Shown: positions 1 through 64,000 of the stretch, piece by piece | Position numbering within the stretch: position 1 is the stretch's first letter | Layout: every line of letters starts with the position of its first letter | DNA from: Gammaproteobacteria bacterium | GTDB taxonomy: Bacteria > Pseudomonadota > Gammaproteobacteria > JACKNK01 | Assembly: GCA_024234955.1 (NCBI GenBank) | Contig: JACKNK010000006.1 | Span: 204,782 to 268,781 of the forward strand | Reading direction: 5' to 3' | Length of the DNA: 64,000 bases | Translations under genes and position numbers: made by a program | The notes under the pieces: generated by a model | Told to the model about the DNA's origin: nothing | Database searches by the model: none | The model's input: the letters and a program-made list of their open reading frames with translations, nothing else

Positions 1-1035
1 CGAGACAACTGGTGGATTTTTGGGGAGCCTCGCAAAGATTTTCGACCCGCCTTGGTCGATCTCACTCGCTACATCGCCACCGTCGAAACCAGCAAACACC
101 GCGTATTCACCTTCCTGGACCGCGAAATCCTGCCGGACAACATGCTGGTCAACATCGCGGTCGATGACGCCTCCGTACTCGGCGTCCTCTCCAGCCGCAT
201 CCACGTCCTCTGGGCGCTGGCCGCCGGTGGCCGCCTCGGCGTCGGCAACGACCCGCGCTACAACAAGACCCGCTGCTTCGAAACCTTCCCCTTCCCCACC
301 CCCGACGCCACCCGATCATCGACCTTGGGCGCGCGCATCCGCGACCTCGCCGAACAGCTCGACGCCCACCGCAAGGCCCGCCAGGCCGCGCACCCGGAAC
401 TCACCCTGACCGGGATGTACAACGTGCTCGACAAGCTGCGCGCCCGCGACGGCCTGCAACTCTCCCCGGTCGAGCGCGCCGCCGACGGCAGCCCGCCGCC
501 GCTGACCGACAAGGAACGCGCGATCTACGACCACGGCCTGGTCGGCATCCTCAAGCAGCTCCACGACGAACTCGACGCCGCCGTGTTCGCCGCCTACGGC
601 TGGTCCGATCTGCACGCCGCCTACGCGGAGACGAAAGGCGACGCCGACGCCGTGCGCGCCGTCGACGAACAGGTGCTGCAACGCCTGGTCGACCTCAACG
701 CCGAACGCGCCGCCGAGGAGGCGCGCGGCCTGATCCGCTGGCTGCGCCCGGACTACCAGAACCCCAAGGGCGACACCGCCGCCGCCCAGACCGAAGCCGA
801 CCTCGACCCCGAGGCCATCGCCACCCCCGCCGCCAAACTCCCCTGGCCCAAAGACCTCCCCGCGCAGATCCAGGCCGTCCGCGCCGCCCTCGGCCAATCC
901 CCCACCGCCGCGACCCCGGTCGAGATCGCCCGCCAATTCAAGGCCGCCCCCGCGAAAAAGGTCGCCGAACTCCTCGACACCCTCGTCGCCCTCGGCCAAT
1001 GCCAACACACCGCCGACCGCTACACCGCCCGCTGA
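1..1035 (+). CDS. C-terminal fragment of a SAM-dependent DNA methyltransferase / type IIG restriction-modification enzyme; the gene continues upstream of the window
   Basis: Frame 1 is open from base 1 ([14 protein letters not shown]...) to the stop at 1035. It carries the conserved C-terminal blocks [29 protein letters not shown] and TLTGMYNVL seen in PglX/MmeI-like N6-adenine MTase-REase fusions. Coding-like codon usage. Confidence 0.5.
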
Positions 1036-1061
1036 TACCCCCACCCACGCATCGCCCAACA

Positions 1062-1242
1062 ACCCGCGACCGATGCGGTTCGCTGCGCTCACCACATCCT
1101 ACGTACCGGACACACCGCCAACCGCCACACCACCCGCCGACATCCCCCGTAGGATGTGGTGAGTAACACGAACCGCATCGATCGCGAACGGCCATAAATC
1201 CTCGACCGATGCGGTTCGCTACGCTCACCACATCCTACGGAT
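1062..1242. repeat. REP (repetitive extragenic palindrome) cluster, three units in alternating orientation (BIME-like)
   Basis: Near-identical 37-nt imperfect palindromes GACCGATGCGGTTCGCTGCGCTCACCACATCCTACG at 1068-1103, inverted at 1148-1184, and direct at 1204-1240. Confidence 0.8.
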
Positions 1243-1312
1243 TGCCACGGGTAAGATGCGGAGGGCTACCACCGCATCGCTCGCGCATCACCACCACGCA
1301 AAGGACCGCGTC

Positions 1313-1843
1313 ATGACCGAATATCGCCGCTTCGCACACCCTGGCGGGACGTGGTTCTTCACGGTCAATCTGGCGCAACGTCGCGGCAACACCCTGCTGG
1401 TCGATCACATCGCGGAACTCCGCGCGGCGTTCGATACGGTGAAACGCCGCCACCCGTTCGATATCGACGCCGTGGTGATCCTTCCCGATCACCTGCATTG
1501 CATCTGGACCCTGCCGCCGGGCGACGCGGATTACGCGACCCGCTGGGGCCTCATCAAGGCCAACTTCTCCCGTCGCATCGCAAGGGAGGAGCGCATCTCC
1601 GCGAGCCGCCATCAACGCGGCGAACGCGGGTTATGGCAACGGCGCTTCTGGGAACACCTGCTCCGCGACGACGAAGATGTCCGCCGCCACGTCGATTACA
1701 TCCATTGGAACCCGGTGAAACATGGCTGGGTGAATCGCGTCATCGAATGGCCCCATTCGAGCTTTCACCGCTACGTGAACGCCGGCGTGTACCCGGCGGA
1801 TTGGGGCGGCGGGGCCGCGCTGGATGTGATGGCCGGGGAATGA
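1313..1843 (+). CDS. REP-associated tyrosine transposase (RAYT, IS200/IS605 TnpA-like)
   Basis: ATG at 1313 with an AAGGA Shine-Dalgarno 7 nt upstream. Protein MTEYRRFAHPGGTWFFTVNLAQRR...ILPDHLHCIW...WQRRFWEH...YIHWNPVKHGW matches the HuH/tyrosine RAYT family. Flanked on both sides by REP clusters. Confidence 0.8.
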   Translation: MTEYRRFAHPGGTWFFTVNLAQRRGNTLLVDHIAELRAAFDTVKRRHPFDIDAVVILPDHLHCIWTLPPGDADYATRWGLIKANFSRRIAREERISASRHQRGERGLWQRRFWEHLLRDDEDVRRHVDYIHWNPVKHGWVNRVIEWPHSSFHRYVNAGVYPADWGGGAALDVMAGE

Positions 1844-1854
1844 CCCACCCGCCC

Positions 1855-2010
1855 CCGTAGGATGTGGTGAGCAACGCGAACCGCATCGGTCGAGGATCGG
1901 CGGTGGGCGCGATCGATGCGGTTCGCTGCGCTCACCACATCCTACGGACTGGCACAGGGTCAGCCCGTGAGTCCCCCGAAGTGGTGAGCCCAGCGAACCG
2001 CATCCGACGA
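1855..2010. repeat. REP cluster downstream of the RAYT gene (two full units plus one degenerate)
   Basis: CGTAGGATGTGGTGAGCAACGCGAACCGCATCGGTCGAGG at 1856-1895, the inverted unit at 1908-1946, and a partial GTGGTGAGCCCAGCGAACCGCATCCGACG at 1981-2010. Confidence 0.75.
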
Positions 2011-2202
2011 AGTTGTCACGAGCAGCCCTTGGCGCAAGCCGAAGGTGTTCCGCCGTCGGCGTTTGGTGGTCATTACGGCGCCGGTTGGTGGAACGCCCTG
2101 CGTTGAACGTGATACTCGCGTGTGACCGCCGTCATCGTGATAGGTGTGACTCGACCGGCAAAGCCGGTATAACCGCTCGATTCGTGGAATTGAGGAACGC
2201 CG

Positions 2203-3405
2203 ATGCTGACCGTCGATGAAGTCTATGAGCGCCTGCTGGCCGTTGCGCCTCGCGTATTGGAGTCCGAGATCCTGCCGCTGGCGCAGTGCGACAACCGCGT
2301 GCTGGCGGAGGATGTGATCGCCGATCTGGATGTGCCGCCGCACGACAATTCGGCAATGGATGGTTACGCGGTACGCAGTGCGGACATCACGGCCTGCGGG
2401 ACGCGGCTTCGCGTATCGCAGCGGATTCCCGCCGGGTCGATGGGCACCGAACTGGAACCGGGCACGGCGGCACGCATCTTTACCGGGGCGCCGGTGCCGC
2501 CGGGTGCCGACGCAGTGGTGATGCAGGAAGACACCGCAGCCGACGGCGATTACGTGGTCATCAACATCGTTCCGCCGCCGGGTGAGAGCGTACGCAAACG
2601 CGGTGAGGACATCAGCGCGGGCAAGCCGATCCTGCGCGCCGGGCATCATCTGCGTCCGCAGGAACTCGGGCTGGCGGCGTCGATCGGCGTCGCGGAGCTG
2701 ACGGTGTTCCGGCGCCTCCGCGTGGCGACCTTCTCGACCGGCGACGAGCTGGTGCTTCCGGGCAAGCCGCTCGGCCCGGGTCAGATATACAACTCGAACC
2801 GGTACACGATGTTCGGGCTGCTGGCGCGCATGGGCTGCGAGGTGGTCGATCTGGGCGTGGTCGAGGACACGCTTGAGGCGACCAAGGCGGCACTGACCGA
2901 AGCGGCGGCGAAGGCGGACCTGATTCTGACCAGCGGCGGGGTGTCGGTCGGCGAGGAAGACCACCTGAAACCGGCGGTTGAGTCGCTGGGGTCGCTGGAT
3001 CTGTGGCGCATCGCGATGAAGCCGGGCAAGCCGCTGGCATATGGGTCCGTGAATGGCACACCGTTCATCGGCCTGCCAGGCAATCCGGTGTCGGTATTCG
3101 CCACCTTCCTGCTGTTTGCGCGACCGTTCCTGCGCACCATGATGGGCATAGAACGCGCGCTGCCGGAGGCGATCCGCGTCGAGGCCGGTTTCGACTGGCC
3201 GAAACCGGGCAAGCGCCAGGAATATCTGCGCGCACGGCTGCGTCGCGGCGGCGACGGTCATGCGATCGCGACCCTCTATCCTCATCAGGGTTCGGGCGTA
3301 CTGACCTCGACCGTCTGGGCCGACGGTCTGGTGATCGTGCCGATCGGGGAGACGGTTGCCATCGGCGACCGCGTCCAATACCTGCCATTCGGGGACCTGC
3401 TATGA
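2203..3405 (+). CDS. moeA: Molybdopterin molybdenumtransferase MoeA
   Basis: 400 aa with a GAGGAA RBS. Contains the MDGYAVR and [10 protein letters not shown] motifs. Stop overlaps the moaC start (ATGA). Confidence 0.9.
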
Positions 3406-3887
3406 GCGGATTGACCCACATCGACGAGACCGGCGCGGCGCGCATGGTGGATGTCGGCGAGAAAGCCATCACGCAGCGCGAGGCGACCGCCGCCGCACGC
3501 ATCCGCATGTTGCCGGAGACGCTGGCACTGATTGTTGCGGGCGGCCACAAGAAGGGCGACGTGCTGGCGGTGGCGCGCATCGCCGGTATTCAGGCGGCCA
3601 AGCAGACGCCGGCCCTGATCCCGCTCTGTCATCCGCTGATGCTCTCCAAGGTCAGCGTCGATCTGCAGCCCAACCCGGCAGAATCCTGCGTGGACATCAC
3701 CGCGACCTGCGGTCTGGCCGGGCAGACCGGTGTGGAGATGGAGGCGCTGACCGCCGCCTCGGTGGCCGCGCTGACGGTCTACGACATGTGCAAGGCGGTG
3801 GATCGCGGCATGGTGATTGAACAGGTCCGACTGCTGGAAAAGAAGGGCGGCAAGAGCGGCCATTGGGTCGCGGAGGACGAGGCATGA
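3402..3887 (+). CDS. moaC: Cyclic pyranopterin monophosphate synthase MoaC
   Basis: 161 aa. Contains ...[16 protein letters not shown]...[23 protein letters not shown], characteristic of MoaC. Confidence 0.9.
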
Positions 3888-4132
3888 TCCGCGTGCTTTA
3901 TTTCGCCCGTCTGCGTGAGGCACTGGGCAGCGATGGCGAACAGATCGCCCCCGACGTCGGCAATATCGCCGACCTGAAAGCGGTTTTGGCCGCACGAGGC
4001 GGGGTGTGGCAGAGCGAATTCGCCGACAACCCGCGTCTGCTGGCCTCGGTGAATCAGGACATGGCCGGCAACGACACGCCGGTCGTCGATGGCGATGAGG
4101 TTGGATTCTTTCCGCCGGTCACCGGCGGCTGA
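3884..4132 (+). CDS. moaD: Molybdopterin synthase sulfur-carrier subunit MoaD
   Basis: 82 aa ending in GG (…FFPPVTGG). Translationally coupled to moaC. No moaE follows. Confidence 0.8.
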
Positions 4133-5849
4133 AGGCGCTCCGACGCCGCCACACCAGGCCCAGCCAGATCAGCAAGCCAAGGCCGGATGACGCGAAACCG
4201 GCCCATTCCTGCGGCAACCTTTGCCATTCGGCGCGGAAGCGATGCCGGCCCGGCGGAACCTCAACCTGGATCAGACCGGACGGATTCGCGCTGCGGTGGG
4301 CAATGGGCGCATCGTCCCGGCGCATCGTCCAGGCCGGGAAGTCAAACATCGACAGGCGCAGGGGCACGGGGGTGGCGTGCGGATTGACCACCTCCCACTG
4401 CGTGGCGCGATCCGGCATCACGATGGATGCACATTCCAGCGACTGAAGGGCGCATTCCTTGGCCTGCCCGCCCTGTTCGAGCCATTCCAGCCAGGCGGAC
4501 AGTTGCGCCTCACCGGGGCGGAACTCCGGAATGCCCTTGAAAGGGGCCGTACGCAGCGCCTCGACATCCATTGGCCGACCTTCGATGAAATCCATCTTCA
4601 CCACCAGCCCGGCCCCGATCAGCAGATGCAGGGCCAGCAACGCGACCCCGATCCGGATTGCGCGGCGTGCGTGCGTGCGGATGGCGTGATCGAGCACCAG
4701 AACCAGCGCGAGCAGCGCCGTCAACTGCACCACGACCACAAAACGGAAGGGGAACTGCACTTTCAGGAGCGGACTGTCCAGCATCCACAGCGGGTAAGCG
4801 AGTTCGCTGCCGAGCGCCAACGCGACCCCTGAGACCATCAGCAAACCGGTTATGGCGCGGCGGCGCGGGGCGTCCATTTCTGCACCCTGACCGCGCAGAT
4901 ACCCGAATACGCCAAGCACTGTAGGCAGCAGCAGCAACGGCACCGCGACCTGCATCGTCGGCCAGCGCATGCCGTGCACCGGTGCGGTGAACACGGGCAG
5001 CAGGAAGGCGTTATCCGGCTTGTAGAACGCGGTCCAGTTGACGGTGCTGGCGAGATCGAACGAGGTGAGCGCGGGAATCAGATGCAAGCCGGCCAGCATC
5101 AGCGCGATGACGACGCTCAGCGCCCACCACCGCAACCAGCTGCCGAATCGGTTCCAGGGCCTGCCGTCACCGCGCCCGATGTGCCGCAACCCCAGGTGCC
5201 GCAACCCGAGGGCGCTGAATCCGATCAAGGCCATCAAGCCGGTGAGGGTGTGCATCAGGATGACCGCTGCCAGCGCCAGGATCACGCCGGGATCGAGCCG
5301 GCTTTCGGGGTCTCGATCCCCCCGCAGCAGCGCGTAGCCCAGCGCGGTGAGCGCGGCGAAGCTGGTTGCCCAGGGCAGGCCGCTGAAATGCAGCGCGATC
5401 AGGAAAGGCACAGGCGCCAGTTGCAGGGCCATCGCGCCCAGAGTGGCCGACAGCCGGGCAACGCCATGCGAACGGAACAGAGCCAACGCGAACGCCCCGG
5501 TAAGCAGACTTGCCGCCAGCTCGAAGATACGGATCGACACCCAGATGTCGTCGATCAGCAGATTGAGCAGCGCAACCCCGTAAAAGTAACCGGGGGCGTA
5601 GTACAGCAACGCCGGACTGCCCAGACCGTAATTGCTGGCATGCACCCAACGCGGATACAGCTCCAGATTCGCCAGGCTCGCGCCCATCTGATCGACCCAC
5701 AACAGATGGGCAATGAAGTCCATGTTCGGGGCGCCGACCTCGAACCACAGATGTGGCGACTGCACCAGGGCGGCGGTCAGCAACAGCGCCAGCCAGGATG
5801 TGGCCTGGGTAAGCCGGTGCGGCATCATGGATGCGAGGAGAGCGACCAT
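4119..5849 (-). CDS. Polytopic (about 13 TM) membrane protein with a roughly 180-aa C-terminal extracytoplasmic domain; putative GT-C-type (YfhO/ArnT-like) glycosyltransferase
   Basis: Start MVALLASMMPHRL. The alternative start MMPHRL at 5828 overlaps the upstream deacetylase stop as ATGA. Many hydrophobic helices, then a soluble tail. Last gene of a five-gene overlapping operon. The N-terminal 160 aa of the raw ORF is read-through of the neighbouring gene. Confidence 0.55.
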   Translation of the reverse strand: MVALLASMMPHRLTQATSWLALLLTAALVQSPHLWFEVGAPNMDFIAHLLWVDQMGASLANLELYPRWVHASNYGLGSPALLYYAPGYFYGVALLNLLIDDIWVSIRIFELAASLLTGAFALALFRSHGVARLSATLGAMALQLAPVPFLIALHFSGLPWATSFAALTALGYALLRGDRDPESRLDPGVILALAAVILMHTLTGLMALIGFSALGLRHLGLRHIGRGDGRPWNRFGSWLRWWALSVVIALMLAGLHLIPALTSFDLASTVNWTAFYKPDNAFLLPVFTAPVHGMRWPTMQVAVPLLLLPTVLGVFGYLRGQGAEMDAPRRRAITGLLMVSGVALALGSELAYPLWMLDSPLLKVQFPFRFVVVVQLTALLALVLVLDHAIRTHARRAIRIGVALLALHLLIGAGLVVKMDFIEGRPMDVEALRTAPFKGIPEFRPGEAQLSAWLEWLEQGGQAKECALQSLECASIVMPDRATQWEVVNPHATPVPLRLSMFDFPAWTMRRDDAPIAHRSANPSGLIQVEVPPGRHRFRAEWQRLPQEWAGFASSGLGLLIWLGLVWRRRSAFSRR

Positions 5850-6703
5850 TCCGGGAGGGTATCTCGCGGGATGTGCTTGTCGAGAAGCTCGCCAATGGGT
5901 GCGAAGCGGAAGTCGCGCAGCAGTTGCGGCACTTTGACCCGCATCGCATCCAGGCGGGTGTAATGCAGCAGGCGCTCGGCGAACGGCATGGGGATGCGCG
6001 GCTTGGCTGGATCGAATTCCGGCGGATGGATGTACACCATCGCGGCACGGCCACGCCGCTGACAATGGCGCAAGGCCGCTCGCACCAGGGGATAGGGCAG
6101 CAGGCGCAGATAGATGCCGCCGGCGATCGGTAGATTGCGCAGCGGGAAACGCAGCACGGTGGGCGGATATTCGATCAGGCTGTGACCGGCGGGTGTGTGC
6201 AGGCGGAACGGATCGTGCGGCGCATCCGGAATCCCGTAGATCGGGGTCCGGGTCGGATAGATGCTGGAGTCGTATTCGATGCCCGCCTCGGCGAGGATGT
6301 CCAACGCCCAGGCGGCCTCTCGGGTGATCGACCAATAGGCGGCGCGATACCCGCGCACCGGTCCGGCCCCTGCCCGATCCAGTGCCTCCAGGCTGCGCTG
6401 CAGGTCCTCCCGGAACTGTTCCGGGGTCTGGCGGTGCACCAGGCGATGCGCGTATCCGTGGCAGGCGAGTTCATGTCCGGCATCGGCGATGCGGCGGATC
6501 AAATCCGGATGACGCGCGGCAACATGCCCAAGCACGAAAAAGGTGCCACGTGCCTGACCATCGGCAAGCACCCTGAGCAGGGTTTCGGTGGTCTCGACCA
6601 CCCGATCCGGAACCCGCTCCCAATCGCCCTCGGACAACCCGAGCACGGAGTGATACCAGTCCTCGATATCGACGCTCAGCGCGATCGGCGTGGGCTCATG
6701 CAC
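5825..6703 (-). CDS. Polysaccharide deacetylase family protein (NodB-like with DUF3473 tail; PEP-CTERM-locus subfamily type)
   Basis: Contains SVDIEDWYH...GTFFVLGHVAARHPDLIRRIADAGHELACHGYAH (NodB catalytic motifs). Probable GTG start at 6703 overlapping the upstream GT2 stop. The long upstream extension of the raw ORF is rejected. Confidence 0.75.
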   Translation of the reverse strand: MHEPTPIALSVDIEDWYHSVLGLSEGDWERVPDRVVETTETLLRVLADGQARGTFFVLGHVAARHPDLIRRIADAGHELACHGYAHRLVHRQTPEQFREDLQRSLEALDRAGAGPVRGYRAAYWSITREAAWALDILAEAGIEYDSSIYPTRTPIYGIPDAPHDPFRLHTPAGHSLIEYPPTVLRFPLRNLPIAGGIYLRLLPYPLVRAALRHCQRRGRAAMVYIHPPEFDPAKPRIPMPFAERLLHYTRLDAMRVKVPQLLRDFRFAPIGELLDKHIPRDTLPEWSLSSHP

Positions 6704-7406
6704 GCCGACTGCCCGGCAATGCGATGGCGAGACGCAGCATGTTGCGCAGGGTGCGTGGGACGCGGCGGGCGATATTGATCGGCGCGGGACGCTTTTCTTC
6801 GATCTCCATCGGCAATTCGCAGACCCGCAGATCCGCACGCTCCATGCGGATCACCAGTTCGGTGGTGAAGATGTCCGCATCGGTCTGACATTCCGCCGCG
6901 ATGCGCTTGCCGTGATCGGCACGAAACGCCTTGATGCCGTGCGTGTCCGAACACTTCATGCGGAACGCCAGACGCAGGAAGGCGTTGAATCCCCAGGTGA
7001 TGAAGCGGCGCAGGCGGGGACGATTGTCGCGCGCGCCGGGGGCGCGCTTGGAACCGATCACGGCGTCATAGCGCCGCAACAGGACTTCGCTGATTTCCAC
7101 GAAGGCGACATCGTAGAAGTCGATCTCGAAACACACGATGTCCCGACCCCGCGCATCCAGGATGCCGGCCCGGAGCGCCCCACCGTAGTTCGGTTCGGGA
7201 TAGCGCAGAACCCGCAGACTGGGCAGCCGCTGGGCGAGTTCGGCGGCAATTTCTGCGGTGCCGTCGCGGCTGCCGTTCTCGCAAAGCACCAGTTCGTACT
7301 CGATGCCGAGCGCATCGATGCCGGCAGTGAGGTCGCCGACTGCCGCTTCGAGGATGCCCATCTCGTTGTAGACCGGGATGAGCACGGACACGGCGGGGGA
7401 GGTCAT
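6696..7406 (-). CDS. Family 2 glycosyltransferase, soluble (polyprenol-phosphate sugar synthase-like)
   Basis: 236 aa. MTSPAVSVLIPVYNE...; DxD-type GT2 fold; no TM segments. ATGA overlap with the upstream gene. Confidence 0.8.
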   Translation of the reverse strand: MTSPAVSVLIPVYNEMGILEAAVGDLTAGIDALGIEYELVLCENGSRDGTAEIAAELAQRLPSLRVLRYPEPNYGGALRAGILDARGRDIVCFEIDFYDVAFVEISEVLLRRYDAVIGSKRAPGARDNRPRLRRFITWGFNAFLRLAFRMKCSDTHGIKAFRADHGKRIAAECQTDADIFTTELVIRMERADLRVCELPMEIEEKRPAPINIARRVPRTLRNMLRLAIALPGSRRA

Positions 7407-8773
7407 TTCAGATCGGTCCCCGGGCTGGGCGTTGTCGGCGCGTTCTGCGGGATGCCGAGCAGACTTTGCGCGGCGTCACGCCCGTACAGAATGGCGTCTT
7501 CCATCGATGAATAATCCCACTTGCCGTATCGACCCGTGGAAAGGATGCCGTGTGCACGCAGAAATTCATGAATCGTCGCCGTGGCCTCAGCGTGATGCGC
7601 ATCGTAGATCACATAGGCATAGGGCATGCGCAACGGCCATTCCACGGCGATTTCGGATTCATCTTTCAGCCAGCCCATGTCTTTGAGCCCGGATATCGCG
7701 TCCGCACGCGCCTGCTCGGCATCCAGCGGGCGGTCCCGATTGTAGGACTGTTCCACCCAGACGCTGCTGTGACCGTCCGGTGCCATGCTGGGTGCAATGT
7801 TGCTGAAACAGCCGACGCGGTAGAACGGGTACTTCTCCTCCGGGACATACACCCAGTGACGCCCGCCGGTGTGGTTCGCCTTGATGCCCAGACACAGCGC
7901 CCAGACCGAACTCCAGGAAAGACGGTCGCAGGCCGCGCGCACCGGTTCGGGCAGGTCGGCGATCAAGGCGCACAGCACGGGCAGCGGCAAGGTGCTGATC
8001 AGGGTTTGATAGTCGGTTTCCAGGCCGGTATCGAAACCCACACGTCGATTCACCGCATCGATCCGCACCGCCTCGTGGGCATACTCGATGGGACCGGCAT
8101 GTCGAGCCCAGGCCTCGCTGAGAATCTGGATGCCGCCGTGGCGGGGATACTCAAAACGTGCGTTGTAGCCTGACGAGGCGTCGCGCAGGCCCAGCGCTCC
8201 GGCGACGACCTTGTCCAGCGGCGCTGGCGGCACGAATCGGTTCATCCAGTCCGTGGTCATGGCGGACGGCGGCACGCCCCAGAGTTTGGTGTTGTACGGA
8301 ATCATGAAATGGCGCGCGATCCCGTTGCCGACACTGTGACGAATCCAGGTTTCAAAATCGGGGGCGTCGCGCTCCGGGGTGCGTTCCGGGGCGCGGTCCT
8401 GGTCGCGCGCCGCGATATAGCCGAGCAGGCATTCATTCACCACGGGTAAAGGCAGGCCGTACAGATTGGTCTGGAACGGGTACGGCGTATACACGCGGTG
8501 CGAGTGGATCCAGGCATCTCGGGTAACGGTGGTCAGCTCGCCGGGCAGCCACTCGTTCACCTGCGCGGCGATCTTGGGGTCGCGGAAATGCAGAAAATGG
8601 CCGGTGTAATCGAAGCGGTAGGCGCCGTTCTGTTTGCTGCGCACCAAGCCCCCTGGCGTGGTCTCCTTTTCGAACAGGGCGACATTCGGGTGTTTGCCCC
8701 GCCGGAGGTGATAGGCAGCGCTCATCCCGGTCAGGCCCGCCCCCAATATCACGACGCGATCCGGGCGACTCAT
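7403..8773 (-). CDS. FAD-dependent oxidoreductase, UDP-galactopyranose mutase-like
   Basis: N-terminal Rossmann motif VVILGAGLTGMSAAYHL. RFDYTGHFLHF and IPYNTKLWG resemble the Glf motifs HKYGAHIFH and YTEKQWG. 456 aa; overlaps both neighbours. Confidence 0.55.
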   Translation of the reverse strand: MSRPDRVVILGAGLTGMSAAYHLRRGKHPNVALFEKETTPGGLVRSKQNGAYRFDYTGHFLHFRDPKIAAQVNEWLPGELTTVTRDAWIHSHRVYTPYPFQTNLYGLPLPVVNECLLGYIAARDQDRAPERTPERDAPDFETWIRHSVGNGIARHFMIPYNTKLWGVPPSAMTTDWMNRFVPPAPLDKVVAGALGLRDASSGYNARFEYPRHGGIQILSEAWARHAGPIEYAHEAVRIDAVNRRVGFDTGLETDYQTLISTLPLPVLCALIADLPEPVRAACDRLSWSSVWALCLGIKANHTGGRHWVYVPEEKYPFYRVGCFSNIAPSMAPDGHSSVWVEQSYNRDRPLDAEQARADAISGLKDMGWLKDESEIAVEWPLRMPYAYVIYDAHHAEATATIHEFLRAHGILSTGRYGKWDYSSMEDAILYGRDAAQSLLGIPQNAPTTPSPGTDLK

Positions 8774-9822
8774 TTCGACGCGGGCCCCACCTCGTCGCCA
8801 TGCAGCCGATTCAATGAGAAGCCCCCGACAATCAGATAGACAAGCCCGACCACGGTGATGGGTACGAAAAACGCGACATGCACCAGCAGCGAATAGGCGA
8901 TGGCCGTCTCGCTGCCGACATGGAACAAGGCAAGCGACTCGACCGTGGCGAGCTGTACCGCACCGATGTATCCAGGCGCCTGTGGCACCAGACAGGCGAT
9001 ATTCACCACAACCATGACGAATAACGCACTGTGCAACGGGATTTCCTGATCCAGGCCCAACGCCACCAGGACCATGAGATACATGCAGGCCTCAAAAATC
9101 CAGCGCAGATAAACCAACACCACGAGGCGAAACGACAGATGCGGTTGATCGGGCGTATTGGCCCCGATCAGGAAGCTGCTCAGATACCAGATGAGGTGAT
9201 TGGCCACACGCGGCGACTGCGGCGCAATCCAGCGTTCGATCAAGCCGCGTCGGAGCGCGTGCGAACGCCTGAGTACCATCAGGCCTAGGGAAAACAGCAA
9301 CATTCCCAGCAACAACCATTCGGATGCGTGCTTCAGCCATGTCGGATAGGGCAATACCAAGGTAATCACCAAGGCGACCGACAGCAGTGCATAGGCGTCG
9401 AGCAAGCGCTCAATCACAATGGAACCTAATGCGGTGGTCTTGCTGACAGGCTCACGCTCCCCGACCACATATGCCCGTGCGAACTCACCCAGTCGGGCAG
9501 GCAACAAATTGTTCGCCATATAACCGATCGCCACGGGCGAAAACAGGCGAACAACAGGGATCGTCGCACTCGGCATCAAGAGAATTCGCCAACCTGCGGC
9601 ACGCGCCACAAACCCAAGCAGACCCACCAAAGCACCGCCGAAAAACCAGCCCCAATCCGCCTGACGCAAGACCGCCCAGGTTTCTGCCCAGGAGATGTCG
9701 CGAAATGCAAGGTAACTGAAAACGACGCTCACGCTGATCGCAAGCAAGGTCGAAATGAAACGTCGCACGCTGGGAGTCATGATGCCTATTCGCAAAAAAT
9801 CGCCCGCCGGTTTATGCCGCAT
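8770..9822 (-). CDS. Flippase-like UPF0104 family membrane protein (lysylphosphatidylglycerol-synthase TM-domain family)
   Basis: 8-9 predicted TM helices; ...GYMANNLLPARLGEFARAYVV... is typical of the family. First gene of the operon. The start may be the internal M at 9780. Confidence 0.65.
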   Translation of the reverse strand: MRHKPAGDFLRIGIMTPSVRRFISTLLAISVSVVFSYLAFRDISWAETWAVLRQADWGWFFGGALVGLLGFVARAAGWRILLMPSATIPVVRLFSPVAIGYMANNLLPARLGEFARAYVVGEREPVSKTTALGSIVIERLLDAYALLSVALVITLVLPYPTWLKHASEWLLLGMLLFSLGLMVLRRSHALRRGLIERWIAPQSPRVANHLIWYLSSFLIGANTPDQPHLSFRLVVLVYLRWIFEACMYLMVLVALGLDQEIPLHSALFVMVVVNIACLVPQAPGYIGAVQLATVESLALFHVGSETAIAYSLLVHVAFFVPITVVGLVYLIVGGFSLNRLHGDEVGPASK

Positions 9823-9888
9823 CGGGGTATGGGGGGAGCGTAGCTAGCGCATCGAACAGGGTCAAAACCTGTGTGCTGATTTCGTCGG

Positions 9889-9917
9889 GTGCATCAGCAA
9901 ACGCTGATCGGTATAAT
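9889..9917 (+). promoter_or_regulatory. Candidate sigma70 promoter for the cytochrome c gene
   Basis: Perfect TATAAT at 9912-9917 with a weak -35 (GTGCAT) 17 nt upstream. About 100 nt upstream of the GTG start. Confidence 0.25.
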
Positions 9918-10021
9918 CCGAACGTTTTTCCGCCCGATTTCCATCAACCACGTTTTTAACTATTGCCACTTGGACCGCATTTCCGGTCTCACAGTTCGGC
10001 GCTTTTGCAAGGGGGTTCCGC

Positions 10022-10999
10022 GTGAGCGATCACGACAGCAGTTTCTTCAAGACCTTCGTCGGCGTACTCGGCTTTCTGGTTGTTCTCGCCTTCGTCATCT
10101 TCTTTGTTGCTCAGTACGTCATCGACAAGTCCGGCATCAACGACAACGCCGAAACCCAGTCGATCCGTGATGAAGCCATCGCCAAGCGCATCGCACCGGA
10201 AGGCAAGGTTCGCATGATGGGCGACGCCGAGATCGCCAGCGCCTCCGCCGGTGCCGCCTCCGCCGGTCCGAAGAGCGCCAAGGACATCGTCGCCGCGACC
10301 TGCGCCGGCTGTCATGGTTCGGGCGTGCTGGGTGCGCCGAAGATTGGCGACAAGGCGTCCTGGGACGCGCGTTATGCAGGCGGTCTGGATGCGCTGGTCG
10401 CCTCCGCGATCGCCGGCAAGGGTGCGATGCCCCCGCGCGGTGGCAATGCCTCGCTGTCCGACGAAGAAGTCCGCGCGGCCATCGAGCAGATGCTGGCCGA
10501 TTCGGGGCTTGACGTCAGCGTGTCCGACCTGACCGCCGGTGCTGCGGCCTCCGAAGCGGCCCCGACTGCGACGTCGGATGCGGCGCCCGTTGCCGAAGCG
10601 GAAACTGCGGCCAACCCGGTTGCGGCGGCCACTGAAGCGGTGACCCATGCCGCCAGCGCGATGGCCGACTCCGCCGCTGCGGTCGCCGGTAGCGTCGCGG
10701 ACGCTGCCGGTAACGCAGCGACAGCGGTCAGCGAAGCGGTTGCTCCGGCAGCCGACAGTGCGCGCGGCAAAGAGGTTTACGGCATGGCTTGTGTCGCTTG
10801 TCATGCCGTCGGTGTTGCCGGTGCCCCGCGTCTTGGCGACAAGGCCAGCTGGTCCGCACGCATTGCTCAGGGCATCGACACCCTGCACACGCATGCCCTG
10901 AAGGGCTTCCGTGGCATGCCGCCGAAGGGAGGCCGCATGGACCTGAGCGATTCGGACGTCGCCGCAGCGGTCGATTACATGGTCTCGCAGGCCCAGTAA
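10022..10999 (+). CDS. Membrane-anchored dihaem cytochrome c (c5-like domains)
   Basis: GTG start. N-terminal TM helix. Two CXXCH motifs (CAGCH, CVACH), each followed by GAMPPRG / GMPPKG. Ala-rich low-complexity linker between the two domains. Confidence 0.8.
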   Translation: MSDHDSSFFKTFVGVLGFLVVLAFVIFFVAQYVIDKSGINDNAETQSIRDEAIAKRIAPEGKVRMMGDAEIASASAGAASAGPKSAKDIVAATCAGCHGSGVLGAPKIGDKASWDARYAGGLDALVASAIAGKGAMPPRGGNASLSDEEVRAAIEQMLADSGLDVSVSDLTAGAAASEAAPTATSDAAPVAEAETAANPVAAATEAVTHAASAMADSAAAVAGSVADAAGNAATAVSEAVAPAADSARGKEVYGMACVACHAVGVAGAPRLGDKASWSARIAQGIDTLHTHALKGFRGMPPKGGRMDLSDSDVAAAVDYMVSQAQ

Positions 11000-11049
11000 T
11001 CCCTTGAATTGACCGATGGCGTGACGCCATCGGTCAAACGCTTCATGAA

Positions 11050-11086
11050 AAGCCCCATGCCGGATTCCGGTGTGGGGCTTTTTTTA
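11050..11086 (+). terminator. Rho-independent terminator
   Basis: GCCCCA-TG-CCGGA-T-TCCGG-TG-TGGGGC nested hairpin followed by TTTTTTT, 50 nt after the cytochrome c stop. Confidence 0.7.
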
Positions 11087-11115
11087 ATGTCGCCTTATCA
11101 CGAAGGCATTCCCGT

Positions 11116-11370
11116 ATGAATCCGAGCACCCTGATCGGCTTCGCAGCCGCGACACTCACCACGCTGGCGTTTCTGCCCCAGGTATTGCATACCCTGAAAT
11201 CGCGGGACACCAAAGGCCTGTCGTTGGCCATGTACGGCGCCTTCAGCGCCGGCGTGTTTCTCTGGCTGATCTATGGCGTGATGCTCCGGGAGTGGCCCAT
11301 CATCATTGCCAACGGCATCACCTTCCTGCTGGCCATGTCGGTGCTGGTTCTCAAGCTCCGCCACGGCTGA
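11116..11370 (+). CDS. SemiSWEET / PQ-loop family small membrane transporter
   Basis: 84 aa with 3 TM helices. LAFLPQVLHTLKSRDTKGLS contains the PQ motif. Confidence 0.7.
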   Translation: MNPSTLIGFAAATLTTLAFLPQVLHTLKSRDTKGLSLAMYGAFSAGVFLWLIYGVMLREWPIIIANGITFLLAMSVLVLKLRHG

Positions 11371-11373
11371 AGC

Positions 11374-11853
11374 TCAGCCCGGATAGATCGCCACCACGCG
11401 CCACTGCCAATCGGCAAACCCGAGGCGAAAATGCAGCGGGTTTCTGCCCAATTCGCCGACACGCACCATGAATCGATTCCAGTTATCGAAGAAGGCGTAA
11501 TCGATCCGACCGACGAGGGGGGGAAACTGCCCTTTTCGCGCCTCAGCGCCGGCAAGCTGGCCGCGCACCCAGTCCACATCGACCACGGTATCGACGGCAC
11601 TCTCACCCAAACGCTTGGCGCCCGCCCGGAGCATGCTGGAAATGGGGTCATCCCCCTGTCCGATGGCGGAGTTGGCCCGTTGTTCTATGCGGGTGCGCTG
11701 ATCTTCCTTGACCGTTGCGATGTCGATCAACGCGGCCAGTGTGGCCTTGTCATTCGCTTGCAGGGCCTGATCCAGGCGGTAAATCTGGGCATAGGGATAG
11801 GCCACCCAGAGGATGGCGGCGATAAGGATCAGGGAGGACAGCAGTTTCTTCAT
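11374..11853 (-). CDS. DUF2939-like periplasmic protein
   Basis: 159 aa. N-terminal signal/anchor MKKLLSSLILIAAILWVAY. Overlaps the stop of the upstream PEP-CTERM gene. Confidence 0.5.
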   Translation of the reverse strand: MKKLLSSLILIAAILWVAYPYAQIYRLDQALQANDKATLAALIDIATVKEDQRTRIEQRANSAIGQGDDPISSMLRAGAKRLGESAVDTVVDVDWVRGQLAGAEARKGQFPPLVGRIDYAFFDNWNRFMVRVGELGRNPLHFRLGFADWQWRVVAIYPG

Positions 11854-12878
11854 GTGACTCGTCGCAGTAAGGGAATGGTGGCCGACAACATCAGCAACAA
11901 GGTTGCCGGCTCGGGAATGGGCATTTCAACGCTGTTGATCGCGGCGACCACCGCACCGGCGGCGGCAATCCGGTTGTTGGTGTCGAAGCGGATGCTCTGT
12001 TCCATCTCGATATGCACGAAATCGGCGCCCAGGGACCGGGTGTAATCCCCCTGCACATTGGTGGTCGCGCCGAGGCCGGCGAAGTCCTGTCCATCGACTG
12101 AACCGTTGATGGCCTGGTTCAGCACATCATTTACGTCAAGCGTGTTGTAGCCGTAGGTCACCAGTCCCGCCGCTTCGAGAAACGCATCGACGGCGAGCAT
12201 ACCGCTGCTAACGCTGCCGTCGCCCGCCGTGACCACGGCATCGGTATCGGCGGGCATGATCGGATGATTGTCCAGGTTGAAACCGTGTATCTGCCAGGCG
12301 TCGCGTTCCCCGGCCCCGGTCCACGCTTCATGCACTTCCTGAAAGATCGATTCGGTCAGGTGGGCCACATCGGCGGTCCCGACACCGTTGGCATTGCGGT
12401 GCGCGCCCGCCATCAGGAACCCTGCCGCGTTCACATCCCGGTAGATGCTGGCGGCGATTTCCCAGCTGTTGGTGTCAAAGCGCGGGTGCGGCGCCTCGAT
12501 CAGGACCTGGACATCGGCGCCGGTGTTGAAAAAGTACGATCCCCAGCCACGGGTCTGCTGATCGTTGACCAGTTGCTCACGCAGGCCGAGATACGTGTTC
12601 CCGGTGTTGCTGTCGGTGAATTCAACGACTTCGTAGTCCAGGGCGGCGGCCTGCGCATCCGCCGAGACCGTATCGCCACTGGCGATGCTGTTGGCGAGAC
12701 TGCGAAAGGCGCTGCGTTGGGCCAGATCCGGCGCCACATACAGATTGCTCCCGGAGACGAAACTGAGGTTCTTGAGGCGCTCGACTTCATCAATGAAGCT
12801 GCCGCTCTCGATGAGCATGGCCTGGGCCTGACTGCCCATGAACAAAATACCGGCGGCGACCAATCTTTCCAGACGCAT
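11850..12878 (-). CDS. Secreted protein with a C-terminal PEP-CTERM sorting signal (putative exosortase substrate), function unknown
   Basis: Start MRLERLVAAGILFMGSQAQA is a signal peptide. C-terminus PIPEPATLLLMLSATIPLLRRVT has a PEP motif, a TM helix and basic residues. The raw ORF's long N-terminal extension (694 aa) is rejected. Confidence 0.65.
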   Translation of the reverse strand: MRLERLVAAGILFMGSQAQAMLIESGSFIDEVERLKNLSFVSGSNLYVAPDLAQRSAFRSLANSIASGDTVSADAQAAALDYEVVEFTDSNTGNTYLGLREQLVNDQQTRGWGSYFFNTGADVQVLIEAPHPRFDTNSWEIAASIYRDVNAAGFLMAGAHRNANGVGTADVAHLTESIFQEVHEAWTGAGERDAWQIHGFNLDNHPIMPADTDAVVTAGDGSVSSGMLAVDAFLEAAGLVTYGYNTLDVNDVLNQAINGSVDGQDFAGLGATTNVQGDYTRSLGADFVHIEMEQSIRFDTNNRIAAAGAVVAAINSVEMPIPEPATLLLMLSATIPLLRRVT

Positions 12879-12944
12879 TAGAAACCGAGCCCAACCTGTC
12901 AAACACAGGCCAAATACCAGAGCGGCGCAGATTATCATGCCACC

Positions 12945-14759
12945 ATGAACAGCCCGACCATCGTTTACCGCATCCACCCCGTCGATCCGAAACTGCACAC
13001 CTTCGAGATCGTGCTCGAAATCGCCTCTCCCGACCCCGCCGGTCAGCGTCTCAGCATGCCGGCCTGGATACCCGGGAGTTACATGATTCGCGACTTTGCG
13101 CGGAACGTGACTCAGCTCGCCGCCGAATCGGCCGGCCAGTCGGTGGCAACGCGCAAGCTCGACAAGCAGACCTGGATCTGCGATCCCTGCACCGGCCCGC
13201 TCACCATCCGTTATCAGGTCTATGCCTGGGATCTTTCGGTCCGTAGCGCACACCTGGACACCACCCACGCGTATTTCAACGGCAGTTCGGTGTTTCTCGC
13301 GGTTGACGGCCAGACGGACAAGCCGTGCGCGGTGGACATCCAGCCCCCGGCGCGGGATGCCGTGACCGAGGTTGCGCAATGGCAGGTCGCGACCAGCCTG
13401 CCTCGCGACGGCGCCGCAAAGCACGGCTTCGGCAGGTACCGGGCCGACGATTACGACGCGCTGATCGACCACCCGGTCGAGATCGGCAATCTCACCTTCC
13501 TCGCCTGGGAATCGCATGGCGTACCGCACGAGATGGCGATATACGGTCGCCACGATGCCGATACCGACCGTCTGGCGGCAGACCTGAAACGCATCTGCGA
13601 AACCCATATCGATCTGTTCGGGCAACCCGCGCCGATGGATTACTACCTGTTCCTGGTCATGGCGGTCGGCGACGGTGTCGGTGGGCTCGAGCATCGCGCC
13701 TCGACCAGCCTGATATGCCGTCGCGACGATTTGCCGCGACGGGGTGCCGCAGGGATCGACAAGGGTTATCGGGACTTCCTCGGCCTGTGCAGCCACGAGT
13801 ATTTCCATACCTGGAACGTGAAACGCATCAAGCCGACGGTGTTTCTGCCCTACGACCTGTCGCAGGAAGTGCATACCCCATTGCTCTGGGCCTTCGAAGG
13901 CATCACCTCGTATTACGACGATCTCGGTCTGCATCGTTCCGGACTCGTCGATACGGCTGACTATCTCGACCTTCTGGCCAAGACCTTGACCCGAGTTCAG
14001 CGCGCGACCGGTCGTCGCCGCCAGACCGTGACCGAATCGAGCTTCGATACCTGGACGCGCTTCTACAAACAGGATGAAAACGCTCCGAATGCCATCGTCA
14101 GTTACTACACCAAGGGCGCCCAGGTGGCCTTGGCGCTGGATCTGAAATTACGTCTCGAGAGCGACGGGGCCGCCACTCTCGACGACCTGATGCGTCGCCT
14201 TTGGCAAGACTTCGGCCAGCGGAGTCGCGGTGTGGGCGACGATGACATTCAGGCCCTTGCCAGCGAGCTGGCGGGGACCGATCTCAGCGCATTTTTCACC
14301 AAGGCCCTGCATTCCACCGACGACATCGAGCTCGCCGATCTGCTTGGTGAGTTCGGTGTCGATTGGGTGTTGCGTGCGGCCGCGAACGCCGATGACGCCG
14401 GCGGACGCATCCCGACCGCTTCGACACCGCGCGTCGTGCTTGGCGCCCGCATCGGGGAAGACCCCGTCGGGGCGCGTGTACTCAATGTGTATGAACACGG
14501 CGCAGCGCATCAAGCCGGGCTTTCAGCGGGTGACGTGATCATTGCTGTGGATGGTCTGCGGGCCACCAGCAAAACCCTGGATGCGACGATCGCCCGGGGC
14601 GGCGAACGGCCGCGCACGATCAGCGCCTTTCGGCGCGATGAATTGATGAGTTTCACGTTGCGGCCCTTGCCCGCACCGCACGACACTATCGAACTGCGCC
14701 TGTCCGAGGCGACCGACGCCTCTCGCCGAGAGCGCCGCGCTTCATGGCTTCAAGACTGA
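12945..14759 (+). CDS. M61 family glycyl aminopeptidase with C-terminal PDZ domain
   Basis: 604 aa with the HEYFHTWN zinc-binding motif and a C-terminal PDZ-like region (GARVLNVYEHGAAHQAGLSAGDVIIAVDG). Confidence 0.8.
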   Translation: MNSPTIVYRIHPVDPKLHTFEIVLEIASPDPAGQRLSMPAWIPGSYMIRDFARNVTQLAAESAGQSVATRKLDKQTWICDPCTGPLTIRYQVYAWDLSVRSAHLDTTHAYFNGSSVFLAVDGQTDKPCAVDIQPPARDAVTEVAQWQVATSLPRDGAAKHGFGRYRADDYDALIDHPVEIGNLTFLAWESHGVPHEMAIYGRHDADTDRLAADLKRICETHIDLFGQPAPMDYYLFLVMAVGDGVGGLEHRASTSLICRRDDLPRRGAAGIDKGYRDFLGLCSHEYFHTWNVKRIKPTVFLPYDLSQEVHTPLLWAFEGITSYYDDLGLHRSGLVDTADYLDLLAKTLTRVQRATGRRRQTVTESSFDTWTRFYKQDENAPNAIVSYYTKGAQVALALDLKLRLESDGAATLDDLMRRLWQDFGQRSRGVGDDDIQALASELAGTDLSAFFTKALHSTDDIELADLLGEFGVDWVLRAAANADDAGGRIPTASTPRVVLGARIGEDPVGARVLNVYEHGAAHQAGLSAGDVIIAVDGLRATSKTLDATIARGGERPRTISAFRRDELMSFTLRPLPAPHDTIELRLSEATDASRRERRASWLQD

Positions 14760-14783
14760 TCCGGTTGCCGGTCTTTTTGCGTC

Positions 14784-15146
14784 TCAATGTCCTTTGAGAC
14801 GCAAGGGCATGTCATCGAATTCAATGCCACCCCAGCCATAGGCCATGAAATTGCGGATATTGCGGTGATCGTTGCCGTCCGGGTCCGCGAGGACCGCCCG
14901 ATAATGCTCCCCGAAAGCGGCCAGCACGGCTTCATCGATGAGATTGTTGATCAGTCCGAAGGCAAACAACTTGCAGGCACCCTGATTCTGCCCGGCCGGG
15001 TTTTCCAGCAGGTCATCACCCAGGCCGCTGCGGAAGGCGCAGGGATGGTAGTCGTACAAGGCCTCGATCAGATTCAGCGTATCGGCAAACTCGACCTCTT
15101 CCTGGGCGAGACGCGCAATGAATTCGTCCAGTGCAATCGGGTTCAT
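14784..15146 (-). CDS. HopJ type III effector family protein
   Basis: MNPIALDEFIARL...ALYDYHPCAF...FMAYGWGGIEFDD. ATG at 15146 with a GGAGC RBS. Confidence 0.65.
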   Translation of the reverse strand: MNPIALDEFIARLAQEEVEFADTLNLIEALYDYHPCAFRSGLGDDLLENPAGQNQGACKLFAFGLINNLIDEAVLAAFGEHYRAVLADPDGNDHRNIRNFMAYGWGGIEFDDMPLRLKGH

Positions 15147-15185
15147 ATCGGAGCTCCGGGGCGTTGGGGCCGCGAGCATAGCCGC

Positions 15186-16256
15186 TCAGTCGTATCGCCG
15201 AAAACCGATCAGAGCGAGGCCGGCACCCAACAGTGCCAGCGGCATCGGCATCGGAACGCCATTGAGTTGGTCCGGGGTCAGCAACAACACATGGCGGTTG
15301 CCATTGATATCCAGCGCATCGACCAGGATCTGACCGAGATCGTTGATGGCATTGGCGCGTTCAATCGTCCAGCCCGTTGCCCCGGGATCGAGCAGGGTAT
15401 TGAGGTCATAGAACATGCCACCGCTGAACAAGAAGGCATAAATACCGGAAAGCCCATCGACGTAACCGATCGCCTGACCGTAATTATTGACATCCTGGGC
15501 GTAGGACCAGCGTTCGCCTGACAAGGCGCCCAAGTCCACCAGATCACCATTCGCTTCCCAGAGAATTGCATGGGTATCGCCGCCGGCCGTCTGGGCCCAT
15601 CCGACCGTGACGTTGTTGTCGTTGATGGCGTTGGCGCGAGCGCCCTGATTGGAATCCAGACCATCCAGGGTAACGACATCGCCATTGCTGGTGGCCCGGA
15701 AGCCGCGCTGCACGCTGCCGCCGTTGGCTTCATAGTGGCCGGCAATGGTGCCGCTTGCGTTGATGTCCAGGCCTTCGCTATACGTCGGCCCGAGTTCGGC
15801 CAATGGCGCACCGGTGCTGATGTCGTCGGCCCAGCGCGTCGCTTCACCCGTGCCGTTGTTGTAGACCGTCCCCGCAATCTGGCCACTATTGTTGATGGCG
15901 CCGACATAGGAGCCGCTACCGGTATGGCTCAGCGTATTGCTGGTCGTTCCGGAGAAGGATTGGGTGCTGTAGCCAGCCCCGATATATCCCACCACCGTTC
16001 CGGAGTCGTTGATGCCGACGCCTCTTCCGGTGCCCAGGACGGTCTCGGTGACCCCCCCGAACGTGTCCCACCGCACCGCATTTCCATCATGCGTACCGGC
16101 GATCTGTCCGGATTCGTTCAGGTCCAGGCCTTCCACGTCCGCGCTCAATCCGATGCCCTGAGCGACATCCGTGATGGTGAAGACCACGGCGTGTGCGGAA
16201 GCCCCGAGGATCAGCGAGAACGCGCCGATGAATATTGCCAAGCGGTTCGACGTCAT
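15186..16256 (-). CDS. HAF-repeat extracellular protein with a variant PEP-CTERM-like C-terminal anchor
   Basis: Signal peptide MTSNRLAIFIGAFSLILGASAHA. Repeated NDSGTVVGY / NNSGQIAGT / NASGTIAGH / NNYGQAIGY units. Tail VPMPMPLALLGAGLALIGFRRYD. GGAG Shine-Dalgarno before the second ATG, at 16256. Confidence 0.65.
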   Translation of the reverse strand: MTSNRLAIFIGAFSLILGASAHAVVFTITDVAQGIGLSADVEGLDLNESGQIAGTHDGNAVRWDTFGGVTETVLGTGRGVGINDSGTVVGYIGAGYSTQSFSGTTSNTLSHTGSGSYVGAINNSGQIAGTVYNNGTGEATRWADDISTGAPLAELGPTYSEGLDINASGTIAGHYEANGGSVQRGFRATSNGDVVTLDGLDSNQGARANAINDNNVTVGWAQTAGGDTHAILWEANGDLVDLGALSGERWSYAQDVNNYGQAIGYVDGLSGIYAFLFSGGMFYDLNTLLDPGATGWTIERANAINDLGQILVDALDINGNRHVLLLTPDQLNGVPMPMPLALLGAGLALIGFRRYD

Positions 16257-16400
16257 ATCCGTCTCCATGTCGATGAATCGTTGTCGCCGTCCTTAGCAAA
16301 ACTCGCGCCTCAGCGGTCGGAAACACGGCGGGACAGCGGAAAATGACGCATCTCGATCCGGGGTGTCACGCGGCTCGCGACATCGTTGTCAGGTCGGCTG

Positions 16401-16838
16401 TCAGTCCGCTTCGACCTTCAAGCTGGCACCGTCCACGCCGACAACCTTCACACGGCTGCCTGCCGGCATGTCGTCGCCGACCGCGCGCCACAGGCTGTCC
16501 CCGACACGGACCCGGCCAACACCGTTATCGATGGCCGTTTCCAGCGTGAAACTGCGACCGATGTATTGTTCGCCACGGCGATTCAGGTTGGGCTGATCGG
16601 TCTCTTCCGGATACTTCCGGAACCACATCCTCCAGCCCACGATGGTGGCGATCGAAAGGCCCGCGAAGATCAGGAACTGGGCTTCCCAGGTCATGACCGG
16701 GATCAGCCAGAGCAGGAAACCGACCGCAATTGCGGCCACGCCCATCCAGACGAAGAACGCCCCCGGCGCAAACGCTTCGAGGATCACCAGGGCGACGCCG
16801 AGGATCCACCAATGCCAGAAGTCCGGGCTGTAATTCAT
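16401..16838 (-). CDS. NfeD family membrane protein (short form)
   Basis: 145 aa: N-terminal TM helices plus a C-terminal OB-fold. Overlaps the stop of the SPFH gene. Classic NfeD-stomatin pairing. Confidence 0.75.
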
Positions 16839-17755
16839 GATTTCTTTTCCATCGCGGCCTTGGCGAGTTCGGCGACGCCACCGATGGCACCGATCACACC
16901 TGACGCCTCCATCGGCATGAAGATCAACTTCTGGTTGGGTGCCGATCCGATGGTTTGCAGGGCTTCGACGTATTTCTGCGCGACGAAGTAGTTGATTGCC
17001 TGAACATCGCCCTGGGCGATCGCCACCGAGACCACCTGGGTTGCCTTGGCTTCTGCCTCAGCAAGTCGCTCACGCGCCTCGGCCTCGCGGAACGCGGCCT
17101 CTTTCTGGCCTTCCGCCTTGAGCACCGCCGCCTGCTTGTCGCCATCCGCCTTGAGGATTTCGGCCTGACGCTTGCCTTCGGCTTCGAGAATCGAGGCCCG
17201 CTTGTCGCGCTCGGCCTTCATCTGGCGCGCCATCGACTCAACCAGATCGGTTGGCGGCGAGATGTCCTTGATCTCGATTCGGGTGACCTTGACGCCCCAG
17301 GGTGTGGTGGCTTCATCGACCACGGTCAGCAACCGGGCATTGATTTCGTCCCGCTTGGAGAGCAGTTCGTCCAGGTCCATCGAGCCCATGACGGTACGGA
17401 TGTTGGTCATGGTGAGATTCAGGGTCGCGTACTCGCGGTTGTTGACCTCGTAGGCGGCCTTTGCCGAATCGAGCACTTGATAGAACACCACGCCGTCCAC
17501 CGAGACCATCGCGTTGTCCTTGGTGATGATCTCCTGTGTCGGCACGTCCAGCACCTGTTCCATCATGTTCAGCTTCTGGCCGATCTGATCGACCACCGGC
17601 ACGATCAGATTCAGGCCCGGGCGCAGGCTGCGGGTGTATTTGCCGAACCGCTCCACCGTCCATTCGTTGCCCTGCGGCACCGACTTGACACCGAGGAATA
17701 TGACGACGGCGGCCAGGCCGAAGATGAACAATACGAGGATGCCGAATTCGCTCAT
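16835..17755 (-). CDS. SPFH/Band 7 (stomatin-like) protein
   Basis: 306 aa: N-terminal TM helix, SPFH core (…[25 protein letters not shown]…), coiled-coil tail. Confidence 0.85.
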
Positions 17756-17856
17756 GGCAGACGCTCCGAGGGATTGAAAGTGGGGGCAGTATAGCCGTGC
17801 GCCTTGAGGTAACGTTGTGACACAGGTCGCACCTCCTGCGCACCGCTGTTTGAGCC

Positions 17857-18219
17857 ATGTCGATGTCCAGCAACCTGTTTACCGTTACCGCACCGTTGAT
17901 GATTCGATCCGCCGATGGCGGGGAGCACGTCATTGCGGAGCTGTTCGAGCATCCACTCGGTATCCTCTGGTTCGAACCGTATTGGCACCTTGGCGACCCG
18001 AAGACCACCTTGCACCTGGTCGAAGGCGAGGTGCGTGGCGAGGGTCCCTGGCGCGTTGCTGACCACATCCTCAACGTGCTCGGCTGCCACGGCACCAACG
18101 CCGAACTGGCCATCGGCTTTGAACGCTGGCGCGAATTTCTCCTCGACCCGGCGAGCGATTACCCACCGGTGGAGTTGGTCAAGGCCATTGCGCGTCATCG
18201 GGGCGCGATCACGGATTGA
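17857..18219 (+). CDS. Hypothetical protein
   Basis: 120-aa ORF with balanced composition in the gap between the SPFH and ttcA loci. No recognisable motif and no clear RBS. Confidence 0.35.
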
Positions 18220-18224
18220 CCGCC

Positions 18225-18605
18225 TCAGTGCACCGGTACGATCACCGTATGAGGTCGGCGATCGACGTGGCGTTCACTGACTCGCACGGGCGCATCGACC
18301 ACCCGCAGATGATGTCCGCGATCGATGTAAAAGCGGCCCTTGTAGTACAGGTAATCGACTCGGTCGAAGCGGAACGCCAACGGCGCATCGGCATCGCGGA
18401 CGTAGATGGTCGGGCGCATATCACGGTCATGGGGCGCGCCGTATTCACGCTGCCGGTCGTCCTCACCGAGAATCCTGACGCGCGGATCGTTCGCCCAGAC
18501 CGCATCGTCGTGGTTGTCGAAACTGCGTGCCTGGGCTGCCGCCATCGGAAGCACGGTCAAGGTGAGCAGGGCCAACAAGGTGTTGCGCAAGGTGTCGTTC
18601 TTCAT
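18225..18605 (-). CDS. Hypothetical secreted protein
   Basis: 126 aa. Signal peptide MKNDTLRNTLLALLTLTVLPMAAAQA. Confidence 0.45.
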   Translation of the reverse strand: MKNDTLRNTLLALLTLTVLPMAAAQARSFDNHDDAVWANDPRVRILGEDDRQREYGAPHDRDMRPTIYVRDADAPLAFRFDRVDYLYYKGRFYIDRGHHLRVVDAPVRVSERHVDRRPHTVIVPVH

Positions 18606-18723
18606 GTCTTGATCTCTTCGTCGTTCTGGGACGGCGACAGAGTGACGGCGGAACGCGCAAACAATGCGTATTTAAACGTGCAACAAGCATGAAACCGCAG
18701 GCACTCGCTTACACTTCGCGGCC

Positions 18724-19485
18724 ATGAGTCACATGCCCAAGCCTCCCAAGTCCCTGTTGCGACCGGTCGGTCGAGCATTGGTGGATTACCGGATGATCGA
18801 AAACGGTGATCGCGTCCTGCTGGCCTTGTCCGGCGGCAAGGATTCACTCTCCCTGCTGCATCTGCTGCGCCATTTCCAGCGTCATGCCCCGGTGCAGTTC
18901 GATCTCGGCGCGGTCACCATCGATCCGGGCGCTGAGGATTTCGACCCGTCGCCACTCAAACCCTATCTGGCCGAACTGGGCATCCCGTATTTCTATCGCG
19001 AAGAACCCATCGTCGAACGCGCCAGGACACAGATGGGCAAGCCCTCGTACTGCGCCTTCTGTGCGCGCATGAAGCGCGGCTCGCTGTATTCCTGCGCGCG
19101 CGAGAACGGCTATAACGTACTCGCGCTGGGGCAGCACCTCGACGATCTGGCGGAGAGCTTTCTGATGTCGGCGCTGTTTGAAGGTCGGCTGAACACCATG
19201 AAGGCCAACTACATCAACCAGGCCGGGGACGTGCGCGTGATCCGCCCCCTGATCTACGCACGCGAACGACAGACCGCCGCGTTTGCCGTGCAGGCCGAAT
19301 TGCCGGTGATTTACGAAACCTGTCCGGCCTGTTTTGCGCATCCTTCTCAGCGGGCGCACATGAAGACGCTGCTCGCGCAGCAGGAGAAAGCCAATCGGCA
19401 GGTCTTCAAGACACTCCTGCATACGATGCGGCCATTGATGGCACGGGGCGTGTCCGGGTCTGATAATTCCGATGCAGAAAAGTAA
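18724..19485 (+). CDS. ttcA: tRNA 2-thiocytidine(32) synthetase TtcA
   Basis: SGGKDS PP-loop and the CAFCARMKRG / CPACF cysteine clusters. Confidence 0.85.
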   Translation: MSHMPKPPKSLLRPVGRALVDYRMIENGDRVLLALSGGKDSLSLLHLLRHFQRHAPVQFDLGAVTIDPGAEDFDPSPLKPYLAELGIPYFYREEPIVERARTQMGKPSYCAFCARMKRGSLYSCARENGYNVLALGQHLDDLAESFLMSALFEGRLNTMKANYINQAGDVRVIRPLIYARERQTAAFAVQAELPVIYETCPACFAHPSQRAHMKTLLAQQEKANRQVFKTLLHTMRPLMARGVSGSDNSDAEK

Positions 19486-19514
19486 AAAGGGGCACCGAAG
19501 AGGGTGCCCCTTTT
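19484..19514. terminator. Bidirectional rho-independent terminator between convergent ttcA and the rhodanese gene
   Basis: AAAAA-GGGGCACC-GAAGA-GGGTGCCCC-TTTT. Confidence 0.75.
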
Positions 19515-19556
19515 AATTTCCACGTTGCCCTGACTTGTTCAGGGTATACCGCGAGT

Positions 19557-20273
19557 TCAGTCCTCAGGCACGATCGTCGTCAGGCCGAGGACCTGCCAGA
19601 GCTGCATGCCGCCACGGTAATAGAACAGTTTCTCCGGTGGGTAGCCCTGCTTGAGCAGCGCGTTAATGGCGCGCGGTGACTGATCGCACCAGGGGCCGTT
19701 ACACCAGAACAGCGCTTCCTTGGCGTTGCTGAAGTCCCACACCTGACTGCCGCCGGAGCCGAGCCCGATCATGTCGAGCAGGGAATTCATCGACAAGCCG
19801 CTGTCCGGTCCTTTACGACTCACCCCAAGCTTGCTCATGGCGGCTGCCAACTCCGGGTCGCTGGTGTCGCGGCTGAATACCGTGAACGGCAGATTGATCG
19901 ATCCCGGAATCGTTCCGCGCTTGTGCCAGGCCGGGGTACGGGCATCGACCAGAACGCCAGAGCCGTTACGCAGTTGACGTTCCATGAAGTCGAAGATCTC
20001 GACTTCACCTACCGTCTCTACGGCCGGATCTACCCTGATCGGGTGAATACAGAATGGCGGGCATTTACGGGATGTCTTCGCAAAGCCGCCGGTCAGTACG
20101 TTGTTTTCATCCTGAATCCTTTCTACTCGGACGCTGCGTCCCTCATGGTTCACGGTCACGAAATCCCGGGTCTCCGTGAGCTTGACGTCCAGCGCGGAAG
20201 CCGCGCCAGTCACGGACATGACCAGGACGGCAGAAATGATTTGCAGGGTTCTGAAGCGGGTTCGGGCTTTCAT
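19557..20273 (-). CDS. Periplasmic rhodanese-domain sulfurtransferase
   Basis: Signal peptide. CNGPWCDQSP active-site loop typical of rhodanese. Confidence 0.65.
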   Translation of the reverse strand: MKARTRFRTLQIISAVLVMSVTGAASALDVKLTETRDFVTVNHEGRSVRVERIQDENNVLTGGFAKTSRKCPPFCIHPIRVDPAVETVGEVEIFDFMERQLRNGSGVLVDARTPAWHKRGTIPGSINLPFTVFSRDTSDPELAAAMSKLGVSRKGPDSGLSMNSLLDMIGLGSGGSQVWDFSNAKEALFWCNGPWCDQSPRAINALLKQGYPPEKLFYYRGGMQLWQVLGLTTIVPED

Positions 20274-20328
20274 TGTTATTCCTCAAGGTCCTCCGATGGG
20301 TGCGCGATCACGCCGATTGCGTACGCAA

Positions 20329-20685
20329 TCAATGTGACGAGAACAGCGAGATGATCTTCTTTCGGATCGATTCGATGTCTTTGCTGCTCAGGTATTCGTC
20401 ATAGACAGAGGTTTTATCTCCGTCGCTGAGTTTGTTGTAGAACATGTAACTGCCGATGTAGCGCGAACGCAGCAACTCTTCGAAGCCGGCAATGTCGAGG
20501 TCCTTTGGGATACTGGGAGCCTCGGCGCCCTGTGGCTGGCCGGACGCGTCCAGCGACACGGCAGAATCGACCGTGATGTCGTCGGCCTCCCCGTTGATCG
20601 AGTCGAGGTACGAATCCTTGGCGTGCGAAAGCGGTCCCCAACTCAAGGACCCCACCAACAATATGGCGACGATGAATGAGGACAT
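20329..20685 (-). CDS. Hypothetical small secreted protein (low-GC gene)
   Basis: Signal peptide MSSFIVAILLVGSLSWGPLSHA. GAGGG RBS 9 nt before the ATG. GC about 52% against a window average of about 65%. Confidence 0.45.
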   Translation of the reverse strand: MSSFIVAILLVGSLSWGPLSHAKDSYLDSINGEADDITVDSAVSLDASGQPQGAEAPSIPKDLDIAGFEELLRSRYIGSYMFYNKLSDGDKTSVYDEYLSSKDIESIRKKIISLFSSH

Positions 20686-20897
20686 CAGAGCACCCTCAGG
20701 GGTTTTGGACACCGTGTACATATGGCTCCCGCAATTCCTGCAGCGATGAGTGGCGTTGGATGAGCGTAGTCAGGTTTATGATCCATGTCATCGCAAAAGC
20801 GTTACAAATTTGCGATTGCGCTGGTTATCTTAGTTCGCGAATTCCTATTCTGCCCGCTGGCTTCGGGACAACACTCGGACATCCTAAGATCCCTTGC

Positions 20898-20926
20898 TTG
20901 ACAGCATTTTGGGGGGTCCCTAGCAT
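20898..20926 (+). promoter_or_regulatory. Sigma70-type promoter upstream of ispB
   Basis: TTGACA (20898-20903), 17-nt spacer, TAGCAT (20921-20926). About 30 nt upstream of the ispB ATG. Confidence 0.5.
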
Positions 20927-20956
20927 CCGCCGGGCCTTTTCCAGACCGTTTTCCCA

Positions 20957-21931
20957 ATGCCCATGCAGCTTGACGTCATCCGCGATTTGGTCGCCGACGA
21001 TCTGCGCGCGGTCGATACCCTGATCCAGGACCGCCTCCGTTCCGACGTCGCCCTTGTCAATCAACTGGGCGCGTACATCGTCAACAGTGGTGGCAAACGC
21101 CTCCGCCCGCTTCTTGTCGTCCTTGCCGCGCGTGCCTGCGGTTATCGCGGCGATCGTCATGTCGATCTTGCCGCGATCGTCGAATTCATTCATACCGCAA
21201 CCCTGTTGCACGACGATGTCGTTGATGCGTCCGATTTGCGCCGTGGCCGCGACACCGCGAATGCGCTTTGGGGGAATGAGGCCAGCGTTTTGGTCGGCGA
21301 CTTCCTCTACTCCCGCGCCTTCCAGATGATGACGGCGCTGCATGAACTGCGGATCATGGAAATCCTCGCCGTCACCACCAACGTGATCGCGGAAGGCGAG
21401 GTGCTGCAGCTGATGAATTGCCATGACCCGGACGTGGACGAGGCCGGTTACATGGCGGTCATCCGTTACAAGACCGCCAAGTTGTTCGAGGCCGGGACCC
21501 GTCTGGGCGCGGTGATCAATCAGGATGACGCGGCCATCGAGTCCGCGATGGCCGCTTACGGCATGCATCTAGGGACGGCGTTCCAGATCATCGACGATGT
21601 GCTCGATTACAGCTCCGACAGCGATGAAATGGGCAAAAATGTCGGCGACGATCTCGCCGAGGGCAAACCCACGCTGCCGTTGATTTATGTGATGCGTCAT
21701 GGCGATCCGACGCAGGCGGCGGTGGTGCGCAAAGCCATCGAGGAAGGGGGCCGCGACAAGATCGACGCGGTGATCAAAGCGATTGAATCGACCGATGCCA
21801 TCCCCTACACTACGCGGCTCGCGCGACAGGAGGCAGATCTCGCCAAGGCGGCTCTCGCCCAGCTACCTGCCTCTCCGTATCGCGAAGCGCTGTTGGCCTT
21901 GGCGGATTTCGCGGTCGAACGTAGTCACTGA
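20957..21931 (+). CDS. ispB: Octaprenyl-diphosphate synthase (trans-polyprenyl synthetase)
   Basis: DDxxD motifs LLHDDVVDASDLRRG and FQIIDDVLD. 324 aa. Confidence 0.85.
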   Translation: MPMQLDVIRDLVADDLRAVDTLIQDRLRSDVALVNQLGAYIVNSGGKRLRPLLVVLAARACGYRGDRHVDLAAIVEFIHTATLLHDDVVDASDLRRGRDTANALWGNEASVLVGDFLYSRAFQMMTALHELRIMEILAVTTNVIAEGEVLQLMNCHDPDVDEAGYMAVIRYKTAKLFEAGTRLGAVINQDDAAIESAMAAYGMHLGTAFQIIDDVLDYSSDSDEMGKNVGDDLAEGKPTLPLIYVMRHGDPTQAAVVRKAIEEGGRDKIDAVIKAIESTDAIPYTTRLARQEADLAKAALAQLPASPYREALLALADFAVERSH

Positions 21932-21974
21932 TCCGGTGGCGGCGTTAGCGGTTCTCCAGCAACGCGTTCATTTC

Positions 21975-22053
<79 letters not shown>

Positions 22054-22132
22054 ACTCTGATTCGGTCCCGAATCATCGGCGGCGTGTCCCGACGCGCCGC
22101 CATCGCTGTCCTCTCACCTCCGTGGGTGCGAC

Positions 22133-22921
22133 ATGAGTCGCATCCAGCGGGTGGTGCAGATCACCGATACCCATCTGTTCTCCGATCCATCGCGTGCCCT
22201 CAAGGGCATCGTCACCGATGCCTCCTTGCGTGCGGTATTGGCGGCAGCGCACAACGATCTCGTCGGTGCGGATCTGTTGTTGCTGACGGGAGACCTGGCT
22301 CACGATGAGGTCGAAGCGACGTATCAGCGCCTCCGTGCGACGCTTGCAGCGCTCATTCCCGGACAATTGCCCGTCCGCGCCATTCCAGGGAACCATGACG
22401 ACCCCGCCTTGATGATTCGCCATTTCGGGCAAGCGGACAGCGTTGTCCTGGGCGATTGGTTGTGCCTATCGCTGGATTCCCATCGTGATGGACAGGTCGA
22501 AGGCACACTCCGCGCCTCCGAACTCCAACGCCTCGATCGGGAGCTGGCCGAAACGCGTGCCAGCCATGCCCTGATCGCCGTGCATCATCATCCGGTTGAT
22601 GTCGGTTCACTGTGGATGGACGGCATCGGTCTGAGCAATCATGCCGCGCTGTTTGAGGTGCTCAACCGTCACGACAAGGCCCGCGCGATCCTCAACGGGC
22701 ACATTCATCAGGAATTCGAGGGTGGGCGCGATGGCATTGCAGTTTACGGTACGCCATCGACCAACGTTCAGTTCCGCGCACGCAGCGATGAGCCTCAATT
22801 TGCCGATCTGGAGCCGGGGTACCGTCGCTTGGCCTTGTACCCGGATGGCCGCATCGACACCGAGGTGGTGCGTGTCCCCGGCGTGGTCTGCAACCTGAAC
22901 GACGAAGGGAGTTACGAGTGA
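22133..22921 (+). CDS. cpdA: 3',5'-cyclic-AMP phosphodiesterase CpdA (class III metallophosphoesterase)
   Basis: ITDTHLF, GDLAHD, GNHD and HHHP metallophosphoesterase motifs. 262 aa. Confidence 0.8.
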   Translation: MSRIQRVVQITDTHLFSDPSRALKGIVTDASLRAVLAAAHNDLVGADLLLLTGDLAHDEVEATYQRLRATLAALIPGQLPVRAIPGNHDDPALMIRHFGQADSVVLGDWLCLSLDSHRDGQVEGTLRASELQRLDRELAETRASHALIAVHHHPVDVGSLWMDGIGLSNHAALFEVLNRHDKARAILNGHIHQEFEGGRDGIAVYGTPSTNVQFRARSDEPQFADLEPGYRRLALYPDGRIDTEVVRVPGVVCNLNDEGSYE

Positions 22922-23763
22922 CCGCCGCACCGCGTTTTGCCACCATCAACGAAACCCTGGGGCTCGACGACGCGCAGCTCGGGCTAGCCGATCTTGCCTT
23001 GTTGCTGGCACGGGACGCCTATCCGGAGCTCGATGTTGCCCACTATTTGGCGCGTCTCGATGAGATGGCGATGGAAGCGCGCGCGAACCTGCCGGCGAAA
23101 GCGGACGTCTTCGTCACGCTTGCCGCACTCAATCGTTATCTGTTCACGGAACAAGGTTTCAAAGGCAATTTCGACGACTATTACGACCCGAGAAACAGCT
23201 ATCTCAACGAGGTTCTGGATCGCCGTACCGGCATCCCGATCACGCTATCTTTGGTCTATATCGAAGTCGGTCGTCGTCTGGGACTGTCCCTGGACGGGGT
23301 GTCCTTTCCCGGTCATTTCCTGGTGAAGTGTTCGGTGGACGGTGGCGACGTGGTTCTCGATCCCTACTCCGGCGGGGTCTCGCTGGGTACCGACGAACTC
23401 GAACACCGCCTCAGCGATGTGGTCGGCGAGAAGCACGCGGCTCGCATCAACCTCGCTGACGTATTGGGCGCCGCGCCCACGCGCGACATCCTGGTCCGCA
23501 TGCTGCATAACCTGAAGGCCGTTTATATGCGCGACGAGGAACTGCACAAAGCCCTGCAGATCAGCGGCCGTGTGCTGCAGCTCAAGCCCGGCAGCAGCGA
23601 CGATTTGCGCGATCGCGGCGTTCTGTATGCGGCTCTGGATTGCTTCCGGCCAGCGCTGGACGACCTGCGCCGCTACCTGAAACTACGTCCGAACGCTGCC
23701 GATGCCGATGACATCCGCGAGCGCGTGATCCAGTTGCAGGGCCGGGTTGCACAACTGCATTGA
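22918..23763 (+). CDS. SirB1-like protein (transglutaminase-like N-domain plus TPR C-domain)
   Basis: 281 aa. Overlaps the cpdA stop. Confidence 0.55.
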   Translation: MTAAPRFATINETLGLDDAQLGLADLALLLARDAYPELDVAHYLARLDEMAMEARANLPAKADVFVTLAALNRYLFTEQGFKGNFDDYYDPRNSYLNEVLDRRTGIPITLSLVYIEVGRRLGLSLDGVSFPGHFLVKCSVDGGDVVLDPYSGGVSLGTDELEHRLSDVVGEKHAARINLADVLGAAPTRDILVRMLHNLKAVYMRDEELHKALQISGRVLQLKPGSSDDLRDRGVLYAALDCFRPALDDLRRYLKLRPNAADADDIRERVIQLQGRVAQLH

Positions 23764-24416
23764 GCACCATGAACACGCCGCTCATCGTGCTGCTCATCGC
23801 CTGGTTGGCTTACTTCGCGCTGCATTCCCTGCTCGCCGGTCTGCCGATCAAACGCTGGGTGGCGACGCAACACGCCGCTTGGATGCCGGCGTACCGGCTC
23901 GTTTACAACACGGTTGCCGTGCTCGCGCTGCTGCCGGTGTTGTGGCTGAGCTATGCGATTGACGCCCCACCGTTATGGCAATGGCATGGATGGCAGGCTT
24001 GGGTGGCGAATGGCCTTGCGATGCTCGCCCTGCTGGGCTTTCTGTGGTCCACACGTTGGTACGACGGCAGTGAATTCCTCGGTCTGCGGCAATGGCGCGA
24101 GCGCGCATGCCGCGTCGAGGATCAGGAAAAACTGCATATCTCGCCGATGCATCGCTTCGTGCGTCACCCCTGGTACAGCCTCGGTCTGGTGCTGATCTGG
24201 ACGCGCGAACTCAACGCCCCGCTGTTGCTGGGTGCGATCGCTATCAGCCTCTATTTCGCGATCGGCTCCCGCCTGGAAGAGCGCAAGTTGATCTGTTACC
24301 ACGGCGATGCCTATCGTCAATATCGAGCGCGCGTTCCCGGGTTGATCCCGTTGCCGTGGCGCTGGCTGAGTGCCGCCGACGCCGAGAAACTCGTGAACAC
24401 CGACGCATCGGCGTAA
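23760..24416 (+). CDS. Membrane methyltransferase of the isoprenylcysteine carboxyl methyltransferase / PEMT superfamily
   Basis: 218 aa, 4-5 TM helices. HRFVRHPWYSLGLVLIW...LEERKLICYHGDAYRQY is the ICMT-type C-terminal motif. Confidence 0.6.
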   Translation: MSTMNTPLIVLLIAWLAYFALHSLLAGLPIKRWVATQHAAWMPAYRLVYNTVAVLALLPVLWLSYAIDAPPLWQWHGWQAWVANGLAMLALLGFLWSTRWYDGSEFLGLRQWRERACRVEDQEKLHISPMHRFVRHPWYSLGLVLIWTRELNAPLLLGAIAISLYFAIGSRLEERKLICYHGDAYRQYRARVPGLIPLPWRWLSAADAEKLVNTDASA

Positions 24417-24555
24417 CCAGGGCAAGCCGCCTGCGCGTGCCCGGGACGCACATTTCCCGCCAAACTTGTCCCGCTTGACCGGCTTGCCCACAATGCGGCG
24501 CATGTTCTTGCCCATCCCGTCACGATCCGCCCCTGCGCGCCGCTGAGGAACTCCG

Positions 24556-24753
24556 ATGTCCGACGCCACCTTCCGCGTTCAATCTCCCGCCGAAGCCTTC
24601 CAGGAATACACCGAGTCGGAAATTCGCCGTCTGCGCGAAACCGACGCCCAGTTCGACGAAGACTTCTTTCGCCGTGCGCAGACCCTGGTCGCCGGTCGTC
24701 TTCTGGTGGCACATGCGGAAATGGAAAGCGAAGTCGGGGAGGGCACGGCATGA
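24556..24753 (+). CDS. Small acidic hypothetical protein, translationally coupled to the downstream SMC-like ATPase
   Basis: 65 aa. GAGGAA RBS 8 nt upstream. Stop overlaps the next start (ATGA). Confidence 0.5.
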   Translation: MSDATFRVQSPAEAFQEYTESEIRRLRETDAQFDEDFFRRAQTLVAGRLLVAHAEMESEVGEGTA

Positions 24754-27050
24754 TCATTCGCGAATTTCATGCCGAGAACATCCTCAAATACCGGAGTCTC
24801 AAGCTCGAAAACATTCCCGAGCGCGGCCTGATCGGCATCTCCGGCCCCAATGAGGCCGGCAAGACCGCAATTGTCGAGGCCATCTGCCTGGCCCTGTTCG
24901 GGCGCACCTTCTCCTACGAACCCGAGGAGGTGCTCAAGACCATGAAATGGGGCGCGGCCAAGGCGAGCGCCGAACTCGTGTTCAGCGGCGCCGACGGCAA
25001 GCATTACCGGGTTGCGCGCTACCTCAACATCGAAGGCCATCACAGCGCCAGCCTGAGTCTCGTCGGGAGTGGCGATGCCATCGCCCAGGGCGCGCAGGCG
25101 GTGACCCGTGCGATCGAGGAACGGGTCGGTTTCAGCTTCGACCAATACGTCGAATCCTTCTATCTGGCGCAACGCGAAATCACCATGCCGCACGCCAGCA
25201 GCGGCATGGTGCGCGGCTTGCTTGGCATTGCCGAACTCGACCGCGTCGCCGATGAGCTGCAAGGCGAGGTCGATGCCGATCGTCGCCACATCGATGAACT
25301 GCAGGCATCGATCGAAGCCATCGACGATCAGCTTGGCACGCTCAATGTCGAGGAATCCGCACTGGCCGAGCTGCAGGCGGCGTTGTCGTCGTGCGGAGAT
25401 GACGCACGCGATGCGCAACGCCGGGTTGCGGTCGCCAGCGCCCGGCGCGCGCAGCTGGAAGAGCTCGGCAGCGATGTCGAGACCCAGGTCAACGGCATCC
25501 TCAGCAGCGATGTCGAGACCCGTTTCCGCCATTGGCAGGAACGTGCCGACCATCTTGGCGAGCAGGTCAGCACCCTTGAAGAGGCGTGTCTGGTGGCCGA
25601 ATCGGACCCGCCCGGAACCGCACCGGGGACCGACCTGATCGCCTGGATCGGTGGCCTGCGCGATCGGGTGGCCGCGTTTGCCGCAATCCGCGCACGGGCC
25701 GATGTTCATGCCGAGGAAGAAAAGCAGTGGCTGGGGCGCAAGCCGCTCTCGTCCGACACCGAAGCAGACCCCGAAGCCGAAGCTGACGTGGCTCCGGTCA
25801 GCGACCATGACGACAGTTATCCGGCACAACGTGCGCACATCGAACAGGAGCTTGCCGGTCTGCCCGGCAAACGTCGCGTGTTCCGCCTGCTGGCGTTTTT
25901 CGGATTGGTGATCGCGGTGGCGACGATTACGGTGCGCTGGTTGCTGGCGCCGGAAGTCGCGCTCCCGGAAGGCGAGCAGCTCGTCGCGCAACTGCGTGTG
26001 TGGTTCCCGAACTGGGACCCGCAAACCGTCGAAAGCCTGCTCGCCATGCGCTGGACTGCGGGCGGCGCGTTGACGATCGGATTGTTATCGATCCTGCGGG
26101 GCAGCGCCTTGTCGCGCCGTATCCGCCGGCTGAGATTTGAACGCGAACGACTGGATGCGCACGCGCTTGAAGCGCGGGAACACATCGACCTGATCGCCGA
26201 GATCGATGAACACCCGATGTCCAAGCAACTTGAAAGCCTGCGCGCCCTGCACGACCCGGACATCGACGACGCTCTGGATGCGTTCACCGAGGGCGACGGC
26301 AAGGCGCTGATCGATGCCGAGGCGCTGGCGGCCTGGCGCGAGCCGCTGGCCGACGATCGCGACATGTTCCGTGAAGACCTGGACACCCTGCTCGACACCC
26401 TCGGCAAGTCGGTCGCCGAAGCGCGTCATGGCGCCGACACGTCGGATCGTGCCCTGGCCGATGCCGAAACCGCCGTTGAGAACGAAGAGCGTCGCCGCGC
26501 CGAAGCCGAGGCCCTGAGCGAGCGTCAGCGCGGCTTGCGGGGGCAACTTCAGGAACCCCGCGAACGCATCAAGCTGCGCAAGCTCGGTCTCGATCAGATA
26601 CGCGGCACCTGTCGTCGCATCTACAACGACTTCAACGTGCAGATGCGCGACTACCTGGTGCGCATCGTGCCGCTATTTACCGAAGGCCGATACCGCCACC
26701 TCAAGATCGACGACGAATTCAAGGTGCAGGTGTTTTCCAACGACAAAAATGATTTCGTCGAATTGGAAGAACTCTCCAGCGGCACCCATCGCCAACTCGT
26801 CCTGGGCGTGCGCCTGGCGCTGTCGCAGGCCATGGTGGACGCGCAATCGCATGGCGCCCAGTCGATGATCCTCGATGAACCGTTCGCGTTCTTCGACCGC
26901 GAACGCATCCGGCAGACGCTCGAAACCTTGCCCACGGTCAGCGAAGAGATCAGCCAGATATGGGTGATCTCGCAGGAATTCGACGGCGCCAGCTTCGACC
27001 TGCATCTGGCCTGTCGCAGGGACAGCGACACCCTGACCGCCATAGGCTGA
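24750..27050 (+). CDS. SbcC/SMC-like ABC ATPase with a central transmembrane hairpin
   Basis: N-terminal Walker A GISGPNEAGKT in an SbcC-type head. Long heptad-rich segments. Two hydrophobic helices (VFRLLAFFGLVIAVATITVRWLL and GALTIGLLSILRG) near the middle. C-terminal signature LSSGTHRQL and Walker B MILDEPFAFFD. Confidence 0.75.
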   Translation: MIIREFHAENILKYRSLKLENIPERGLIGISGPNEAGKTAIVEAICLALFGRTFSYEPEEVLKTMKWGAAKASAELVFSGADGKHYRVARYLNIEGHHSASLSLVGSGDAIAQGAQAVTRAIEERVGFSFDQYVESFYLAQREITMPHASSGMVRGLLGIAELDRVADELQGEVDADRRHIDELQASIEAIDDQLGTLNVEESALAELQAALSSCGDDARDAQRRVAVASARRAQLEELGSDVETQVNGILSSDVETRFRHWQERADHLGEQVSTLEEACLVAESDPPGTAPGTDLIAWIGGLRDRVAAFAAIRARADVHAEEEKQWLGRKPLSSDTEADPEAEADVAPVSDHDDSYPAQRAHIEQELAGLPGKRRVFRLLAFFGLVIAVATITVRWLLAPEVALPEGEQLVAQLRVWFPNWDPQTVESLLAMRWTAGGALTIGLLSILRGSALSRRIRRLRFERERLDAHALEAREHIDLIAEIDEHPMSKQLESLRALHDPDIDDALDAFTEGDGKALIDAEALAAWREPLADDRDMFREDLDTLLDTLGKSVAEARHGADTSDRALADAETAVENEERRRAEAEALSERQRGLRGQLQEPRERIKLRKLGLDQIRGTCRRIYNDFNVQMRDYLVRIVPLFTEGRYRHLKIDDEFKVQVFSNDKNDFVELEELSSGTHRQLVLGVRLALSQAMVDAQSHGAQSMILDEPFAFFDRERIRQTLETLPTVSEEISQIWVISQEFDGASFDLHLACRRDSDTLTAIG

Positions 27051-27069
27051 CCCGGGCGTTCCGGTTGCG

Positions 27070-27807
27070 ATGCGCAATCCCCGTATCCATGTTGATCAGC
27101 GTTTGGGCGTCGGGGACGAATTCGCACTTCCGGAGGGGCCGGCCCGGCATGTCGCACAGGTACTGCGCATGCGGGTCGGCGACGCCCTGACCCTGTTCAA
27201 CGGCGACGGCAACGACTACGGCGGCGAACTGCTCGACGTCACCCGCCGCGACGCCCGGGTGCGCATCGATACCTGCAACGTCGTCGAAAAGGAGTCGTCG
27301 CTCCGCATCACCTTGCTGCAAGGCATCTCCAAGGGCGAACGCATGGACTGGGTGATGCAGAAATCCGTGGAACTGGGGGTGCATGCCATCGTCCCGGTGG
27401 TCACCGAACGCACCGTGGTACGCATTGACGACAGTCGTAGCGACAAGAAGCTCGCCCATTGGCAGGGCGTGGTGATTTCGGCCTGCGAGCAATCCGGGCG
27501 TGCGGTGATCCCCGAGGTGCGGGAGCCGATCCGCTTTGCCGAGGCGATCGCGCAATTCAAGGGCGCGGTGCTCGATCCGCTGGCCTCGATATCGCTCACC
27601 GCCGGGCGACCGGAAGCGGCCCAGAGCCCGTTGGCGGCCAGCTTGTTGATCGGTCCGGAAGGCGGGCTCAGCGATGTCGAGATCGACCAAGCGAAACAGG
27701 CGGGCTGGGTCGGCGCCCGACTCGGACCGCGCGTGCTGCGTACCGAGACTGCCGCCCTGGCGGCGCTGGCGGTGATGCAGGCCAGCTGGGGTGATCTGGC
27801 GAACTGA
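27070..27807 (+). CDS. rsmE: 16S rRNA (uracil1498-N3)-methyltransferase RsmE
   Basis: 245 aa. PUA-like N-domain plus SPOUT core (…LIGPEGGLSDVEI…). Confidence 0.85.
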   Translation: MRNPRIHVDQRLGVGDEFALPEGPARHVAQVLRMRVGDALTLFNGDGNDYGGELLDVTRRDARVRIDTCNVVEKESSLRITLLQGISKGERMDWVMQKSVELGVHAIVPVVTERTVVRIDDSRSDKKLAHWQGVVISACEQSGRAVIPEVREPIRFAEAIAQFKGAVLDPLASISLTAGRPEAAQSPLAASLLIGPEGGLSDVEIDQAKQAGWVGARLGPRVLRTETAALAALAVMQASWGDLAN

Positions 27808-27814
27808 CGCTTGC

Positions 27815-28300
27815 TCAGGTCGTATCGCCAATCAGCCGCGATAGCATCGCGTCCACATCCGAGCCCCGGGGCGTTTGGTCCAACGGGGTCCAGGATTGAT
27901 CCGCCTCCAGCCGAAAACTACCGACGAATTCATGGGGCGGTCGGCTTCCCCATTCACGGGGTGACAACATCGACCAGAGCGTGCGGTCATCGTCGCGTCG
28001 ATACAGGTGGTAAACCTTCCCCGGGATACGTTTGAAGGCGCATTCGGCGCGATGCAGTTCCTGGTCCCGGCGCGCACCCTCCAGAATGCGCCGGGCCTCT
28101 TCCTGCAAGGCCTGCATCTGGTCGGCGATGACCCGCAGCTTGGCGTGCGTATGGGTCGCGACCGAGGCATCCGCGCCACTGATCTGGCGGGCGATGTCCA
28201 CCAGATCGGTCGCCGCCCCGAGTCGGCTGACTGGGTAAGGCGCACTGCGGGCATCGCCCTGATGGTTCGGGCCGGAATACTTGCTGGCGTCATCGGCCAT
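27815..28300 (-). CDS. Conserved hypothetical protein (possibly DUF2452-like)
   Basis: 161 aa. Last gene of the minus-strand operon 30809→27815. Confidence 0.45.
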   Translation of the reverse strand: MADDASKYSGPNHQGDARSAPYPVSRLGAATDLVDIARQISGADASVATHTHAKLRVIADQMQALQEEARRILEGARRDQELHRAECAFKRIPGKVYHLYRRDDDRTLWSMLSPREWGSRPPHEFVGSFRLEADQSWTPLDQTPRGSDVDAMLSRLIGDTT

Positions 28301-28309
28301 GTCGTTCGC

Positions 28310-28783
28310 TCACAGGTGTTCGTCGATACCGTGCGCCTTCAGGCCCCAGGCGAACAGCGAACTGACCCGCTTGTTGGCGGTGCGCAGGCGCTCGGCCAGG
28401 GTGTTGAGCAGGTCTTTGAGAACCGGATACCCGACTTCCGGATGGGCATCGAGGTACACGCGCAGGATGTCGCCGGGGATCACGCCCAGCTCGCAGTCGC
28501 TGATCGCGACCACGCTGCCACTGCGCGGTTTCAGGTCGAACAGGCACATTTCGCCAAACACCGTGCCCGGCCCAAGATCGCTGTATCCGGGGCGCAGACT
28601 GCGGTCGTCGTCGAGCGCGACTTCACCGACCACCCGTACCGTCCCGCTCAAGACCACGAACACATCGCACTGGCTGTCGCCTTCGTTGAAAACGTGTTCG
28701 TGCACCGTGCAAAGGCGCCGCTGCCACGCGTCACCTTCGGGAAAGTCGGGGGAGTCGAGCAGATTCTTGAGTGCGTTGGACAT
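28310..28783 (-). CDS. Stand-alone cyclic-nucleotide-binding (CAP-family) domain protein without a DNA-binding domain
   Basis: 157 aa. …GTVFGEMCLFDLKPRSGSVVAISDCEL… is the cNMP-binding beta-roll with the phosphate-binding cassette (GEM…R.A). No HTH. Confidence 0.7.
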   Translation of the reverse strand: MSNALKNLLDSPDFPEGDAWQRRLCTVHEHVFNEGDSQCDVFVVLSGTVRVVGEVALDDDRSLRPGYSDLGPGTVFGEMCLFDLKPRSGSVVAISDCELGVIPGDILRVYLDAHPEVGYPVLKDLLNTLAERLRTANKRVSSLFAWGLKAHGIDEHL

Positions 28784-28788
28784 GAGAT

Positions 28789-29625
28789 CTATCCGGGGTG
28801 ATCGGTGGGTTTGTGACCGGTGGCAACAAAGACGGCGGCGAAGCCCCAGGCTTCGGGATCGTCGCTGATCTGACGGATCACGGCTTCTTCCGCCTGACCG
28901 AGCTGCTTCTGTTCGTCGCTGAGCTGTTCGAGTTTGAAGCCGGTGGTGATGTCGAGAAAGTTGCGCATGCCGAGGTCGGCACTGGTCACGGTATGCACGA
29001 ACACGCCAACCTGATCGAACCCGTTGCGCGCCAGCAGGGTGCCAAGCTTGCGCCCGACATGGCGGTCACCTCCCCGTGCCTGCTGAGCCTGGGCGGCACG
29101 TTGCGTGAACGAGGTGAAGGTTTCCGGTTCCGGGAACAGCGTCAGCCAATCGTCATCGATGTCGAGAATCGCAAGAATGCCGCCCGGCTTTAGTGTGCGC
29201 AGAGCCGCTTCGAAGGCGCGTTCCGGGTGTTCGAGATGCTGAAACAGGAAACGTGCGTAAATGAAATCGAACTGCGCCTCGCCCAGATCGAGTTCATAGA
29301 CATTGGCCTGCTGGAAACGGAGATTCGTCAGCCCGGCGGCGTCCGCCGCCGCCTGCGCTTCCTTGAGCAGATCGGGACTCAGGTCAACACCCGTGACCCG
29401 ACCGTTACCCACCATGCGCGCGATCTCGCAACTGACGATCCCGGGGCCGCAGGCCATGTCCAGGACATCCATGCCTTCCCGCAATCCGGCCCGACTGAGC
29501 AACTGACGTTCCAGCGCGGTGGCAATCGCCGCCTGCTGCTTCAGACGATCGAGCTCCTTCTGGTTCTCATCGAAGCTGCCAAAGGCGTAGGAACCCGCAG
29601 CGGTATGGGTATTGCTGGTGCTCAT
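28789..29625 (-). CDS. Class I SAM-dependent methyltransferase
   Basis: VLDMACGPGIVS is motif I. 278 aa. ATGA overlap with the upstream gene. Confidence 0.75.
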   Translation of the reverse strand: MSTSNTHTAAGSYAFGSFDENQKELDRLKQQAAIATALERQLLSRAGLREGMDVLDMACGPGIVSCEIARMVGNGRVTGVDLSPDLLKEAQAAADAAGLTNLRFQQANVYELDLGEAQFDFIYARFLFQHLEHPERAFEAALRTLKPGGILAILDIDDDWLTLFPEPETFTSFTQRAAQAQQARGGDRHVGRKLGTLLARNGFDQVGVFVHTVTSADLGMRNFLDITTGFKLEQLSDEQKQLGQAEEAVIRQISDDPEAWGFAAVFVATGHKPTDHPG

Positions 29626-30809
29626 TCGTTTTCGGTTTCCTCAAGTTGTTGCAGGGTATCGAGCCAGTTCTGGGTGGTGCCGCGCAGGCGCTCGCAGAGA
29701 ATCACCGACAGATTCAGCAGCACCGGGGCAACGATTTCCGGCATCTTTTTCAAGGCGCGCTTGATGAAGGACTGGGTCAGGATCAGCAGTTCCATATCGG
29801 TATTGGCCACCACCTGGGCGGTGCGCGGCGTCTTGGCGACGAACGCGATCTCGCCGAACACCTGACCAGGACCGACCACCGCCAGGGAATGGCGTTTGCC
29901 ATCCGCATCCCGCCCCCAGACCTCGGCGACGCCATCGAGCACGACGAACATCTCGTTACCGATGTCCCCCGGACGGATGATGATCTCACCCGCCTTGCAG
30001 GGCAGCACCGTACCGGAATCCAGAAAGGCCCGCGCCTGCACTTCGTCCAGGCCTTTGAGCAGGCCGATGCCTTCGCGCGGATCGACATGCAGGCGGTCTT
30101 CCATCAAGGCCCAGAACCCATCGGTATCGACCAGGCGCTTGTTGATATGGACGGCATGCGCCGGGAATTCCGCGATAAACCATGCGGTCCCGGTCGCATC
30201 CGCCGGCAGTTTGCGGGCCTCGCGCCAGAACGGGGAGCGCACCGCCCTCATGTGTTCGATGTCCTCGGCCATGAACACCAGCGGGACGTGGTAGCCGGCA
30301 TCCTTGTCCATGAAGCCATCGGCGTAACGGCGATACCCGAGCTGCTCGTAAAACTCGACCAGGGACGGGGTGCAATTGCAGAAATCGAAACGCACGCCGT
30401 TTTCGCGGGCGAAGCGGAATATGGCCGCGAGCAACGCGGCGAGAACCGTGGACCCGCGCCAGTCCGGCGCCACCATCAGGCGAGAGGTCATGGACAGGGA
30501 TTTCGCGGGAAATTCGGCCCAATGTTCGAGCTGATAAATCCGGTTCCAGTACGCATCGAAGCCGGTCTCACCCGCGAGATTGATGCGCACCGTGGCCACA
30601 ATCTCTTCCCCGGCGGCGGCATAAAGCAGGGTCGCTTCATCGTCCAACGGGTCGTAAAGTCGCTTGCCCGCATGGTCGGCGTAGCTCGGGCGTTTGCCCA
30701 TTTCTTCTACGTAAACCGCATAGCGAAACCGATAAATACGCTCCCGCTCCGCTTCCGTAGCGGCAACCTGAATCTCAGGCCGGACGAGATTATCGATGGA
30801 TTCGTTCAC
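29622..30809 (-). CDS. Autoinducer-synthase-like N-acyl amino acid synthase (GNAT) fused to a C-terminal cNMP-binding domain
   Basis: N-terminal half RIYRFRYAVYVEEMGKRP…FCNCTPSLVEFYEQLGYRRY resembles LuxI/FeeM-type acyltransferases (exosortase-associated N-acyl amino acid synthase family). C-terminal half …PGQVFGEIAFVAKTPRTAQVVANTDMELLIL… is a cNMP-binding domain. 395 aa. Confidence 0.6.
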   Translation of the reverse strand: MNESIDNLVRPEIQVAATEAERERIYRFRYAVYVEEMGKRPSYADHAGKRLYDPLDDEATLLYAAAGEEIVATVRINLAGETGFDAYWNRIYQLEHWAEFPAKSLSMTSRLMVAPDWRGSTVLAALLAAIFRFARENGVRFDFCNCTPSLVEFYEQLGYRRYADGFMDKDAGYHVPLVFMAEDIEHMRAVRSPFWREARKLPADATGTAWFIAEFPAHAVHINKRLVDTDGFWALMEDRLHVDPREGIGLLKGLDEVQARAFLDSGTVLPCKAGEIIIRPGDIGNEMFVVLDGVAEVWGRDADGKRHSLAVVGPGQVFGEIAFVAKTPRTAQVVANTDMELLILTQSFIKRALKKMPEIVAPVLLNLSVILCERLRGTTQNWLDTLQQLEETENE

Positions 30810-30847
30810 AAGGGCTCCGCATCAATGTCGAGAAATACGCACCGGAT

Positions 30848-30864
30848 TGTAATAAACAGTTACT
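30848..30864. promoter_or_regulatory. Imperfect inverted repeat TGTAA-N7-TTACT in the divergent promoter region; candidate regulator operator
   Basis: Lies in an AT-rich 120-bp intergenic region between the two divergent operons. Half-sites are reverse complements apart from the last base. Confidence 0.2.
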
Positions 30865-30929
30865 TTCTTGATCGCTGTCCGCATCGTATTCTTACCCGAC
30901 TCAGAGTTTCTGTTCCAAGTCATTGATAA

Positions 30930-32249
30930 ATGAAACGTCTTCTTTCCCTGACGCTTTTCGTCACCTGTTTGTCAACCACCACCCCAGGTGTGGCCGGCAT
31001 TGTCGAAGACATCCAAAAGCTATTCCAATCGGGAGATGCCGCCGGTGCTTACGCGCTTGGACAGCAACACCTGCTGGCGCTGGAGGGAGATCCGGCCTTC
31101 GACTACGAATACGGTGTGGCCGCCATTGATGCAGGCCATTACAGCCAAGGGGTATTTGCGCTCGAACGTGTGCTGCTGCAGACGCCAAATGATCACCGTA
31201 CCCGCCTTGAGCTCGCACGCGGCTATTTCTTGCTGGAACAGTTTGATCGGGCGCGCAAGGAATTCGAAACCGTGCTGGCATCGGAGCCCCCCCAAAGCGT
31301 GGCGGAAAATATCCAGCGCTTCCTCAACATCATCCGAATCCAGGAAGGCCGATACAAATCCACGGCCAGCCTCACCCTGGATCTTGATCGCGGCTGGGAC
31401 AGCAACGTCAACAGCGCGCCCTTCAGCCCAAACTTCGAGTCCCCCGTGCTTGGCCCAGGCACTCTGGCGGCTGGGTCCACCCAACTCGGTGATTATTACA
31501 CTGAGGCCAATGTCGGAACGTCGCTGACCATCCCGGTTTCACCAGGCCGTTACATCGGTGCGGCTTTCGACATCCATCACCGCAGCAACGATCAGCGGGA
31601 TCTGTTTGATACCGACGCACAGACCCTGACCCTGTCCCTCACCGACAATGTCGACACCCTGCAGACCCGCTTCGCTTTCCGTGCGCAGAACTACGAGCTC
31701 GACCACAGCACCTACCGAACCTTGGGCAGCCTTTCCGTCGACGCGCGTCAAACACTCAGTGCGGACACCCAGATCACCGGGTTCCTCAGTTTGGCGAGCC
31801 AACATTACCCTGGGGGAGATGTTCGCGACTCACACCTGATGAACGCAGGTATCGGCGTCATTCACGCCTTGCCGCTTCCGGGTAAACCAGTCGCCTTTGC
31901 CACCGCGTACATTGGTCAGGAAACGCCCCGCCAGAACAACACCGACGCTGATGTGGTGGCCAATCGAGCGATCAAGGGACTGAGCGGTGGGATCCAATGG
32001 ACGCTTGGACCCTCGACCAGTCTGACAGCTACGCTCGCATGGCAGAACAGCCGCTATGCAGGCGAGAGCCCGATCTTTCTCGCCCGTCGCGAGGACGATT
32101 TTGGCAGTGCCGGCGTCACCCTCAAACACCTGCTTGATGACCGATGGAGTCTCAGTGCGGAATTGAGCACCTCCACCAACGACTCCAATTTCGCGATCAA
32201 CAAATACGACCGTGATGTGGTCAACATGAACTTGCGTTACGAGTACTGA
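30930..32249 (+). CDS. Outer-membrane protein with N-terminal TPR-like domain and C-terminal beta-barrel (DUF560 / Slam-like surface-protein translocon)
   Basis: Signal peptide MKRLLSLTLFVTCLSTTTPGVAG. TPR-like helices. Alternating amphipathic strands. C-terminal …MNLRYEY with an aromatic last residue. Confidence 0.5.
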   Translation: MKRLLSLTLFVTCLSTTTPGVAGIVEDIQKLFQSGDAAGAYALGQQHLLALEGDPAFDYEYGVAAIDAGHYSQGVFALERVLLQTPNDHRTRLELARGYFLLEQFDRARKEFETVLASEPPQSVAENIQRFLNIIRIQEGRYKSTASLTLDLDRGWDSNVNSAPFSPNFESPVLGPGTLAAGSTQLGDYYTEANVGTSLTIPVSPGRYIGAAFDIHHRSNDQRDLFDTDAQTLTLSLTDNVDTLQTRFAFRAQNYELDHSTYRTLGSLSVDARQTLSADTQITGFLSLASQHYPGGDVRDSHLMNAGIGVIHALPLPGKPVAFATAYIGQETPRQNNTDADVVANRAIKGLSGGIQWTLGPSTSLTATLAWQNSRYAGESPIFLARREDDFGSAGVTLKHLLDDRWSLSAELSTSTNDSNFAINKYDRDVVNMNLRYEY

Positions 32250-32260
32250 CGCTCGTCTCA

Positions 32261-34474
32261 ATGTCCCGTCAACGTCTCGTCCGACTCCTGCTCAGCCTTG
32301 CAATCACCGCGCTCTTCGCTATTCACGCGATGGGCGCCCGTAGCCTGCCCTTCATCGAACAACTGGAACGCTGGGGCTACGACCTGCGCCTGATCGCCAC
32401 ACTCAAGGGTGGCATCGACAAACGCATCGTGATTGTCGACGTCGACGAAGCCAGCCTCGCTGAGGTCGGGCACTGGCCCTGGCCACGCGACACCCTGGCG
32501 CAACTACTGGACCAATTATTCGCGCACTACCAGATTTACATTCTCGGCATGGATATGGTTTTCGCCGAGGCTGAAGGCAAATCCGTCCTCTACGAGCTGG
32601 ACCGCCTCGCAACCGGCCCCCTCTCAGGCCAGCCCGGGTTTATCGAGGCCTACCACACCTTGCGCCCAGGACTTGAGCATGATCGCCTGTTCGCGGAAGC
32701 CATCGGTCGGGGGTTTGTCGTCACTGGCTTCTCCGCCTCACAGCGCCCCGGCACACATGGCGCCTTGCCGATCCCCTTGGTCAGCCCGGTGCCACCCGAT
32801 ATTGATGCCCTGCCACTGTTTGAACGCTATGGCGTCACCGGCAACCTTGCCGAGATCCAATCGGCAGCCGTTGGCGGGGGCTTCTTTGACAACCCTGCGT
32901 TTGACCCGGACGGCGTCTATCGCGGTGTGCCGCTGGTCTACAAGCACGCGAATGCCCTATACAGCTCCCTGACACTGTCCATGCTGCGGGCGATGCTCGG
33001 CGACCCGCCGGTTGAGCTGGAATATGGCGATCCCCGAAATTCGGAACTCGATTCAATCCGGATTGGCGAAATCCGCATCCCGGTCAATCAACAGGGAATC
33101 GCCTTGGTCCCCTATCAAGGCCGCACCCCCGCATTCCGCTATGTATCGGCTGCGGATGTGCTCACTGGCCGCACCCCTGAGGAAGTCCTCGACAACGTCG
33201 TAGTGATCCTGGGTACCACCGCTCCCGGCCTTTACGACCAACGCACCACACCAATGCAGTCGAATTATCCCGGGGTAGAGGTGCATGCAAACCTGCTCGC
33301 CGGATTGATGAATGAAATGCAGGCAGACACCGCATTGCACAGCATCCGTCACCGGCCCGGCTGGACAGTTGCTTACGATTTGGTGTTGGTACTCGCTCTT
33401 GGTCTCATCCTCTCATTGACGCTCCCCTGGTGGGGGCCAGCATCCGGCATCTCCCTGGTATTGGCACTCGGAGCCGGTCTGATCGGCGGCAATCTCTACG
33501 CCTGGCAGACGCACAACATGGTATTGCCGTTGGCAGGACAGCTGTTACTTCTGTTGACACTTCTGCTTTTCCATAGCGCCTACGGGTACCTAATCGAAGC
33601 CCGCAACAAACGCCGTATCGGTCGCCTGTTCGGGCAATACGTGCCGCCCGAAATCGTGGGTGAAATGAGCAAGCATCACAGCAGTTTCGGCATTGGCGGT
33701 GAATCGAGGGAAATGACCGTGCTGTTCTCCGATGTGCGCGGCTTCACCACGGTTTCTGAAGGGCTCGCACCGGATCAGCTCACTGCACTGATGAATGCGT
33801 TCCTCACGCCTCTGACCGGCGTCATACATAGCCATCGCGGCACCATCGACAAGTACATGGGTGACGCGATCATGGCCTTCTGGGGTGCCCCTCTGGATAA
33901 CCCCGCACACGCCTCGCTGGCAGTAGAGGCCGCACTAGCGATGCAGAGCCGCGTGCGCGAACTGGACACACAATTCAAGGCTCGAGGCTGGCCGGCGCTG
34001 GCCATCGGCATCGGTCTCAACACCGGTCATATGAACGTGGGCAACATGGGGTCGGAGTTTCGCATGGCATATACCGTGCTTGGCGATGCGGTAAACCTCG
34101 GCTCGCGTCTCGAAGGTCTGACCAAGTTTTATGGCGTCGGCATCATTGTCAGCGCGAGCACCCAAGACGCAGCAACGGGTTTCGTTTATCGCGAACTGGA
34201 TCGGGTCCGGGTCAAAGGCAAACACGAACCGGTGGCGATTTTCGAACCACTGGGTTCGGTTGACAGCATCGCTGAAGAGCGCGCCGCCGAGTTGGATTTG
34301 TGGAACCGCGCATTGACGGCTTACCGAGGCCAGAATTGGGCGAAAGCCCTGGAAACGCTGGATCGACTGGCTGATGACCGCCTGACCGAGATCTACCGCA
34401 TGCGCATCGAACAACTGTCAACGCAAACGCTGCCCGACGACTGGGACGCCGTATTCGAGCATCAGAGCAAATAG
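32261..34474 (+). CDS. CHASE2 sensor-domain class III adenylate/guanylate cyclase
   Basis: Periplasmic CHASE2-like region between an N-terminal TM helix and three further TM helices. Cyclase core FSDVRGFTT…DKYMGDAIMAFWG…YTVLGDAVNLGSRLE. Confidence 0.8.
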   Translation: MSRQRLVRLLLSLAITALFAIHAMGARSLPFIEQLERWGYDLRLIATLKGGIDKRIVIVDVDEASLAEVGHWPWPRDTLAQLLDQLFAHYQIYILGMDMVFAEAEGKSVLYELDRLATGPLSGQPGFIEAYHTLRPGLEHDRLFAEAIGRGFVVTGFSASQRPGTHGALPIPLVSPVPPDIDALPLFERYGVTGNLAEIQSAAVGGGFFDNPAFDPDGVYRGVPLVYKHANALYSSLTLSMLRAMLGDPPVELEYGDPRNSELDSIRIGEIRIPVNQQGIALVPYQGRTPAFRYVSAADVLTGRTPEEVLDNVVVILGTTAPGLYDQRTTPMQSNYPGVEVHANLLAGLMNEMQADTALHSIRHRPGWTVAYDLVLVLALGLILSLTLPWWGPASGISLVLALGAGLIGGNLYAWQTHNMVLPLAGQLLLLLTLLLFHSAYGYLIEARNKRRIGRLFGQYVPPEIVGEMSKHHSSFGIGGESREMTVLFSDVRGFTTVSEGLAPDQLTALMNAFLTPLTGVIHSHRGTIDKYMGDAIMAFWGAPLDNPAHASLAVEAALAMQSRVRELDTQFKARGWPALAIGIGLNTGHMNVGNMGSEFRMAYTVLGDAVNLGSRLEGLTKFYGVGIIVSASTQDAATGFVYRELDRVRVKGKHEPVAIFEPLGSVDSIAEERAAELDLWNRALTAYRGQNWAKALETLDRLADDRLTEIYRMRIEQLSTQTLPDDWDAVFEHQSK

Positions 34475-34476
34475 CC

Positions 34477-37167
34477 ATGAGCCATACATCATCCTTGAAA
34501 CCCCAGCTCATCCCGCCAGCCACTGTGGCCTGGCTGGGGCTGGTCGTGGTCGCCATGTTGCTGCTGGTATCACCGACATGGGCGGCTGAACCGATCGGAA
34601 AACTGATTGTCGCAGCGGGCAAGATTGAGGCCCTTGGCGTGGACGGCAAAGTCCGACGTCTGCGTCGCCAGGCCGAAATCTACAAGGGCGACACCCTGAT
34701 CACCGGCGGAGATGTGTTCGCGCAATTGCGCTTCAAGGATGGGGCATTGATCGCGCTGCGTCCAGACACCGAGTTCACCATCGAGGACTACCGCTTCGAC
34801 GGTGCCGAGGATGGCAGTGAACGCGCCATCTTCAAGCTGATCAAGGGCGGCTTCCGCACCATTACCGGCGCGATCGGCCACAAGAACAAGGAGAACTACC
34901 AGGTCTCCACCCCAGTCGCGACCATCGGCATCCGTGGCACCCACTATGGTGTCCGTCAGGTTACCCCTGAGCTCGCCGCGCAACGGCGGCAAGCTGGGGA
35001 GGACATTCAGCCCGGGTTATATGGCGGCGTCGTTGACGGAGAAATTGCTGTCCGCAACGGCGGTGGCGAAAATACCTTCGGCAATGATCGTTACTTCTAT
35101 GTGGCCAGCCCCGATGCCGCACCAGAGACCCTGATTGCGCCGCCCGGCGTGGTCTTCGATGAGGACGCCTCCAAACAGGCGGACAACCAGGACGACAATG
35201 CGGCGGATGGCGACAATCAGGGACAGGACGACACTCAGCAAGCACAGGGCAATGGGGACGACCAACAGGGCGATGGAGAAGGGACGGAAACCGCGCAGGG
35301 TGGGGCAGAAGGCGATGGCGCCTCTGCGGACCAGCAAGCGGGCGTCGAGGATGGGAATGGCGATACGACAGGTGACGGGGGCGAACCGGTCGGATCAGTC
35401 GCCGGCGATAGCACTAGCTCATCGAGCGATTCCGGCACCAGCTCGCGCACGGGCAATAGCACAGGCACCGGACCGTTAAGCAGCGCACTGGTGGTATCGA
35501 TCAATCCGGACACCAGCACCCTGCCAACGACTCTCAATAACAACGTCGTGCTGAGCACGTCGACCGAGAGCGTATTCACGTCCAACGAAACCGTGACGGT
35601 GAGCCAGGCCACCTCATCCTCGTTCACCCGGGCACCGGTGGGTGCCGGGGTGTCGCTGGCTTTCATTGATCGGCAAACCAGCCGCCTGGAACTGATAAGC
35701 AGTGTGCTTACCGACAACGGAACCGATAACTTTGCGATTTTTTACGACGTTGGAAGCAAGGACAACATTCAGGTCAAACAAGCTCGGACCCAAGGTTCCG
35801 GGGAATCCAATCAGACCCAGACGCATGCCTTCAATTTCGGTACTGCCACACTCGCGGAATTCGGGAAAGACGCTGCAAGCGGTGCCAGCTGGGGGCGTTG
35901 GTCTGGCGACTATGTCGTGACCACCGATGGCGCGAACAACGATCCGGTGACAGATCTTCACTTCGTGTATTCGCCCAGCCAGGCATCTTCCGCGACGATT
36001 TCCGCAGCCTCGAGCCGTGCCGAGCCAATCACTTTGTTTGACAAGATCAGCGACGCCACTACCGCCCCCACGGACCTTAACGGTAACGTCGGCAGTTACG
36101 AGTACTTTCTCGTTGGCATCAACTTCGCCACGCAAAAGCTCGTCGGGTACGAGGTCAAAGCCACTGTCGGCGGGGCAACCTATCAGGTCGAACTGCAGAA
36201 TGATCTGGCGCTTGCCGACGTTCTCAAAGATCAAAGTGCACAACTGACGGGCAAATGCACCGGTTGCGGAACCAGCACCAGCGTCACTTTGACCGGTGAT
36301 GGTTCGGTCATGTTCATCGACGATGCACTGAGTTACATCGGCGCCAGCTATTCACTTCGCGACAACAGCAGCAGCTACGGCATCGCCGGTGCTGCCGTAC
36401 TGCAGAGTGCGTTGACTCGGACCCAAGAGGTTAATGCCCCAAGCGGAGCAACCGCCCTCACCGCGTTTATCAGCGTGGACAGCAATTCCACCAAGAAGCG
36501 GGAAATTCAAGCCACCGTCCAGAATGGCACTACGAATTTGGTCAAGACCGCCACCGTGAACTCCGTCGGCAACGTCGTCACAAACACCATACAAGGCGCA
36601 AACACCAGCACAGAGAGTCGTTTCGAATCGAACCGTGCCTTCCTGACGGATACCGGTGGAAACACCGTCGGTGTCAACTGGGGGCGCTGGCAGGATGGCT
36701 GGAGCACCAAGATTTCAGGCGTCAACTCCGGTTCGGCGGGGCACGCCCATTTCATCTATTCAGACAAAGTCACCAATACCGCGAATTATCCCGCGCTCTC
36801 CTCGGCCTCATTCACATATCTGGGCGGAACATCCCCGACCGACGAGCTGGGACGGACAGGAAGTATCACCTCGGCAACGATGAGCGTGGATTTCCTCTCG
36901 CAATCCATCACTTCCTACAACATAAACGCGACCACTCCGGGAAGAACCTGGGCGCTCAACTCCACAACCACGACAAGCTTCGTCAGCGCCAAGAGCGGCA
37001 ACATGGCTCTCACCGGAACATGTACAGGTTGTAGCACAACGCCGGTAGTGGGTAGCGCGTCCACCGAATTCGTCGGCAACAACGCAAGCCATGCAATAAG
37101 CAGTTTTGGCGGCTCGATCGCCGACAACAGCAATCAGATTGTCGGCACCGCGTTGTTCAAGCGCTGA
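34477..37167 (+). CDS. Large secreted surface protein: N-terminal FecR domain, acidic low-complexity linker, Ser/Thr-rich region and two tandem roughly 260-aa C-terminal repeats
   Basis: Signal peptide. FecR-like GDTLITGGDVFAQLRFKDGALIALRPDTEF…GTHYGV. D/Q/G-rich linker at 35160-35420. Repeats start at SWGRWSGDY (about 35887) and NWGRWQDGW (about 36676). Each repeat ends with a C…TGxCTGC block. The protein ends …IVGTALFKR. Confidence 0.7.
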   Translation: MSHTSSLKPQLIPPATVAWLGLVVVAMLLLVSPTWAAEPIGKLIVAAGKIEALGVDGKVRRLRRQAEIYKGDTLITGGDVFAQLRFKDGALIALRPDTEFTIEDYRFDGAEDGSERAIFKLIKGGFRTITGAIGHKNKENYQVSTPVATIGIRGTHYGVRQVTPELAAQRRQAGEDIQPGLYGGVVDGEIAVRNGGGENTFGNDRYFYVASPDAAPETLIAPPGVVFDEDASKQADNQDDNAADGDNQGQDDTQQAQGNGDDQQGDGEGTETAQGGAEGDGASADQQAGVEDGNGDTTGDGGEPVGSVAGDSTSSSSDSGTSSRTGNSTGTGPLSSALVVSINPDTSTLPTTLNNNVVLSTSTESVFTSNETVTVSQATSSSFTRAPVGAGVSLAFIDRQTSRLELISSVLTDNGTDNFAIFYDVGSKDNIQVKQARTQGSGESNQTQTHAFNFGTATLAEFGKDAASGASWGRWSGDYVVTTDGANNDPVTDLHFVYSPSQASSATISAASSRAEPITLFDKISDATTAPTDLNGNVGSYEYFLVGINFATQKLVGYEVKATVGGATYQVELQNDLALADVLKDQSAQLTGKCTGCGTSTSVTLTGDGSVMFIDDALSYIGASYSLRDNSSSYGIAGAAVLQSALTRTQEVNAPSGATALTAFISVDSNSTKKREIQATVQNGTTNLVKTATVNSVGNVVTNTIQGANTSTESRFESNRAFLTDTGGNTVGVNWGRWQDGWSTKISGVNSGSAGHAHFIYSDKVTNTANYPALSSASFTYLGGTSPTDELGRTGSITSATMSVDFLSQSITSYNINATTPGRTWALNSTTTTSFVSAKSGNMALTGTCTGCSTTPVVGSASTEFVGNNASHAISSFGGSIADNSNQIVGTALFKR

Positions 37168-37521
37168 TTACCAGCTGAACAGCTTCCACATGGTTGGCAC
37201 CATGTCCTGCATGTTGCCCATCCGGCGCTGGTCGAGTCGCCCATCGCCGTCGGTATCGACGATATAGTAGGCGGGACCGATCGATGGGGTCACGCGGACC
37301 ATGTAAACCCGGCCGTTCTGCTTGTATTCCTCAATCCGTGCCGGCCCCTGGGGTGTCTGGATGATGCGCACGTCGGCAGGCGCGATCTGCGACGACTCTT
37401 CCGGGATGTCTGCAGGCATCGGCGGCGGGATTTCCGGCTCCGGAAATTGCGGGACAGGCGATGCTGCGAACACCGTCGCAGTAAACATCATGGCAGGCAG
37501 GGCAAGGCTCAAACGACGCAT
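37168..37521 (-). CDS. DUF2782-like periplasmic protein
   Basis: 117 aa. Signal peptide MRRLSLALPAMMFTATVFA. Convergent with the surface-protein gene with zero gap. Confidence 0.5.
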   Translation of the reverse strand: MRRLSLALPAMMFTATVFAASPVPQFPEPEIPPPMPADIPEESSQIAPADVRIIQTPQGPARIEEYKQNGRVYMVRVTPSIGPAYYIVDTDGDGRLDQRRMGNMQDMVPTMWKLFSW

Positions 37522-37648
37522 GGCGGTTTTCCCGATGTGGCAGGCTAAGTTCCCTTAGCGTCCTCAACCCCGGGCGGTTTGTCCAGCCTCGAACACAAGC
37601 GGGACGCGCAACGGGCATAATGACCGCCTCGAAATTCGCAGGCCCGTC

Positions 37649-40360
37649 ATGTCCGACATCAAGCCCTTCATCCTGATCGACGGCGCGAGCTATCTGTTCC
37701 GCGCCTTCCACGCCCTGCCGCCGCTGACCAATGTGCACGGCGAACCGACCGGTGCGATCTTCGGCGTTGCCAACATGTTGCGGCGCATGCTCGACGAAGA
37801 CCGCCCTGAACACATTGCCTTCGTATTCGACGCCAAGGGACCGACCTTCCGCAACGAGATGTACCCGGACTACAAGGCCAATCGCCCGCCGATGCCGCAG
37901 GAACTGGCCGTACAGATCGAACCCTTGCTGACCCTGGTGCGCGCAATGGGCCTGCCGGTGGTGATGGAGTCGGGCGTCGAAGCGGACGACGTGATCGGCA
38001 CGCTGGCACGCCAAGCCAGCGCCGAAGGTCGCCACACCCTGATCTCGACCGGCGACAAGGACATTGCCCAGTTGGTCGATGAGCACGTCACCCTGATCAA
38101 TACCATGACCAATACGCGCATGGATCGGGACGGCGTGCGCGCCAAGTTCGGGGTGCCGCCGGAGCGCATCGTCGATTACCTCGCGCTGATCGGGGACAGT
38201 GTCGATAACGTGCCGGGCGTTCCCAAGGTCGGCCCGAAGACGGCGGTCAAATGGCTGGATCAATACGACAGCCTGGACGCGATCATGGCCGCTGCGGACG
38301 CGTTTACCGGCAAGATTGGTGAAAACCTGCGCGCCAGCCTCGAATGGCTGCCGATGGCACGCGAACTGGTGACCATCAAATGCGACGTTCCGCTGGATCG
38401 CACACCGGAACAGCTCAATCTTGCGCCCGCCGACACCGATACCCTGAAGACGCTGCTGGCCCGGTTCGAGTTCACCACCTGGCTCGCTCAAATCGAGGCA
38501 GGCAGTGATTCAAGCACCGCCCCGATCGTGGCCGCACCCGTTCCCGATGCCGCGCCCGAATACGACATCGTGCTCAGCGCCGACCAACTCCATCACTGGA
38601 TGGCGCGCCTGGAAGAGGCGGAACTGTTCGCCTTCGACACCGAAACCACCAGCCTGGATTACATGCAGGCGCGCATCGTCGGCTGCTCGTTCGCGGTCGA
38701 AGCGGGCAAGGCCGCGTATGTGCCGCTTGCGCACGATTACCCGGGCGCTCCCGAGCAACTCGATCTGCAAGTCGTGCTCGCCCGTCTCAAGCCGCTGCTT
38801 GAAGACCCCAAGAAGCTCAAAGTCGGACAAAACCTGAAATACGACATGGCGGTACTCGCCAATCACGGTATCGCGCTGGCCGGGATCGCGTTCGACACCA
38901 TGCTGGAGTCGTATGTCGCCGATTCCACCGGCAGTCGTCACGACATGGATTCCCTCGCCGAGAAGTATCTGGGCAAACAGACCATCCATTTTGAGGACAT
39001 CGCCGGCAAAGGTGCCAAGCAGCTGCGTTTCAACGACATAGCGATCGACGATGCCGGGCCATATGCCGCCGAAGACGCCGACATTACCCTGCGCCTGCAT
39101 CAGGCCTTGTGGCCGCGTGTGGCGGCGCAGGAAGGCACCAAATCGGTGTTCGAAAACATCGAGTTGCCGCTGATTCCGGTTTTGTCGCGGATGGAACGCG
39201 GCGGCGTGCTGATCGATGTCGCGCAGCTCAAACGTCAGTCCACCGAGATGGCGAAACGCATCCTGCAACTGGAAAAGCAGGCGCACGAAGCCGCCGGTCA
39301 ACCGTTCAATCTGGGCTCACCGAAGCAGTTGCAGGAAATTCTCTACGGCAAGCTGGGCATCGAGGTCATCAAGAAGACGCCGAAAGGACAACCTTCGACC
39401 GCCGAAGAGGTGCTCGAACAACTCGCCGAGACCCATGCCCTTCCGCGCCTTATCCTCGATTGGCGCGGCCTCTCCAAGCTCAAGTCCACCTATACCGATC
39501 GTCTGCCCGAGCAGCTCAATCCGGACACCGGGCGCGTTCATACCTCCTACCATCAAGCCGTGGCTGCCACCGGGCGGTTGTCCTCGTCGGACCCGAACCT
39601 GCAGAACATTCCGGTGCGCAGCGAGGAAGGGCGACGTATCCGCCAGGCCTTCATCGCCCCGCCAGGCCAGATCGTGATGGCGGCCGACTATTCCCAGATC
39701 GAACTGCGCATCATGGCGCATCTGTCCGGCGATGCCGGGCTGCTGGATGCCTTCGCGCACGGCGCCGACATCCATCGAGCCACGGCGGCAGAGGTGTTCG
39801 GACGTAACCCGGACGATGTTTCCAGCAACGAGCGCCGTGCCGCCAAGGCGATCAATTTCGGCTTGATCTATGGGATGTCTGCGTTCGGCCTGTCACGGCA
39901 GCTCGGTATCGAGCCCAAGGAGGCGCAGAAATACGTGGACCTGTATTTCGAGCGCTACCCCGGGGTAAAGGATTTCATGGAACGCACCCGCAAGCAGGCC
40001 CGTGAACAAGGCTTTGTGGAGACCGTGTTCGGTCGGCGCCTGTACCTGCCTGAGATCAATTCCAGCAATGTGCCCCGTCGTCAGGGTGCGGAGCGCGCCG
40101 CGATCAATGCGCCGATGCAGGGCACTGCCGCCGACATCATCAAGCGAGCGATGATCGCGGTGGATGCCTGGATCGAGAAGAAATCACCGCCCTTACGCAT
40201 GGTCATGCAGGTCCACGACGAACTGGTGTTCGAAGTGGACGCCGGTTTTGCCGACCAGGCCGAGAAGCAGATCGTCAAACTCATGGCCGGGGCCGCCGAA
40301 CTGGCGGTTCCACTGGTCGTTGACGTCGGGCGCGGAATCAACTGGGATGAAGCCCATTAA
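37649..40360 (+). CDS. polA: DNA polymerase I
   Basis: 903 aa with 5'-3' exonuclease, 3'-5' exonuclease and polymerase (…RRAAKAINFGLIYGMSAFGL…QVHDELVFE…) domains. Confidence 0.95.
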   Translation: MSDIKPFILIDGASYLFRAFHALPPLTNVHGEPTGAIFGVANMLRRMLDEDRPEHIAFVFDAKGPTFRNEMYPDYKANRPPMPQELAVQIEPLLTLVRAMGLPVVMESGVEADDVIGTLARQASAEGRHTLISTGDKDIAQLVDEHVTLINTMTNTRMDRDGVRAKFGVPPERIVDYLALIGDSVDNVPGVPKVGPKTAVKWLDQYDSLDAIMAAADAFTGKIGENLRASLEWLPMARELVTIKCDVPLDRTPEQLNLAPADTDTLKTLLARFEFTTWLAQIEAGSDSSTAPIVAAPVPDAAPEYDIVLSADQLHHWMARLEEAELFAFDTETTSLDYMQARIVGCSFAVEAGKAAYVPLAHDYPGAPEQLDLQVVLARLKPLLEDPKKLKVGQNLKYDMAVLANHGIALAGIAFDTMLESYVADSTGSRHDMDSLAEKYLGKQTIHFEDIAGKGAKQLRFNDIAIDDAGPYAAEDADITLRLHQALWPRVAAQEGTKSVFENIELPLIPVLSRMERGGVLIDVAQLKRQSTEMAKRILQLEKQAHEAAGQPFNLGSPKQLQEILYGKLGIEVIKKTPKGQPSTAEEVLEQLAETHALPRLILDWRGLSKLKSTYTDRLPEQLNPDTGRVHTSYHQAVAATGRLSSSDPNLQNIPVRSEEGRRIRQAFIAPPGQIVMAADYSQIELRIMAHLSGDAGLLDAFAHGADIHRATAAEVFGRNPDDVSSNERRAAKAINFGLIYGMSAFGLSRQLGIEPKEAQKYVDLYFERYPGVKDFMERTRKQAREQGFVETVFGRRLYLPEINSSNVPRRQGAERAAINAPMQGTAADIIKRAMIAVDAWIEKKSPPLRMVMQVHDELVFEVDAGFADQAEKQIVKLMAGAAELAVPLVVDVGRGINWDEAH

Positions 40361-40381
40361 CCCACGTCGAGGGAAATCGTA

Positions 40382-40531
40382 ATGGCCGAATGGCTGGTGG
40401 AAAATTTCATCTGGGTCGGACTTGGCATCGTTGTGCTGCTGGTCGGCATCAAGGTCGTGATCGGCGGGATGCTTAAAAAGCTCATGGATGATTCTGCGGC
40501 GGCCAACGCCGACGCAAGCAACCAGGACTGA
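40382..40531 (+). CDS. Small single-TM hypothetical membrane protein
   Basis: 49 aa, MAEWLVENFIWVGLGIVVLLVGIKVVIGGMLKKLMDD… Not in the ORF track because it is under 60 aa. Found by reading the polA-cytochrome gap. Confidence 0.35.
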   Translation: MAEWLVENFIWVGLGIVVLLVGIKVVIGGMLKKLMDDSAAANADASNQD

Positions 40532-40544
40532 TTCCGAGGTATCC

Positions 40545-41489
40545 ATGCGTCGCGATTTGTTCGAACGCGAACCCCGCCGAAGCGCCTGGGGGGGCTTGCT
40601 CCTGATTCTGGTGGGCATCGGCCTCGCGCTTGGCGTCGATTACGGCGTGAAGCAATCCAACGCCGATACCTTCTGCACCTCCTGTCATTCCATGCAATGG
40701 GTGGCGGCGGAAGCCGGACACGGCGGACATGCGCACAATCCCAGCGGCGTCACCGCCAGGTGCGCCGATTGCCATGTCCCCCGCGATCCCGGTCCCTTGC
40801 TCTGGAACAAGCTGATGGCCGCCAGGAGTTTGCTCGCGGAATATCGGGGCGAGCTGGAGACGGAGGCGCAGTTCGAAGCCCATCGTTTCGATCTCGCCGA
40901 AACCGTGTGGCAACGCATGCTCGCCAACGATTCACGCGAGTGCCGCGCCTGTCATGACGCGCAGGCAATGGATACCGTCCGCCAGAATTCGCACGCCGCC
41001 AGCAAACACGAACAGGCGGAACGCGATCATCAGACCTGCGTCGAATGTCACAAGGGGATCGCCCATACGATGCCTGCGGAACCGGTAATCGCCAACACAG
41101 CCAATCCCGCAACGTCGCCAACCGAGCCTCATGGCCCGATCGTGCTGGACGATCTGACGCTGCAACCGATCCAGCCCGACTCGCCCCTTCCGCCGCCGCC
41201 TGTTCCCCCCGCAGCGACCAACCTGGATCGAACTTTTGTGATGGCCTCACAGTGTTTCGGATGTCATGGGGTGGATGGCATTTCTGCCGGGCCAGCGACC
41301 CCAAGCATCGCCGGCCTCCCTCACGACTCTCTGCGGGATTCGATGCGGGATATGCGTAGCGGCAAGCAGCCCAGCACGATCATGGGGCGCTTGTTGACGG
41401 GACTGTCCGACGCCGACATCGATGCGCTGGCCAACTATTTCAGTCGCCTGCCTGATCTCCGGCCAGCACAGATTGCCGATCCGGAATAG
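40545..41489 (+). CDS. NapC/NirT/TorC-family pentahaem cytochrome c (tetrahaem quinol dehydrogenase module plus C-terminal monohaem c domain)
   Basis: N-terminal TM helix. CTSCH, CADCH, CRACH and CVECH, plus C-terminal CFGCH followed by …IDALANYFSRL. Confidence 0.75.
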   Translation: MRRDLFEREPRRSAWGGLLLILVGIGLALGVDYGVKQSNADTFCTSCHSMQWVAAEAGHGGHAHNPSGVTARCADCHVPRDPGPLLWNKLMAARSLLAEYRGELETEAQFEAHRFDLAETVWQRMLANDSRECRACHDAQAMDTVRQNSHAASKHEQAERDHQTCVECHKGIAHTMPAEPVIANTANPATSPTEPHGPIVLDDLTLQPIQPDSPLPPPPVPPAATNLDRTFVMASQCFGCHGVDGISAGPATPSIAGLPHDSLRDSMRDMRSGKQPSTIMGRLLTGLSDADIDALANYFSRLPDLRPAQIADPE

Positions 41490-41786
41490 ACGAGGACGAT
41501 TCGTCCTCCAGGCCCTGTGTATTGGCAAAACATCACCGCAATGACAGACGCTGCGGCGGACAGGACGCCGATGCCTACTCTTTGAAAAGCCACCTCGAGA
41601 TAAGCATACCGGGGCAGATTCCAGTAATCACCGCGAAACTGAAGAACACCGCCGGCACATAAAATAGCCAGTGAACGTCGCGGAATCCTGGTTAGCGATT
41701 TCTAACAATACAGATTCCCGTTGCATATCTCGGTTTGGATGACCGAATGAACACGTATTGCGGTCTTGCGACCACGCCAGCAATGG

Positions 41787-42581
41787 TCAGATCGACATCA
41801 GACGTATTGCGACCAAGGCAAGAAAGCCCGCGAACACGCGCCGCAAGACCTTTTCCGGGAGAAGGTACGCCAGGCGGGTGCCAATCGGGGCGGTGAACAG
41901 GCTGGCGCCGGCGATCGCCATCATTGCCGGCCATGACAGGTAACCAATCTGAGCGCCGCCGGTCGCCTCGCCAATACCGTTCATCAGAAACCCGATCGCG
42001 CCGGCGAGCGCTATTGGGATGCCCATCGCCGCTGCAGTACCAATCGCCTCCCGGATCGAGACCCGACACCATCGCAACATGGGCACGGACAAGGTCCCGC
42101 CTCCGATCCCGAGGACACTCGACACGGTACCGATCAGCGTACCTGCGCCGAAGAGCGTCCATCTTCCGGGCAGACTCCGATGTGCGTCGGGTTCCTTCCC
42201 GAAAGCCAATTCCAGTGCAATAAGCAATTCAAAGCCGCCGAACAGGCGGCGCAGCAGATCGCCACTCATTGCGTCGGCCAGGGCCGCACCGAGCAAAGCG
42301 CCAATCAGAAGGCCAGGGGTCGCGGCACGCCATACAGGCCAGAGCACCCCATTGCGGCGGTGATGCGCGCGCGTTGAGGCAATCGCCGTGAACACGATCA
42401 CCGCCAACGAGGTACCGACCGCAACGTGAACGATGTACGTGGCGGGCGGTGCGTAGTCAGAGCCCAGCAAGGGCAGGCTGAAAATCAGCGCCGGAACGAT
42501 GATCAGACCCCCTCCAACCCCGAGCAGTCCGGCCGCGACGCCCGACATAAGTCCGGTAGCGATGAACGCCGCAAGCGCCAT
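41787..42581 (-). CDS. TauE/SafE family sulfite/anion exporter
   Basis: 264 aa, 8 TM helices. Internal repeat with GxGGG motifs (LLGVGGGLIIVP / VLGIGGGTLSVP). Confidence 0.75.
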   Translation of the reverse strand: MALAAFIATGLMSGVAAGLLGVGGGLIIVPALIFSLPLLGSDYAPPATYIVHVAVGTSLAVIVFTAIASTRAHHRRNGVLWPVWRAATPGLLIGALLGAALADAMSGDLLRRLFGGFELLIALELAFGKEPDAHRSLPGRWTLFGAGTLIGTVSSVLGIGGGTLSVPMLRWCRVSIREAIGTAAAMGIPIALAGAIGFLMNGIGEATGGAQIGYLSWPAMMAIAGASLFTAPIGTRLAYLLPEKVLRRVFAGFLALVAIRLMSI

Positions 42582-42595
42582 CCAAAGGTTGGCGC

Positions 42596-43156
42596 TCAGA
42601 AACGGCGCTCCTGGTATTGGGTGAGTTCACGCAGCAGGCGATCGACCACCACGGGGACCGGCTTGCCGTCGGTTTCCAGAATTACATCCGCCACCTCGGT
42701 ATAAAGCGGATCGCGAATCTTGAAGAGCGATTCAAGCCGCGCACGCGGATCGTCGGTTTGCAGCAAGGGGCGGTTCTTATCGTGCGCGGTGCGCTTGAGT
42801 TGCTGATCGATGGAAGTGCGCAGATAGATCGTGACACCCCGCTCCTGCAAGCACCGACGATTCTCCTCCGCAAGGACCGCACCGCCACCTGTGGCCAGAA
42901 CGATCCCGGTCATTGCGGTGAGATCGTCGATCACAGCCGCTTCGCGGCGCCGGAAACCTTCCTCACCCTCGAGTTCAAAAATCAGCGGGATGTCGGCCCC
43001 GGTGCGCTCGACAATCTCTCGGTCACTATCAATGAAAGGTCGTTTCATCACCGCAGCGAGCCTGCGACCAATCGTGGACTTTCCGGCCCCCATCGGGCCG
43101 ACGAGAAACAGATTGTCCGTCAACCCCGATGGCGGTGGCGTACGACGCCGGCTCAT
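42596..43156 (-). CDS. aroK: Shikimate kinase
   Basis: NLFLVGPMGAGKSTIGRRLA is the Walker A motif. Downstream of pilQ as in many gammaproteobacteria. Confidence 0.85.
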   Translation of the reverse strand: MSRRRTPPPSGLTDNLFLVGPMGAGKSTIGRRLAAVMKRPFIDSDREIVERTGADIPLIFELEGEEGFRRREAAVIDDLTAMTGIVLATGGGAVLAEENRRCLQERGVTIYLRTSIDQQLKRTAHDKNRPLLQTDDPRARLESLFKIRDPLYTEVADVILETDGKPVPVVVDRLLRELTQYQERRF

Positions 43157-45363
43157 TTGCGAGCCAGATCGATCTTGTCGATGATCTCCGGGGTGATGAA
43201 CACCAACAGTTCATTCTTGCTATCGCTTTGTGCGGTGCGCTTGAACAGATTTCCGACCACCGGCAGGTCTCCGAAGAACGGCACCTTGTTCACCGCGTGG
43301 CTCAGGCTGCGCTCGTAAACGCCGCCCAGGACCAGGGTTTCGTCGTTATCGACCAGCACCGTAGAGGTGATCTCGCGCGTGGCGATCGCGATCTGCCCGG
43401 GGATTGTCGTGTCATCCGGGTCCTGTTTCTTCAGCGCAATCTCCATGATCACCCGATTGTCCGGGGTGATCTGCGGGGTCACATTCAGCTCCAGCACCGC
43501 CTCCTTGAATTCAATGCTCACCGTGGCATTGGCACCCGTGCCCTCAACGGACTGGTATGGAATCTCGATACCCTGGGAAATCTTGGCGGGCGCACGATCC
43601 GCCGTGACGACACGCGGACTGGCCACAGTTTCTGACCGGCCATCAATCTGCGCGGCGGTCAATTCGAGGCGCAGCAGGTACTTGCCGACCGACCCGATCG
43701 CCAAACCGATGCCGCTGGTGGCGGCCGCAACCGGGAGATCGACCAGGAACTGCTCCTGTCCAGCCGTACCCGAATTGAAGCCGGCGGCGGTTTCCACCGG
43801 GTTCCAGGTGCGTCCCGCACCGACGGAACCGCCTGCGGCGGTGAAGAAATTCGTGGTGGGGTCATAGTGGTCATACCCCAGGCCGAACTGGACGCCGAGG
43901 TCCTTGGAGAACGTATCGCTCGCGATGACGATGCGGGACTCGATCATGACCTGGCGGATGGGTATATCGAGTTGGTCCAGGACGGCCTTGATCTGATTCA
44001 AACGATCCTCGGTGTCCTGAATCAGGATGCTGTTGGTGCGTTCATCGGCCTTGGCGGTGCCGCGCGCCGACAGCAGACCCCCGGTATTCGCGGCGGTATC
44101 CGCCGTGGCGGTCGCCGCCGCCTCACCCGCCGCTGCCGCGTCGCCGCCAGCTGCATCACCGCCACCGGCATTGCCACTTAATAGTTTTTCGATGTCACCC
44201 GCCGAGGCATATCTCAGGCGAATGATCTCGGTGACCAGCGGTGCCAGTTCCTGAATCTGCTGCTTTGATTCGAGCTCCAGCTTTTCACGCGCCGCAATTT
44301 CCTCGCTCGGCGCCACCAGAATGACGTTGTCCTTGCGACGCATGGCCAGGCCCTGCGTCTTGAGGATGATGTCCAGGGCATGGTCCCAGGGCACCTGCTT
44401 CAGGCGAAGGGTCAGATTCCCCGTCACCGTGTCGCTCACCACGATATTCAGGCCGGTGAAATCGGCAATGATCTGCAGAATCGCACGGGTCTCGATATTC
44501 TGGAAATTCAGCGATAAGCGTTCCCCGGTGTATTCCTTCTCGCCCTCGGCACTGGGGATTTCCGCCTTGTCCGGTGGAGGCGGCTCCGCGATTTCGACGG
44601 TGAACAGCTCATTGGTCTGATAAGCGCTTTGTACATAGTCACCGGCGCTGGTGATGACGATACGGGTGTCGTTACCGCGTAGCATGGCATCCACGGTGCG
44701 CACCGGCGTCGCAAAGTCGATGACGTCAAGCAGACGCTCCAAGCGCTCCGGCACCTTGGTTTCGCGGACTTCAACGACTACCTGCTCACCGGTTCGGTTC
44801 ACATCCACAATGGTCTGCGGGTCGGTCAAGCGAATCTCGACCAGGCCCTGGCCCTTGTCACCGCGCCGGAAATCGATGTTTTCGATGCTACGCGCGGATG
44901 GTGCCGATCCGGTTGCGGCTTTTCCAAACGGGGCGAGCGTCAGCGCAATGACATTGCCACCGCGCCGCAGGGTCTCGTAACTGACCGGACCGGTGAGTGA
45001 AATGACGGCGCGCGTCCGATCTCCGCCCTCCACCAGCTGTACGCCACCGATCAATCCGATGGCGTAGGGCAGATAGCTCTGGCCGACATTGTTGAGCGTG
45101 CCGGGAAAATCGAGCACCAGGCGGTTCGGGCGCTCCAACATGAAACTCCGCGCCACAGGCGGTTCTGCGGTGAACTCGAACAACAACTCCGTGGCGGTGG
45201 CGGCTTCGTTCAGCTTTACCGACGTCAAGCCATTCAAGGCCGCGTACGCGGAAGTCGTCGGCAGGAGCATGGCCACGACGAACCAACACGGCAATGTCCC
45301 GATCTGGCCGGGACGTCGCCTCAGATAGGCACGGACTCTCTCAATCGCGGTCATGACTCGCAT
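43153..45363 (-). CDS. pilQ: Type IV pilus secretin PilQ
   Basis: AMIN and secretin domains (…VLVDNDETLVLGGV…). Signal peptide from MRVMTAI…. The upstream extension of the raw ORF is rejected. Confidence 0.9.
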   Translation of the reverse strand: MRVMTAIERVRAYLRRRPGQIGTLPCWFVVAMLLPTTSAYAALNGLTSVKLNEAATATELLFEFTAEPPVARSFMLERPNRLVLDFPGTLNNVGQSYLPYAIGLIGGVQLVEGGDRTRAVISLTGPVSYETLRRGGNVIALTLAPFGKAATGSAPSARSIENIDFRRGDKGQGLVEIRLTDPQTIVDVNRTGEQVVVEVRETKVPERLERLLDVIDFATPVRTVDAMLRGNDTRIVITSAGDYVQSAYQTNELFTVEIAEPPPPDKAEIPSAEGEKEYTGERLSLNFQNIETRAILQIIADFTGLNIVVSDTVTGNLTLRLKQVPWDHALDIILKTQGLAMRRKDNVILVAPSEEIAAREKLELESKQQIQELAPLVTEIIRLRYASAGDIEKLLSGNAGGGDAAGGDAAAAGEAAATATADTAANTGGLLSARGTAKADERTNSILIQDTEDRLNQIKAVLDQLDIPIRQVMIESRIVIASDTFSKDLGVQFGLGYDHYDPTTNFFTAAGGSVGAGRTWNPVETAAGFNSGTAGQEQFLVDLPVAAATSGIGLAIGSVGKYLLRLELTAAQIDGRSETVASPRVVTADRAPAKISQGIEIPYQSVEGTGANATVSIEFKEAVLELNVTPQITPDNRVIMEIALKKQDPDDTTIPGQIAIATREITSTVLVDNDETLVLGGVYERSLSHAVNKVPFFGDLPVVGNLFKRTAQSDSKNELLVFITPEIIDKIDLARK

Positions 45364-45367
45364 GTCT

Positions 45368-45949
45368 TCAACCTCCCTCGGGCACGGCAAAGCCGAACAC
45401 CGTGGATCTTCGCTGCCAACGCCCCGTGTCATCCTTGACGATCTCACGTAACACCAGGCTTTGCTGGTCCATGGATTCGACCAAGCCAAAATTCCGCCCC
45501 ATATAGTTGCCTTGCTGGACTCGGATCACTTCCCCCTGAGGGGTCTTGACCAGTGCGATCATGCCTTCACCGCGTATCAGCGTGCCTACCAGACTGAGCT
45601 CGCTCAACGCGAATTCCTCCAAGGGTTCGCGCTGACGTTGCAAATCCGGGCTGATCTCGGAGGCCAATGGCTTGACGTCAGGAACACTCAACACCACCGG
45701 TTCAAATGGTGTCCGCTCTTCATGCGGACGGTACGGCACGGGCTCGTAAACGACGGGTGCCGGCAACGGATCGATATTGGGTGCCTTCCGAGCTTTCACG
45801 CTGTGCAGCCATTGGTTGAGGTCATCGCCTCCCGACTCACAGCCCGCAAATAATGCCAAACCGCACAACAACAGCATCGCCCGGACAACACTTCGTAAAC
45901 CAGTCTTTCTCGGACCGAACGCAAAGGAAGGGTAGGTGGCCGAAATCAT
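45368..45949 (-). CDS. pilP: Type IV pilus assembly lipoprotein PilP
   Basis: Lipobox …LFAGC. Conserved C-terminal beta-domain. Confidence 0.75.
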   Translation of the reverse strand: MISATYPSFAFGPRKTGLRSVVRAMLLLCGLALFAGCESGGDDLNQWLHSVKARKAPNIDPLPAPVVYEPVPYRPHEERTPFEPVVLSVPDVKPLASEISPDLQRQREPLEEFALSELSLVGTLIRGEGMIALVKTPQGEVIRVQQGNYMGRNFGLVESMDQQSLVLREIVKDDTGRWQRRSTVFGFAVPEGG

Positions 45950-46527
45950 TTTGCCAGATACCAATATGTCTTCGCGGTGGCGCTCAATTTCAACGGCGCC
46001 TGGCCAGCATCGACATGGGTAATGGAAATATCGTGCAGGGTGAGTATGCGCGGCAATGCAGACAGTCGGCTCACAAACCGACCGAACTCATGGTAGTTCC
46101 CCCAGACACTTATTTCGATTGGCAGCTCGGCATAAAACTCCAGATGGGCTTCGGCCTTCGGTGTAATGGAATCGAAGATCAGGCCTTCCTCAAGCCCCGC
46201 ATCGGAAATATCGGCCAGCAACTCGGCGACATCGACGCTGCTCGGCAACTGACGCAACGATTCGGCGAATGCGACCTCGCCCTCTTCCAACTGTTCCTTG
46301 AGTTTCGGGACGCTCGCAGTCTTGGTGATCGCAAACTGAACCTCTTTCTTAAGTTTCGGCTCCAGACGCTCTTCGTTTTCCTGAAGAACCATCTGGTCGT
46401 CCAGATCAAACCAGTAACCGGCAAACAAGGTCAGGCCAAACACGATGATCACGGCGGCAATGCGCGCACCTGTCGGCCAGCCGCCTACGTCGGAAAAATC
46501 GAGTTCGTTGAGATCGGACAGATTCAT
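45946..46527 (-). CDS. pilO: Type IV pilus assembly protein PilO
   Basis: 193 aa, single TM helix plus periplasmic domain. Operon position. Confidence 0.75.
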   Translation of the reverse strand: MNLSDLNELDFSDVGGWPTGARIAAVIIVFGLTLFAGYWFDLDDQMVLQENEERLEPKLKKEVQFAITKTASVPKLKEQLEEGEVAFAESLRQLPSSVDVAELLADISDAGLEEGLIFDSITPKAEAHLEFYAELPIEISVWGNYHEFGRFVSRLSALPRILTLHDISITHVDAGQAPLKLSATAKTYWYLAK

Positions 46528-46544
46528 TGACTCATCTCATCACG

Positions 46545-47147
46545 TCAGTGCGTTTTCCGACTGGGCTTCTTCTTGGCTTTCGACTTCTTCGCCGGTTCCG
46601 GTTCGGGCATTTCCATGCCTTTGACGACAACCTCAAGATCGAAATCCACCGTGTGATCCTTATCGTCGGAGACGATGGATAGCAATCGCGGCTCCCCAAC
46701 CACCTCGCTCTTACTCAGGCTTCGCATCAATTCGGAGACATCCGCATTCGATCCGGCCCGGCCTTGCACACGCAGCAACTCGTTTTTCATCTCCAGCGAA
46801 TTGAGAAAGGTGCCGGAGGGCAAGACGGCCCCGATCTCATTGAACAAAAGCACGCTGACCGAGCGACTGCGCTGCAGACGTTCGATGATCGCCATGCGCG
46901 ACAACAAATCGTCACGTTTCTGCTCCAACTCTGCCATGGCCTTGGTAATGCCGTTGAGCCGGGCTTTCTCCTTTTTCAGGATCGCGTTGCGCTCGCGTTG
47001 CGCCTCAATGGCGCCATCGATCATCCAATGCCCATAGACGGATACCAGGGCACCCAACAGAACGGCGCCCGCCGCCATGATCTTGAACTGCTTCTCACGT
47101 TCAACGCGCCGCGTTTCACGCCAGGGCAGCAGGTTGATGCGTGGCAT
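46545..47147 (-). CDS. pilN: Type IV pilus assembly protein PilN
   Basis: MPRINLLPWRE N-terminus, TM helix, coiled coil. Confidence 0.8.
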   Translation of the reverse strand: MPRINLLPWRETRRVEREKQFKIMAAGAVLLGALVSVYGHWMIDGAIEAQRERNAILKKEKARLNGITKAMAELEQKRDDLLSRMAIIERLQRSRSVSVLLFNEIGAVLPSGTFLNSLEMKNELLRVQGRAGSNADVSELMRSLSKSEVVGEPRLLSIVSDDKDHTVDFDLEVVVKGMEMPEPEPAKKSKAKKKPSRKTH

Positions 47148-48406
47148 CAGTCAAAGCCTCGCATCGCCAGGCCGCAGGCCGTCAACAAAGCCGGCGCGTC
47201 GGCCTGCAGATTGTTGCGCTGAACCTTGTCCGACAGCGACATATTGGCGACAGGATTGGCAATCACCACCGGCAACCCGACCTGATGGGAAATGAATCCG
47301 GCGACCCCCGAGATCGCCGCCGAGCCACCGGCCAGAATCACTTGATCGACATCCTCCTGCTCATTGGAGGCGTTGAAGAACTGCAAGGCCCGCAGGACCT
47401 GCTGGGCCATTGCGGCTTTGAACGGTTCGAGGAGTTCACGCTGGTACTCCGGTGGAAGACCGCCCATGCGCTTGGCCATGCCCGCTTCCTCATAACTCAT
47501 CCCGAAGCGGCGCATGATCTCCTCGGTGAGTTGTTTGCCGCCGAAATCCTGCTCCCGTGAATAGATGATTTCCATGTTCCGGACCACGCTTACCGAGGTC
47601 ACGACGGCCCCAACATCGACCAGCGCGACGGTTGCGTTCTTGCCATGATTGGGCATCTGCGGCGCCATCAATGTCAGCGCGTGCTCCAGAGCATACGACT
47701 CGACATCCACCACTTTGGCAGTCAAACCCGCAAGTTCCAACGCCGCTGAGCGCATATCGACATTCTCGGCGCGGGACGCCACCAACAGCACATCGACCAA
47801 TGCCGGATCGTGCTCGCTCGGCCCCAGAACTTCGAAGTCATAGTTGATCTCGCTGAGGGGGAACGGGATGTATTTCGGCGCCTCCAATTCCACAAGGCCT
47901 GCCATTTCGGCATCGTTCGGCGCAGTCACCAACTGAATTGTCTTGGTGATGACGGCGGATGCGGGTACCGCGACCGCCGCATCCTTGGTTTTGGTCTTGG
48001 CCCGACGGACGACCCGGCGGATCGCCTCCGCAACCCCATCGACATCCGCAATGTTGTGTTCGGAAATCGCGTTCGGTGGCAACGGCTCGACGCCGTAACT
48101 TTCGACCTTGTAACCGTTGCCATCGCGGCTGAACTCAAGAAGCTTGACGGCCATCGAAGAAATATCGATGCCAAGCACCGGCTTCGCGGGTTTCAAGCGT
48201 GCACGCAGCTGCTCCGCCAGCGCAGGCTTTTTCCCGACATCGTTCCCCGGGGTTGCGCTGGAATCGCCGGGGGCGGGTTTTCCCCGACCGAAAAATCCGG
48301 ACAAGCCGCCACCCGCCGAGGTCGAACCGGCTTGGTCACCACTTTCATTCCTGGCCTTCCCGAGACCGAGGAATGAAGATATTGAACCTGCTTTTTTCTC
48401 TGACAT
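47147..48406 (-). CDS. pilM: Type IV pilus assembly ATPase-like protein PilM (with a roughly 65-aa Gly/Ser-rich N-terminal extension)
   Basis: Actin-like fold (…LGIDISSMAVKLLEF…). 419 aa. Divergent from mrcA. Confidence 0.85.
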   Translation of the reverse strand: MSEKKAGSISSFLGLGKARNESGDQAGSTSAGGGLSGFFGRGKPAPGDSSATPGNDVGKKPALAEQLRARLKPAKPVLGIDISSMAVKLLEFSRDGNGYKVESYGVEPLPPNAISEHNIADVDGVAEAIRRVVRRAKTKTKDAAVAVPASAVITKTIQLVTAPNDAEMAGLVELEAPKYIPFPLSEINYDFEVLGPSEHDPALVDVLLVASRAENVDMRSAALELAGLTAKVVDVESYALEHALTLMAPQMPNHGKNATVALVDVGAVVTSVSVVRNMEIIYSREQDFGGKQLTEEIMRRFGMSYEEAGMAKRMGGLPPEYQRELLEPFKAAMAQQVLRALQFFNASNEQEDVDQVILAGGSAAISGVAGFISHQVGLPVVIANPVANMSLSDKVQRNNLQADAPALLTACGLAMRGFD

Positions 48407-48630
48407 TCCGCAAGTTAGCGCCGCTTTTTATGTCGCCACATTAAATATGCTGGATCGCCATTTATCAAGCATCCGGAACAATATCAAGGTCGGCCCAAGC
48501 CCGAGCATCATTTTGTCGCAGTGCGGCTGGCAGCTGGTCGGCAATGAATTCACGAGCGCCGGGAATCGGCCTTCGGACGGTTATACTTGTCCCTGTTTTT
48601 CCCCACCTTCATAACTACGCTCTCCTCCGC

Positions 48631-51135
48631 ATGCGCCGCTTCCTTCTAAAAGCCCTTCTCATCCTCACCCTGCTTGGGGTCTTCGGCGCCGCCGGTGTCG
48701 CCGCTTGGATCTGGTTCGCACTGGTGCCGGTGTTGCCGGACACCGAAGAGCTGCAGGATGTCCGCCTCCAGGTACCGCTGCGTGTTTACAGCCGCGACGG
48801 CGCGCTGCTGGCGGAATTCGGTGAGCAACGACGGGTCCCGGTCGTCTATTCGGAGATCCCGGAGCGGCTGGTGAACGCGTTCCTGTCTGCCGAGGATGAT
48901 CGTTTCTTCGTCCATCCCGGCGTTGACTATCACGGCCTGTTGCGCGCTGCGTATACCCTGGCGACCACCGGCGAAAAGAAGCAGGGTGGTTCCACGATCA
49001 CCATGCAGGTTGCGCGCAACTTCTTCCTGAGTCGCAAAAAGAGCTACCTCCGCAAGATCAACGAAATCCTGCTGGCGCTGAAAATCGAACGCGAATTCAG
49101 TAAGGAGAAGATCTTCGAGTTGTACGTCAACAAGATCTACCTTGGCCATCGCGCCTACGGCATCGGCTCCGCCGCACAGGTGTATTACGGCGCGGAACTC
49201 AAAGACCTGACGTTGCCGCAGATTGCGATGATCGCAGGCCTGCCCAAAGCCCCTTCTGCGTACAACCCGATCAGCAATCCACCCCGCGCCAAGCTGCGCC
49301 GCAATTACGTGCTGGGCCGCATGAAGGACCTGGGCTACATCAATGAGGCCGAGTACAACGAAGCGGTCGCGGCGCCGGTGGTCGCCCGTTTGCATGGGCC
49401 GCAAGTCGACCTGCCTGCCGGTTATGTTGCGGAAATGGCGCGTGCCTGGATGCTCGACAAATACGGCGAGGAAGCCACCTATACCGACGGCATGAAGGTC
49501 TATCTGAGCATCGATTCGAAACTTCAGCGCGCCGCCCAGGACGGATTGCGCGCCGCATTGGTCAACTATGACCGTCGTCACGGCTGGCGTGGGGCAGAGG
49601 CGCATATCGAGACACTCCCCGACAATGATGCCGGCCTGGATGACCTGCTCGCGCCCTATCAGAAACTCGGGGCATTGCGTGCCGGTATCGTGCTGGCGAA
49701 TCCCGAGAAGACTGCGCAGATTTATCTGCGCGGCGGTGAGCGGATCGATCTGCCCTGGGATGCGATCAAATGGACGCGACCTTACATCGACGAAAACCGG
49801 CGCGGCGCGGTGCCCAAACAGAGCAGCGACGTACTGGCGGTCGGCGATGTGATCCGGGTTTTCGAAGATCCGGAAGACGGCTGGCAACTCGGGCAGGTGC
49901 CGGCAGTCGCCGGCGCCATCGTGTCCTTGTCCCCGCACGATGGCGGGATCAATGCGTTGGCGGGCGGCTTCGATTTCGACCTCAGCAAGTTCAATCGCGC
50001 GATCCAGGCCCAGAGACAGGCCGGGTCGGGGCTGAAACCCTTCATCTATTCCGCCGCGCTGGACAAGGGCATGACCGTTGCGACCCTGATCAACGACGCG
50101 CCGGTGGTCTTCAACGATCCCTCGCTGGAAGGTTCATGGCGGCCAGAAAATTACAGCGGCAAGGTGTTCGGTCCGACCCGCCTTCGCGTTGCCCTGTATA
50201 ACTCCCGCAACTTGGTTTCCATCCGCGTGTTGCGCCAGACTGGGGTCGATCACACATCCGCCTACCTGGAACGTATCGGTTTTGACCCGAACCGCATCCC
50301 GCACAATCTGTCGCTCGCGCTCGGCAGCGCCCAGGTCACCCCGTTGGAAATGGCGGCAGCGCAATCGGTCTGGGCCAATGGCGGATTTCGTATCGAGCCC
50401 TGGCTGATCCTGCGCGTCGAAGACACGCGCGGCGACACCCTCTATCAGGCCGATCCTGCGGTCGTGTGTAGGTCCTGTGACTATCCGGATCTTACCCAAG
50501 CGACCAATGACGGGTCCCTTGAGGACGAACCCACCGGTGAGCAACCGGTCGCAGCGAGCGCCGAAGGCAGCGACGCGCCCAAACCGCATCTTGCTCCTCG
50601 TGTCGTCGAAGCACGCAACGCCTATCTCATTTACAGCATGATGCGCGACGTCGTGAAACGCGGCACCGCTCGCCGTGCGCTGGCCTTGGGTCGGGATGAT
50701 CTCGCCGGTAAGACCGGCACCACCAACGATCAACGCGATGCCTGGTTCTCCGGCTATAACGCCGACATGGTCACCATTGCCTGGGTCGGTTTCGACCAGA
50801 TGGACCCTATGGGGCGCGGTGAAGTCGGCGGTCGCGCCGCACTGCCCGCGTGGATGAACTACATGAAGGTTGCGCTGGATGGCCGCCCTGCCGCCTATGT
50901 TCCGGAACCGCCCGGCCTGGTCCGGGTTCGTATCGATCCGGAAACCGGCGAGCCCGCCGATCCCGCCAACCCGGCCGCCGAGTTTGAAATCTTTCGCGCG
51001 GAGTACGCCCCCAAATCGACACCACGGGGACGCTCAACGCTGCCGTCCGTGGTGCCGACCCCGTCGGTGGTGGATCAACCGGGCACGCCCGATGCGCCAC
51101 GTCCTTCAGGAACCCTCGACGGCGGTTTGTTCTGA
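48631..51135 (+). CDS. mrcA: Penicillin-binding protein 1A (bifunctional transglycosylase/transpeptidase)
   Basis: TM anchor. GT51 motifs (EDDRFFVHPGVD, GGSTITMQVARN). Transpeptidase domain. Confidence 0.9.
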   Translation: MRRFLLKALLILTLLGVFGAAGVAAWIWFALVPVLPDTEELQDVRLQVPLRVYSRDGALLAEFGEQRRVPVVYSEIPERLVNAFLSAEDDRFFVHPGVDYHGLLRAAYTLATTGEKKQGGSTITMQVARNFFLSRKKSYLRKINEILLALKIEREFSKEKIFELYVNKIYLGHRAYGIGSAAQVYYGAELKDLTLPQIAMIAGLPKAPSAYNPISNPPRAKLRRNYVLGRMKDLGYINEAEYNEAVAAPVVARLHGPQVDLPAGYVAEMARAWMLDKYGEEATYTDGMKVYLSIDSKLQRAAQDGLRAALVNYDRRHGWRGAEAHIETLPDNDAGLDDLLAPYQKLGALRAGIVLANPEKTAQIYLRGGERIDLPWDAIKWTRPYIDENRRGAVPKQSSDVLAVGDVIRVFEDPEDGWQLGQVPAVAGAIVSLSPHDGGINALAGGFDFDLSKFNRAIQAQRQAGSGLKPFIYSAALDKGMTVATLINDAPVVFNDPSLEGSWRPENYSGKVFGPTRLRVALYNSRNLVSIRVLRQTGVDHTSAYLERIGFDPNRIPHNLSLALGSAQVTPLEMAAAQSVWANGGFRIEPWLILRVEDTRGDTLYQADPAVVCRSCDYPDLTQATNDGSLEDEPTGEQPVAASAEGSDAPKPHLAPRVVEARNAYLIYSMMRDVVKRGTARRALALGRDDLAGKTGTTNDQRDAWFSGYNADMVTIAWVGFDQMDPMGRGEVGGRAALPAWMNYMKVALDGRPAAYVPEPPGLVRVRIDPETGEPADPANPAAEFEIFRAEYAPKSTPRGRSTLPSVVPTPSVVDQPGTPDAPRPSGTLDGGLF

Positions 51136-51137
51136 TC

Positions 51138-51752
51138 ATGGGCGCGCGGCCTCACTCAGGAAGGAACCGGGCGCGCGATCAGATCGCTCAGGAGGCGGCA
51201 CGCCTGATCATCGATGAAGGGGTTCTCGATTTCGCGCTTGCGAAGCGTAAAGCGGTGTCACGATTGGGTTACGACGGTATCGGCGATCTTCCCAACAATC
51301 AGGAAATCGAGTCGGCGGCCCTGGAATATCAGCGCCTGTTTCTCGGTCAGGCTGGCGAGGACCGCCTGCGCGTGTTGCGGCAATCAGCGCTCGCGGCCAT
51401 GCAATTCCTTGCGCCGTTCCAGCCGCAACTGGTCGGGCCGGTCCTGACCGGCATCGCCGGCGAAAACACCCGGGTGACCCTGCATCTGTTTGCCAATCGG
51501 GCGGAAGACGTACTGCTGTTTCTGCTCGATCAGGACATCCCATTCGAAGACGCCAGCAAGCGGATCAATATCGGTGGTACCCAACGTGAGTTTCCCACCT
51601 ACCGCTTTTACGCCGGCGACGCACCGCTCGAATTGGTGGTCCTGCCGATGGAACTGCAACGGCGCCCACCCTTGAGTCCGATCGATGGAAAGCCGATGCC
51701 GCACGCGGATGCCGACGCCGTGCACTCCCTGCTCGGCACGGCATCCGATTAA
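51138..51752 (+). CDS. Hypothetical protein
   Basis: 204-aa ORF starting 2 nt after the mrcA stop. No recognisable motif. Confidence 0.4.
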   Translation: MGARPHSGRNRARDQIAQEAARLIIDEGVLDFALAKRKAVSRLGYDGIGDLPNNQEIESAALEYQRLFLGQAGEDRLRVLRQSALAAMQFLAPFQPQLVGPVLTGIAGENTRVTLHLFANRAEDVLLFLLDQDIPFEDASKRINIGGTQREFPTYRFYAGDAPLELVVLPMELQRRPPLSPIDGKPMPHADADAVHSLLGTASD

Positions 51753-51766
51753 CCAGCGTTCGCGAA

Positions 51767-53059
<1,293 letters not shown>

Positions 53060-53321
53060 GCAAGCCTCCTCCGGGAGCGACGCTGTCGGTGCTATGGCAC
53101 GCTACAGGCTGGCGCAAAGGGGTTTGTGTCCGTGCCCGGCGACCACGATGGCCACCGAACACACGCATGTGTGTTGGTGTACGCCTACTTCCAGCAGGAC
53201 ATTCTTATGACACGGGATTGTACCCTTCCCGTACTCACGATTTTGTTCGTTTCACGTCGTGAATCCCGCATCGATACGTCCTAGGGCACACCTTGCGGTA
53301 CCCTCCTGCCGACGATGGATC

Positions 53322-54578
53322 TTATACCTCGCTCATCGGCGGATAATGCGCGGGATAACCCAGACGGGCCACGCCGGTCTCCACGGCGGCACGGGCTACC
53401 GCTGGCGGCACCCACTCGATCAGGCGCGGATCCAACGGCTTGGGGACCAGATATTCACGCCCGAACGCGATGCGATCGACTCGATAGGCCTCCAGTACCG
53501 CACGCGGGACCTCAACGTGCGTCAGGTCCCGCAGTGCCCGGACGGCGGCAATCTTCATTTCTTCGTTGATCCGGCGTGCGCGAACGTCCAATGCACCCCG
53601 AAAGATGTACGGGAAGCCCAGCACATTGTTGACCTGGTTCGGATAATCGGAGCGGCCGGTCGCCATGATCACGTCGTCGCGGGTCGCGTGCGCGACCTTC
53701 GGATTGATCTCCGGATCGGGGTTGGATAAAGCGAATACCAGCGGATCGCGTGCCATGACCCGCAACATGTCCGCGCTCATGACGTCCGGCCCGGACAGGC
53801 CGATGAACACGTCCGCGTCGGTGAGCGCGTCATGCAGGGTCCGACGATCGGTATCGACCGCAAACTCCGCCTTGAAACGGTTCAGGTCGCTGCGCCCCGT
53901 ATGCACGACGCCGTTCCGGTCGCACATCATGATGTGCGCAGCGGGGACACCCATCGCCTTCAGCAGACGCATCGAGGCGATGCCCGCCGCACCCGCGCCC
54001 ACGCAGACAATCCGGATTTCCTCGATCTTCTTCCCATTCAGCCTCAAGGCGTTTTCCAAAGCCGCGCCAATGATGATCGCGGTGCCGTGCTGGTCGTCGT
54101 GAAAAACCGGAATATCGAGGCGTTCGATCAATTCCGCCTCGATGTCGAAACACTCCGGGGCCTTGATGTCTTCCAGGTTGATGCCGCCAAAGGTCGGTGC
54201 AATCCGCGCTACGGTCTCGATCAGATCGCGGGGGTCCGCCGCATCAACCTCGATATCGAACACGTCCACGCCGGCGAACTTCTTGAACAGGACCGCCTTG
54301 CCTTCCATCACCGGCTTCGAGGCCAACGGACCCTTGTCGCCCAGGCCCAGGATGGCGGTGCCGTTACTGATTACAGCAACCAGGTTGCCCTTCGCAGTGT
54401 ATCGATACGCCGCATCCGGGTCCTTGGCAATCTCACGCACCGGGGCGGCGACACCCGGTGTATAGGCGAGCACAAGATCCGCCTGGGTCGCGCTCGGCTT
54501 GGTGATCTCGATGCCGATCTTTCCCGGTGTCGGTAGCTGGTGGTAAGCGAGTGCGCGCTCGCGCAAGGTGTCGGACAT
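53322..54578 (-). CDS. NAD(P)-dependent malic enzyme (short form, no PTA domain)
   Basis: 418 aa. …[39 protein letters not shown]…. Confidence 0.85.
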
Positions 54579-54596
54579 GGTGCTTACGTTCCTGAT

Positions 54597-56429
54597 TTAT
54601 TCGACGGTGACGGACTTGGCCAGGTTGCGCGGCTGATCGACATCCGTACCGCGCAATACCGCAACATGGTACGCGAGCAACTGCAGCGGTACCGTGTAGA
54701 TCATTGGGGTTACCACCTCGTCCACGGTCGGCACGATCACCACTCTGATGTCGTCTTTCGCGGTAATTCCGCTCCGGTCGTCGGCGAACACATACAGCCG
54801 TCCGCCCCGCGCGCGCACTTCTTCCAGATTGGATTTGAGCTTCTCGAGCAATTCGTCGTTCGGGGCGACGGTGACGACCGGCATATCCGCATCCACCAGT
54901 GCCAGCGGTCCGTGCTTGAGCTCGCCTGCCGGGTATGCCTCGGCATGGATGTAGGAGATCTCCTTGAGCTTCAAGGCGCCTTCCAAGGAAACCGGATATT
55001 GGACGCCGCGCCCGAGGAACAGCGCGTGATGCAATTCGGCGAAATCTTCGGCAACGGCATGGATCGGCTCATCCAGATGTAATGCGGCTTCGATCTGGGC
55101 CGGCAGCGTGGTCAGTGCCCGAACGATACTGGCCTCTTTGGTGGCGTCGATCCGATGACGGCGTCCCACCACGGTCACCAACATTAGCAACGCGACCAGT
55201 TGAGTGGTAAAGGCCTTGGTCGAGGCAACACCGATCTCCGGGCCAGCCCGGGTCATCAGACTCAGGTCGGACTCCCGAACCAGCGAACTTTCCGGGACGT
55301 TACAGACCGTCAAGGTGGTGCGAAAACCCTGTTCCTTGGCCTGTCGGAGTGCAGCGAGGGTGTCGGCGGTCTCGCCGGATTGGGAAATAGTGACAAACAA
55401 GGTGCCGGGACGGACCACGCTCCTGCGGTATCGGAACTCGCTTGCGACCTCTACGTTACAGCGCACGCCGGCAATGCCTTCGAACCAATATTTGGCCACC
55501 AGCCCGGCGTGATAGGAGGTCCCACAGGCGATGATCTGGACCTCTTCTATATCCTCAAGCAGCGCGTGCTCTTCGGGGCCGAGTATGCCTGGCAACACTC
55601 GGTCGGTCCCCAATCGGGCCTCCAGCGTTTCGCTGATGGCGCGCGGCTGCTCATGGATTTCCTTGAGCATGAAATGGCGGTACGGGCCGCGCTCAGCCGC
55701 ATCGGCGCTGAGTTCCGACTCCCGTATCGGACGCTCGACCACATCGCCGTTCTGGGCGTACACGACGACCCGATCAATCGTGATGTCGGCAATATCGCCT
55801 TCTTCCAAAAACATGAACCGGCGCGTCACCGGAAGCAGCGCGGCGACATCCGATGCGATGAAATGTTCACCAATACCAATTCCGATGACTAATGGCGATC
55901 CTTTACGGGCTGCAATCATGCGGGTCGGGTCGTCGGTGGCGATGACCCCGAGGGCGTAAGCGCCATGCAAAGCGGTAACGGCTTTGCGTACGGCGCTGAG
56001 GAGATCCAGGCCGGTCTCCATCTCGTCGTAGACCTGATGGACGATCACTTCGGTGTCGGTCTGCGAGGTGAACTGATGACCTCGTCCGGTCTGCGCCTCC
56101 CGTAGGGACTGATGGTTCTCGATGATGCCATTGTGGACCACGGCGACTCGTTGGCGGCAAATATGCGGATGGGCATTTTGCTCTGATGGCAGGCCGTGCG
56201 TTGCCCAGCGGGTATGGGCGATGCCTAGGCGCCCCTCGAATGGTGACAGGTCGATCGCCGTAGCCAGTTTCTCCACTTTGCCCAATGTCCGACGTCGATC
56301 CAGCGTTCCTTTGTCGGTCAGCAAGGCGATGCCGGCGGAATCGTATCCCCGATATTCGAGCCGCCGCAGACCTTCCAGGAGAATGGGAGAAACATTGCGT
56401 TGGGCGATCGCGCCGACGATTCCACACAT
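54597..56429 (-). CDS. glmS: Glutamine--fructose-6-phosphate aminotransferase
   Basis: Starts MCGIVGAI (catalytic Cys2) at 56429. Two SIS domains. The 85-aa upstream extension of the raw ORF is rejected. Confidence 0.95.
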
Positions 56430-56499
56430 TGCGTTTACTGACCTCGGGAGATTTTCTTTGTCAAACGGATGATGCGCGTACCACTCCGTCAGCGCCAGA

Positions 56500-57861
56500 T
56501 CAGGATTTCGGTTTCTTGATCGGACGCTTCCAGGCTTCGATGGTGACCTGCTTCGCCCGGGACAAGGTGAGCTTTTCGGGGGGGGCATTTCGGACGATGG
56601 TGGAACCGGCACCGATCGTCGCTCCCGCGCCAACTTCAACCGGCGCGACCAATTGGGTGCAGCTGCCGATGAATGCGTTGTCACCGATCACGGTGCGGTG
56701 TTTGTTCGCACCATCGTAATTGCAGGTAATCGTTCCAGCGCCCACATTTACCCCTGAGCCAATCGTGGTGTCGCCGATGTAAGTAAGGTGGTTGACCTTA
56801 CTGCCGCTGGCAACGGTCGATTTCTTGATCTCGACAAAGTTCCCTATGTGTACGTGATCGGCGAGTACGGCTTCCGGGCGTAGGCGTGCGAACGGGCCGA
56901 TTCGGGTCTGTGCGCCGACTTCACAATCTTCCAGTACGCAGTTGGCAAGGATCTCCACGCCATCCCCGATCACCACATTTCGGAGCACGTTGTTCGGCCC
57001 GATACGGACGTTTTTTCCAAGTTTGACGCGACCTTCAAAAACCACGTTTACATCGATGTCACAGTCTTCCCCGCACGCGACCGAGCCGCGAATGTCGATG
57101 CGATCCGGATCCCGTAAAGTGGCCCCATCCCGCATAAGCGCGTCTGCCTGACGGCGTTGATAAATGCGCTCCAATTTCGCGAGTTGCACCCTATCGTTCA
57201 CGCCCGCAACATCGAATTCACTGGAAGCGCGATGCGCCCGAACGGCGTGGCCGTCTCTGGATGCCATCTCGATGACGTCGGTCAGATAGAACTCACCCTG
57301 GACGTTCCGGTTATCCAGATTTGCCACCCAGCGCTTCAAGTCAGCGGCTCCGACCGCGATGATTCCGGTGTTGATTTCCGTGATCATCCGCTCCGCCTGA
57401 TCCGCATCCTTATGCTCGACAATGCGGGCGATGGATCCATCCTGGTTGCGGATAATTCGTCCATATCCGGTCGGGTCGGCCAGCTTCACCGTTAATACAC
57501 CGACTTCTTCGGACGCGACCAGCGGCGCGATGTCGGCGACGGCAATCATCGGAACATCTCCGTAAAGCACCAATACGCGCCGTGCGTCATCGATCGTAGG
57601 AAGCGCTTGGGCAACGGCGTGTCCGGTCCCGAGCTGAGGTTCCTGGAGCACCCAGTGGACACTTAAGTCGGCCAACTGCTCCGTTACCTGCTCCCCGCCA
57701 TGGCCGTAGACCACGTGGATGTCGTCGGTCCCAAGTTGCCGTGCCGCATCAACGACGTGTTCAAGGAGCGGCTTTCCGGCAAGTTCATGCAGGACTTTGG
57801 GCAGCGCAGATCGCATCCGCGTACCTTTTCCCGCTGCAAGGATCACAACGCTCAGGTCCAT
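56500..57861 (-). CDS. glmU: Bifunctional UDP-GlcNAc pyrophosphorylase / GlcN-1-P acetyltransferase
   Basis: N-terminal LAAGKGTRM plus C-terminal left-handed beta-helix hexapeptide repeats. Confidence 0.95.
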
Positions 57862-58014
57862 ATCGACATTCCTAATATTGGGTAGGTTGTCAGTTTAGCG
57901 ACCGTCTGGGAGCCGTACAGATACGCACGGTTGAATTGCCGCGCGTGCGGCCCTCTTCGTGCAGTCGCACTTGCGAAGTCGCCCCCGCCGCGCAGGGAAT
58001 TGGAGACGATTGCG

Positions 58015-58506
58015 CTATTGCAGCGTGCCACCCTCGGCGTCCATCGCTTCCCCAGACCCGATTTCCTGGGGGGTCGCATCCCGGATTGCGACCACGGTGA
58101 CATGGAATGTCACCGCTTTTCCGGCAAACGGGTGATTCCCATCCAGCGTCACCATGCCGTCCTCAATCTTGGACACCACAAACGTTTTTACGTCGCCACT
58201 TTCATTTTGAAATTGGACTTCGGCCCCTATCCGTTGATATTGAGGCGGGACGTTTGCAATCGCTTCGGCAATGGTCAGGTCCTCGCGGTGAGGACCGAAT
58301 GCCGCGGCCGGGGAGAGTGTCACACTGACATGGTCATCGACCGTTCGGCCTTGCAGGGCGCGCTCAATCTCGGGAAATATTTTCGACTTTCCGCCATGAA
58401 TATAGGTAACTGGCACGTCATGTTGTTCGATGACGTTATCTTCCACGTCGGTTATCGAGTAGGTAATGGAAACTGCCTTGTCGGCACACGCTGTGGTTCG
58501 GGTCAT
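58015..58506 (-). CDS. FKBP-type peptidyl-prolyl cis-trans isomerase (SlyD/FkpB-like)
   Basis: 163 aa. …YIHGGKSKIFPEIERALQG… FKBP fold with IF-like insert. Confidence 0.7.
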   Translation of the reverse strand: MTRTTACADKAVSITYSITDVEDNVIEQHDVPVTYIHGGKSKIFPEIERALQGRTVDDHVSVTLSPAAAFGPHREDLTIAEAIANVPPQYQRIGAEVQFQNESGDVKTFVVSKIEDGMVTLDGNHPFAGKAVTFHVTVVAIRDATPQEIGSGEAMDAEGGTLQ

Positions 58507-58510
58507 TGTG

Positions 58511-58538
58511 AAAAAAAAGGGGGCTTGCGCCCCCGTTT
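58511..58538 (-). terminator. Rho-independent terminator of the atp operon
   Basis: Read on the minus strand: GGGGGC-GCAA-GCCCCC followed by TTTTTTTT, 20 nt after the atpC stop. Confidence 0.75.
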
Positions 58539-58557
58539 ACTCATCATGTGATTTGGT

Positions 58558-58983
58558 TTACCCGCGCGTCCGCTTGCGCAGGTTCTCAAGAGCACGGAGT
58601 TGGGCAATCGCTTCCGCCAACTGGGACTGGGCCTTGGCGTAATCGATATCGGCCTGTTTGTCCGTCATGGCCTTTTCGGCCATTTCGACGGCTTCCCGGG
58701 CCGCCGCTTCGTCCAGGTCCTTGGCGCGCATGGCGGTGTCTGCCAGTACGGTAACGACGTTTGGCTGCACTTCGATGATCCCGGAAGACACATAGAAGTA
58801 ATGGCCTTCGCCGTCGGGTGTGTCTACACGAACCTCACCAGGCTTCAGCTTGGATATGAACGGGCTGTGACGCGGCATGATACCGACCTCACCCATCTGG
58901 GCGGGGGCGACCAGCATCGTCGCCTGTCCGGAGAAGATTTCGTTCTCCGCGCTGACGATATCAACGTGCATGGTCATGGCCAT
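58558..58983 (-). CDS. atpC: ATP synthase F1 epsilon subunit
   Basis: 141 aa. Operon position after atpD. Confidence 0.9.
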   Translation of the reverse strand: MAMTMHVDIVSAENEIFSGQATMLVAPAQMGEVGIMPRHSPFISKLKPGEVRVDTPDGEGHYFYVSSGIIEVQPNVVTVLADTAMRAKDLDEAAAREAVEMAEKAMTDKQADIDYAKAQSQLAEAIAQLRALENLRKRTRG

Positions 58984-59012
58984 AATTGCTTACCTCGGCT
59001 CGCTGCGCGTGA

Positions 59013-60413
<1,401 letters not shown>

Positions 60414-60453
60414 TTAAACGCTTCGGGTAAATGTATTTTTGAATGTGTTTGGG

Positions 60454-61314
60454 TCAGACAGCTGCGGCGCCCGCGACGATTTCGCTGAGTTCCTGCGTGA
60501 TCGCAGCTTGGCGAGCCTTGTTATAGGCGAGGTTTAGCTCGTCGATCAGGCTGCCTGCATTGTCGGTCGCGCTCTTCATCGCGATCATGCGTGCGGCCTG
60601 CTCGCAGGCAATATTCTCGACCAGCCCCTGATAAACCAGTGACTCGATATACCGTTGTAACAGGCCATCCAGCACGTCCTTCGCATCCGGCTCGTAGATG
60701 TAATCCCAGTGATGGGATTGTTCTTCGAGCTCTTCGGACTCGACCGGGAGGAGCTGCTCCACTCTCGGGCTCTGGGTCATCGTGTTCACAAAATCGTTGA
60801 ACACCAGGAACAACCGATCAATGCGACCTTCGTCATATGCTTGCAACATGACGTTGACCGGCCCAATCACGTCTTCGACACCAGGCGCATCGCCAAGGTG
60901 TTCCGCCTGGGCGGTAATGTTCGCACCCAGACGGCGGAAGAATGCAGAACCTTTGGTGCCCACGGTCACCAGATCAATCGCTGCGCCCTTGTCGGACCAC
61001 GCCTTCATGTCTTTGACGACAGTCTTGAACACGTTGACGTTCAGCGGACCGCAAAGTCCACGATCCGAGGTTACGACGATATAGCCGACCCGTTTGGCGT
61101 CACGAGGATCGAGATAGCCGTGACGGTACTCAGGATGCGCGTGCGCCAGATGGGAAATGACCTGACGCATCTTTTCCCCGTAGGGACGAGCCGCCTTCAT
61201 CCGATCCTGAGCCTTGCGCATCTTCGATGCGGCAACCATCTCCATCGCGCTGGTGATCTTGCGCGTGTTTTGGATGCTCTTGATCTGCGTGCGGATTTCT
61301 TTGGCGTTAGCCAT
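60454..61314 (-). CDS. atpG: ATP synthase F1 gamma subunit
   Basis: 286 aa. [21 protein letters not shown]. Confidence 0.95.
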
Positions 61315-61365
61315 ATCGCTTCAATGCTCCCCTGATAGGCCCTTGAGTGTGATTACCCGGACTTA

Positions 61366-62907
61366 CTACCAGCTGTGGTTCTTCTTGAAGTTATCCAACG
61401 CGGCTTTGAGCTTGTTGTTTACGTCGTCGCTCGCGCTCGGTTCGGCGTTGATGCCGTCGAGGAGATCCTTATGCTCGCTGTTCATATACGAAAGCAAGGC
61501 GGACTCGAAGTCGACAACCTTGTTCTTCTCAACGTCATCGAGGTAGCCATTGTTGGCGGCATACAGAGAGGTCGCCATTTCCGCCACGGAAAGCGGCGAG
61601 TACTGCGCCTGCTTCATCAGCTCGGTGACGCGCTGACCGCGCTCCAGCTGCTTGCGGGTTGCATCGTCGAGATCGGAGGCGAACTGAGCGAATGCCGCCA
61701 ACTCGCGATACTGCGCCAGCGCGAGACGCACACCACCGCCGAATTTCTTCATGATATTGGTCTGCGCGGCGCCGCCGACGCGCGACACCGACAGGCCCGC
61801 GTTGATAGCCGGGCGGATGTTGGCGTTGAACAGATCGGTCTCAAGGAAGATCTGACCATCGGTGATGGAAATAACGTTGGTCGGAACGAACGCGGAGACG
61901 TCACCCGCCTGGGTCTCGATGACCGGCAGTGCCGTCAATGAACCCGTCTTGCCTTTTACCTTGCCGTTGGTCATGCGTTCGACGTAGTCCGCGTTGACGC
62001 GGGACGAACGTTCCAGCAAACGGGAATGGAGATAGAACACGTCGCCCGGATAGGCTTCACGACCCGGAGGACGGCGCAGCAGCAGGGAAACCTGACGGTA
62101 GGCCCAGGCCTGCTTGGTGAGATCGTCATAGATGATCAGGGCGTCTTCACCCTTGTCGCGGAAGTACTCACCCATCGCACAACCCGCGTACGGGGCGATG
62201 TACTGCATCGCTGCGGAATCGGATGCACCGGCGGCGACCACGATGGTGTGCTCCATGGCGCCGTGCTCCTGGAGCTTGCGCACCACACCGGCGATCGACG
62301 AAGACTTCTGTCCGATCGCGACGTAAATGCACTTAATACCGGTGCCTTTCTGGTTGATGATCGCGTCGATCGCGATCGCGGTCTTACCGGTCTGGCGGTC
62401 GCCAATGATCAACTCGCGCTGGCCGCGACCGATCGGCACCATGGCGTCGATGGCCTTCAAACCCGTCTGCACAGGCTCATCGACCGACTTGCGATCAATG
62501 ACGCCCGGGGCGATCTTTTCGATCGGTGACGATTCCGTCGCGTTCAGATCGCCCTTGCCGTCAATCGGGTTACCAAGGGAGTCAACGACACGACCGAGTA
62601 GGGCGTCGCCAACTGGGACTTCAAGGATGCGCCCGGTACATTTGACCGTATCGCCTTCGGTGATTCCTTCGTAATCGCCAAGAATAACGGCACCAACCGA
62701 GTCACGCTCCAGGTTGAGCGCCATGCCGTAGACACCACCCGGGAACTCGATCATCTCACTGGCCATGACATCGCTTAGGCCATGGACGCGTGCGATACCG
62801 TCGGTGAGGCTGACGACCGTGCCCTCGGTACGGGCTTCAGCGCCCATATCAAAGTTTTCGATCTTTTTCTTGATGAGATCACTGATCTCTGCGGGACTGA
62901 GTTGCAT
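61366..62907 (-). CDS. atpA: ATP synthase F1 alpha subunit
   Basis: GDRQTGKT P-loop. 513 aa. Confidence 0.97.
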
Positions 62908-62969
62908 GGTCTAACCCCTTGAACCTTCTCGAATTCGGCGCCGTCGGGCTGTATTTCTGGGGATGGGCA

Positions 62970-63506
62970 TCAGCCCATCAGTTCCTGCGTCAGCGCCTGT
63001 AGGCGGCCACGCGCGGAAATGTCTATTACGTGGTCGCCAGCCTTGATGATGACACCGGCCAGCAAATCGCGATCAATCTGGGAATGGACAATCACGTCAC
63101 GCTTGAAACGCTCGCGCATCGCATCCTCGATGACCTTCTGATGTTTCGCGTTGAGCTTGTAGGCGGAGATGACTTCAACCTCGACGCGATCTTCGGCTTC
63201 CGCCTTAAGGCGGTCGAACTGCGCAGCCACCTCCGGCAACGCCGAAAGGCGGCGATACTGAGCCATCGCACGGACCAGATTGCCCGCCGTGTCGGTGAGG
63301 CGACCACCGGCCACATCGATGACCAGCGCCATCCGCTGATCTTCGGTGACCTTCGGGTTGCCGAGTACCGCCTGCATGTCTGCATCACGAATCACGTCAG
63401 CAAGGAAGTGCAGCATCTCGGACCAAAGGTCGAGCTTGCCTTCTTCACTTGCCTGCGCGAATGCCGCTGCAGCGTAGGGGCGGGCGACGGTGTTCAAATC
63501 ATCCAT
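62970..63506 (-). CDS. atpH: ATP synthase F1 delta subunit
   Basis: 178 aa. Operon position. Confidence 0.9.
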   Translation of the reverse strand: MDDLNTVARPYAAAAFAQASEEGKLDLWSEMLHFLADVIRDADMQAVLGNPKVTEDQRMALVIDVAGGRLTDTAGNLVRAMAQYRRLSALPEVAAQFDRLKAEAEDRVEVEVISAYKLNAKHQKVIEDAMRERFKRDVIVHSQIDRDLLAGVIIKAGDHVIDISARGRLQALTQELMG

Positions 63507-63515
63507 TGCGCGGCC

Positions 63516-63986
63516 TTAGAGCTGGGCGCTCATCTTGGTCAGGTAGTCGTTGTGTTCGGTCGCGTTAATCTCACGCCCCAACACCTTTTCAGCACCAGCC
63601 AGCGCAAGCGAAACCACCTGAGCACGCAATTCTTCTCGTGCCTGGTTGCGCTCCTTATCGATCTCGGCGCGGGCCGCAACGACGATACGCTCACCTTCAG
63701 TGCGGGCATCGCCTTTGGACTCTTCCACGATCTCGTTGGCGCGCTTGTTGGCATTGGCAATGATTTCGGCGGCTTCGCGCTTGGCCTCCACCAACAGATC
63801 CTTGGCGCGTTTTTCCGCCAATTCCTGTTCGTGCTTACCCCGATCAGCGGCAGCCAGACCGTCGGCGATCTTGGCCTTGCGCTCTTCCAATGCCTGCATG
63901 ATCGGCGGCCACACGAATTTCATGCAGAACCACACGAACAAGAAGAACGAAATCGTCTGGCCAAACAAGGTCAGATTGATGTTCAT
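63516..63986 (-). CDS. atpF: ATP synthase F0 subunit b
   Basis: 156 aa. N-terminal TM helix plus charged coiled coil. Confidence 0.9.
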   Translation of the reverse strand: MNINLTLFGQTISFFLFVWFCMKFVWPPIMQALEERKAKIADGLAAADRGKHEQELAEKRAKDLLVEAKREAAEIIANANKRANEIVEESKGDARTEGERIVVAARAEIDKERNQAREELRAQVVSLALAGAEKVLGREINATEHNDYLTKMSAQL

Positions 63987-64000
63987 ACCGGAACCTCGGT

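Follow-up and report, generated by a model that had tools for sequence, protein, structure and literature searches.

The window, which is the whole 64-kb stretch of DNA analyzed from an uncultured gammaproteobacterium, contains five genes (A to E) that lie back to back on the minus strand and fill positions 4119-9822, next to a divergent cytochrome gene:

Gene A, 8770-9780, minus strand: 336 aa, UPF0104 / LPG_synthase_TM, MprF-flippase-domain-like polytopic membrane protein
Gene B, 7403-8773, minus strand: 456 aa, FAD enzyme, eukaryote-type UDP-galactopyranose mutase (UGM) class
Gene C, 6696-7406, minus strand: 236 aa, GT2 glycosyltransferase without TM segments
Gene D, 5825-6703, minus strand: 292 aa, GTG start, cytoplasmic NodB/CE4 deacetylase, C-terminal domain DUF3473
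Gene E, 4119-5828, minus strand: 569 aa, ~12-TM protein, divergent PTPS_related/YfhO-type GT-C glycosyltransferase
Intergenic gap separating gene A from the dihaem cytochrome c gene, 9781-10021: presumed site of the operon promoter
Dihaem cytochrome c gene, 10022-10999, plus strand: divergent from gene A

Stop and start codons overlap at each of the operon's junctions. Read from the sequence, the A/B and B/C junctions are ATGA overlaps of 4 nt each, C and D overlap by 8 nt, and D and E overlap by 4 nt, or by 25 nt if gene E begins at the in-frame ATG at 5849 instead of the start at 5828 picked by gene callers. The original prediction of overlaps of 4-8 nt thus holds for the A/B, B/C, and C/D junctions, and for D/E with the 5828 start but not with the 5849 start that the prediction had used. 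Gene D starts with GTG, the ATG at 6699 being out of frame. The longest open reading frame for gene A starts at 9822; the ATG at 9780 is favored by an independent gene call (336 aa on an independent contig) and by ortholog length. The sole non-coding gap adjoining the operon, 9781-10021, presumably holds its promoter; searches there for a sigma-70 consensus, a terminator, and Rfam matches came back empty. The five families had been predicted in this order from the sequence, and all component identifications were verified, those of genes A, C, and D by Pfam and NCBIfam searches.

In a phmmer search of the PDB, the gene B product matched Trypanosoma cruzi UGM (4dsg) across residues 6-452 with an E-value of 3.6e-53 and Aspergillus fumigatus UGM with 6e-44, whereas matches to amine oxidases reached only ~1e-5 and were limited to the Rossmann N-terminus. 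Its AF2 model (pLDDT 90) aligns with 4dsg at a TM-score of 0.88 (rmsd 2.5 Å), compared with 0.64-0.74 for protoporphyrinogen and amine oxidases and 0.64-0.67 for amine oxidases alone, bearing out the earlier view of the protein as UGM-like rather than an amine oxidase. It shares 26-28% identity over its full length with the eukaryote-type UGMs of T. cruzi (4dsg) and A. fumigatus (3ute), at TM-scores of 0.87-0.88, and keeps their histidine loop and UDP- and Galp-binding residues; it differs from them in being bacterial, in being ~30-55 residues shorter, and in a two-residue deletion within the C-terminal motif GRYGxW(D/E)YSSMED, which we take to resemble the bacterial Glf motif. The score against the bacterial Glf model TIGR00031 is 16.6 bits, far under the 304 required. 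Among 24 gene B homologs, seven of the eight AfUGM residues compared, which were those chosen for mutagenesis in PDB entries, have invariant equivalents (H63, Y104, Q107, R182, N207, Y317, and R327); the eighth, F66, aligns with an invariant His, and because of this the enzyme may not share the substrate specificity of UGM. In other phyla, members of the gene B family are located in ordinary polysaccharide clusters, as expected for an enzyme of nucleotide-sugar supply. By homology and modeled fold, gene B is proposed to encode a pyranose-to-furanose mutase acting on a nucleotide sugar.

The GT2 assignment of gene C (PF00535, E-value 5.5e-13) can be narrowed, as the longest matches of its ortholog profile in the PDB were to GtrB (4.5e-17), DPMS (4.9e-16), and ArnC (3.7e-14), and near-full-length NCBIfam matches were to dolichyl-P hexose transferase, PpgS, and AglJ. 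All of these are polyprenyl- or dolichyl-phosphate glycosyltransferases, and on the strength of these alignments gene C is proposed to be a polyprenyl-phosphate sugar synthase that uses the product of gene B. The deacetylase encoded by gene D (PF01522, 2.7e-21; PF11959, 1.5e-38) retains the CE4 motif, with D12, D15, H82, H86, R120, Y123, and H226 invariant in six orthologs; neither a signal peptide nor a TM or other hydrophobic segment was found in it. It is proposed to be a de-N-acetylase of a lipid-linked sugar, although CE4 enzymes can remove O-acetyl groups too. Gene A matches PF03706 over its full length (8.3e-42) and the 'flippase-like domain' model TIGR00374 with 72 bits (cut-off 43), and has ~8 hydrophobic segments; a PDB sequence search gave no match. 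We propose that it flips the lipid-linked sugar.

Pfam and NCBIfam searches with gene E gave no match, PF10131 scoring only 9.1 bits. Against proteins of that family (PTPS_related), a member of the GT-C clan CL0111 (PMC7801869), hhalign aligned gene E end to end over 524 columns with 99.93% probability and an E-value of 1.4e-35. The top PDB matches of its AF2 model (pLDDT 76.8, pTM 0.79) were all GT-C enzymes, namely STT3, AftA, ArnT, Pmt4, and PglB, and the model has a periplasmic beta-sandwich domain at residues ~465-535, ahead of the last TM helix. Conserved residues on the side predicted to face the periplasm include Asp37, YPRW58-61, GLGSP68-72, and QFPxR358-362, with Asp37 in the first periplasmic loop. 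The GT-C likeness originally predicted was therefore recovered, but not the count of 13 TM helices, since the helices of the model, the arginine-rich cytoplasmic loops, and the inward-facing termini need an even number, ~12. Judged from sequence profile and model, gene E encodes a GT-C relative, and it is proposed to act as the transferase to a periplasmic acceptor.

Gene B has its specific GT2 partner, gene C, next to it in 55 of 80 genome loci, and there are two cases of a B-C fusion protein (P0246, 53% identical, and L015); this pair forms the conserved core of the module. A Chromatiales MAG carries the five genes in identical order with a gene E that is only 55% identical, which argues that the arrangement is not due to chance. 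All five functions also co-occur in Planctomycetota, Bacteroidota, and other lineages, where the GT-C is of the PMT_2 type and the loci likewise hold an LPG_synthase_TM gene; the exchange of gene E for PMT_2 looks like non-orthologous displacement that keeps the functional slot. In at least five lineages a GT-C gene belongs to the unit, its family differing between them. Gene D directly follows C in loci from Gammaproteobacteria and Planctomycetota and in loci L007 and L009, while in a Bacteroidota locus one GT-C gene stands between the two. Conservation as a unit, recurring across several phyla, was thus found. In Myxococcota the B-C pair usually occurs alone, with D, flippase, and GT-C absent nearby, and the core pair is not strictly dependent on the other three genes in cis.

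We give about an even chance to the interpretation that the operon encodes an Arn/Gtr-type multi-component transmembrane glycosylation system supplemented with a mutase and a deacetylase; most likely, a ring-contracted amino sugar is built on a lipid carrier, flipped over the inner membrane, and attached to an envelope molecule. Gene B would contract a UDP-hexopyranose, with UDP-GalNAc or UDP-Gal the likeliest substrates, to the furanose, and the DPMS/GtrB/ArnC-like gene C would move the sugar onto undecaprenyl phosphate at the cytoplasmic face. The cytoplasmic metalloenzyme encoded by gene D would de-N-acetylate the lipid-linked sugar to yield a cationic amino sugar, paralleling ArnD, NaxD, and LgmC in lipid A modification. 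Gene A would then flip the lipid-linked sugar to the periplasmic leaflet, where gene E, with Asp37 as putative catalytic residue and its C-terminal beta-sandwich, would transfer it to LPS/lipid A, EPS, or protein. The original prediction of a GT2-flippase-GT-C glycosylation module stands for its component families, GT-C fold, and recurrence; the mechanism, including the identity of the sugar, the lipid carrier, the order of steps, the substrate of gene A, and the acceptor, we infer.

The operon would in this case be a variant of well-known bacterial surface-decoration logic with two tailoring enzymes added. ArnD is a NodB-family enzyme, and LgmABC and FlmF2/NaxD/FlmK, the GlcN/GalN lipid A systems, share the Arn logic. 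The reaction order ArnC, ArnD, ArnEF, ArnT provides the precedent: a GT2 loads undecaprenyl phosphate with an N-acylated amino sugar, the amine is then freed by a deacylase in the cytoplasm, and a flippase and then a periplasmic GT-C complete transfer of the cationic sugar (PMC7911091). However, none of the five operon proteins is an Arn ortholog (gene C reaches 35 bits where the ArnC model requires 529), the candidate flippase is UPF0104 and not of the ArnE/F type, the GT-C belongs to PTPS_related instead of being an ArnT, and a UGM-class mutase replaces the ArnA/ArnB sugar-nucleotide branch. The GtrA/GtrB/GtrV (O-antigen) and CsbB/GtcA/YfhO (teichoic acid) systems likewise pair a GT2 polyprenyl-phosphate sugar synthase and a GT-C transferase with a small flippase; the gene C profile matches GtrB best, and the wider family of gene E includes proteins with faint YfhO (PF09586) matches. 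They differ in that gene C has no TM anchor, the candidate flippase, gene A, has ~8 TM helices and belongs to another family, and the mutase and deacetylase are embedded in the operon. ArnD-type tailoring of lipid-linked sugars and the HexSDF and GpgSDF aminoglycolipid systems were both absent from the original prediction.

Several features count against the five-step pathway. The TM-scores of gene E to solved GT-C structures are only 0.3-0.45, and the gene D profile matched generic CE4 structures only, with no specific similarity to ArnD; the substrate of gene D would also be in doubt if B-C units lacking D, such as most of those in Myxococcota, handle plain Galf. No hydrophobic segment was found in gene C, whereas GtrB and ArnC have TM helices, and its E-values to those two are modest, so that its acceptor may be a glycerolipid. 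UPF0104 proteins have been tied by experiment to phospholipid or glycolipid pathways only (MprF, HexF, GpgF). The main rival, unlikely in our judgment, is an aminoglycolipid pathway like HexSDF of Clostridioides difficile and GpgSDF of Pseudomonas aeruginosa, in which gene C would put an N-acetyl-hexose (a furanose via B) on PG or glycosyl-DAG, gene D would deacetylate it, and gene A would flip the cationic or zwitterionic lipid to the outer leaflet as end product, gene E being accessory or using the glycolipid in a further step. Gene A is of the same family as HexF and GpgF, and gene D has a weak match (3e-4) to DUF2334, which we take to be the COG3233 family of GpgD. Myxococcota B-C(-D) units without nearby GT-C or flippase would also suit such a pathway, and in one a PlsC-type acyltransferase comes next. 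Operons with a glycosyltransferase synthase, a deacetylase, and an MprF-like UPF0104 flippase make HNHDRG and GlcN-PG (PMC10128005; PMC12713373), membrane lipids whose amino sugar is free, as is proposed here. Their synthases, however, come from other families (HexS is MGDG-synthase/MurG-like and GpgS is GT4 by annotation, neither being GT2), GpgD is COG3233, there is no mutase and no GT-C, and the glycerolipid they make is an end product, not a donor. The closest relatives of gene C are polyprenyl-phosphate transferases, and a literature search found no precedent for a furanosyl aminoglycolipid. A lipid end product is also hard to square with the recurrent GT-C, retained though its family is swapped, because GT-C enzymes use lipid-phosphate-linked donors.

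It had been suggested that the operon points toward an exosortase (XrtA/PEP-CTERM)-associated matrix. On such a reading, B and C would supply EPS repeat units with a furanose, D would deacetylate the polymer, E and A would serve in its export or ligation, and the modified matrix would partner the nearby PEP-CTERM proteins. Gene D does exceed the cut-off of TIGR03006 'XrtA system polysaccharide deacetylase' (285 vs. 276 bits), two secreted proteins with PEP-CTERM-like tails, one with HAF repeats, are encoded 2 and 5.4 kb upstream, and Asn-synthase-type amidotransferases occur near the module in two other lineages. Yet module deacetylases from Planctomycetota and other lineages without such context score 270-289 bits, on either side of the cut-off, which makes the TIGR03006 label a borderline family call, and the Asn-synthase of L009 reaches 58 bits against an XrtA amidotransferase cut-off of 817. 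Both PEP-CTERM-like proteins are set apart from the operon by unrelated genes and gave no sorting-signal match in a scan of the whole NCBIfam library. The neighbors of the operon are Moa genes and a cytochrome c gene rather than EPS genes, and exosortase, Wzx/Wzy, Wza/Wzc, and priming transferase were not seen in the annotated parts of the window. The exosortase link is weak, and we consider this explanation quite improbable. Slighter still is the chance that gene B is a redox flavoenzyme oxidizing a sugar or lipid (DprE1-like epimerization or amine oxidation), in which case the module would deliver a different modified pyranose. Its best Pfam match is Amino_oxidase (1.8e-12), its family is named 'protoporphyrinogen oxidase' or 'FAD-dependent oxidoreductase' in sources, and the invariant His at the F66 position would fit; the UGM match, however, is full length and ~48 orders of magnitude above any oxidase match, and both the fold comparison and the mutagenesis-probed residues favor UGM.

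The preferred pathway, extracytoplasmic transfer of a tailored lipid-linked furanose, has a further precedent in three-component systems that tailor undP-furanoses in the cytoplasm (PMC11127046). In Citrobacter youngae (ORF15 PPPRS, ORF14 MATE flippase, ORF12 GT136, ORF13 epimerase), as in mycobacterial DPA/Aft/Emb, a furanose is added extracytoplasmically from a polyprenyl-phosphate donor; the GT-C carries an extra periplasmic beta domain, and the lipid-linked sugar is diversified by an auxiliary enzyme in the cytoplasm (PMC11127046). That work mentions neither Galf nor mutases or deacetylases, and in these systems the furanose derives from PRPP via a phosphoribosyltransferase, whereas in the route proposed here a flavin mutase and a Leloir-type GT2 would draw it from UDP-hexose, implying a hexofuranose product. 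In archaea, UPF0104 (arCOG00899), predicted to be a glycosylation flippase, adjoins an AglD-like GT2 and a PMT/STT3-like protein and, in a separate context, lies beside a polysaccharide deacetylase and a glycosyltransferase (Makarova et al., 2015, PMC5898192); the present operon, a bacterial one, unites the two contexts and adds a UGM-class mutase.

The operon spans 4119-9822, is transcribed from gene A to gene E, and converges at its distal end with a plus-strand gene; its features are as follows.

8770-9822, minus strand: gene A (UPF0104/LPG_synthase_TM), overlapping B in the reverse-strand sequence ATGA
7403-8773, minus strand: gene B (UGM-like flavoprotein), overlapping C in ATGA
6696-7406, minus strand: gene C (GT2), overlapping D by 8 nt
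Start at GTG 6703, minus strand: gene D (NodB plus DUF3473 deacetylase), its first 8 nt shared with C; ATG 6699 lies in another frame
4119-5828, minus strand: gene E (GT-C-like membrane protein), with two possible in-frame starts, ATG 5828 (overlapping D by 4 nt, ATGA) and ATG 5849 (overlapping D by 25 nt)
3884-4132, plus strand: MoaD/ThiS-like gene, converging with E and overlapping it by 14 nt

In the gene calls of an independent metagenome contig with identical proteins, A is 336 aa (start 9780) and E is 569 aa (start 5828). Beyond the MoaD/ThiS gene on the 3′ side of the operon lie moaC and moeA, and on the 5′ side a 240-bp gap is followed by a dihaem cytochrome c gene in divergent orientation; because it is flanked in this way, the operon is a self-contained insertion among housekeeping genes. 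Because MoaD/ThiS and E overlap by 14 nt, an intrinsic terminator would not fit between the glycosylation genes and the moeA-moaC-moaD operon; in a Chromatiales MAG (L003) the same two genes are separated by 24 nt. Promoter and terminator scanning of 3800-10100 gave results at or below shuffled expectation. Rfam and tRNA scans had a sole match at 21975, the window's only tRNA (tRNA-Pro(CGG), 21975-22051), which follows a polyprenyl-diphosphate synthase gene (the two together occupying 20957-22051; PF00348 7e-82) that is probably an ordinary IspB-type gene, about 11 kb from the operon and unrelated to it.

Protein B carries the Pfam classes Amino_oxidase and NAD_binding_8 and no others, and current annotation names its family 'protoporphyrinogen oxidase' or 'FAD-dependent oxidoreductase'. 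As originally predicted, B aligns with UDP-galactopyranose mutases (UGM) and not with amine oxidases: residues 6-452, in effect the full length, align with the enzymes of T. cruzi (3.6e-53) and A. fumigatus (6e-44), both of solved structure, whereas protoporphyrinogen, amino-acid, and amine oxidases align with the first ~50 residues only (about 1e-5). The AF2 model of B (pLDDT 90.3) superposes on TcUGM with a TM-score of 0.88 and 2.5 Å rmsd, compared with 0.69-0.75 for protoporphyrinogen oxidases and 0.64-0.67 for amine oxidases. Eight AfUGM residues mutated by crystallographers, taken from PDB entry titles, were mapped onto B by sequence alignment (H63 to H59, F66 to H62, Y104 to Y98, Q107 to Q101, R182 to R179, N207 to N204, Y317 to Y309, and R327 to R319). 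Seven of these positions keep the AfUGM residue in all or nearly all of 24 homologues of 42-77% identity. From alignment and model, B has a UGM fold with its histidine loop and the Arg, Tyr, Asn, and Trp residues that bind UDP and Galp. The exception, AfUGM F66, is an active-site position mutated in PDB entry 4u8i; every one of the 24 bacterial homologues aligned has a His there (His62 in B), a replacement that may mark altered substrate specificity. Full-length alignment, model superposition, and conserved mutagenesis residues together place B among the predicted UGM-class enzymes, in a branch previously studied in eukaryotes only, and make a redox role in place of mutase activity unlikely.

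B scores only 16.6 bits against the bacterial Glf equivalog TIGR00031 (cut-off 303.75) and also falls under the cut-offs for the eukaryote-type branch, which NCBIfam names PRK07208 'hypothetical protein'. The bacterial branch of eukaryote-type UGM comprises at least 2,860 homologues and at least 557 genome loci. Family members in Elusimicrobia (L037 and L060) and Pedobacter (L078) sit within conventional polysaccharide clusters, their neighbors being a WecA/MraY-like PF00953 protein, GT4, GT2, and PMT_2 proteins at L037, and a GT4 and a Wzx-like Polysacc_synt protein at L078. These settings fit B as a nucleotide-sugar supply enzyme, so that its family may be read as a general bacterial source of furanose.

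Protein C is a GT2 of 236 aa without a hydrophobic segment. The longest and best PDB matches to a profile of eight C orthologues were GtrB (4.5e-17), archaeal DPMS (4.9e-16), and ArnC (3.7e-14), and the NCBIfam models that nearly span C were dolichyl-phosphate hexose transferase, PpgS, and AglJ, every score being far under cut-off. Protein D combines NodB with DUF3473, lacks a signal peptide, and has invariant CE4 residues (D12, D15, H82, H86, R120, Y123, and H226). When compared with the PDB, the D profile matched generic CE4 structures and not ArnD, so no specific kinship with ArnD can be claimed; a literature search for DUF3473 gave no result.

Protein A is LPG_synthase_TM/UPF0104 over its full length (PF03706 8e-42; TIGR00374 above cut-off), and a sequence search of the PDB gave no match at E<=1. 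The operon encodes no GtrA, SMR, MATE, or Wzx-type flippase, leaving A as the sole candidate for that function. Flipping of polyprenyl-linked sugars by UPF0104 proteins has been put forward as a prediction only, from archaeal neighborhoods in which UPF0104 adjoins a GT2 and a PMT/STT3-like protein or, elsewhere, a deacetylase and a GT (PMC5898192).

Direct Pfam and NCBIfam scans of protein E gave no family match at default thresholds (at a relaxed threshold PF10131 reached 9.1 bits, E 0.55, under its gathering cut-off of 26.4), so its placement had to rest on profile methods. Among 5.8 billion proteins, the close relatives of E form four 90% clusters, all without annotation, and weaker matches bear PF10131 (PTPS_related) or, in some cases, PF09586 (YfhO). 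Alignment of the E subfamily with PF10131-bearing proteins by hhalign covers the whole length (99.93%, E 1.4e-35, 524 columns, columns 12-559), and E shares with members of that family the YPRW, GLGSP, and QFPWR motifs, a C-terminal beta domain, and a final TM helix. A mixed profile of the E subfamily and PTPS_related retrieves 15,539 clusters of about 560-600 aa. PF10131 is counted among the members of the GT-C clan, CL0111 (PMC7801869); no characterized PTPS_related member was found in the literature. The AF2 model of E (pLDDT 76.8, pTM 0.79) gave significant Foldseek matches in the PDB to GT-C enzymes only (STT3, AftA, ArnT, Pmt4, PglB, Emb, AftD, and ALG6), with modest TM-scores of 0.3-0.45. 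Model helices and R-rich loops at ~208-233, 311-325, and 382-392 suggest a topology of 12 TM with both termini inside, in which all conserved motifs would be periplasmic (Asp37, YPRW58-61, GLGSP68-72, RW288-289, W348, QFPxR358-362, and the beta-sandwich at 465-535). Asp37, which follows TM1 and is kept in at least 90% of 13 sequences, supplies the acidic residue of the first extracytoplasmic loop that had been expected together with a GT-C fold. Two distant E homologues, P0011 and P0006, stand alone and give no information on context.

All five genes are present in the Chromatiales MAG with order and flanks unchanged, E being 55% identical. Context beyond this was taken from distant B homologues (45-56% identity). 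The five functions occur together at L003/L004, in Planctomycetota (L008/L093), in another lineage (L009), and in a Bacteroidota MAG (L015), and a lineage without assignment (L007) has four of them plus a 490-aa protein. The gene orders, with that of one Myxococcota locus (L087), are as follows.

L007: LPG_synthase_TM, B, GT2, NodB/DUF3473, 490-aa protein without family assignment
Planctomycetota: LPG_synthase_TM, 705-aa protein, GT2, PMT_2, GT4, GT2, B, GT2, NodB/DUF3473, 540-aa weak PMT_2 protein
L009: 680-aa weak PMT_2 protein, B, GT2, NodB/DUF3473, with LPG_synthase_TM close by
L015: PMT_2, LPG_synthase_TM, B::GT2 fusion, PMT_2, NodB/DUF3473, all with significant Pfam scores
L087, 11139-14109 of Myxococcota chromosome OZ223209: UGM-like, GT2, NodB, then PlsC-type acyltransferase and NAD-dependent epimerase, with no flippase or GT-C following

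The conservation as a unit that was originally predicted is thus evident at the level of function, and the large membrane protein is its variable part. Clearly significant PMT_2 matches come from L015, those in L008 and L009 are sub-threshold, and the 490-aa protein of L007 has none. The E profile gave hhalign probabilities of <1% against the large membrane proteins of L007, L008, and L009; a single orthologous GT-C across all modules was therefore rejected in favor of family displacement, the GT-C slot being filled by differing GT-C families. Among the 80 best genome loci, mostly of Myxococcota, the specific GT2 adjoins B in 55 and the deacetylase in 13, and flippase or GT-C neighbors are rare; these counts are lower bounds from home-made, narrow HMMs, with which flippase and GT-C neighbors are probably undercounted. 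Units in Myxococcota are typically a B-C pair alone, and the order at L087 hints at re-acylation of the freed amine in some lineages, or at a lipid product. Natural UGM-like::GT2 fusions occur as single polypeptides of 695 aa (L015, 8992-11079) and 720 aa (P0246, in which the GT2 half is 53% identical to C), and show direct coupling of B and C. The locus survey and the fusions indicate a hierarchy from a B-C core through B-C-D to the full five-function module, which has been put together in several phyla.

From the five assignments we infer a pathway, from B through to E, in which B would form a UDP-hexofuranose, C would load the hexofuranose onto undecaprenyl phosphate, cytoplasmic deacetylation of the lipid-linked sugar would fall to D and its flipping to A, and E would be the transferase to a periplasmic acceptor. 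The presence of a deacetylase makes an N-acetylated sugar probable, and UDP-GalNAc is a reasonable guess for the substrate because a mutase with activity on it is known from bacteria; were the sugar GalNAc-derived, the product would be a cationic amino-furanose. That the operon makes and uses an undecaprenyl-phosphate amino-hexofuranose donor, such as GalfN from UDP-GalNAcf, is a tentative and rather unlikely reading. No precedent for use of a lipid-linked hexofuranose (Galf) donor by a GT-C enzyme was found in the open-access papers searched. The proposed order of steps copies that of the Arn pathway, in which ArnC acts first and the lipid-linked sugar is deformylated by ArnD, flipped by ArnE/F, and transferred by ArnT (PMC7911091), and also the scheme of Kelly et al., in which an undP-furanose is edited by a cytoplasmic auxiliary enzyme before a MATE flippase and a GT-C act (PMC11127046).

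The strongest rival to this pathway is that the lipid itself is the end product, as in the SDF operons of synthase, deacetylase, and UPF0104 protein that make aminoglycolipids (HexSDF, PMC10128005; GpgSDF, PMC12713373). A, C, and D share one operon in just this combination of UPF0104 protein, glycosyltransferase, and deacetylase, and a lipid end product would also suit the stand-alone B-C(-D) units of Myxococcota. However, C is more like polyprenyl-phosphate transferases than like HexS or GpgS, being a GT2 where GpgS is a GT4 and HexS is MGDG-synthase-like, and the deacetylases also differ, GpgD belonging to COG3233 whereas D is NodB plus DUF3473 with a sub-threshold DUF2334 score (20.8 bits, cut-off 26). 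The repeated recruitment of a GT-C gene to the unit likewise speaks against a lipid end product, as known GT-C relatives use lipid-phosphate-linked donors.

A link of D and the operon to exosortase/PEP-CTERM EPS, toward which the original prediction had leaned on account of the deacetylase subtype and two nearby PEP-CTERM proteins, is weak. D does pass the TIGR03006 cut-off, marginally, by 9 bits (285.1, cut-off 276.2), but its orthologues in the same module from unrelated lineages straddle that cut-off (270-289 bits), and the exosortase A/PEP-CTERM EPS locus that the subtype would imply is absent from the annotated parts of the 64-kb window, in which neither exosortase nor EPS export genes were found. 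The flanks of the operon are moaD/moaC/moeA and cytochrome c, and the other window genes are housekeeping (Moa, cytochrome c, M61 peptidase, Pol I, PilMNOPQ, citrate synthase, GlmS, and ATP synthase). The two proteins in question are as follows.

11850-12878, minus strand: secreted protein of 342 aa with a PEP-CTERM-like C-terminus, ending PIPEPATLLLMLSATIPLLRRVT, no family match
15186-16256, minus strand: secreted HAF-repeat protein (TIGR02913 4e-12) with a PEP-CTERM-like C-terminus, ending VPMPMPLALLGAGLALIGFRRYD, a variant lacking the PEP triplet

Secretion and PEP-CTERM-like tails were thus recovered for both, but an NCBIfam scan matched no sorting-signal model in either and unrelated genes separate them from the operon, so the pointer to an exosortase matrix is not retained. 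A hopanoid Hpn-type origin (HpnB, HpnE, HpnL-like) was also rejected, the matches being negligible (HpnB 7e-4; HpnE over the Rossmann N-terminus only).

The lipid-linked glycosylation pathway proposed here has the same functional logic as Arn, Lgm, and Gtr, but the operon is a member of none of these systems, having no component orthologous to theirs. Four features set it apart from every described system, namely a UGM-class mutase within the unit, a UPF0104 protein as flippase candidate, a NodB/DUF3473 protein as deacetylase, and a PTPS_related-type GT-C; in its logic it extends known systems in an expected way. Known lipid-linked donors are hexopyranoses (Gtr and Csb), Ara4N (Arn), and PRPP-derived pentofuranoses, and the pathway, if correct, would widen extracytoplasmic lipid-linked glycosylation to hexofuranoses made by a flavin mutase. 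An amino-hexofuranose donor would make the operon the first hexofuranose counterpart of the pentofuranose three-component systems and would provide a first function for bacterial eukaryote-type UGMs, for PTPS_related GT-C proteins, and for UPF0104 proteins as polyprenyl-sugar flippases. The pathway would also give testable functions to very large, unstudied families (about 15,500 clusters; at least 2,860 UGM homologues) and a defined genetic context in which to ask whether UPF0104 flips polyprenyl-linked sugars besides phospholipids, while a deacetylated cationic envelope sugar would be expected to alter surface charge and resistance to cationic antimicrobials, as with Arn, Lgm, and Hex. The compactness of the five-gene operon and the natural B-C fusions make convenient material for heterologous reconstitution.

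Elsewhere in the window, a cyclic-nucleotide-themed cluster occupies 28789-37167. It includes a FeeM/N-acyl-amino-acid-synthase-like acetyltransferase fused to a cNMP-binding domain (29622-30809, minus strand), a CMAS-like methyltransferase, and an adjoining stand-alone cNMP-binding protein, followed by a TPR protein, a CHASE2-guanylate/adenylate cyclase (32261-34474), and an 896-aa FecR-domain protein (34477-37167).

Follow-up and report, generated by a model that had tools for sequence, protein, structure and literature searches.

Members of the SMC and Rad50 families are usually viewed as soluble DNA machines, the arms of which come together at a hinge or a zinc hook. The locus described here, located in a bacterial window of 64,000 nucleotides (the whole stretch of DNA that was analysed), encodes a Rad50-like ATPase whose arms are predicted to meet within the membrane, together with a small acidic protein. 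Such an intramembrane junction raises the question of what use a cell would make of ATP-driven DNA clamping at its envelope, what role a Rad50-like head can have without a nuclease and what a 65-residue partner contributes. To the features recognised in an initial annotation of the locus, the present analysis adds three: the pair forms a two-gene module without a third gene, its large subunit is, by sequence comparison, kin to YhaN/SbcE and the histidine of its H-loop is replaced by glutamine.

Organization of the locus

Both genes lie on the forward strand, to which all positions given below refer. The upstream open reading frame (ORF), taken from the ORF list, encodes the 65-aa partner (24556–24753) and is followed by that of the 766-aa ABC ATPase, a Rad50/SbcE-like protein with a predicted membrane anchor (24750–27050, stop codon included). 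A Shine–Dalgarno-like GAGGAA (24545–24550), read directly from the DNA, stands 5 nt 5′ of the ATG of the small ORF. At the coupling junction (24738–24753), identified in the same way, a GGAGG (24738–24742) precedes an ATGA (24750–24753) in which the ATPase start codon and the stop codon of the small ORF overlap, and the same 4-nt overlap is found in most related loci. The two ORFs and their overlap had been reported previously, and their coordinates were reproduced. The GC content of the module (0.63–0.66) is that of its flanks (0.61–0.66) and its neighbours are housekeeping genes, in keeping with the earlier view that this is probably not a recently acquired island.

Neither ORF is explained by chance. 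In 79 of 84 loci, an HMM of the family to which the small ORF belongs finds a member on the same strand directly before the ATPase gene. No promoter-like site was found upstream of the small ORF. Patterns for LexA boxes, sigma-54, sigma-E and sigma-32 in the upstream regions of 75 loci showed no excess over shuffled sequences, nor did terminator-like sites exceed shuffled expectation, and the only Rfam match upstream of the small ORF was one tRNA.

The ATPase head

The large subunit possesses a complete ABC head, with the exception of a His to Gln replacement in the H-loop. The N-terminal half of the head (aa 1–160; 24750–25229), defined by a Pfam AAA_23 match and by invariant columns, harbours the Walker A motif GPNEAGKT (aa 32–39; nt 24843–24866) and a Q-loop formed by Q141. 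The C-terminal half (aa 645–766; 26682–27047) contains the signature LSSGT (aa 675–679; nt 26772–26786), the Walker B/D-loop segment ILDEPFAFFD (aa 707–716; nt 26868–26897), Gln742 at the H-loop position (nt 26973–26975) and a conserved Cys755. The head motifs align with those of Rad50, and GPNEAGKT, Q141, LSSGT, D709–E710 and D716 are invariant or near-invariant among 195 sequences. In the alignment, Gln742 falls on the first His in the ITHH of Methanocaldococcus (M.) jannaschii Rad50, and a Gln occupies this position in at least 95% of the ATPase family. Both halves of the head are acidic, with median net charges of −4 and −8 across the family.

The affinity of this head with Rad50 is evident from several types of comparison. 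The AAA_23 profile search that the initial annotation had proposed matched the ATPase at E 5e-13, the PDB sequences matched are Rad50 heads only and the family profile recognises M. jannaschii Rad50 at E 2.5e-41, with 101 bits against its N-lobe. The AF2 model (pLDDT 86.3) consists of a Rad50-like head and long helices, and its top Foldseek matches are Rad50 (7zr1, 5dny), followed by Smc5/6, MukB, LmuB and JetC. Together with the motifs, these matches confirm the split SbcC/Rad50-type head described previously. No curated family claims the ATPase, which likewise agrees with the earlier reluctance to assign it to a named system: the best curated match, NCBIfam Rad50 (PRK01156), scores 74.4 bits where 847 are required, TIGR00618 (sbcc) scores 38.7 bits against 478.5 and a match to SMC_N is below cutoff and restricted to the head. 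Although IMG labels homologues 'exonuclease SbcC', these scores argue against an ordinary SbcC/Rad50 orthologue whose nuclease gene would lie elsewhere and whose hydrophobic helices would be a buried feature of the coiled coil.

A predicted transmembrane hairpin at the apex

In common with Rad50/SbcC, the head is joined to antiparallel coiled-coil arms, and the long helical arms of the AF2 model bear out the coiled coils claimed earlier. The N-arm (aa 161–370; 25230–25859) is composed, in this model, of helices 160–198, 204–251, 259–283 and 294–327, an acidic disordered linker (328–356) and a short helix (357–369); short forms of the ATPase (620–640 aa) lack its distal part. The C-arm (aa 451–644; 26100–26681), delimited by conservation and by AF2 helices 427–487 and 523–643, carries a conserved E573/E579/R582/L589 patch and, beside the head, the conserved basic residues R610, R622, R633 and R638.

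Rad50 and SbcC possess a CxxC zinc hook and a Mre11/SbcD nuclease, whereas the ATPase has no such hook and no nuclease gene linked to it: no CxxC is present anywhere in the 766-aa sequence, and no hinge domain was found, the apex being formed instead by two predicted transmembrane (TM) segments and the loop between them. TM1 (approximately aa 377–399, after GKRR; 25878–25946) was assigned from its Kyte–Doolittle peak of 2.35, AF2 helix 371–399 and the family-wide analysis. The predicted periplasmic loop (approximately aa 400–431; 25947–26042), defined by the AF2 model and column conservation, contains a short amphipathic helix (406–418) and the semi-conserved positions P403 (74%), L411 and L415 (68%) and W422 (52%); its median length in the family is 32 aa. 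TM2 (approximately aa 432–450, followed by SRRIRRLR; 26043–26099) was likewise assigned from hydrophobicity and the AF2 model. Its Kyte–Doolittle peak is only 1.39 in the 766-aa protein, against 2.0–2.8 in most homologues, however this weak segment is homologous to the clear TM2 segments of the family. In the AF2 model TM2 is continuous with the C-arm in a single helix (427–487), whilst TM1 connects to the N-arm via the disordered linker.

TM character extends throughout the family. The median length of the two longest stretches devoid of charged residues is 23 aa each, and both stretches are central in 180 of 195 non-identical homologues, and the median number of Lys plus Arg residues is 7 in the cytoplasmic flanks and 1 in the loop. 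That the apex is a TM hairpin, predicted to have both ends in the cytoplasm and to stand atop two antiparallel helical arms, is thus well supported. The replacement of hook or hinge by such a hairpin, proposed in the initial annotation, is upheld by the family-wide TM character and positive-inside flanks of 195–203 homologues, and the alternative raised there, a buried coiled-coil core, does not fit helices that behave as TM segments across the family. The absence of a hook and this TM character contradict an ordinary SbcC/Rad50 orthologue, a reading that we consider extremely improbable; a genuine hook-type Rad50, encoded beside HerA and Mre11 in locus L084, has a CPVC hook and looks different from the ATPase.

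Hydrophobicity, and not sequence, is conserved in the TM segments, as is expected of an anchor and not of a pore. The fusion of TM2 to the C-arm, set against a TM1 that follows a disordered linker, could also allow the ATP cycle of the head to move TM2 and the periplasmic loop onto an envelope partner, or the loop to sense the envelope and gate the head, in the manner of type VII ABC systems (MacB, FtsEX, LolCDE). The amphipathic helix and semi-conserved Pro, Leu and Trp residues of the loop would suit such signalling, but the loop is short, only moderately conserved and reduced to a tight turn in YhaN-type relatives, the head is of the Rad50 and not the transporter class and no conserved gene for a periplasmic or envelope partner was found near the module, all of which make this mode of action very unlikely.

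The small partner protein

The partner is a stand-alone helix–loop–helix protein (helices aa 11–29 and 35–62; AF2 model, pLDDT 87.6) with the core motif EF..y..aE..R.R.....FDE..Y..A..LV...L. Its net charge is −7 here and −4 at the family median, 75% of members being acidic. A search of 1.84 billion proteins recovered 307 representatives of the family at 50% identity, and the best 150 of these are all 50–137 aa in length, with no fusions. The remote-homology search suggested previously thus found a family of the partner's own; it yielded no match in Pfam, nothing significant among PDB folds (Foldseek, best E 5.5) and nothing significant among PDB sequences (profile search, best E 0.28). Both the coupling of a small acidic protein to the ATPase and its conservation in orthologous loci, on which the earlier interpretation depended, hold across phyla.

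In the SMC–kleisin complexes (Smc–ScpAB, MukBEF and Wadjet JetABC) and LmuB, too, a long antiparallel coiled coil carries the ABC head. These systems combine a constitutive dimerization element at the apex with small dedicated subunits bound at neck or head, a layout that the module may share. The partners of SMC–kleisin systems, however, are winged-helix proteins of kleisin size, whereas the 65-aa protein consists of two helices, lacks a winged helix and is far smaller. A derivation of the partner from the Rad50-binding helix–loop–helix of a lost Mre11/YhaO nuclease was considered and is unsupported by sequence: when the partner was compared with the C-terminal ends of two YhaO-like and one Mre11-like protein, hhalign, a test of low sensitivity here, found no resemblance.

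Distribution and genomic context

The architecture of the ATPase recurs in approximately 200 homologues, and relatives are present in up to 515 species genomes, with hosts among the Gammaproteobacteria, Binatia, Phycisphaerae, Magnetococcales and Desulfobacterota. Two-gene loci occur in at least five phyla-level groups and in unrelated neighbourhoods, and synteny is stable over approximately 20 Binatia genomes. All-against-all clustering of the neighbours in 84 loci revealed no third conserved gene, and no linked nuclease, helicase or recombination gene was found among them; 125 neighbour proteins fall into 157 Pfam families, each found at most three times. The neighbourhood comparison recommended in the initial annotation therefore leaves the pairing itself as the conserved feature, and ATPase and partner constitute a self-contained two-gene module. 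An ICMT/PEMT-like membrane methyltransferase gene is located near the module in seven loci of the window's subclade.

A Metallophos gene three genes upstream in the window might be taken for the nuclease of an ordinary SbcC/Rad50 pair. It was rejected as an SbcD because its product is CpdA-like (185 bits to PRK11148), and it is syntenic in only three loci. No Metallophos gene recurs among the 125 neighbours. A partner gene could lie elsewhere in the genome, but an SbcD-type partner, the presence of which would have placed the ATPase in a well-characterised family, is not linked to it.

Family members are absent from 72,556 plasmids, 50,697 phage records and 2.9 million viral contigs (IMG/VR), and the ATPase–partner family is chromosomal. 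This distribution bears on a possible role in anti-phage or anti-plasmid defence, in which a Rad50/Lamassu-like head would detect the ends of foreign DNA and signal through the C-arm and TM2, opening or clustering of the hairpins would depolarise the membrane, causing abortive infection, and the acidic partner would hold the system off in the manner of an antitoxin. Such a sensor-effector is suggested by weak PADLOC similarity of the ATPase to LmuB, mad3, DndD and PbeC (best E 1e-14), by the position of the small gene first with a 4-nt overlap, as in toxin–antitoxin pairs, by the run of the C-arm helix into TM2 and by the unrelated neighbourhoods of the module across lineages. However, besides its absence from mobile elements, the module has housekeeping or metabolic neighbours, stable synteny in the Binatia and typical GC content, its TM segments are conserved as an anchor would be and its partner lacks a DNA-binding fold of the kind that antitoxins typically have. 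Matches to defence models (PADLOC) are confined to a few of the 125 neighbours: the two-member families comprise sigma-54 activators that cross-match RtcR, and a mad2 match, whilst single-member matches are mostly to PglX/MTase methyltransferase models. Lamassu and Dnd/Pbe systems differ from the module in having co-encoded effector or modification genes and in residing in defence islands or mobile elements, and none of the KITE, effector or nuclease genes of SMC–kleisin and Lamassu systems accompanies it. A function in defence is, on this evidence, improbable.

Relationship to YhaN/SbcE

The closest named relative of the ATPase is, judged by its sequence, the YhaN/SbcE type of Firmicutes (COG4717, Pfam AAA_27). 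In B. subtilis, SbcE/YhaN takes part in the repair of double-strand breaks and in transformation; it accumulates at the cell poles when cells are competent, and its central domain is hydrophobic and insoluble (PMC2811018). In the literature searched, this SbcE paper was the one account of a membrane-anchored Rad50/SMC-like family, the classification of Krishnan et al. 2020 lying outside the comparison. Both proteins belong among the SMC-like ABC ATPases, have long arms and carry a hydrophobic centre in place of hook or hinge; in two YhaN-type proteins (P0355 and P0356) a charge-free stretch of 46–50 aa flanked by Lys/Arg amounts to a TM hairpin. The C-terminal half of the ATPase family scores 102.5 and 90.7 bits against these two proteins and 41–45 bits against hook-type Rad50/SbcC, and hhalign aligns it with the YhaN type at a probability of 98.1% (27% identity, 179 columns). 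The two types also have in common the motif variants SxGT..Q in the signature and F..(F/Y)D in the D-loop, and P0355 shares the Gln at the H-loop position. In both systems the partner gene is directly upstream, with a 4-nt overlap possible. The upstream genes of two YhaN-type loci, L093 and L094, encode YhaO-like phosphoesterases of 361 aa or 406 aa, the L093 product having a weak Metallophos match and that of L094 no Pfam record. One fragment of the ATPase family is named 'YhaN' in IMG. A match on a Priestia megaplasmid, considered as a YhaN, proved to be a hook-type HerA–Mre11–Rad50 cluster.

Despite this kinship, the two types are distinct. The N-terminal half of the head is Rad50/AAA_23-like in the ATPase and of the AAA_27 type in YhaN: AAA_27 scores 20.1 bits on the ATPase, below its cutoff of 22 and over residues 15–51 only (the P-loop), compared with 31.4 and 35.5 bits on the genuine YhaN-type P0355 and P0356, whilst the ATPase family profile scores 7–10 bits on YhaN-type N-heads against 62–101 on Rad50. 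The partner is a 65-aa hairpin here and a Mre11-like phosphoesterase (SbcF/YhaO) of 360–410 aa in the YhaN type, and hhalign found no sequence similarity between them. In addition, the periplasmic loop of about 32 aa is replaced by a tight turn in the YhaN type, the total length is 620–780 aa, with shorter arms, in contrast to approximately 880–960 aa and the hosts are Gram-negative lineages as opposed to Firmicutes.

Possible function at the inner membrane

A conserved Rad50-like pair with a TM hairpin and without a nuclease would probably keep DNA at the inner membrane. Our preferred reading, to which we lean with somewhat less than even confidence, is that the module is related to the SbcE/YhaN type but lacks a nuclease, forms a membrane-anchored Rad50-like complex and works at the inner membrane as an ATP-gated clamp. 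The zinc hook is reportedly a dimerization module interchangeable with the SMC hinge, and the TM hairpin could serve in place of either for constitutive dimerization as well as anchoring, two ATPase chains pairing through their hairpins. By analogy with Rad50, SbcC and SMC, the arms would measure roughly 25 nm (approximately 13 nm in the short forms), such that both heads would be suspended about 25 nm beneath the inner membrane. The heads would engage upon ATP binding and disengage upon a probably slow hydrolysis. Once engaged, and together with the basic head-proximal coiled coils, they would grip a polymer in the cytoplasm, most probably double-stranded DNA or DNA ends, and retain it at the membrane. 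The partner, a small hairpin that is acidic in most members, may pack on the head-proximal coiled coil or on the heads and act as a subunit that regulates or bridges, analogous to the Rad50-binding helix–loop–helix of Mre11 or the N-terminal helices of kleisin. A complex that lacks its own nuclease would be expected to tether, to sense or to scaffold DNA instead of cutting it.

The conserved basic residues on the head-proximal C-arm (R610, R622, R633 and R638) count in favour of a clamp, as do the kinship of the C-terminal half with SbcE/YhaN and the chromosomal location of the family. Against it may be counted the acidic head, the lack of linked DNA-metabolism genes, the lack of a LexA-box excess and the weak hydrophobicity of TM2 in the 766-aa protein. 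So may the comparison with the DNA contacts of T. maritima Rad50, reportedly R94, K95, K99, K108, K109 and K115 (Rojowska et al. 2014): one of these six positions is basic in the family consensus, in an alignment that the numbering fits.

Some of these observations would also suit a membrane tether or remodeller, in which ABC heads engaging in trans would tether, bend or fuse membranes under regulation by the partner. Both DNA handling at the membrane and membrane remodelling had been named as candidate roles in the initial annotation. In mitofusin/Fzo1 and, more broadly, in atlastin and bacterial dynamin-like proteins, an NTPase head is followed by a helical stalk, a TM hairpin and another helix, and the heads undergo nucleotide-driven dimerization. 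The ATPase resembles them in its order of head, stalk, TM hairpin and second helical segment, however the head of these proteins is a dynamin-type GTPase without homology to the ATPase, and the analogy is one of topology only. The acidic head, the loss of most basic Rad50 DNA contacts and the unlinked DNA-metabolism genes are consistent with a tether, as are the methyltransferase gene near the module in the window's subclade and hosts among the Chromatiales, Ectothiorhodospiraceae, Magnetococcales and Planctomycetota, groups known for internal membranes. Nevertheless, many hosts, among them Thiodiazotropha, Sedimenticola and the tubeworm and snail symbionts, are not known for such membranes, no family-wide lipid or membrane-biogenesis gene was found among the neighbours and all characterised relatives of the head (Rad50, SbcC, SbcE, SMC and LmuB) act on DNA (PMC2811018). 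We regard tethering or remodelling of membranes as unlikely.

The clamp, our preferred reading, has a wider and slightly more tentative implication, namely that the module may represent an undescribed class of SMC/Rad50-like proteins, a nuclease-free, membrane-embedded ATP-gated clamp with a new small subunit that is inherited vertically and couples DNA to the inner membrane. Comprising only two genes, the module is small enough for direct reconstitution. If this proposal is correct, several, mostly uncultured, Gram-negative lineages would have inherited a device that links the chromosome, DNA entering the cell or broken DNA ends to the inner membrane, and the TM hairpin, taken together with that of SbcE/YhaN, would constitute a third way of building the SMC apex beside the hinge and the zinc hook. 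The poorly understood SbcE/YhaN of Firmicutes also acquires a Gram-negative counterpart in this family, which can be compared with it as having the same apex, a different half of the head and a different partner.

A conserved gene pair encoding a Rad50-type ATPase and a small acidic partner

The module is a genuine, uncharacterised pair of genes that is conserved widely. In the window it consists of a called ORF of 65 amino acids (24556-24753, forward strand) and a called ORF of 766 amino acids (24750-27050, forward strand) that encodes the ATPase. The two ORFs share the four bases ATGA, and a run of purines resembling a Shine-Dalgarno site lies ahead of each start codon. The ATPase carries a Walker A motif (GPNEAGKT, aa 32-39), a Q-loop motif (SFYLAQR), a signature motif (LSSGT, aa 675-679) and a Walker B/D-loop (ILDEPFAFFD, aa 707-716). 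Its Pfam match is AAA_23 (E 5e-13), with sub-cutoff scores for SbcC_Walker_B, SMC_N and AAA_27, and a sequence search of the PDB retrieves Rad50 heads only. Foldseek comparison of the structural model with the PDB likewise places Rad50 first (7zr1, 5dny), followed by Smc5/6, MukB, SbcC, LmuB and JetC, whilst the family profile matches Methanocaldococcus jannaschii Rad50 at E 2.5e-41 and Escherichia coli SbcC at 7e-14. The motifs and these matches confirm the split SbcC/Rad50-type head proposed in the initial annotation.

In the profile alignment, Gln742 (window 26973-26975) pairs with the H-loop histidine (ITHH) of M. jannaschii Rad50, and glutamine replaces this switch histidine in at least 95% of 195 family sequences. 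This substitution may mean that hydrolysis is slow and that the head works as a switch. A mechanotransmission or signalling device is a further reading of the module, to which we attach very little weight. Two cysteines of the cytoplasmic head are also retained, Cys46 (window 24885-24887) in 90-95% and Cys755 (window 27012-27014) in at least 95% of the family; if near each other in the fold, they might make up a redox or metal site.

A 60-74-aa ORF with a clear common motif precedes the ATPase gene in the first three test loci, which differ in their neighbours. In 79 of 84 loci, an HMM of the small partner matches an ORF that immediately precedes the ATPase gene in the same orientation, with a 4-nt overlap in most. 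The five exceptions comprise two contig edges (L056, L077), two loci of a divergent low-GC clade (L070, L073) and a probable frameshift (L058). Scanned in full with HMMER, 1.84 billion representatives yielded 307 members of this small family at E values up to 0.001, the best 150 of which are all 50-137 aa in length with none fused to another domain. The median net charge is -4 and three quarters of members are acidic. The coupled small ORF described in the earlier annotation is conserved at related loci. The AlphaFold2 model is a helix-loop-helix, its two helices spanning residues 11-29 and 35-62 (pLDDT 87.6), and Pfam, PDB-sequence and Foldseek searches with the small partner gave no significant match.

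Membrane hairpin and coiled-coil arms

Paired central hydrophobic segments are found across family members. In the window protein, TM1 (about aa 377-399) has a Kyte-Doolittle peak of 2.35 and TM2 (about aa 432-450) a peak of just 1.39, the pair being bordered by GKRR on its N-terminal and SRRIRRLR on its C-terminal side. Across the family, the loop between the segments has a median of 32 aa, and the two longest charge-free runs, with a median of 23 aa each, are both central in 180 of 195 sequences. Since lysine and arginine are rich in the cytoplasmic flanks (median 7) and scarce in the loop (median 1), the sequences fit a predicted hairpin with an N-in, C-in topology. Most of the conserved positions fall in the head; the TM segments keep their hydrophobicity and not their residues. 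The central pair and its positive-inside flanks thus uphold the proposal that a transmembrane hairpin replaces the hook or hinge. A mitofusin-like tether or remodeller of membranes is an unlikely reading of the module.

In the AlphaFold2 model of the ATPase, built from a 64-sequence alignment (mean pLDDT 86.3), residues 1-160 and 645-766 form the head. The helices of the N-arm lie within aa 160-327 and give way to a disordered, acidic linker (aa 328-356). TM1 is helical (aa 371-399), the loop has a short helix (aa 406-418), and a single continuous helix (aa 427-487) includes TM2 and extends into the C-arm, where a further helix of 120 residues (aa 523-643) reaches the head. These long helices bear out the coiled-coil arms expected from the initial annotation. 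With the helix rise of 0.148 nm per residue, the modelled arm would be about 25 nm long. The family falls into two length classes, of about 620-640 aa and 750-780 aa, and the distal N-arm is absent from the short forms. A conserved patch (E573, E579, R582 and L589; aa 573-589, window 26466-26516), confined to one coiled-coil helix and set 55-70 residues away from the head, may be where the small protein or another partner docks.

Relationship to SbcE/YhaN and Rad50

A search seeded with the divergent low-GC clade retrieved two proteins, P0355 and P0356. These are assigned to the YhaN type because both pass the Pfam AAA_27 cutoff, are preceded by a gene for a 361-aa or 406-aa product, comparable with the yhaO-yhaN arrangement, and have a central hairpin. 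The upstream product has a weak Metallophos match at P0355; at P0356 it has no Pfam record and its gene overlaps by 4 nt. In both proteins, 46-50 central residues without charge lie between Lys/Arg flanks and are predicted to form a tightly turned TM hairpin. The central domain of Bacillus subtilis SbcE/YhaN is conserved, hydrophobic and insoluble, and the protein has the nuclease SbcF/YhaO as an interaction partner; it plays a part in transformation and in the repair of double-strand breaks, and in competent cells it gathers at the poles (PMC2811018). The domain is not termed transmembrane in that paper, nor in any other found in the literature search.

The similarity of the ATPase family to the YhaN type is, as judged from sequence, a mosaic. 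On C-terminal halves the family profile scores P0355 and P0356 at 102.5 and 90.7 bits, against 41-45 bits for hook-type Rad50/SbcC and 42 for M. jannaschii Rad50, whereas on the N-terminal head the YhaN type scores 7-10 bits and Rad50 62-101 bits. A profile comparison by hhalign aligned the family with the YhaN type over 179 columns (probability 98.1%, 27% identity). Common to both are variants of the signature (SxGT..Q) and D-loop (F..(F/Y)D), together with the H-loop glutamine of P0355; P0356 has lysine at this position. In its apex and C-terminal half the family thus agrees with the SbcE type. It differs from that type in its Rad50-like N-terminal head, its partner and its host range, and its sub-cutoff AAA_27 score and the lack of a YhaO gene directly upstream place it outside YhaN/SbcE. 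Archaeal Rad50 models rank highest for the ATPase in NCBIfam but score 74 bits where the cutoff is 847, which leaves the protein outside the curated families; the initial annotation likewise assigned it to no named defence or repair system. The module is of the Rad50/SbcE-like ATPase kind and not a categorically new system.

As a canonical contrast, locus L084 (1810-7412) of Priestia megaterium pFDU301A, a 1.08-Mb replicon, encodes HerA-like, Mre11-like Metallophos and hook-type Rad50 (CPVC) proteins, a cluster without annotation in the PLSDB gene table.

Distribution and genomic context

About 300 ATPase relatives were returned from 5.8 billion proteins, labelled 'AAA family ATPase', 'ATPase' or 'hypothetical' and, by IMG, 'exonuclease SbcC'. 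No linked nuclease was found at family loci, and it is exceedingly improbable that the protein is an ordinary SbcC. With each species represented by a single genome, 515 loci encoding relatives were found, the best 80 of which all belong to metagenome-assembled genomes, from Gammaproteobacteria (Chromatiales, Ectothiorhodospiraceae and others), Candidatus Binatia, Phycisphaerae/Planctomycetota, Magnetococcales and Desulfobacterota. Further members occur in chemosynthetic symbionts, including Thiodiazotropha, Candidatus Sedimenticola and the endosymbionts of tubeworms and the scaly snail. In one ATPase subclade (P0006 and P0007, 881-884 aa), a C-terminal DUF7662 is fused after the head. The divergent low-GC clade has 25% identity and no small partner ORF; a 130-aa Hsp15/S4-like gene lies upstream of its ATPase (L070 7538-7930; L073 7554-7946).

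Beyond the two module genes, no gene cluster is common to more than 26 of the 84 loci, and the cluster found in 26 reflects Binatia-specific synteny. The neighbours of 34 diverse loci, 125 proteins in all, are metabolic and housekeeping, and represent 157 Pfam families, each seen at most three times. Only a few match defence models. An abortive-infection sensor-effector held in check by the small protein as inhibitor is an unlikely alternative. Family members number zero in 72,556 plasmids, 50,697 phage records and 2.9 million viral contigs, collections that yield generic head-level similarity only. The GC content of the module in the window (0.63-0.66) is in line with its flanks, which agrees with the housekeeping setting, as opposed to a recently acquired island, that was originally described. 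The module is chromosomal and, apparently, vertically inherited. LexA, sigma-54, sigma-E and sigma-32 patterns are not enriched upstream of it.

Gene order in the window is octaprenyl-diphosphate synthase, tRNA-Pro (CGG; 21975-22051, forward strand), CpdA-like, SirB1-like, ICMT/MddA-like, module and rsmE. The genes for the CpdA-like cAMP phosphodiesterase (Metallophos; 22133-22921, forward strand; 185 bits, below the cutoff of 225), the SirB1-like protein (Transglut_core2 and TPR_9) and the ICMT/MddA-like membrane methyltransferase overlap successively by 4 nt (22133-24416, forward strand), suggesting one operon. An ICMT-like gene lies 0.25-1.6 kb from the module in seven window-subclade loci (the window, L001, L004-L007 and L035). 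The window Metallophos gene was rejected as an SbcD, its product being CpdA-like and its synteny limited to just three loci. Just downstream of rsmE, and convergent with it, is a DUF2452 gene (27815-28300, reverse strand; E 5e-53) without an NCBIfam name. Beyond it lie genes for a 157-aa cNMP-binding protein (28310-28783, reverse strand) and a 395-aa protein (29622-30809, reverse strand) with a C-terminal cNMP-binding domain and only a faint acyltransferase-like NCBIfam match in its N-terminal part; together with the CpdA-like protein, these form a cyclic-nucleotide theme near the module.

Proposed function

The module combines a complete ABC head bearing an H-loop glutamine, helical arms, a TM hairpin and a co-encoded hairpin protein. 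We infer its function, taking the mechanistic steps from what is established for Rad50, SbcC and SMC proteins. By this analogy it might be a nuclease-free, ATP-gated tether that holds DNA at the inner membrane without cutting, a reading we favour tentatively. The hook of Rad50 and the hinge of SMC join two chains and are reportedly interchangeable, going by the title of one study (PMC6969161); here the TM hairpins would hold two ATPase chains together. ATP binding would engage the heads and clamp DNA with the basic head-proximal coiled coil, in which conservation and charge analysis identifies R610, R622, R633 and R638. The small hairpin could dock on the heads or on the coiled coil close to them, in the manner of the Mre11 helix-loop-helix or the kleisin N-terminus. 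Against a DNA tether, the ATPase head is net acidic, the alignment keeps only one of six basic residues of Thermotoga maritima Rad50 that are reported to contact DNA, and no DNA-metabolism gene is linked to the module. For the SMC/Rad50 specialist, the module is notable for a transmembrane apex kept across phyla and for a nuclease-free make-up with a dedicated 65-aa subunit.

Follow-up and report, generated by a model that had tools for sequence, protein, structure and literature searches.

A candidate cAMP module in a gammaproteobacterium pairs a CHASE2 receptor cyclase with a cyclic-nucleotide-binding FeeM-type acyltransferase

Results

The window, a stretch of 64,000 nucleotides from a contig of an uncultured gammaproteobacterium, carries two divergent operons in the interval between rsmE and polA. 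The sequence-only reading had described them as sharing a 120-bp promoter region. The seven ORFs are present at the positions given for them and have the domains assigned to them, and the intergenic region (30810..30929, belonging to neither strand) is exactly 120 bp long. Within the operons on both strands the genes are separated by gaps of 2-11 bp or overlap. The intergenic region contains the palindrome GTAAC-N5-(G/A)TTAC at 30849-30863, which occurs only once within the window and is kept in two related loci (L161 and L001). A search of these 120 bp for a sigma-70 or CRP consensus was negative. The surroundings show conserved core synteny and are not a defence island.

The first gene of the minus-strand operon (29622..30809) encodes a FeeM-type GNAT fused to a cyclic-nucleotide-binding domain, hereafter FeeM-cNMP. 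The FeeM/GNAT Pfam match covers residues 25-181 (score 55 bits, cutoff 27), with the GNAT part at nucleotides 30267-30776, and the FeeM/Acetyltransf_5 match together with a FeeM/LuxI-like GNAT fold is what is expected of a FeeM-type synthase. The cNMP_binding match covers residues 271-354 (domain at nucleotides 29673-30062) and is followed by a long C-terminal helix. This domain has a beta-roll with a phosphate-binding cassette of the FGE...R[ST]A type, FGEIAFVAKTPRTA, at nucleotides 29817-29858. From its sequence we predict that the protein is a cAMP-gated N-acyl amino acid synthase. The fusion family to which it belongs forms about 460 clusters at 50% identity and has members in marine Synechococcus and Prochlorococcus; we found no paper on this family. 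A methyltransferase is often adjacent or fused, and in a second class of context the enzyme is paired with a haem-oxygenase-like di-iron enzyme.

In the window the neighbour is a class I SAM-dependent small-molecule methyltransferase (28789..29625, minus strand; Pfam Methyltransf_25, E=4e-24), whose gene overlaps that of FeeM-cNMP by 4 bp and is translationally coupled to it. In 15 loci of the genome-contig scan, drawn from several phyla, the gene directly after FeeM-cNMP encodes a methyltransferase, and so it does in further loci; three fusions of the two enzymes were also seen (P0029, P0031 and P0033). No specific methyltransferase subfamily could be assigned. The product may be a lipoamino acid that diffuses as a signal, or else an aminolipid of the membrane. 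Of the synthesis of an acyl-amino-acid signal that had been proposed for this operon, the acyltransferase domains stand, and the product may be a signal or a membrane lipid.

The last two genes of the operon encode a stand-alone cyclic-nucleotide-binding protein of 157 amino acids without an HTH (28310..28783, minus strand; Pfam cNMP_binding E=8.5e-15, cassette FGEMCLFDLKPRSG) and a DUF2452 protein (27815..28300, minus strand; Pfam DUF2452 E=5.2e-53). The former has orthologues in L001 (77% identity) and L159 (58%), is split into two ORFs in L164 and is absent in L161 and L005. The latter is restricted to the three closest genomes, those of the window, L001 and L161; L159, L005, L164 and L165 lack it. 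Both are lineage-specific, and DUF2452 probably lies outside the conserved core. The conserved unit therefore comprises five genes and not the seven that had been supposed: the Slam-like outer-membrane protein, the CHASE2 cyclase, the FecR protein, FeeM-cNMP and the methyltransferase. The cpdA candidate (22133-22921), which had been put about 6 kb away as the eraser of the module, scores 185 bits (E=1.7e-54) against the NCBIfam cAMP phosphodiesterase model PRK11148, the cutoff of which is 225. We consider it unlinked; 5.4 kb with unrelated genes (SbcC-like, rsmE) separate it from the operon end, and L159, the copy with other flanks, lacks it.

The plus-strand operon opens with an outer-membrane protein (30930..32249) that has a signal peptide, periplasmic TPR repeats (approximately residues 55-135) and a C-terminal beta-barrel ending in RYEY, the layout of a Slam protein. 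The repeats are matched by TPR_19 and TPR_9 at residues 65-132 (TPR_19, E=5.7e-10), and the barrel part by weak barrel-family matches at residues 356-438 and an EpsL C-terminal match. The earlier label of Slam/DUF560-like is valid at the family level, because PF04575 (SlipAM) is matched by 13 of 21 diverse homologues (28-51% identity) and by the L165 homologue, although the window protein itself falls below the threshold, with no PF04575 match at E<=0.01. Its gene adjoins that of a predicted cargo, which ends in an 8-strand barrel domain, and in 58 of 61 metagenomic loci the gene directly after the Slam-like one encodes a FecR-domain protein. We predict that it exports the cargo across the outer membrane.

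The second gene (32261..34474, plus strand) encodes a CHASE2 receptor cyclase (CHASE2, E=7.9e-51, 173.5 bits, residues 22-383; Guanylate_cyc, E=3.6e-19, 69.5 bits, cutoff 21.9). Its hydrophobic segments place the periplasmic CHASE2 domain (nucleotides 32324-33409) between TM1 (residues 5-28) and a block of three TM segments (residues 366-447), upstream of the class III cyclase domain (residues 483-657, nucleotides 33707-34231), as in other CHASE2 receptors. Class III adenylyl cyclases are marked by two metal Asp residues, a Lys and Asp/Thr pair for ATP, and a transition-state Asn and Arg. All six are kept here (metal residues D491 and D535, the adenine-type specificity pair K531 and T605, and N612 and R616) and align with those of P. 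aeruginosa CyaB (3r5g) and other solved cyclases, so the Asp pair and the Asn and Arg on which the sequence-only reading had staked its proposal are in place. As these residues are intact, we predict an adenylyl cyclase, and the cyclic nucleotide that had been left unspecified can be narrowed, from K531 and T605, to a predicted cAMP.

The third gene (34477..37167, plus strand) encodes a secreted protein of 896 amino acids with a Sec signal peptide, a FecR domain (nucleotides 34588-35160), an acidic/Gly/Ser-rich linker and two C-terminal TbpB-like handle-and-barrel lobes (nucleotides 35596-36396 and 36400-37164). Such lobes are the hallmark of Slam/type 11 secretion (T11SS) cargo. The C-terminal lobe matches NHBA, TbpB, HpuA, fHbp and hemophilin, and the protein combines the signal peptide with a TbpB-type barrel at its extreme C terminus, as such cargo does. 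What had been called a giant FecR-domain surface protein keeps its FecR domain and its size, and we now read it as a predicted Slam/T11SS cargo. A lipobox was looked for and none was found, there being no Cys after the signal peptide; the protein would thus be of the non-lipidated, hemophilin-like type.

At least four of the five core genes are present in six genomes, with FeeM-cNMP 49-87% identical, the order permuted and the flanks different in two. The outer-membrane protein, cyclase and FecR genes diverge from FeeM-cNMP not only in the window but also in L161 (87%), L001 (81%), L159/L160 (60%), L005/L004 (56%) and L165 (49%), where the percentages give the identity of the FeeM-cNMP protein. 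L159/L160 has flanks that differ from those of the window, L005/L004 has the order outer-membrane protein, FecR, cyclase, and L165 lacks the methyltransferase; in L164 (62%) only the cyclase diverges from FeeM-cNMP. The cyclase and FeeM-cNMP are neighbours in the window and in 6 other genomes, all from a single gammaproteobacterial clade. Outside that clade the pair arose independently in an operon from an alphaproteobacterium (L037) and in a gene cluster from Burkholderiales (L041). The co-occurrence exceeds chance. The expectation that the neighbourhood is conserved was therefore borne out for the adjacency of writer and reader, which recurs across lineages, but not for the gene order or the set of seven. 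Four gammaproteobacterial genomes (the window, L161, L164 and L165) have the polA-DUF2782 synteny in common, and part of the conservation is therefore due to vertical inheritance.

About 60 of the 66 full-length FeeM-cNMP loci have no cyclase within 10 kb, and most Slam-FecR pairs stand apart from any cyclase or cNMP reader (Fisher p=0.03, 2/6 versus 0/24, comparing only loci of at least 8 kb). Other readers were seen beside CHASE2 cyclase cassettes, namely a cNMP-patatin with a GNAT on Paracoccus pAMI5 and a tandem-cNMP protein with a GAF-HD protein in L078/L093. In L079 a cNMP-rhodanese adjoins a Slam-like gene; this contig is short and shows neither a cyclase nor a FecR gene.

Discussion

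The locus is a real module, with a mechanism that we infer throughout; its domain content, catalytic residues, predicted folds and gene linkage were observed. The proposal that sensing leads to a cyclic nucleotide and this to an acyl-amino-acid synthase, all in one module, is the best reading, because the cyclase residues are intact and the adjacency of writer and reader recurs. We lean towards a module of two arms, in which envelope sensing raises cAMP and cAMP gates the synthase. The Slam-like protein would export or display the neighbouring FecR/TbpB-like cargo, and the two together may pass a cue from outside the cell or from the envelope to the CHASE2 domain in the periplasm. Once cued in this way, the inner-membrane class III adenylyl cyclase would make cAMP, which would bind the C-terminal domain of the FeeM-type GNAT. 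This enzyme would make fatty-acyl amino acids only with cAMP bound, and the coupled SAM methyltransferase would methylate the product. The stand-alone cNMP-binding protein could be an optional second cAMP receptor or a buffer. Export of the cargo, the relay from FecR to CHASE2, cAMP binding, allosteric gating and the chemistry of the product are all steps that we infer.

A more detailed version, which we put forward tentatively and regard as somewhat doubtful, is that the T11SS protein presents a TbpB-like receptor of two lobes, the FecR domain of which turns on the cyclase, and that cAMP then gates the synthase-methyltransferase pair directly and post-translationally, and not via CRP, to give a methylated lipoamino acid. 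We found no paper on such a trans-envelope pathway. If it exists, T11SS would have a role in signalling, and the FeeM-cNMP family would be a new class of cAMP effector.

It is also possible, if unlikely, that two independent cassettes lie side by side, the cyclase feeding a global cAMP pool that is read mainly by a CRP/Vfr-type regulator elsewhere and to which FeeM-cNMP also answers, with neither dedicated coupling nor shared regulation. This would fit the occurrence of FeeM-cNMP and the methyltransferase without a cyclase in L003, L163, L006-L010 and picocyanobacteria, the Slam-FecR pairs without a cyclase in most of 80 metagenomic loci, the shared polA-DUF2782 synteny and the lack of a recognisable shared promoter or CRP site. 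However, the adjacency has outlasted permutation of the order, loss of neighbours and a move to other flanks (L159, L005), the pairing arose separately in L037 and L041, and different cNMP readers occupy the same position beside other cyclase cassettes. Less probable still is that the GNAT is not a signal-making N-acyl amino acid synthase but an OlsB-like or other acyltransferase, or that the ligand of its second domain is neither cAMP nor cGMP, as in some CRP/FNR-family sensors, so that the link with the cyclase would be incidental. Acetyltransf_5 is a broad Pfam family, there are weak NCBIfam matches to the OlsB ornithine N-acyltransferase (E=5e-7) and to an exosortase-associated acyltransferase, and the Paracoccus counterpart is a phospholipase, which hints at lipid remodelling; the second class of context, with the di-iron enzyme, would also fit this alternative. 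Against this, FeeM is the top match both within the Pfam GNAT family and by structure, and the cassette residues that contact the cyclic phosphate, FGE...R(T/S)A, are conserved throughout the family. A membrane aminolipid as the product would be compatible with the two-armed module and does not oppose it.

We consider it very improbable that the locus is a Pycsar-like anti-phage system, in which infection would cause the cyclase to make a cyclic nucleotide and the cNMP-domain effectors would then kill or arrest the cell. Pycsar systems likewise encode a class III-type cyclase beside proteins with cNMP-binding domains, and in PADLOC, PycC models match the cyclase domain (best E=1.7e-31) and PycTIR effector models match both cNMP-binding domains. 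These matches are at the domain level and span only the shared cyclase and cNMP-binding domains, and we rejected membership. Whereas Pycsar combines a soluble pyrimidine cyclase with CNB-TIR or CNB-TM effectors, the window has a four-TM CHASE2 receptor with the adenine-type K/T pair, a GNAT and a methyltransferase as effectors, and a core-genome position with outer-membrane secretion partners.

The module as a whole had not been recognised as a described system, but its sensor operon has described counterparts. A gene cluster of CHASE2 cyclase, phosphodiesterase, FecR and TPR proteins is known in Campylobacterota, where a single pathway was proposed (PMC9239204). It brings together the same three types of sensor-arm genes, but it includes a phosphodiesterase and has no cNMP-binding enzyme, and its TPR and FecR proteins were not recognised as Slam-like and as Slam cargo, respectively. 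In S. meliloti, CHASE2 cyclases need the outer-membrane protein NsrA for their activation by a signal (a protein) from outside (PMC7529298, PMC13001267), and NsrA-CyaK is an experimentally studied fused analogue of the sensor operon (PMC7529298). On pSymB, the CHASE2 cyclase gene is directly preceded by an ORF of 1216 aa with FecR, TPR and a C-terminal barrel, which we equate with nsrA by position and size only. These parts of an NsrA-type partner are all present in the window. In the NsrA-CyaK/CyaD1/CyaD2-Clr system they form one polypeptide, whereas here they are split between the Slam-like protein and a separate FecR/TbpB-like cargo, and the readout is the transcription factor Clr there and an adjacent enzyme here. 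We found no paper describing the pairing of such a cyclase sensor with FeeM-cNMP.

Similarly, the known Slam/T11SS systems with TbpB, LbpB, fHbp, HpuA, NHBA or hemophilin as cargo have a TPR and DUF560-family barrel protein that adjoins a cargo with a handle and an 8-strand barrel, and the bilobed arrangement in the window resembles TbpB. The predicted cargo in the window differs in its N-terminal FecR domain, its lack of a lipobox and its linkage to a cyclase, and the outer-membrane protein in lying below the DUF560 threshold; the T11SS surveys that we consulted make no mention of FecR, cyclases or CHASE2. On the enzyme side, none of the FeeM/NasY synthases or LuxI-type AHL synthases has a regulatory cNMP domain, unlike FeeM-cNMP. 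The mycobacterial cAMP-regulated acetyltransferases Rv0998 and MSMEG_5458 have the order CNB-GNAT, the reverse of that in the window, and their GNAT is a protein lysine acetyltransferase that is not FeeM/LuxI-like. We therefore rejected an Rv0998-type Pat identity for FeeM-cNMP, which scores 36.5 bits against NF058543 (cutoff 460), over the cyclic-nucleotide-binding part only.

Organization and conservation of the neighborhood

Seven ORFs in the window (G+C of about 60%) form two divergent operons, and Pfam confirmed each of the domains that the sequence-only reading had assigned to them. The minus-strand operon encodes FeeM-cNMP (29622-30809), a predicted N-acyl amino acid synthase in which a FeeM-type GNAT domain (aa 25-181) is fused to a cyclic-nucleotide-binding (CNB) domain (cNMP_binding, aa 271-354), followed by a class I SAM methyltransferase (28789-29625), a stand-alone cNMP_binding protein of 157 aa with no other domain (28310-28783), and a DUF2452 protein (27815-28300). 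The plus-strand operon encodes a 439-aa outer membrane protein (OMP) with TPRs and a weak beta-barrel signal (30930-32249), a cyclase with CHASE2 and Guanylate_cyc domains (32261-34474), and a FecR-domain protein (34477-37167). Within both operons the genes overlap or are spaced by 2 to 11 bp, and the divergent region that they were said to share measures exactly 120 bp.

The durable link in this neighborhood is the one between the CHASE2 cyclase and FeeM-cNMP, because it is kept in several genomes of one gammaproteobacterial clade and recurs outside it. A genome scan with a FeeM-cNMP alignment gave 75 loci, and gene content was compared by tblastn with the seven window proteins and by look-ups of homologues. 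All seven genes are present in L001 (81% identity in FeeM-cNMP). L161 (87%) has six, without the stand-alone cNMP gene and with the same rsmE...polA flanks as the window, and L159/L160 (60%) also have six, without DUF2452 and with other flanks (SpoT/rpoZ/gmk and MoxR/DUF58). Five genes remain in L005/L004 (56%), where the order is OMP-FecR-cyclase and not OMP-cyclase-FecR. In L165 (49%), the OMP, FecR, and cyclase genes diverge from FeeM-cNMP and the methyltransferase is missing; in L164 (62%), the cyclase alone is divergent, and the methyltransferase and a split cNMP gene are present. No cyclase was found near FeeM-cNMP in several equally related genomes (L003, L163, L166, and L006-L010). The gammaproteobacterial conservation is partly vertical, as the polA-DUF2782 synteny is common to the window, L161, L164, and L165. 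The pairing arose again outside this clade. In the alphaproteobacterial locus L037, a CHASE2 cyclase, a heme-oxygenase-like protein, FeeM-cNMP, and an FkbM methyltransferase are encoded head to tail, and in L041, from a Burkholderiales MAG, a CHASE2 cyclase follows FeeM-cNMP and a methyltransferase at a distance of 4.5 kb in the same orientation. The seven-gene neighborhood whose conservation was to be checked thus shrinks to a five-gene core that recurs, with permuted order in L005/L004; the stand-alone cNMP protein and DUF2452 are variable accessories.

The proposed sensor arm: cyclase, outer membrane protein, and FecR protein

The sequence-only reading took the cyclase for the writer of the signal, and its catalytic residues agree with this. 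Based on phmmer alignments to solved cyclases and position counting, both metal-binding Asp residues (D491 and D535) and the transition-state residues N612 and R616 are present, and the specificity pair, which had been left to alignment, is of the adenylyl type (K531 and T605). The same Lys/Thr pair occurs in Pseudomonas aeruginosa CyaB (3r5g); the 2w01 chain, presumably the Synechocystis guanylyl cyclase Cya2, has Glu at the Lys position. Because the metal-binding Asp residues, the Lys/Thr pair, and the Asn and Arg are kept as in CyaB, we predict an active homodimeric adenylyl cyclase. Its topology runs from TM1 through a periplasmic CHASE2 domain and three TM segments to a cytosolic catalytic domain.

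PF04575 (DUF560/SlipAM, the Slam barrel of type 11 secretion [T11SS]) was detected in 13 of 21 diverse homologues of the OMP, the window protein itself falling below the threshold. A metagenome scan anchored on this Slam-like family gave 80 loci, in which all ORFs of at least 100 aa were searched and tblastn was added. Of the 61 loci whose downstream DNA is long enough, 58 have a FecR-domain gene no more than 1.2 kb after the OMP gene and in the same orientation. Two of the three exceptions still have a FecR-type protein (in L080 tblastn detects the C-terminal lobe only, and the L081 gene is upstream), so the two proteins are an obligate pair. The window FecR protein starts with a Sec signal peptide that lacks a lipobox; the FecR domain, a linker of low complexity rich in acidic residues, and two copies of a module of about 255 aa that are 28% identical to each other follow in this order. 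The C-terminal lobe matched no Pfam family at an E value of ≤1. We conclude that it is the predicted cargo of the adjoining Slam-like OMP, with a TbpB-like bilobed architecture. The T11SS papers that we read contain no mention of FecR, cyclases, or CHASE2.

Sensor arms of this kind have been described before, and the one in the window is a split form. In Campylobacterota, a cluster of CHASE2 cyclase, phosphodiesterase, FecR, and TPR genes has been proposed to form a single pathway (PMC9239204), and in Sinorhizobium meliloti CHASE2 cyclases need the outer membrane protein NsrA if they are to sense a plant or ribosomal uL2 protein signal (PMC7529298, PMC13001267). Directly upstream of a CHASE2 cyclase on pSymB we found a 1,216-aa ORF with FecR at aa 85 to 179 and TPRs at aa 436 to 550 (Pfam); the barrel of this protein spans aa 600 to 1200 (PMC7529298). 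The record is unannotated, nsrA and cyaK were derived from ORFs and Pfam, and the ORF was equated with nsrA by position and size only. In this ORF the FecR, TPR, and barrel parts are fused, whereas in the window they are divided over two genes. The reading of these components as a T11SS OMP and its cargo is a new structural one.

A cyclase lies beside the Slam-FecR pair in a minority of loci only (L078, L080, L083, L084, L087, and L093, and Paracoccus aminophilus pAMI5). An HMM of the CNB domain, built from the family and run on all ORFs of the 80 loci, matched in five (L078, L093, L082, L085, and L079), three of them confirmed by Pfam. In L078 and L093, a tandem-cNMP protein and a GAF-HD protein are encoded directly upstream of the Slam-FecR-cyclase cassette. 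L082 and L085 share this architecture, and their contigs stop short of the cyclase position. In L079, a cNMP-rhodanese gene and the OMP gene diverge; the contig is 6.3 kb long, and no FecR or cyclase gene is visible on it. The plasmid pAMI5 (L076, 718-9124) has the layout of the window, with a TPR-FecR-CHASE2 cyclase set divergent from a small GNAT and a cNMP reader, but the lipid-active reader differs, being a patatin-like phospholipase. Among the Slam-FecR loci of 8 kb or more, readers occurred in 2 of 6 with a cyclase and in none of 24 without one (Fisher test, p = 0.03), an association too weak to stand alone given the small numbers and several incomplete contigs. At least four different cNMP-domain proteins occupy the slot beside these cassettes, three of them adjoining a CHASE2 cyclase, as would be expected if the writer had dedicated readers that can be exchanged.

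Other arrangements were also seen. The cassette of L078 (7421-16191) and L093 comprises tandem-cNMP, GAF-HD_5, Slam-like OMP, FecR cargo, CHASE2 cyclase, and a convergent response regulator-GGDEF gene, suggesting cross-talk from cAMP to c-di-GMP; L080, L083, L082, and L085 are incomplete versions of it. In L084 (15322-18237) and L087, the CHASE2 class III cyclase adjoins a class I (CyaA-type, PF01295) adenylyl cyclase, convergent on the Slam-FecR pair, so that each locus has two unrelated predicted cAMP synthases. On a Ruegeria sp. AD91A plasmid (L077, 2314-9043), a FecR protein and a CHASE2 cyclase diverge from a TonB-ExbB-ExbD cluster, and a Slam-like gene is absent, a possible sign that TonB-type energy coupling serves some FecR-CHASE2 pairs.

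The proposed effector arm: FeeM-cNMP and methyltransferase

The effector arm is a large uncharacterized family. FeeM-cNMP has 462 clusters at 50% identity (E value of ≤1e-30), and both domains are covered in most of the best 150 of the 462. One annotated protein, from a Gammaproteobacteria MAG, is identical to the window FeeM-cNMP. Matches come from Gamma-, Alpha-, and Betaproteobacteria, Acidobacteriota, Verrucomicrobiota, and Planctomycetota, as well as Melioribacteraceae (which we take to be Ignavibacteriota), Sporomusa, Synechococcus, and Prochlorococcus. In 15 genome-scan loci, which represent several phyla, an orthologue of the methyltransferase is encoded downstream of FeeM-cNMP; further loci were found by look-up. 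Precomputed Pfam domains show natural fusions of the two enzymes in P0029, P0031, and P0033 (603 to 671 aa), and four homologues of 600 to 700 aa (P0289, P0324, P0358, and P0387) are, judged by length only, probably the same fusion. By this Rosetta-stone argument, both enzymes probably act on one product, since they adjoin across phyla and occur fused. The methyltransferase could not be assigned to a subfamily beyond generic class I small-molecule enzymes. Methyltransferase genes also adjoin N-acyl amino acid synthase genes in N-acyl tyrosine clusters (PMC12479983). No publication that we found links FeeM or N-acyl amino acid synthases with cyclic-nucleotide domains.

FeeM-cNMP also occurs in another context, in which a heme-oxygenase-like di-iron protein of about 220 aa (PF14518) is encoded directly upstream and replaces the UbiE-like methyltransferase (L037 [9288-9986], L038, L045, L047, L049, L053, L054, L055, L057, L058, L061, and L071); its gene often overlaps the FeeM-cNMP start codon. 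In L041 (25-8690), two TPR-CHAT (caspase-like) proteins of about 1,000 aa flank FeeM-cNMP and the methyltransferase and precede the CHASE2 cyclase.

Proposed mechanism and alternative explanations

From the observed domains, residues, and linkage and the predicted folds we infer the following course of events. The Slam-like OMP would export or display the FecR/TbpB-like cargo, and the OMP-cargo pair would pass an external cue to the CHASE2 domain. The cyclase would then make cAMP, binding of which to the CNB domain would switch N-acyl amino acid formation by the FeeM-type synthase, and the methyltransferase would modify the product. This may be a diffusible signal or a membrane aminolipid; a weak similarity to OlsB and the phospholipase counterpart in Paracoccus point rather to lipid remodeling.

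The rival explanation of mere juxtaposition, with FeeM-cNMP reading the global cAMP pool, is supported by the numerous copies of either cassette that stand alone. In favor of selection are the rearranged gene orders, the relocated locus, and the separate origins outside the clade. Another rival is a GNAT-CNB protein with other chemistry or another ligand. The fold of the GNAT half was resolved by structure prediction only, as phmmer against the PDB gave no usable match and the profile search was swamped by CNB domains. In the CNB half, 50 homologues show conservation of at least 90% in the phosphate-binding cassette (F318-G319-E320...R329-T330-A331), and the predicted structure has a terminal long helix resembling the CRP dimerization helix; the cassette of the stand-alone protein reads FGE...RSG. 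A Pycsar-like defense system was rejected because the PADLOC matches are confined to shared domains.

Bacterial cAMP is known to act mostly via transcription factors of the CRP type; enzymes seldom serve as its direct effectors, mycobacterial Rv0998 being the textbook case. Rv0998 is a functional precedent for a cAMP-gated GNAT, but its domain order and GNAT type differ from those of FeeM-cNMP. If the module works as proposed, the large, phylum-spanning family of cNMP-domain FeeM-type synthases would constitute a new class of effectors, tying a second messenger to the production of a lipoamino acid signal or lipid. The inputs of CHASE2, a common sensor domain, are poorly understood. The recurrent Slam-like OMP with its FecR/TbpB-like cargo would provide a concrete input route to it, joining the S. 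meliloti NsrA genetics to the T11SS field. Prediction of T11SS cargo has hitherto centered on nutrient capture proteins and adhesins, and a cargo that has an N-terminal FecR domain and is linked to a cyclase would add signaling to this range. The view that this is not a described system holds for the uncharacterized effector arm and not for the sensor arm, a split form of NsrA/CyaK and the Campylobacterota cluster; the whole module is a variation within cAMP signaling and not a new category.

Flanking genes and regulatory sequences

The cpdA-like gene that had been counted as the eraser of the module (22133-22921) is not part of it. It encodes a metallophosphoesterase scoring 185 bits against the 225-bit cutoff of the NCBIfam cAMP phosphodiesterase model, and unrelated genes (SbcC-like and rsmE) stand between it and the minus-strand operon. 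It overlaps a transglutaminase-like/TPR_9 gene by 4 bp (22133-23763); at least the latter is syntenic in L161, and the pair looks like a housekeeping unit. Downstream of the module (37168-37521 and 37649-45489), we found the position of a DUF2782-type small gene, polA, a NapC/NirT tetraheme cytochrome, a TauE/SafE exporter, aroK, and a PilQ-type secretin, a context that is core genome. There were no signs of mobile elements around the module in the window.

Scans for sigma-70 promoters and terminators (27600-37700) gave counts equal to those of shuffled sequences, with none within the 120-bp region, and Rfam detected no RNA family in 27000-38000. The intergenic region has no CRP site (TGTGA-N6-TCACA, up to 2 mismatches), and such sites are fewer than expected by chance window-wide. 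Inside the region lies a palindrome, GTAAC-N5-(G/A)TTAC (30849-30863), of which the 64-kb window has no other copy when up to 1 mismatch is allowed. The palindrome is absent from the more distant L159, L164, L165, and L005, conserved in L161, and perfect in L001, and a local regulator may use it as its operator.

Follow-up and report, generated by a model that had tools for sequence, protein, structure and literature searches.

The gene at 29622..30809 of the window (the whole stretch of DNA analysed, 64,000 nucleotides) encodes one polypeptide in which a GNAT acyltransferase of FeeM/LuxI fold is genuinely fused to a complete cyclic-nucleotide-binding (CNB) domain, and this fusion is the dominant form of a large protein family. 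Based on the observed domains, the fold, the intact phosphate-binding cassette, the family-wide fusion, the operon, the recurrent fusion to a methyltransferase and the adenylate-type residues of a neighbouring cyclase, we consider it probable that the protein is a cyclic-nucleotide-gated N-acyl amide synthase, most likely responding to cAMP, and that its product is subsequently methylated. The architecture is explained most simply by a second messenger acting directly on the enzyme. The gene and its parts are as follows.

29622..30809, minus strand: GNAT-CNB fusion gene, ORF open for 395 aa (Pfam FeeM, Acetyltransf_5 and cNMP_binding; AF2)
30267..30776, minus strand: GNAT catalytic domain with FeeM/LuxI-type fold, aa 12-181
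30135..30266, minus strand: family-specific helical extension, aa 182-225, also present in stand-alone relatives of ~220 aa
29742..30134, minus strand: cyclic-nucleotide-binding domain, aa 226-356, with N-terminal helices and an eight-stranded beta-roll
29817..29858, minus strand: phosphate-binding cassette FGEIAFVAKTPRTA, with G319, E320, R329, T330 and A331 (translation)
29628..29741, minus strand: long C-terminal helix, aa 357-394, located where CRP has its C-helix (DSSP assignment, AF2 model)

That one ORF joins the two domains had been proposed in an earlier sequence-only reading, and both peptide strings quoted there are found in the translation of 29622..30809. The proposal is borne out by three Pfam matches above their cut-offs: FeeM (PF21926) over aa 25-181, with 55.4 bits against a cut-off of 27 and spanning profile positions 2-156 of 158; Acetyltransf_5 (PF13444), with 37.8 bits against 22.4; and cNMP_binding (PF00027) over aa 271-354, with 75.6 bits against 27.5. 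The ORF has a GTG start codon with GGAG 5 nt upstream. The AlphaFold (AF2) model of the full-length protein, a prediction that the same reading had suggested, is confident over both domains (pLDDT 92.4, pTM 0.85). A frameshift or misassembly joining two separate genes, which would have undermined the proposal, is excluded, as an identical protein is deposited (MCB1734537.1), more than 100 independent clusters show the same architecture and length, and confidence in the model stays high through the domain junction. Among the matches listed, at least 120 clusters at 90% identity share the N-terminal module, and nearly all of these 120 have a length of ~370-420 aa and a query coverage of 89-100%.

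At 50% identity, ~930 clusters share the N-terminal module (E < 1e-30). As a domain-architecture search reveals, the fusion exists far beyond the window: the sensor domain is present in 113 of the 137 top representatives at this identity level (~83%). For this subfamily, this contradicts the earlier description of relatives as normally stand-alone and about 250 aa long, since stand-alone proteins make up 21-23 of the same 137 and measure ~220 aa, ending just past a WF..F motif. Members derive from Proteobacteria, Verrucomicrobiota, Actinomycetota, Nitrospirota, Chloroflexota, Spirochaetota and Ignavibacteriota-type MAGs. Literature searches for the GNAT-CNB architecture returned no paper on it.

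Comparison of the full-length model with the PDB gave CNB matches only, and the N-terminal half was therefore modelled separately. Its closest folds are FeeM and the AHL synthases. The sequence profile of this half retrieved only TofI and BjaI from the PDB, weakly and with no link to FeeM, and a stand-alone homologue used as query for the FeeM link gave no match in the PDB. FeeM is a stand-alone protein of ~190 aa located inside a natural-product cluster. It shares only 16% identity with the GNAT domain of the fusion, which differs from it by the conserved extension, aa 182-225, and by the cNMP-binding domain. Conserved positions in the GNAT domain are R27, R29, Y30, E36, D56, R75, S109-R110 and R118, with Y154 invariant; in the extension, D183 and S192 are invariant and P193 and W210 nearly so. 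The LuxI family is invariant at R23, F27, W33, D44, D47, R70, E101, S103 and R104 (LasI numbering), of which Glu101 presumably corresponds to the proposed catalytic Glu of FeeM. In a low-confidence hhalign alignment with LasI (probability 0.17), seven of these nine residues are matched (R29, Y33, D53, D56, R75, S109 and R110), S103-R104 falling on S109-R110, whereas W33 is aligned to K39 and the Glu101 position is occupied by Met107, a position that varies within the family.

The C-terminal half resembles cyclic-nucleotide receptors. The top Foldseek matches in the PDB are the CNB domains of CRP, GlxR, SthK and PKA (E ~1e-11), and profile matches in the PDB are to PKG and PKA. In such cassettes, G-E serves the ribose 2'-OH and R-[ST]-A the phosphate. 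The fusion protein carries the full G-E...R-T-A set (F318-G319-E320...P328-R329-T330-A331), so that the cassette looked for at the outset is present and intact, together with the conserved beta-roll glycines G281, G293 and G315. Over 234 CNB-bearing members, the cassette is conserved to 97% (G), 88% (E), 81% (R), 77% (S/T) and 80% (A), suggesting that ligand binding is under selection; in an 87-sequence alignment conservation is at least 90%, and ~15-20% of family members have a degenerate cassette in which Arg or Glu is missing. The RTA form of the cassette does not discriminate cAMP from cGMP, and a Thr after the cassette Arg is also found in cGMP-selective PKG domains. The C-terminal helix of the model may act as a dimerisation or lid element. 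It is followed by no HTH domain, the protein ending at aa 395, which excludes a role as transcription factor, the NCBI name given to the homologue from Caenispirillum.

The fusion gene is the first of a tight four-gene operon, in which it is followed by genes for a SAM methyltransferase, a small cNMP-binding protein and a DUF2452 protein.

28789..29625, minus strand: class I SAM-dependent methyltransferase, 278 aa (Pfam Methyltransf_25/11/31)
28310..28783, minus strand: stand-alone cNMP-binding protein of 157 aa, its gene following that of the methyltransferase by 5 nt (PF00027, 54.9 bits)
27815..28300, minus strand: DUF2452 protein, 161 aa, last operon gene, after a 9-nt gap (PF10504, 179 bits)

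The ATG of the methyltransferase gene overlaps the GNAT-CNB stop codon by 4 nt (ATGA), suggesting translational coupling of both proteins. Moreover, in P0029, P0031, P0033, P0122, P0197, P0238, P0248, L001 and L002 the GNAT-CNB protein continues at its C-terminus into the methyltransferase. Such end-to-end fusions, with the same gene order, occur in at least seven clusters, including four that stand as separate representatives at 50% identity, and one of these fusions is present on 11 contigs. A methyltransferase gene also adjoins the homologue in L081, L083, L092 and L094. It is not a universal partner, being absent in L085, L089, L093, L095 and L096, and none was detected at loci L003-L019. 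The solved relatives of the methyltransferase are small-molecule methyltransferases. The genes for the small cNMP-binding protein and the DUF2452 protein occupy the same positions in L081 and L082. No gene for an ACP, an acyl-CoA ligase or an exporter is linked to the fusion gene. Scans of the 120-bp divergent intergenic region for promoters, terminators and inverted repeats yielded nothing beyond chance and no CRP-like palindrome.

On the other side of this intergenic region, three genes lie on the plus strand.

30930..32249, plus strand: TPR protein of 439 aa with a signal peptide, its C-terminal region beta-barrel-like (Pfam TPR_19)
32261..34474, plus strand: CHASE2 sensor with class III nucleotide cyclase, 737 aa (CHASE2 173.5 bits, Guanylate_cyc 69.5 bits)
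34477..37167, plus strand: FecR-domain protein, 896 aa (Pfam FecR, 44.2 bits), completing a TPR/CHASE2-cyclase/FecR module

The TPR protein, a putative outer-membrane protein, additionally shows weak BBP2_2 and DUF2860 matches (Pfam) and, at its C-terminus, a weak EpsL match (NCBIfam); its gene is conserved in L081 and L082. The cyclase gene lies 1.4 kb from the fusion gene in divergent orientation, and its pairing with the operon is conserved in the same two loci, the entire trio recurring in L081. At the specificity positions the cyclase has Lys (GTIDKYMGD) and Thr (AYTVLGD), as does P. aeruginosa CyaB (3r5g), differing from the Glu/Gly of the Cya2 structure (2w01); by these residues it is a predicted adenylate cyclase. 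Neither this adjacent cyclase module nor the coupled methyltransferase or the second cNMP-binding protein had been mentioned in the sequence-only reading. Across the family, cyclase-domain genes are found at 9 of 27 full-length loci compared to 10 of 58 CNB-only controls, a modest enrichment in raw counts, the controls comprising twice the DNA. An unrelated gene of the kinase-AAA_16-TPR-cyclase type, ~1,460 aa, is located 28-32 nt from the distant homologues in L013 and L017, and such a gene lies less than 1 kb from that in L019. At most family loci no cyclase gene is present within 10 kb, and for many members, those of L085, L089, L093, L095 and L096, both a methyltransferase and a cyclase are missing from the vicinity. 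A candidate CpdA-like phosphodiesterase was also observed near the fusion gene.

For the fusion protein, we infer the identity of the ligand, the direction of regulation, the acyl donor, the acceptor, the product and the biological role as follows. The FeeM-type GNAT domain would take a fatty acyl chain from acyl-ACP or acyl-CoA and attach it to an amino acid, or to a comparable small amine, at the amino group. Binding of the ligand to the C-terminal cNMP domain of the same chain would switch GNAT output, cAMP-activated mycobacterial Pat being the precedent, and the translationally coupled SAM methyltransferase would then modify the product, for example to a methyl ester or an N-methylated lipoamino acid. 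In the window, the ligand would probably be supplied by the divergent TPR/CHASE2-adenylate-cyclase/FecR envelope-sensing module, such that an extracytoplasmic cue would raise cAMP and thereby turn on synthesis of the methylated N-acyl amide. The broadest form of this model, a widespread bacterial signal or lipid switched directly by cAMP without a transcription factor, with an envelope-sensing CHASE2 adenylate cyclase as the source of cAMP in this genome, appears quite unlikely to hold in full.

The sequence-only reading had assigned the protein to the exosortase/PEP-CTERM-associated synthases and had called it autoinducer-synthase-like. On that view, a quorum-type diffusible signal tied to PEP-CTERM would be produced by a synthase of either the PEP-CTERM-associated N-acyl amino acid type or the LuxI autoinducer type, which we regard as very unlikely. 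The acyltransferases of TIGR03694 are distant members of the same GNAT branch, but this model scores only 20.8 bits against a cut-off of 111.95, in a partial match of aa 12-117 to profile positions 9-123 of 241. The Pfam LuxI model (Autoind_synth, PF00765) gives no match at E ≤ 0.01, which excludes membership of the LuxI-type synthases; hence the autoinducer-synthase likeness holds at the level of the fold and not of the family. Moreover, the equivalents of LasI Trp33 and Glu101 are not conserved in the low-confidence alignment, no LuxR-type receptor gene is found among the eight genes of the locus, no exosortase gene is found in the fusion-gene locus, and the immediate neighbours are cAMP-signalling genes. 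PEP-CTERM-type genes and a deacetylase are indeed present in the window, as that reading had stated, but at 5.8-16.3 kb, that is 13-24 kb from the fusion gene.

5825..6838: XrtA-system deacetylase (TIGR03006, 284.4 bits, cut-off 276.2)
11850..13934: gene with a PEP-CTERM-like tail
15186..16268: HAF-repeat protein

Genes for tRNA modification, isoprenoid metabolism, an SbcC-like protein and RsmE separate them from the fusion gene, which, unlike TIGR03694 genes, adjoins no exosortase or PEP-CTERM gene. Both HMM score and gene context speak against placing the protein among the PEP-CTERM-associated acyltransferases, and we reject that assignment. The envelope might be involved in another way, through OlsB/GlsB-like N-acylation of ornithine, lysine or glycine to a lyso-aminolipid, followed by OlsG-like N-methylation of the head group, with cAMP tuning envelope lipids. 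Consistent with such a pathway, there is a weak match to the NCBIfam OlsB model (NF052554, 29.7 bits), PF13444, which we take to include aminolipid N-acyltransferases as well, is above its cut-off, the operon adjoins an envelope-sensing CHASE2/FecR/TPR module, and the Chromatiales relative L081 has an OlsF-like acyltransferase of 574 aa ~2 kb downstream of the operon. We nevertheless consider it unlikely, as the OlsB score is far under the cut-off of 350 and the window operon holds no OlsA-like O-acyltransferase gene. FeeM and the AHL synthases being the closest folds also speaks against it, although this comparison does not discriminate, since no solved OlsB structure is among the listed matches.

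The occurrence of CNB and GNAT domains in one chain, which is the logic of mycobacterial Pat, raises the question of whether the protein is a cAMP-regulated acyltransferase of lysines in target proteins and thereby a functional analogue of Pat. This is improbable: the Pat model (NF058543) is the top NCBIfam match but aligns to the CNB part alone (aa 269-359, profile positions 22-110) and reaches 36.5 bits where the cut-off is 460; the two domains stand in the opposite order; the GNAT domain is most like FeeM and the LuxI-type synthases, which are acyl-ACP/CoA enzymes acting on small molecules, and not like protein acetyltransferases; and its recurrent fusion with a methyltransferase of small-molecule type suggests a metabolic pathway. 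It is likewise improbable that the C-terminal domain senses neither cAMP nor cGMP and instead binds another ligand or serves dimerisation only. Some CRP/FNR-type domains and trypanosome PKA domains do bind ligands other than cAMP or cGMP, and the degenerate cassettes, the loci without a nearby cyclase gene and PDB matches that include cAMP-independent PKA regulatory subunits would all fit. Against this stand the full cassette and beta-roll glycines of the window protein, the conservation of the cassette in the large majority of members, and the nearby second CNB protein, adenylate-type cyclase and CpdA-like phosphodiesterase candidate. Extremely unlikely, finally, is a Pycsar-like anti-phage module in which an infection-triggered cyclic nucleotide acts on the CNB-fused GNAT as effector. 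In PADLOC, PycTIR effector models do match the CNB domain (E ~1e-9) and PycC matches the cyclase domain (E 1.7e-31), and the kinase-AAA_16-TPR-cyclase neighbours in L013, L017 and L019 are STAND-like; these PADLOC matches, however, reflect generic domain-level similarity. The locus has neither the cytosolic pyrimidine cyclase nor the CNB-TM or CNB-TIR effector of Pycsar. Its cyclase is a membrane CHASE2 sensor with purine-type (Lys/Thr) residues within a conserved envelope-sensing trio, its effector would be a biosynthetic-type GNAT coupled to a methyltransferase, its flanking genes are housekeeping genes (PolA, RsmE and an SbcC-like ATPase), and most family members lack a cyclase neighbour.

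Bacterial cAMP is usually thought to act via CRP-type transcription factors and, to our knowledge, direct allosteric control of an enzyme by cAMP has been documented in very few bacterial cases, Pat being the model. If the fusion protein is gated as proposed, its family would be a second and far more widespread case of a cAMP-controlled enzyme, spanning the ~930 clusters and many phyla, and a second messenger would control the synthesis of a lipid-like N-acyl amide that might act as a signal or belong to the envelope lipids. Additionally, the recurrent methyltransferase fusion offers a concrete two-step pathway open to testing. Like the fusion protein, Pat (Rv0998 / MSMEG_5458) combines a cNMP-binding domain and a GNAT acyltransferase in a single chain, and direct activation of catalysis by cAMP is established for these two CNB-GNAT fusions (PMC5861322, citing Nambi et al. 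2010). With direct CNB-GNAT regulation already known from Pat, the GNAT-CNB family may be regarded as a variant of it. Both differ in domain order, the CNB domain being N-terminal in Pat and C-terminal in the fusion protein, and in their GNAT domains, that of Pat being a protein acetyltransferase that uses acetyl-CoA while that of the fusion belongs to the FeeM/LuxI-fold branch. The long C-terminal helix, the conserved 45-aa extension and the coupled methyltransferase are further additions relative to Pat. The sensor domain and methyltransferase are without counterpart in LuxI-type AHL synthases (LasI, TofI, RpaI, MesI and BjaI), from whose systems the fusion locus also differs by the missing PF00765 match and LuxR partner.

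The clustering of TPR, CHASE2-cyclase and FecR gene types at 30930..37167 resembles that in Campylobacterota, where it has been described as a conserved cAMP pathway (PMC9239204). In S. meliloti, CHASE2 cyclases (CyaD1-type) have similarly been reported together with cAMP-controlled genes for FecR- and TPR-domain proteins (PMC5498481). The clusters of both groups signal via CRP/Clr-type transcription factors, and those of Campylobacterota include a phosphodiesterase, whereas the nearest cNMP receptors at the window locus are an enzyme fusion and the 157-aa CNB protein. The likeness of NAMEs, the synthase genes of which have been reported as unknown (PMC11580390), to the proposed product of the GNAT and methyltransferase is a purely chemical analogy, and no Roseovarius homologue of the fusion protein is among the 120 named matches listed. 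Among the cultured organisms with a family member are Caenispirillum salinarum AK4 (WP_009538674.1), Novispirillum sp. DQ9 and gamma proteobacterium SS-5. In public databases, members carry uninformative or wrong annotations, reading 'GNAT family N-acetyltransferase' or 'Crp/Fnr family transcriptional regulator'.

The fusion gene, an open reading frame of 395 codons at 29622..30809 on the minus strand, starts with GTG, is preceded by GGAG 5 nt upstream, and contains both peptide strings quoted in the sequence-only reading. Its product exceeds the gathering scores of three Pfam models:

aa 25-181 of the fusion protein: FeeM (PF21926), 55.4 bits against 27
fusion protein: Acetyltransf_5 (PF13444), 37.8 against 22.4
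aa 271-354 of the fusion protein: cNMP_binding (PF00027), 75.6 bits against 27.5

The claim that a GNAT acyltransferase and a cyclic-nucleotide-binding (CNB) domain are joined in one reading frame is thus correct. A search of 5.8 billion proteins yielded 133 matches to the fusion protein and, as an identical deposit, MCB1734537.1 ('GNAT family N-acetyltransferase', from a Gammaproteobacteria MAG, 276-kb contig). Nearly all of the 120 matches listed of these 133 measure ∼370-420 aa, cover 89-100% of the query and are 35-87% identical to it, and the hosts among them are Gamma-, Alpha- and Betaproteobacteria, Myxococcales and Melioribacteraceae; scanning genomes extended the host range to Verrucomicrobiota, Chloroflexota, Actinomycetota, Nitrospirota, Spirochaetota and Acidobacteriota-type MAGs. 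Run against 1.84 billion 50%-identity representatives, a profile built from the first 248 aa retrieved 930 proteins at E < 1e-30, or 2,275 if the limit is set at E < 1e-10. The sensor domain is present in 113 of 137 new top representatives, while 21-23 are ∼220-aa stand-alone proteins and longer fusions account for 7. Of the checks proposed in the earlier reading, the domain-architecture search showed that the fusion recurs widely, and AlphaFold2 gave a confident model over the full chain (pLDDT 92.4, pTM 0.85; 87-sequence alignment). A frameshift or assembly artefact is ruled out by the identical deposit, the recurrent full-length homologues and this model. One variant architecture, P0154 (545 aa), has two cNMP-binding stretches. 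The literature search turned up no account of a FeeM/NAS-CNB fusion, and database names for the family are unspecific; the components and the regulatory logic of CNB plus GNAT are all known already, so the fusion is not a new category.

In the acyltransferase half, the family profile matched TofI (E 0.006) and BjaI (E 0.02) best among PDB sequences, over the first conserved block only. R27, R29, Y30, E36, D56, R75, L111 and R118 are near-invariant in family alignments, and no variation is seen at Y154 (the Tyr position of GNAT motif B), G158, D183 or S192. An hhalign alignment to LasI, of low confidence with a probability of 0.17, placed R29, Y33, D53, D56, R75, S109 and R110 opposite R23, F27, D44, D47, R70, S103 and R104, and K39 and M107 opposite W33 and E101. 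A conserved helical extension spans residues 182-225 (D183, S192, P193, W210). As it is shared by stand-alone relatives, whose C-termini fall just past the WF..F motif, this extension is part of the catalytic unit, not a linker.

The C-terminal half matches the cyclic-nucleotide-binding domains of CRP, GlxR, SthK, PKA and PKG in Foldseek and PDB profile searches, and its phosphate-binding cassette is complete (F318-G319-E320 ... P328-R329-T330-A331). Among 234 sensor-bearing members, the cassette Gly is conserved in 97%, Glu in 88%, Arg in 81%, Ser/Thr in 77% and Ala in 80%, which indicates selection for ligand binding in most, not all, of the family. A helix of 38 residues (aa 357-394) follows, and the whole-chain model contains no DNA-binding domain after the CNB domain. 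The Caenispirillum salinarum homologue (P0120, WP_404379779.1) is named 'Crp/Fnr family transcriptional regulator' at NCBI; since it consists of GNAT, CNB and C-terminal helix only, with no DNA-binding domain, this label was probably transferred in error on the strength of the CNB domain.

The fusion-gene stop overlaps, in ATGA, the start of a gene for a 278-aa class I SAM methyltransferase, followed after 5 nt by a gene for a 157-aa stand-alone cNMP-binding protein and, 9 nt further on, by a DUF2452 gene; no terminator-like site was found between the operon genes. A methyltransferase gene also lies directly downstream of homologues in a Chromatiales MAG (L081/L082), in gamma proteobacterium SS-5 (L083), on a 2.5-Mb contig (L094) and in C. 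salinarum (L092), whose homologue shares 36% identity with the window protein. Moreover, the methyltransferase is a C-terminal fusion, with gene order kept, in P0029, P0031 (found on 11 contigs) and P0033, and is likewise fused in P0122, P0197, P0238 and P0248, each its own 50%-identity representative, and at Comamonas and Opitutus MAG loci (L001, L002). In P0216 (948 aa), a B12-binding radical-SAM domain, of a class in which carbon methylation is common, takes its place. The nearest solved relatives of the methyltransferase are small-molecule N-, O- and C-methyltransferases. Such recurrent fusion and adjacency is good gene-fusion evidence that the two proteins would catalyze successive steps on a single small molecule. 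Not every homologue has this partner: the methyltransferase is absent at L085, L089, L093, L095 and L096, and none was detected in the flanks examined of L003-L019.

Several of these loci have distinctive surroundings. In the cultured alphaproteobacterium C. salinarum (CP085224.1; L092 8001..10003), the GNAT-CNB and methyltransferase genes overlap by 4 nt and lie within a photosynthesis gene cluster, with crtC on one side and DUF3623/cobW, acsF, puhC and puhA on the other. At L094 (2652..6176), a RelA/SpoT (p)ppGpp synthetase gene on the same strand precedes the GNAT-CNB gene with a gap of 16 nt, the methyltransferase gene coming next, which could reflect co-transcription with the stringent-response machinery or chance. 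In a Telluria MAG (L095 2164..4901), the homologue directly follows genes for a kynurenine formamidase-type Cyclase, kynureninase and tryptophan 2,3-dioxygenase; the placement may point to an aromatic amine as acceptor, or may be coincidence. The Chromatiales relative, which is 81% identical, has a bifunctional acyltransferase of 574 aa resembling OlsF (Acyltransf_2, Acyltransferase, Acetyltransf_5; L081 11379..13103, minus strand) ∼2 kb downstream of the operon, a position occupied in the window by RsmE.

Divergently oriented, 120 bp upstream of the fusion gene, is a compact three-gene operon (30930..37167, plus strand):

30930..32249, plus strand: signal-peptide TPR protein with a beta-barrel-like C-terminus, outer-membrane type
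32261..34474, plus strand: CHASE2-class III cyclase
34477..37167, plus strand: FecR-domain protein, 896 aa

The seven-gene arrangement is kept whole in the Chromatiales relative. A CHASE2-cyclase/FecR/TPR cluster has been described as a conserved cAMP pathway in Campylobacterota (PMC9239204), and CHASE2 cyclases were reported with cAMP-controlled FecR- and TPR-domain genes in Sinorhizobium meliloti (PMC5498481). At the two positions that set substrate specificity in class III cyclases, PDB alignments show Lys (GTIDKYMGD) and Thr (AYTVLGD) in the window cyclase; Pseudomonas aeruginosa CyaB (3r5g) has the same two residues, whereas the Cya2 structure 2w01, of a guanylate cyclase although its entry title reads adenylate cyclase, has Glu and Gly. 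A chimeric bacteriophytochrome-adenylate cyclase (6fht) has a near-identical catalytic domain with Lys at the first position. On these adenylate-type residues, as in CyaB and unlike 2w01, cAMP is the predicted messenger for the fusion protein. A Metallophos protein ∼5 kb from the operon (22133..22921, plus strand) scores highest in NCBIfam on the model for the 3',5'-cAMP phosphodiesterase CpdA, where its 185 bits fall short of the cut-off of 225, and may serve this circuit by breaking down cAMP.

Cyclase genes beside distant homologues independently support the cyclic-nucleotide link. In Actinomycetota (L017) and Spirochaetaceae (L013), a cyclase-bearing gene lies 28-32 nt from a homologue of ∼30% identity and encodes ∼1,460 aa in which a Ser/Thr kinase and a STAND-like AAA_16 ATPase are combined with TPR (detected in L013) and, at the C-terminus, a class III cyclase; a gene of the same kind is found <1 kb from the homologue in a Bifidobacteriaceae MAG (L019):

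L013 11145..15536: kinase-AAA_16-cyclase gene
L017 11087..15511: kinase-AAA_16-cyclase gene
L019 11972..16354: kinase-AAA_16-cyclase gene

These three cyclase domains may be non-canonical, as a four-sequence alignment places Ile opposite the Asn of the window cyclase's AVN motif. Within the flanks examined, cyclase-domain genes occur at 9 of 27 full-length loci versus 10 of 58 CNB-only control loci, although the controls have twice as much DNA, a suggestive enrichment in raw counts.

We infer every biochemical step of the following scheme. The CHASE2 cyclase would make cAMP, which the C-terminal domain of the fusion protein would bind, switching on the FeeM-type N-acyltransferase; the N-acyl amide product would then be methylated by the coupled methyltransferase, and the 157-aa CNB protein may act as a buffer or a relay for this messenger. 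The switch is proposed by analogy with mycobacterial Rv0998/MSMEG_5458, for which direct activation of the GNAT by cAMP binding at the fused CNB domain has been reported (PMC5861322). Because no Roseovarius homologue is among the 120 named matches listed of the protein search, the link to the Roseovarius NAMEs, whose synthase was reported as unidentified (PMC11580390), would be a chemical analogy only.

A coupled methyltransferase would also suit aminolipid synthesis in the OlsB/OlsG manner, in which an amino acid is N-acylated to a lyso-aminolipid and its head group then N-methylated; with the OlsB model scoring 29.7 on the fusion protein against a cut-off of 350, we regard this as unlikely. 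A protein acyltransferase of the Pat type would share the combination of GNAT and CNB domains and seems improbable beside a partner related to small-molecule methyltransferases. There is likewise only a slim chance that the sensor domain binds no cyclic nucleotide, given how well most members keep the cassette.

The sequence-only reading had proposed a PEP-CTERM-associated, autoinducer-synthase-like enzyme, citing PEP-CTERM proteins and a locus-type deacetylase. These are indeed seen in the window, in a small region of exopolysaccharide/PEP-CTERM type that lies 13-24 kb away from the fusion gene:

5825..6838, minus strand: XrtA-system polysaccharide deacetylase (TIGR03006), 284 bits, above cut-off
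11850..13934, minus strand: 694-aa protein with a PEP-CTERM-like tail
15186..16268, minus strand: HAF-repeat protein

The deacetylase adjoins a GT2 glycosyltransferase, an FAD/NAD oxidoreductase and a flippase-like protein (6696..9822, minus strand); no exosortase was identified among the window ORFs scanned. The defining tests of the PEP-CTERM/AHL-synthase reading failed, however: TIGR03694, the PEP-CTERM/exosortase-associated acyltransferase model, gave 20.8 bits against a cut-off of 111.95, so the family assignment did not hold, and the Pfam LuxI model did not match the fusion protein. This reading is very improbable. Still less credence is due to a Pycsar-like defence module, for which PADLOC matches were at domain level only and the defining tests failed as well.

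The left edge of the window has two features:

52..1035, plus strand: MmeI target-recognition-domain fragment
1256..1843, plus strand: IS200-like Y1 transposase

An IS200-type Y1 transposase is also found near the homologue in L083/L084.
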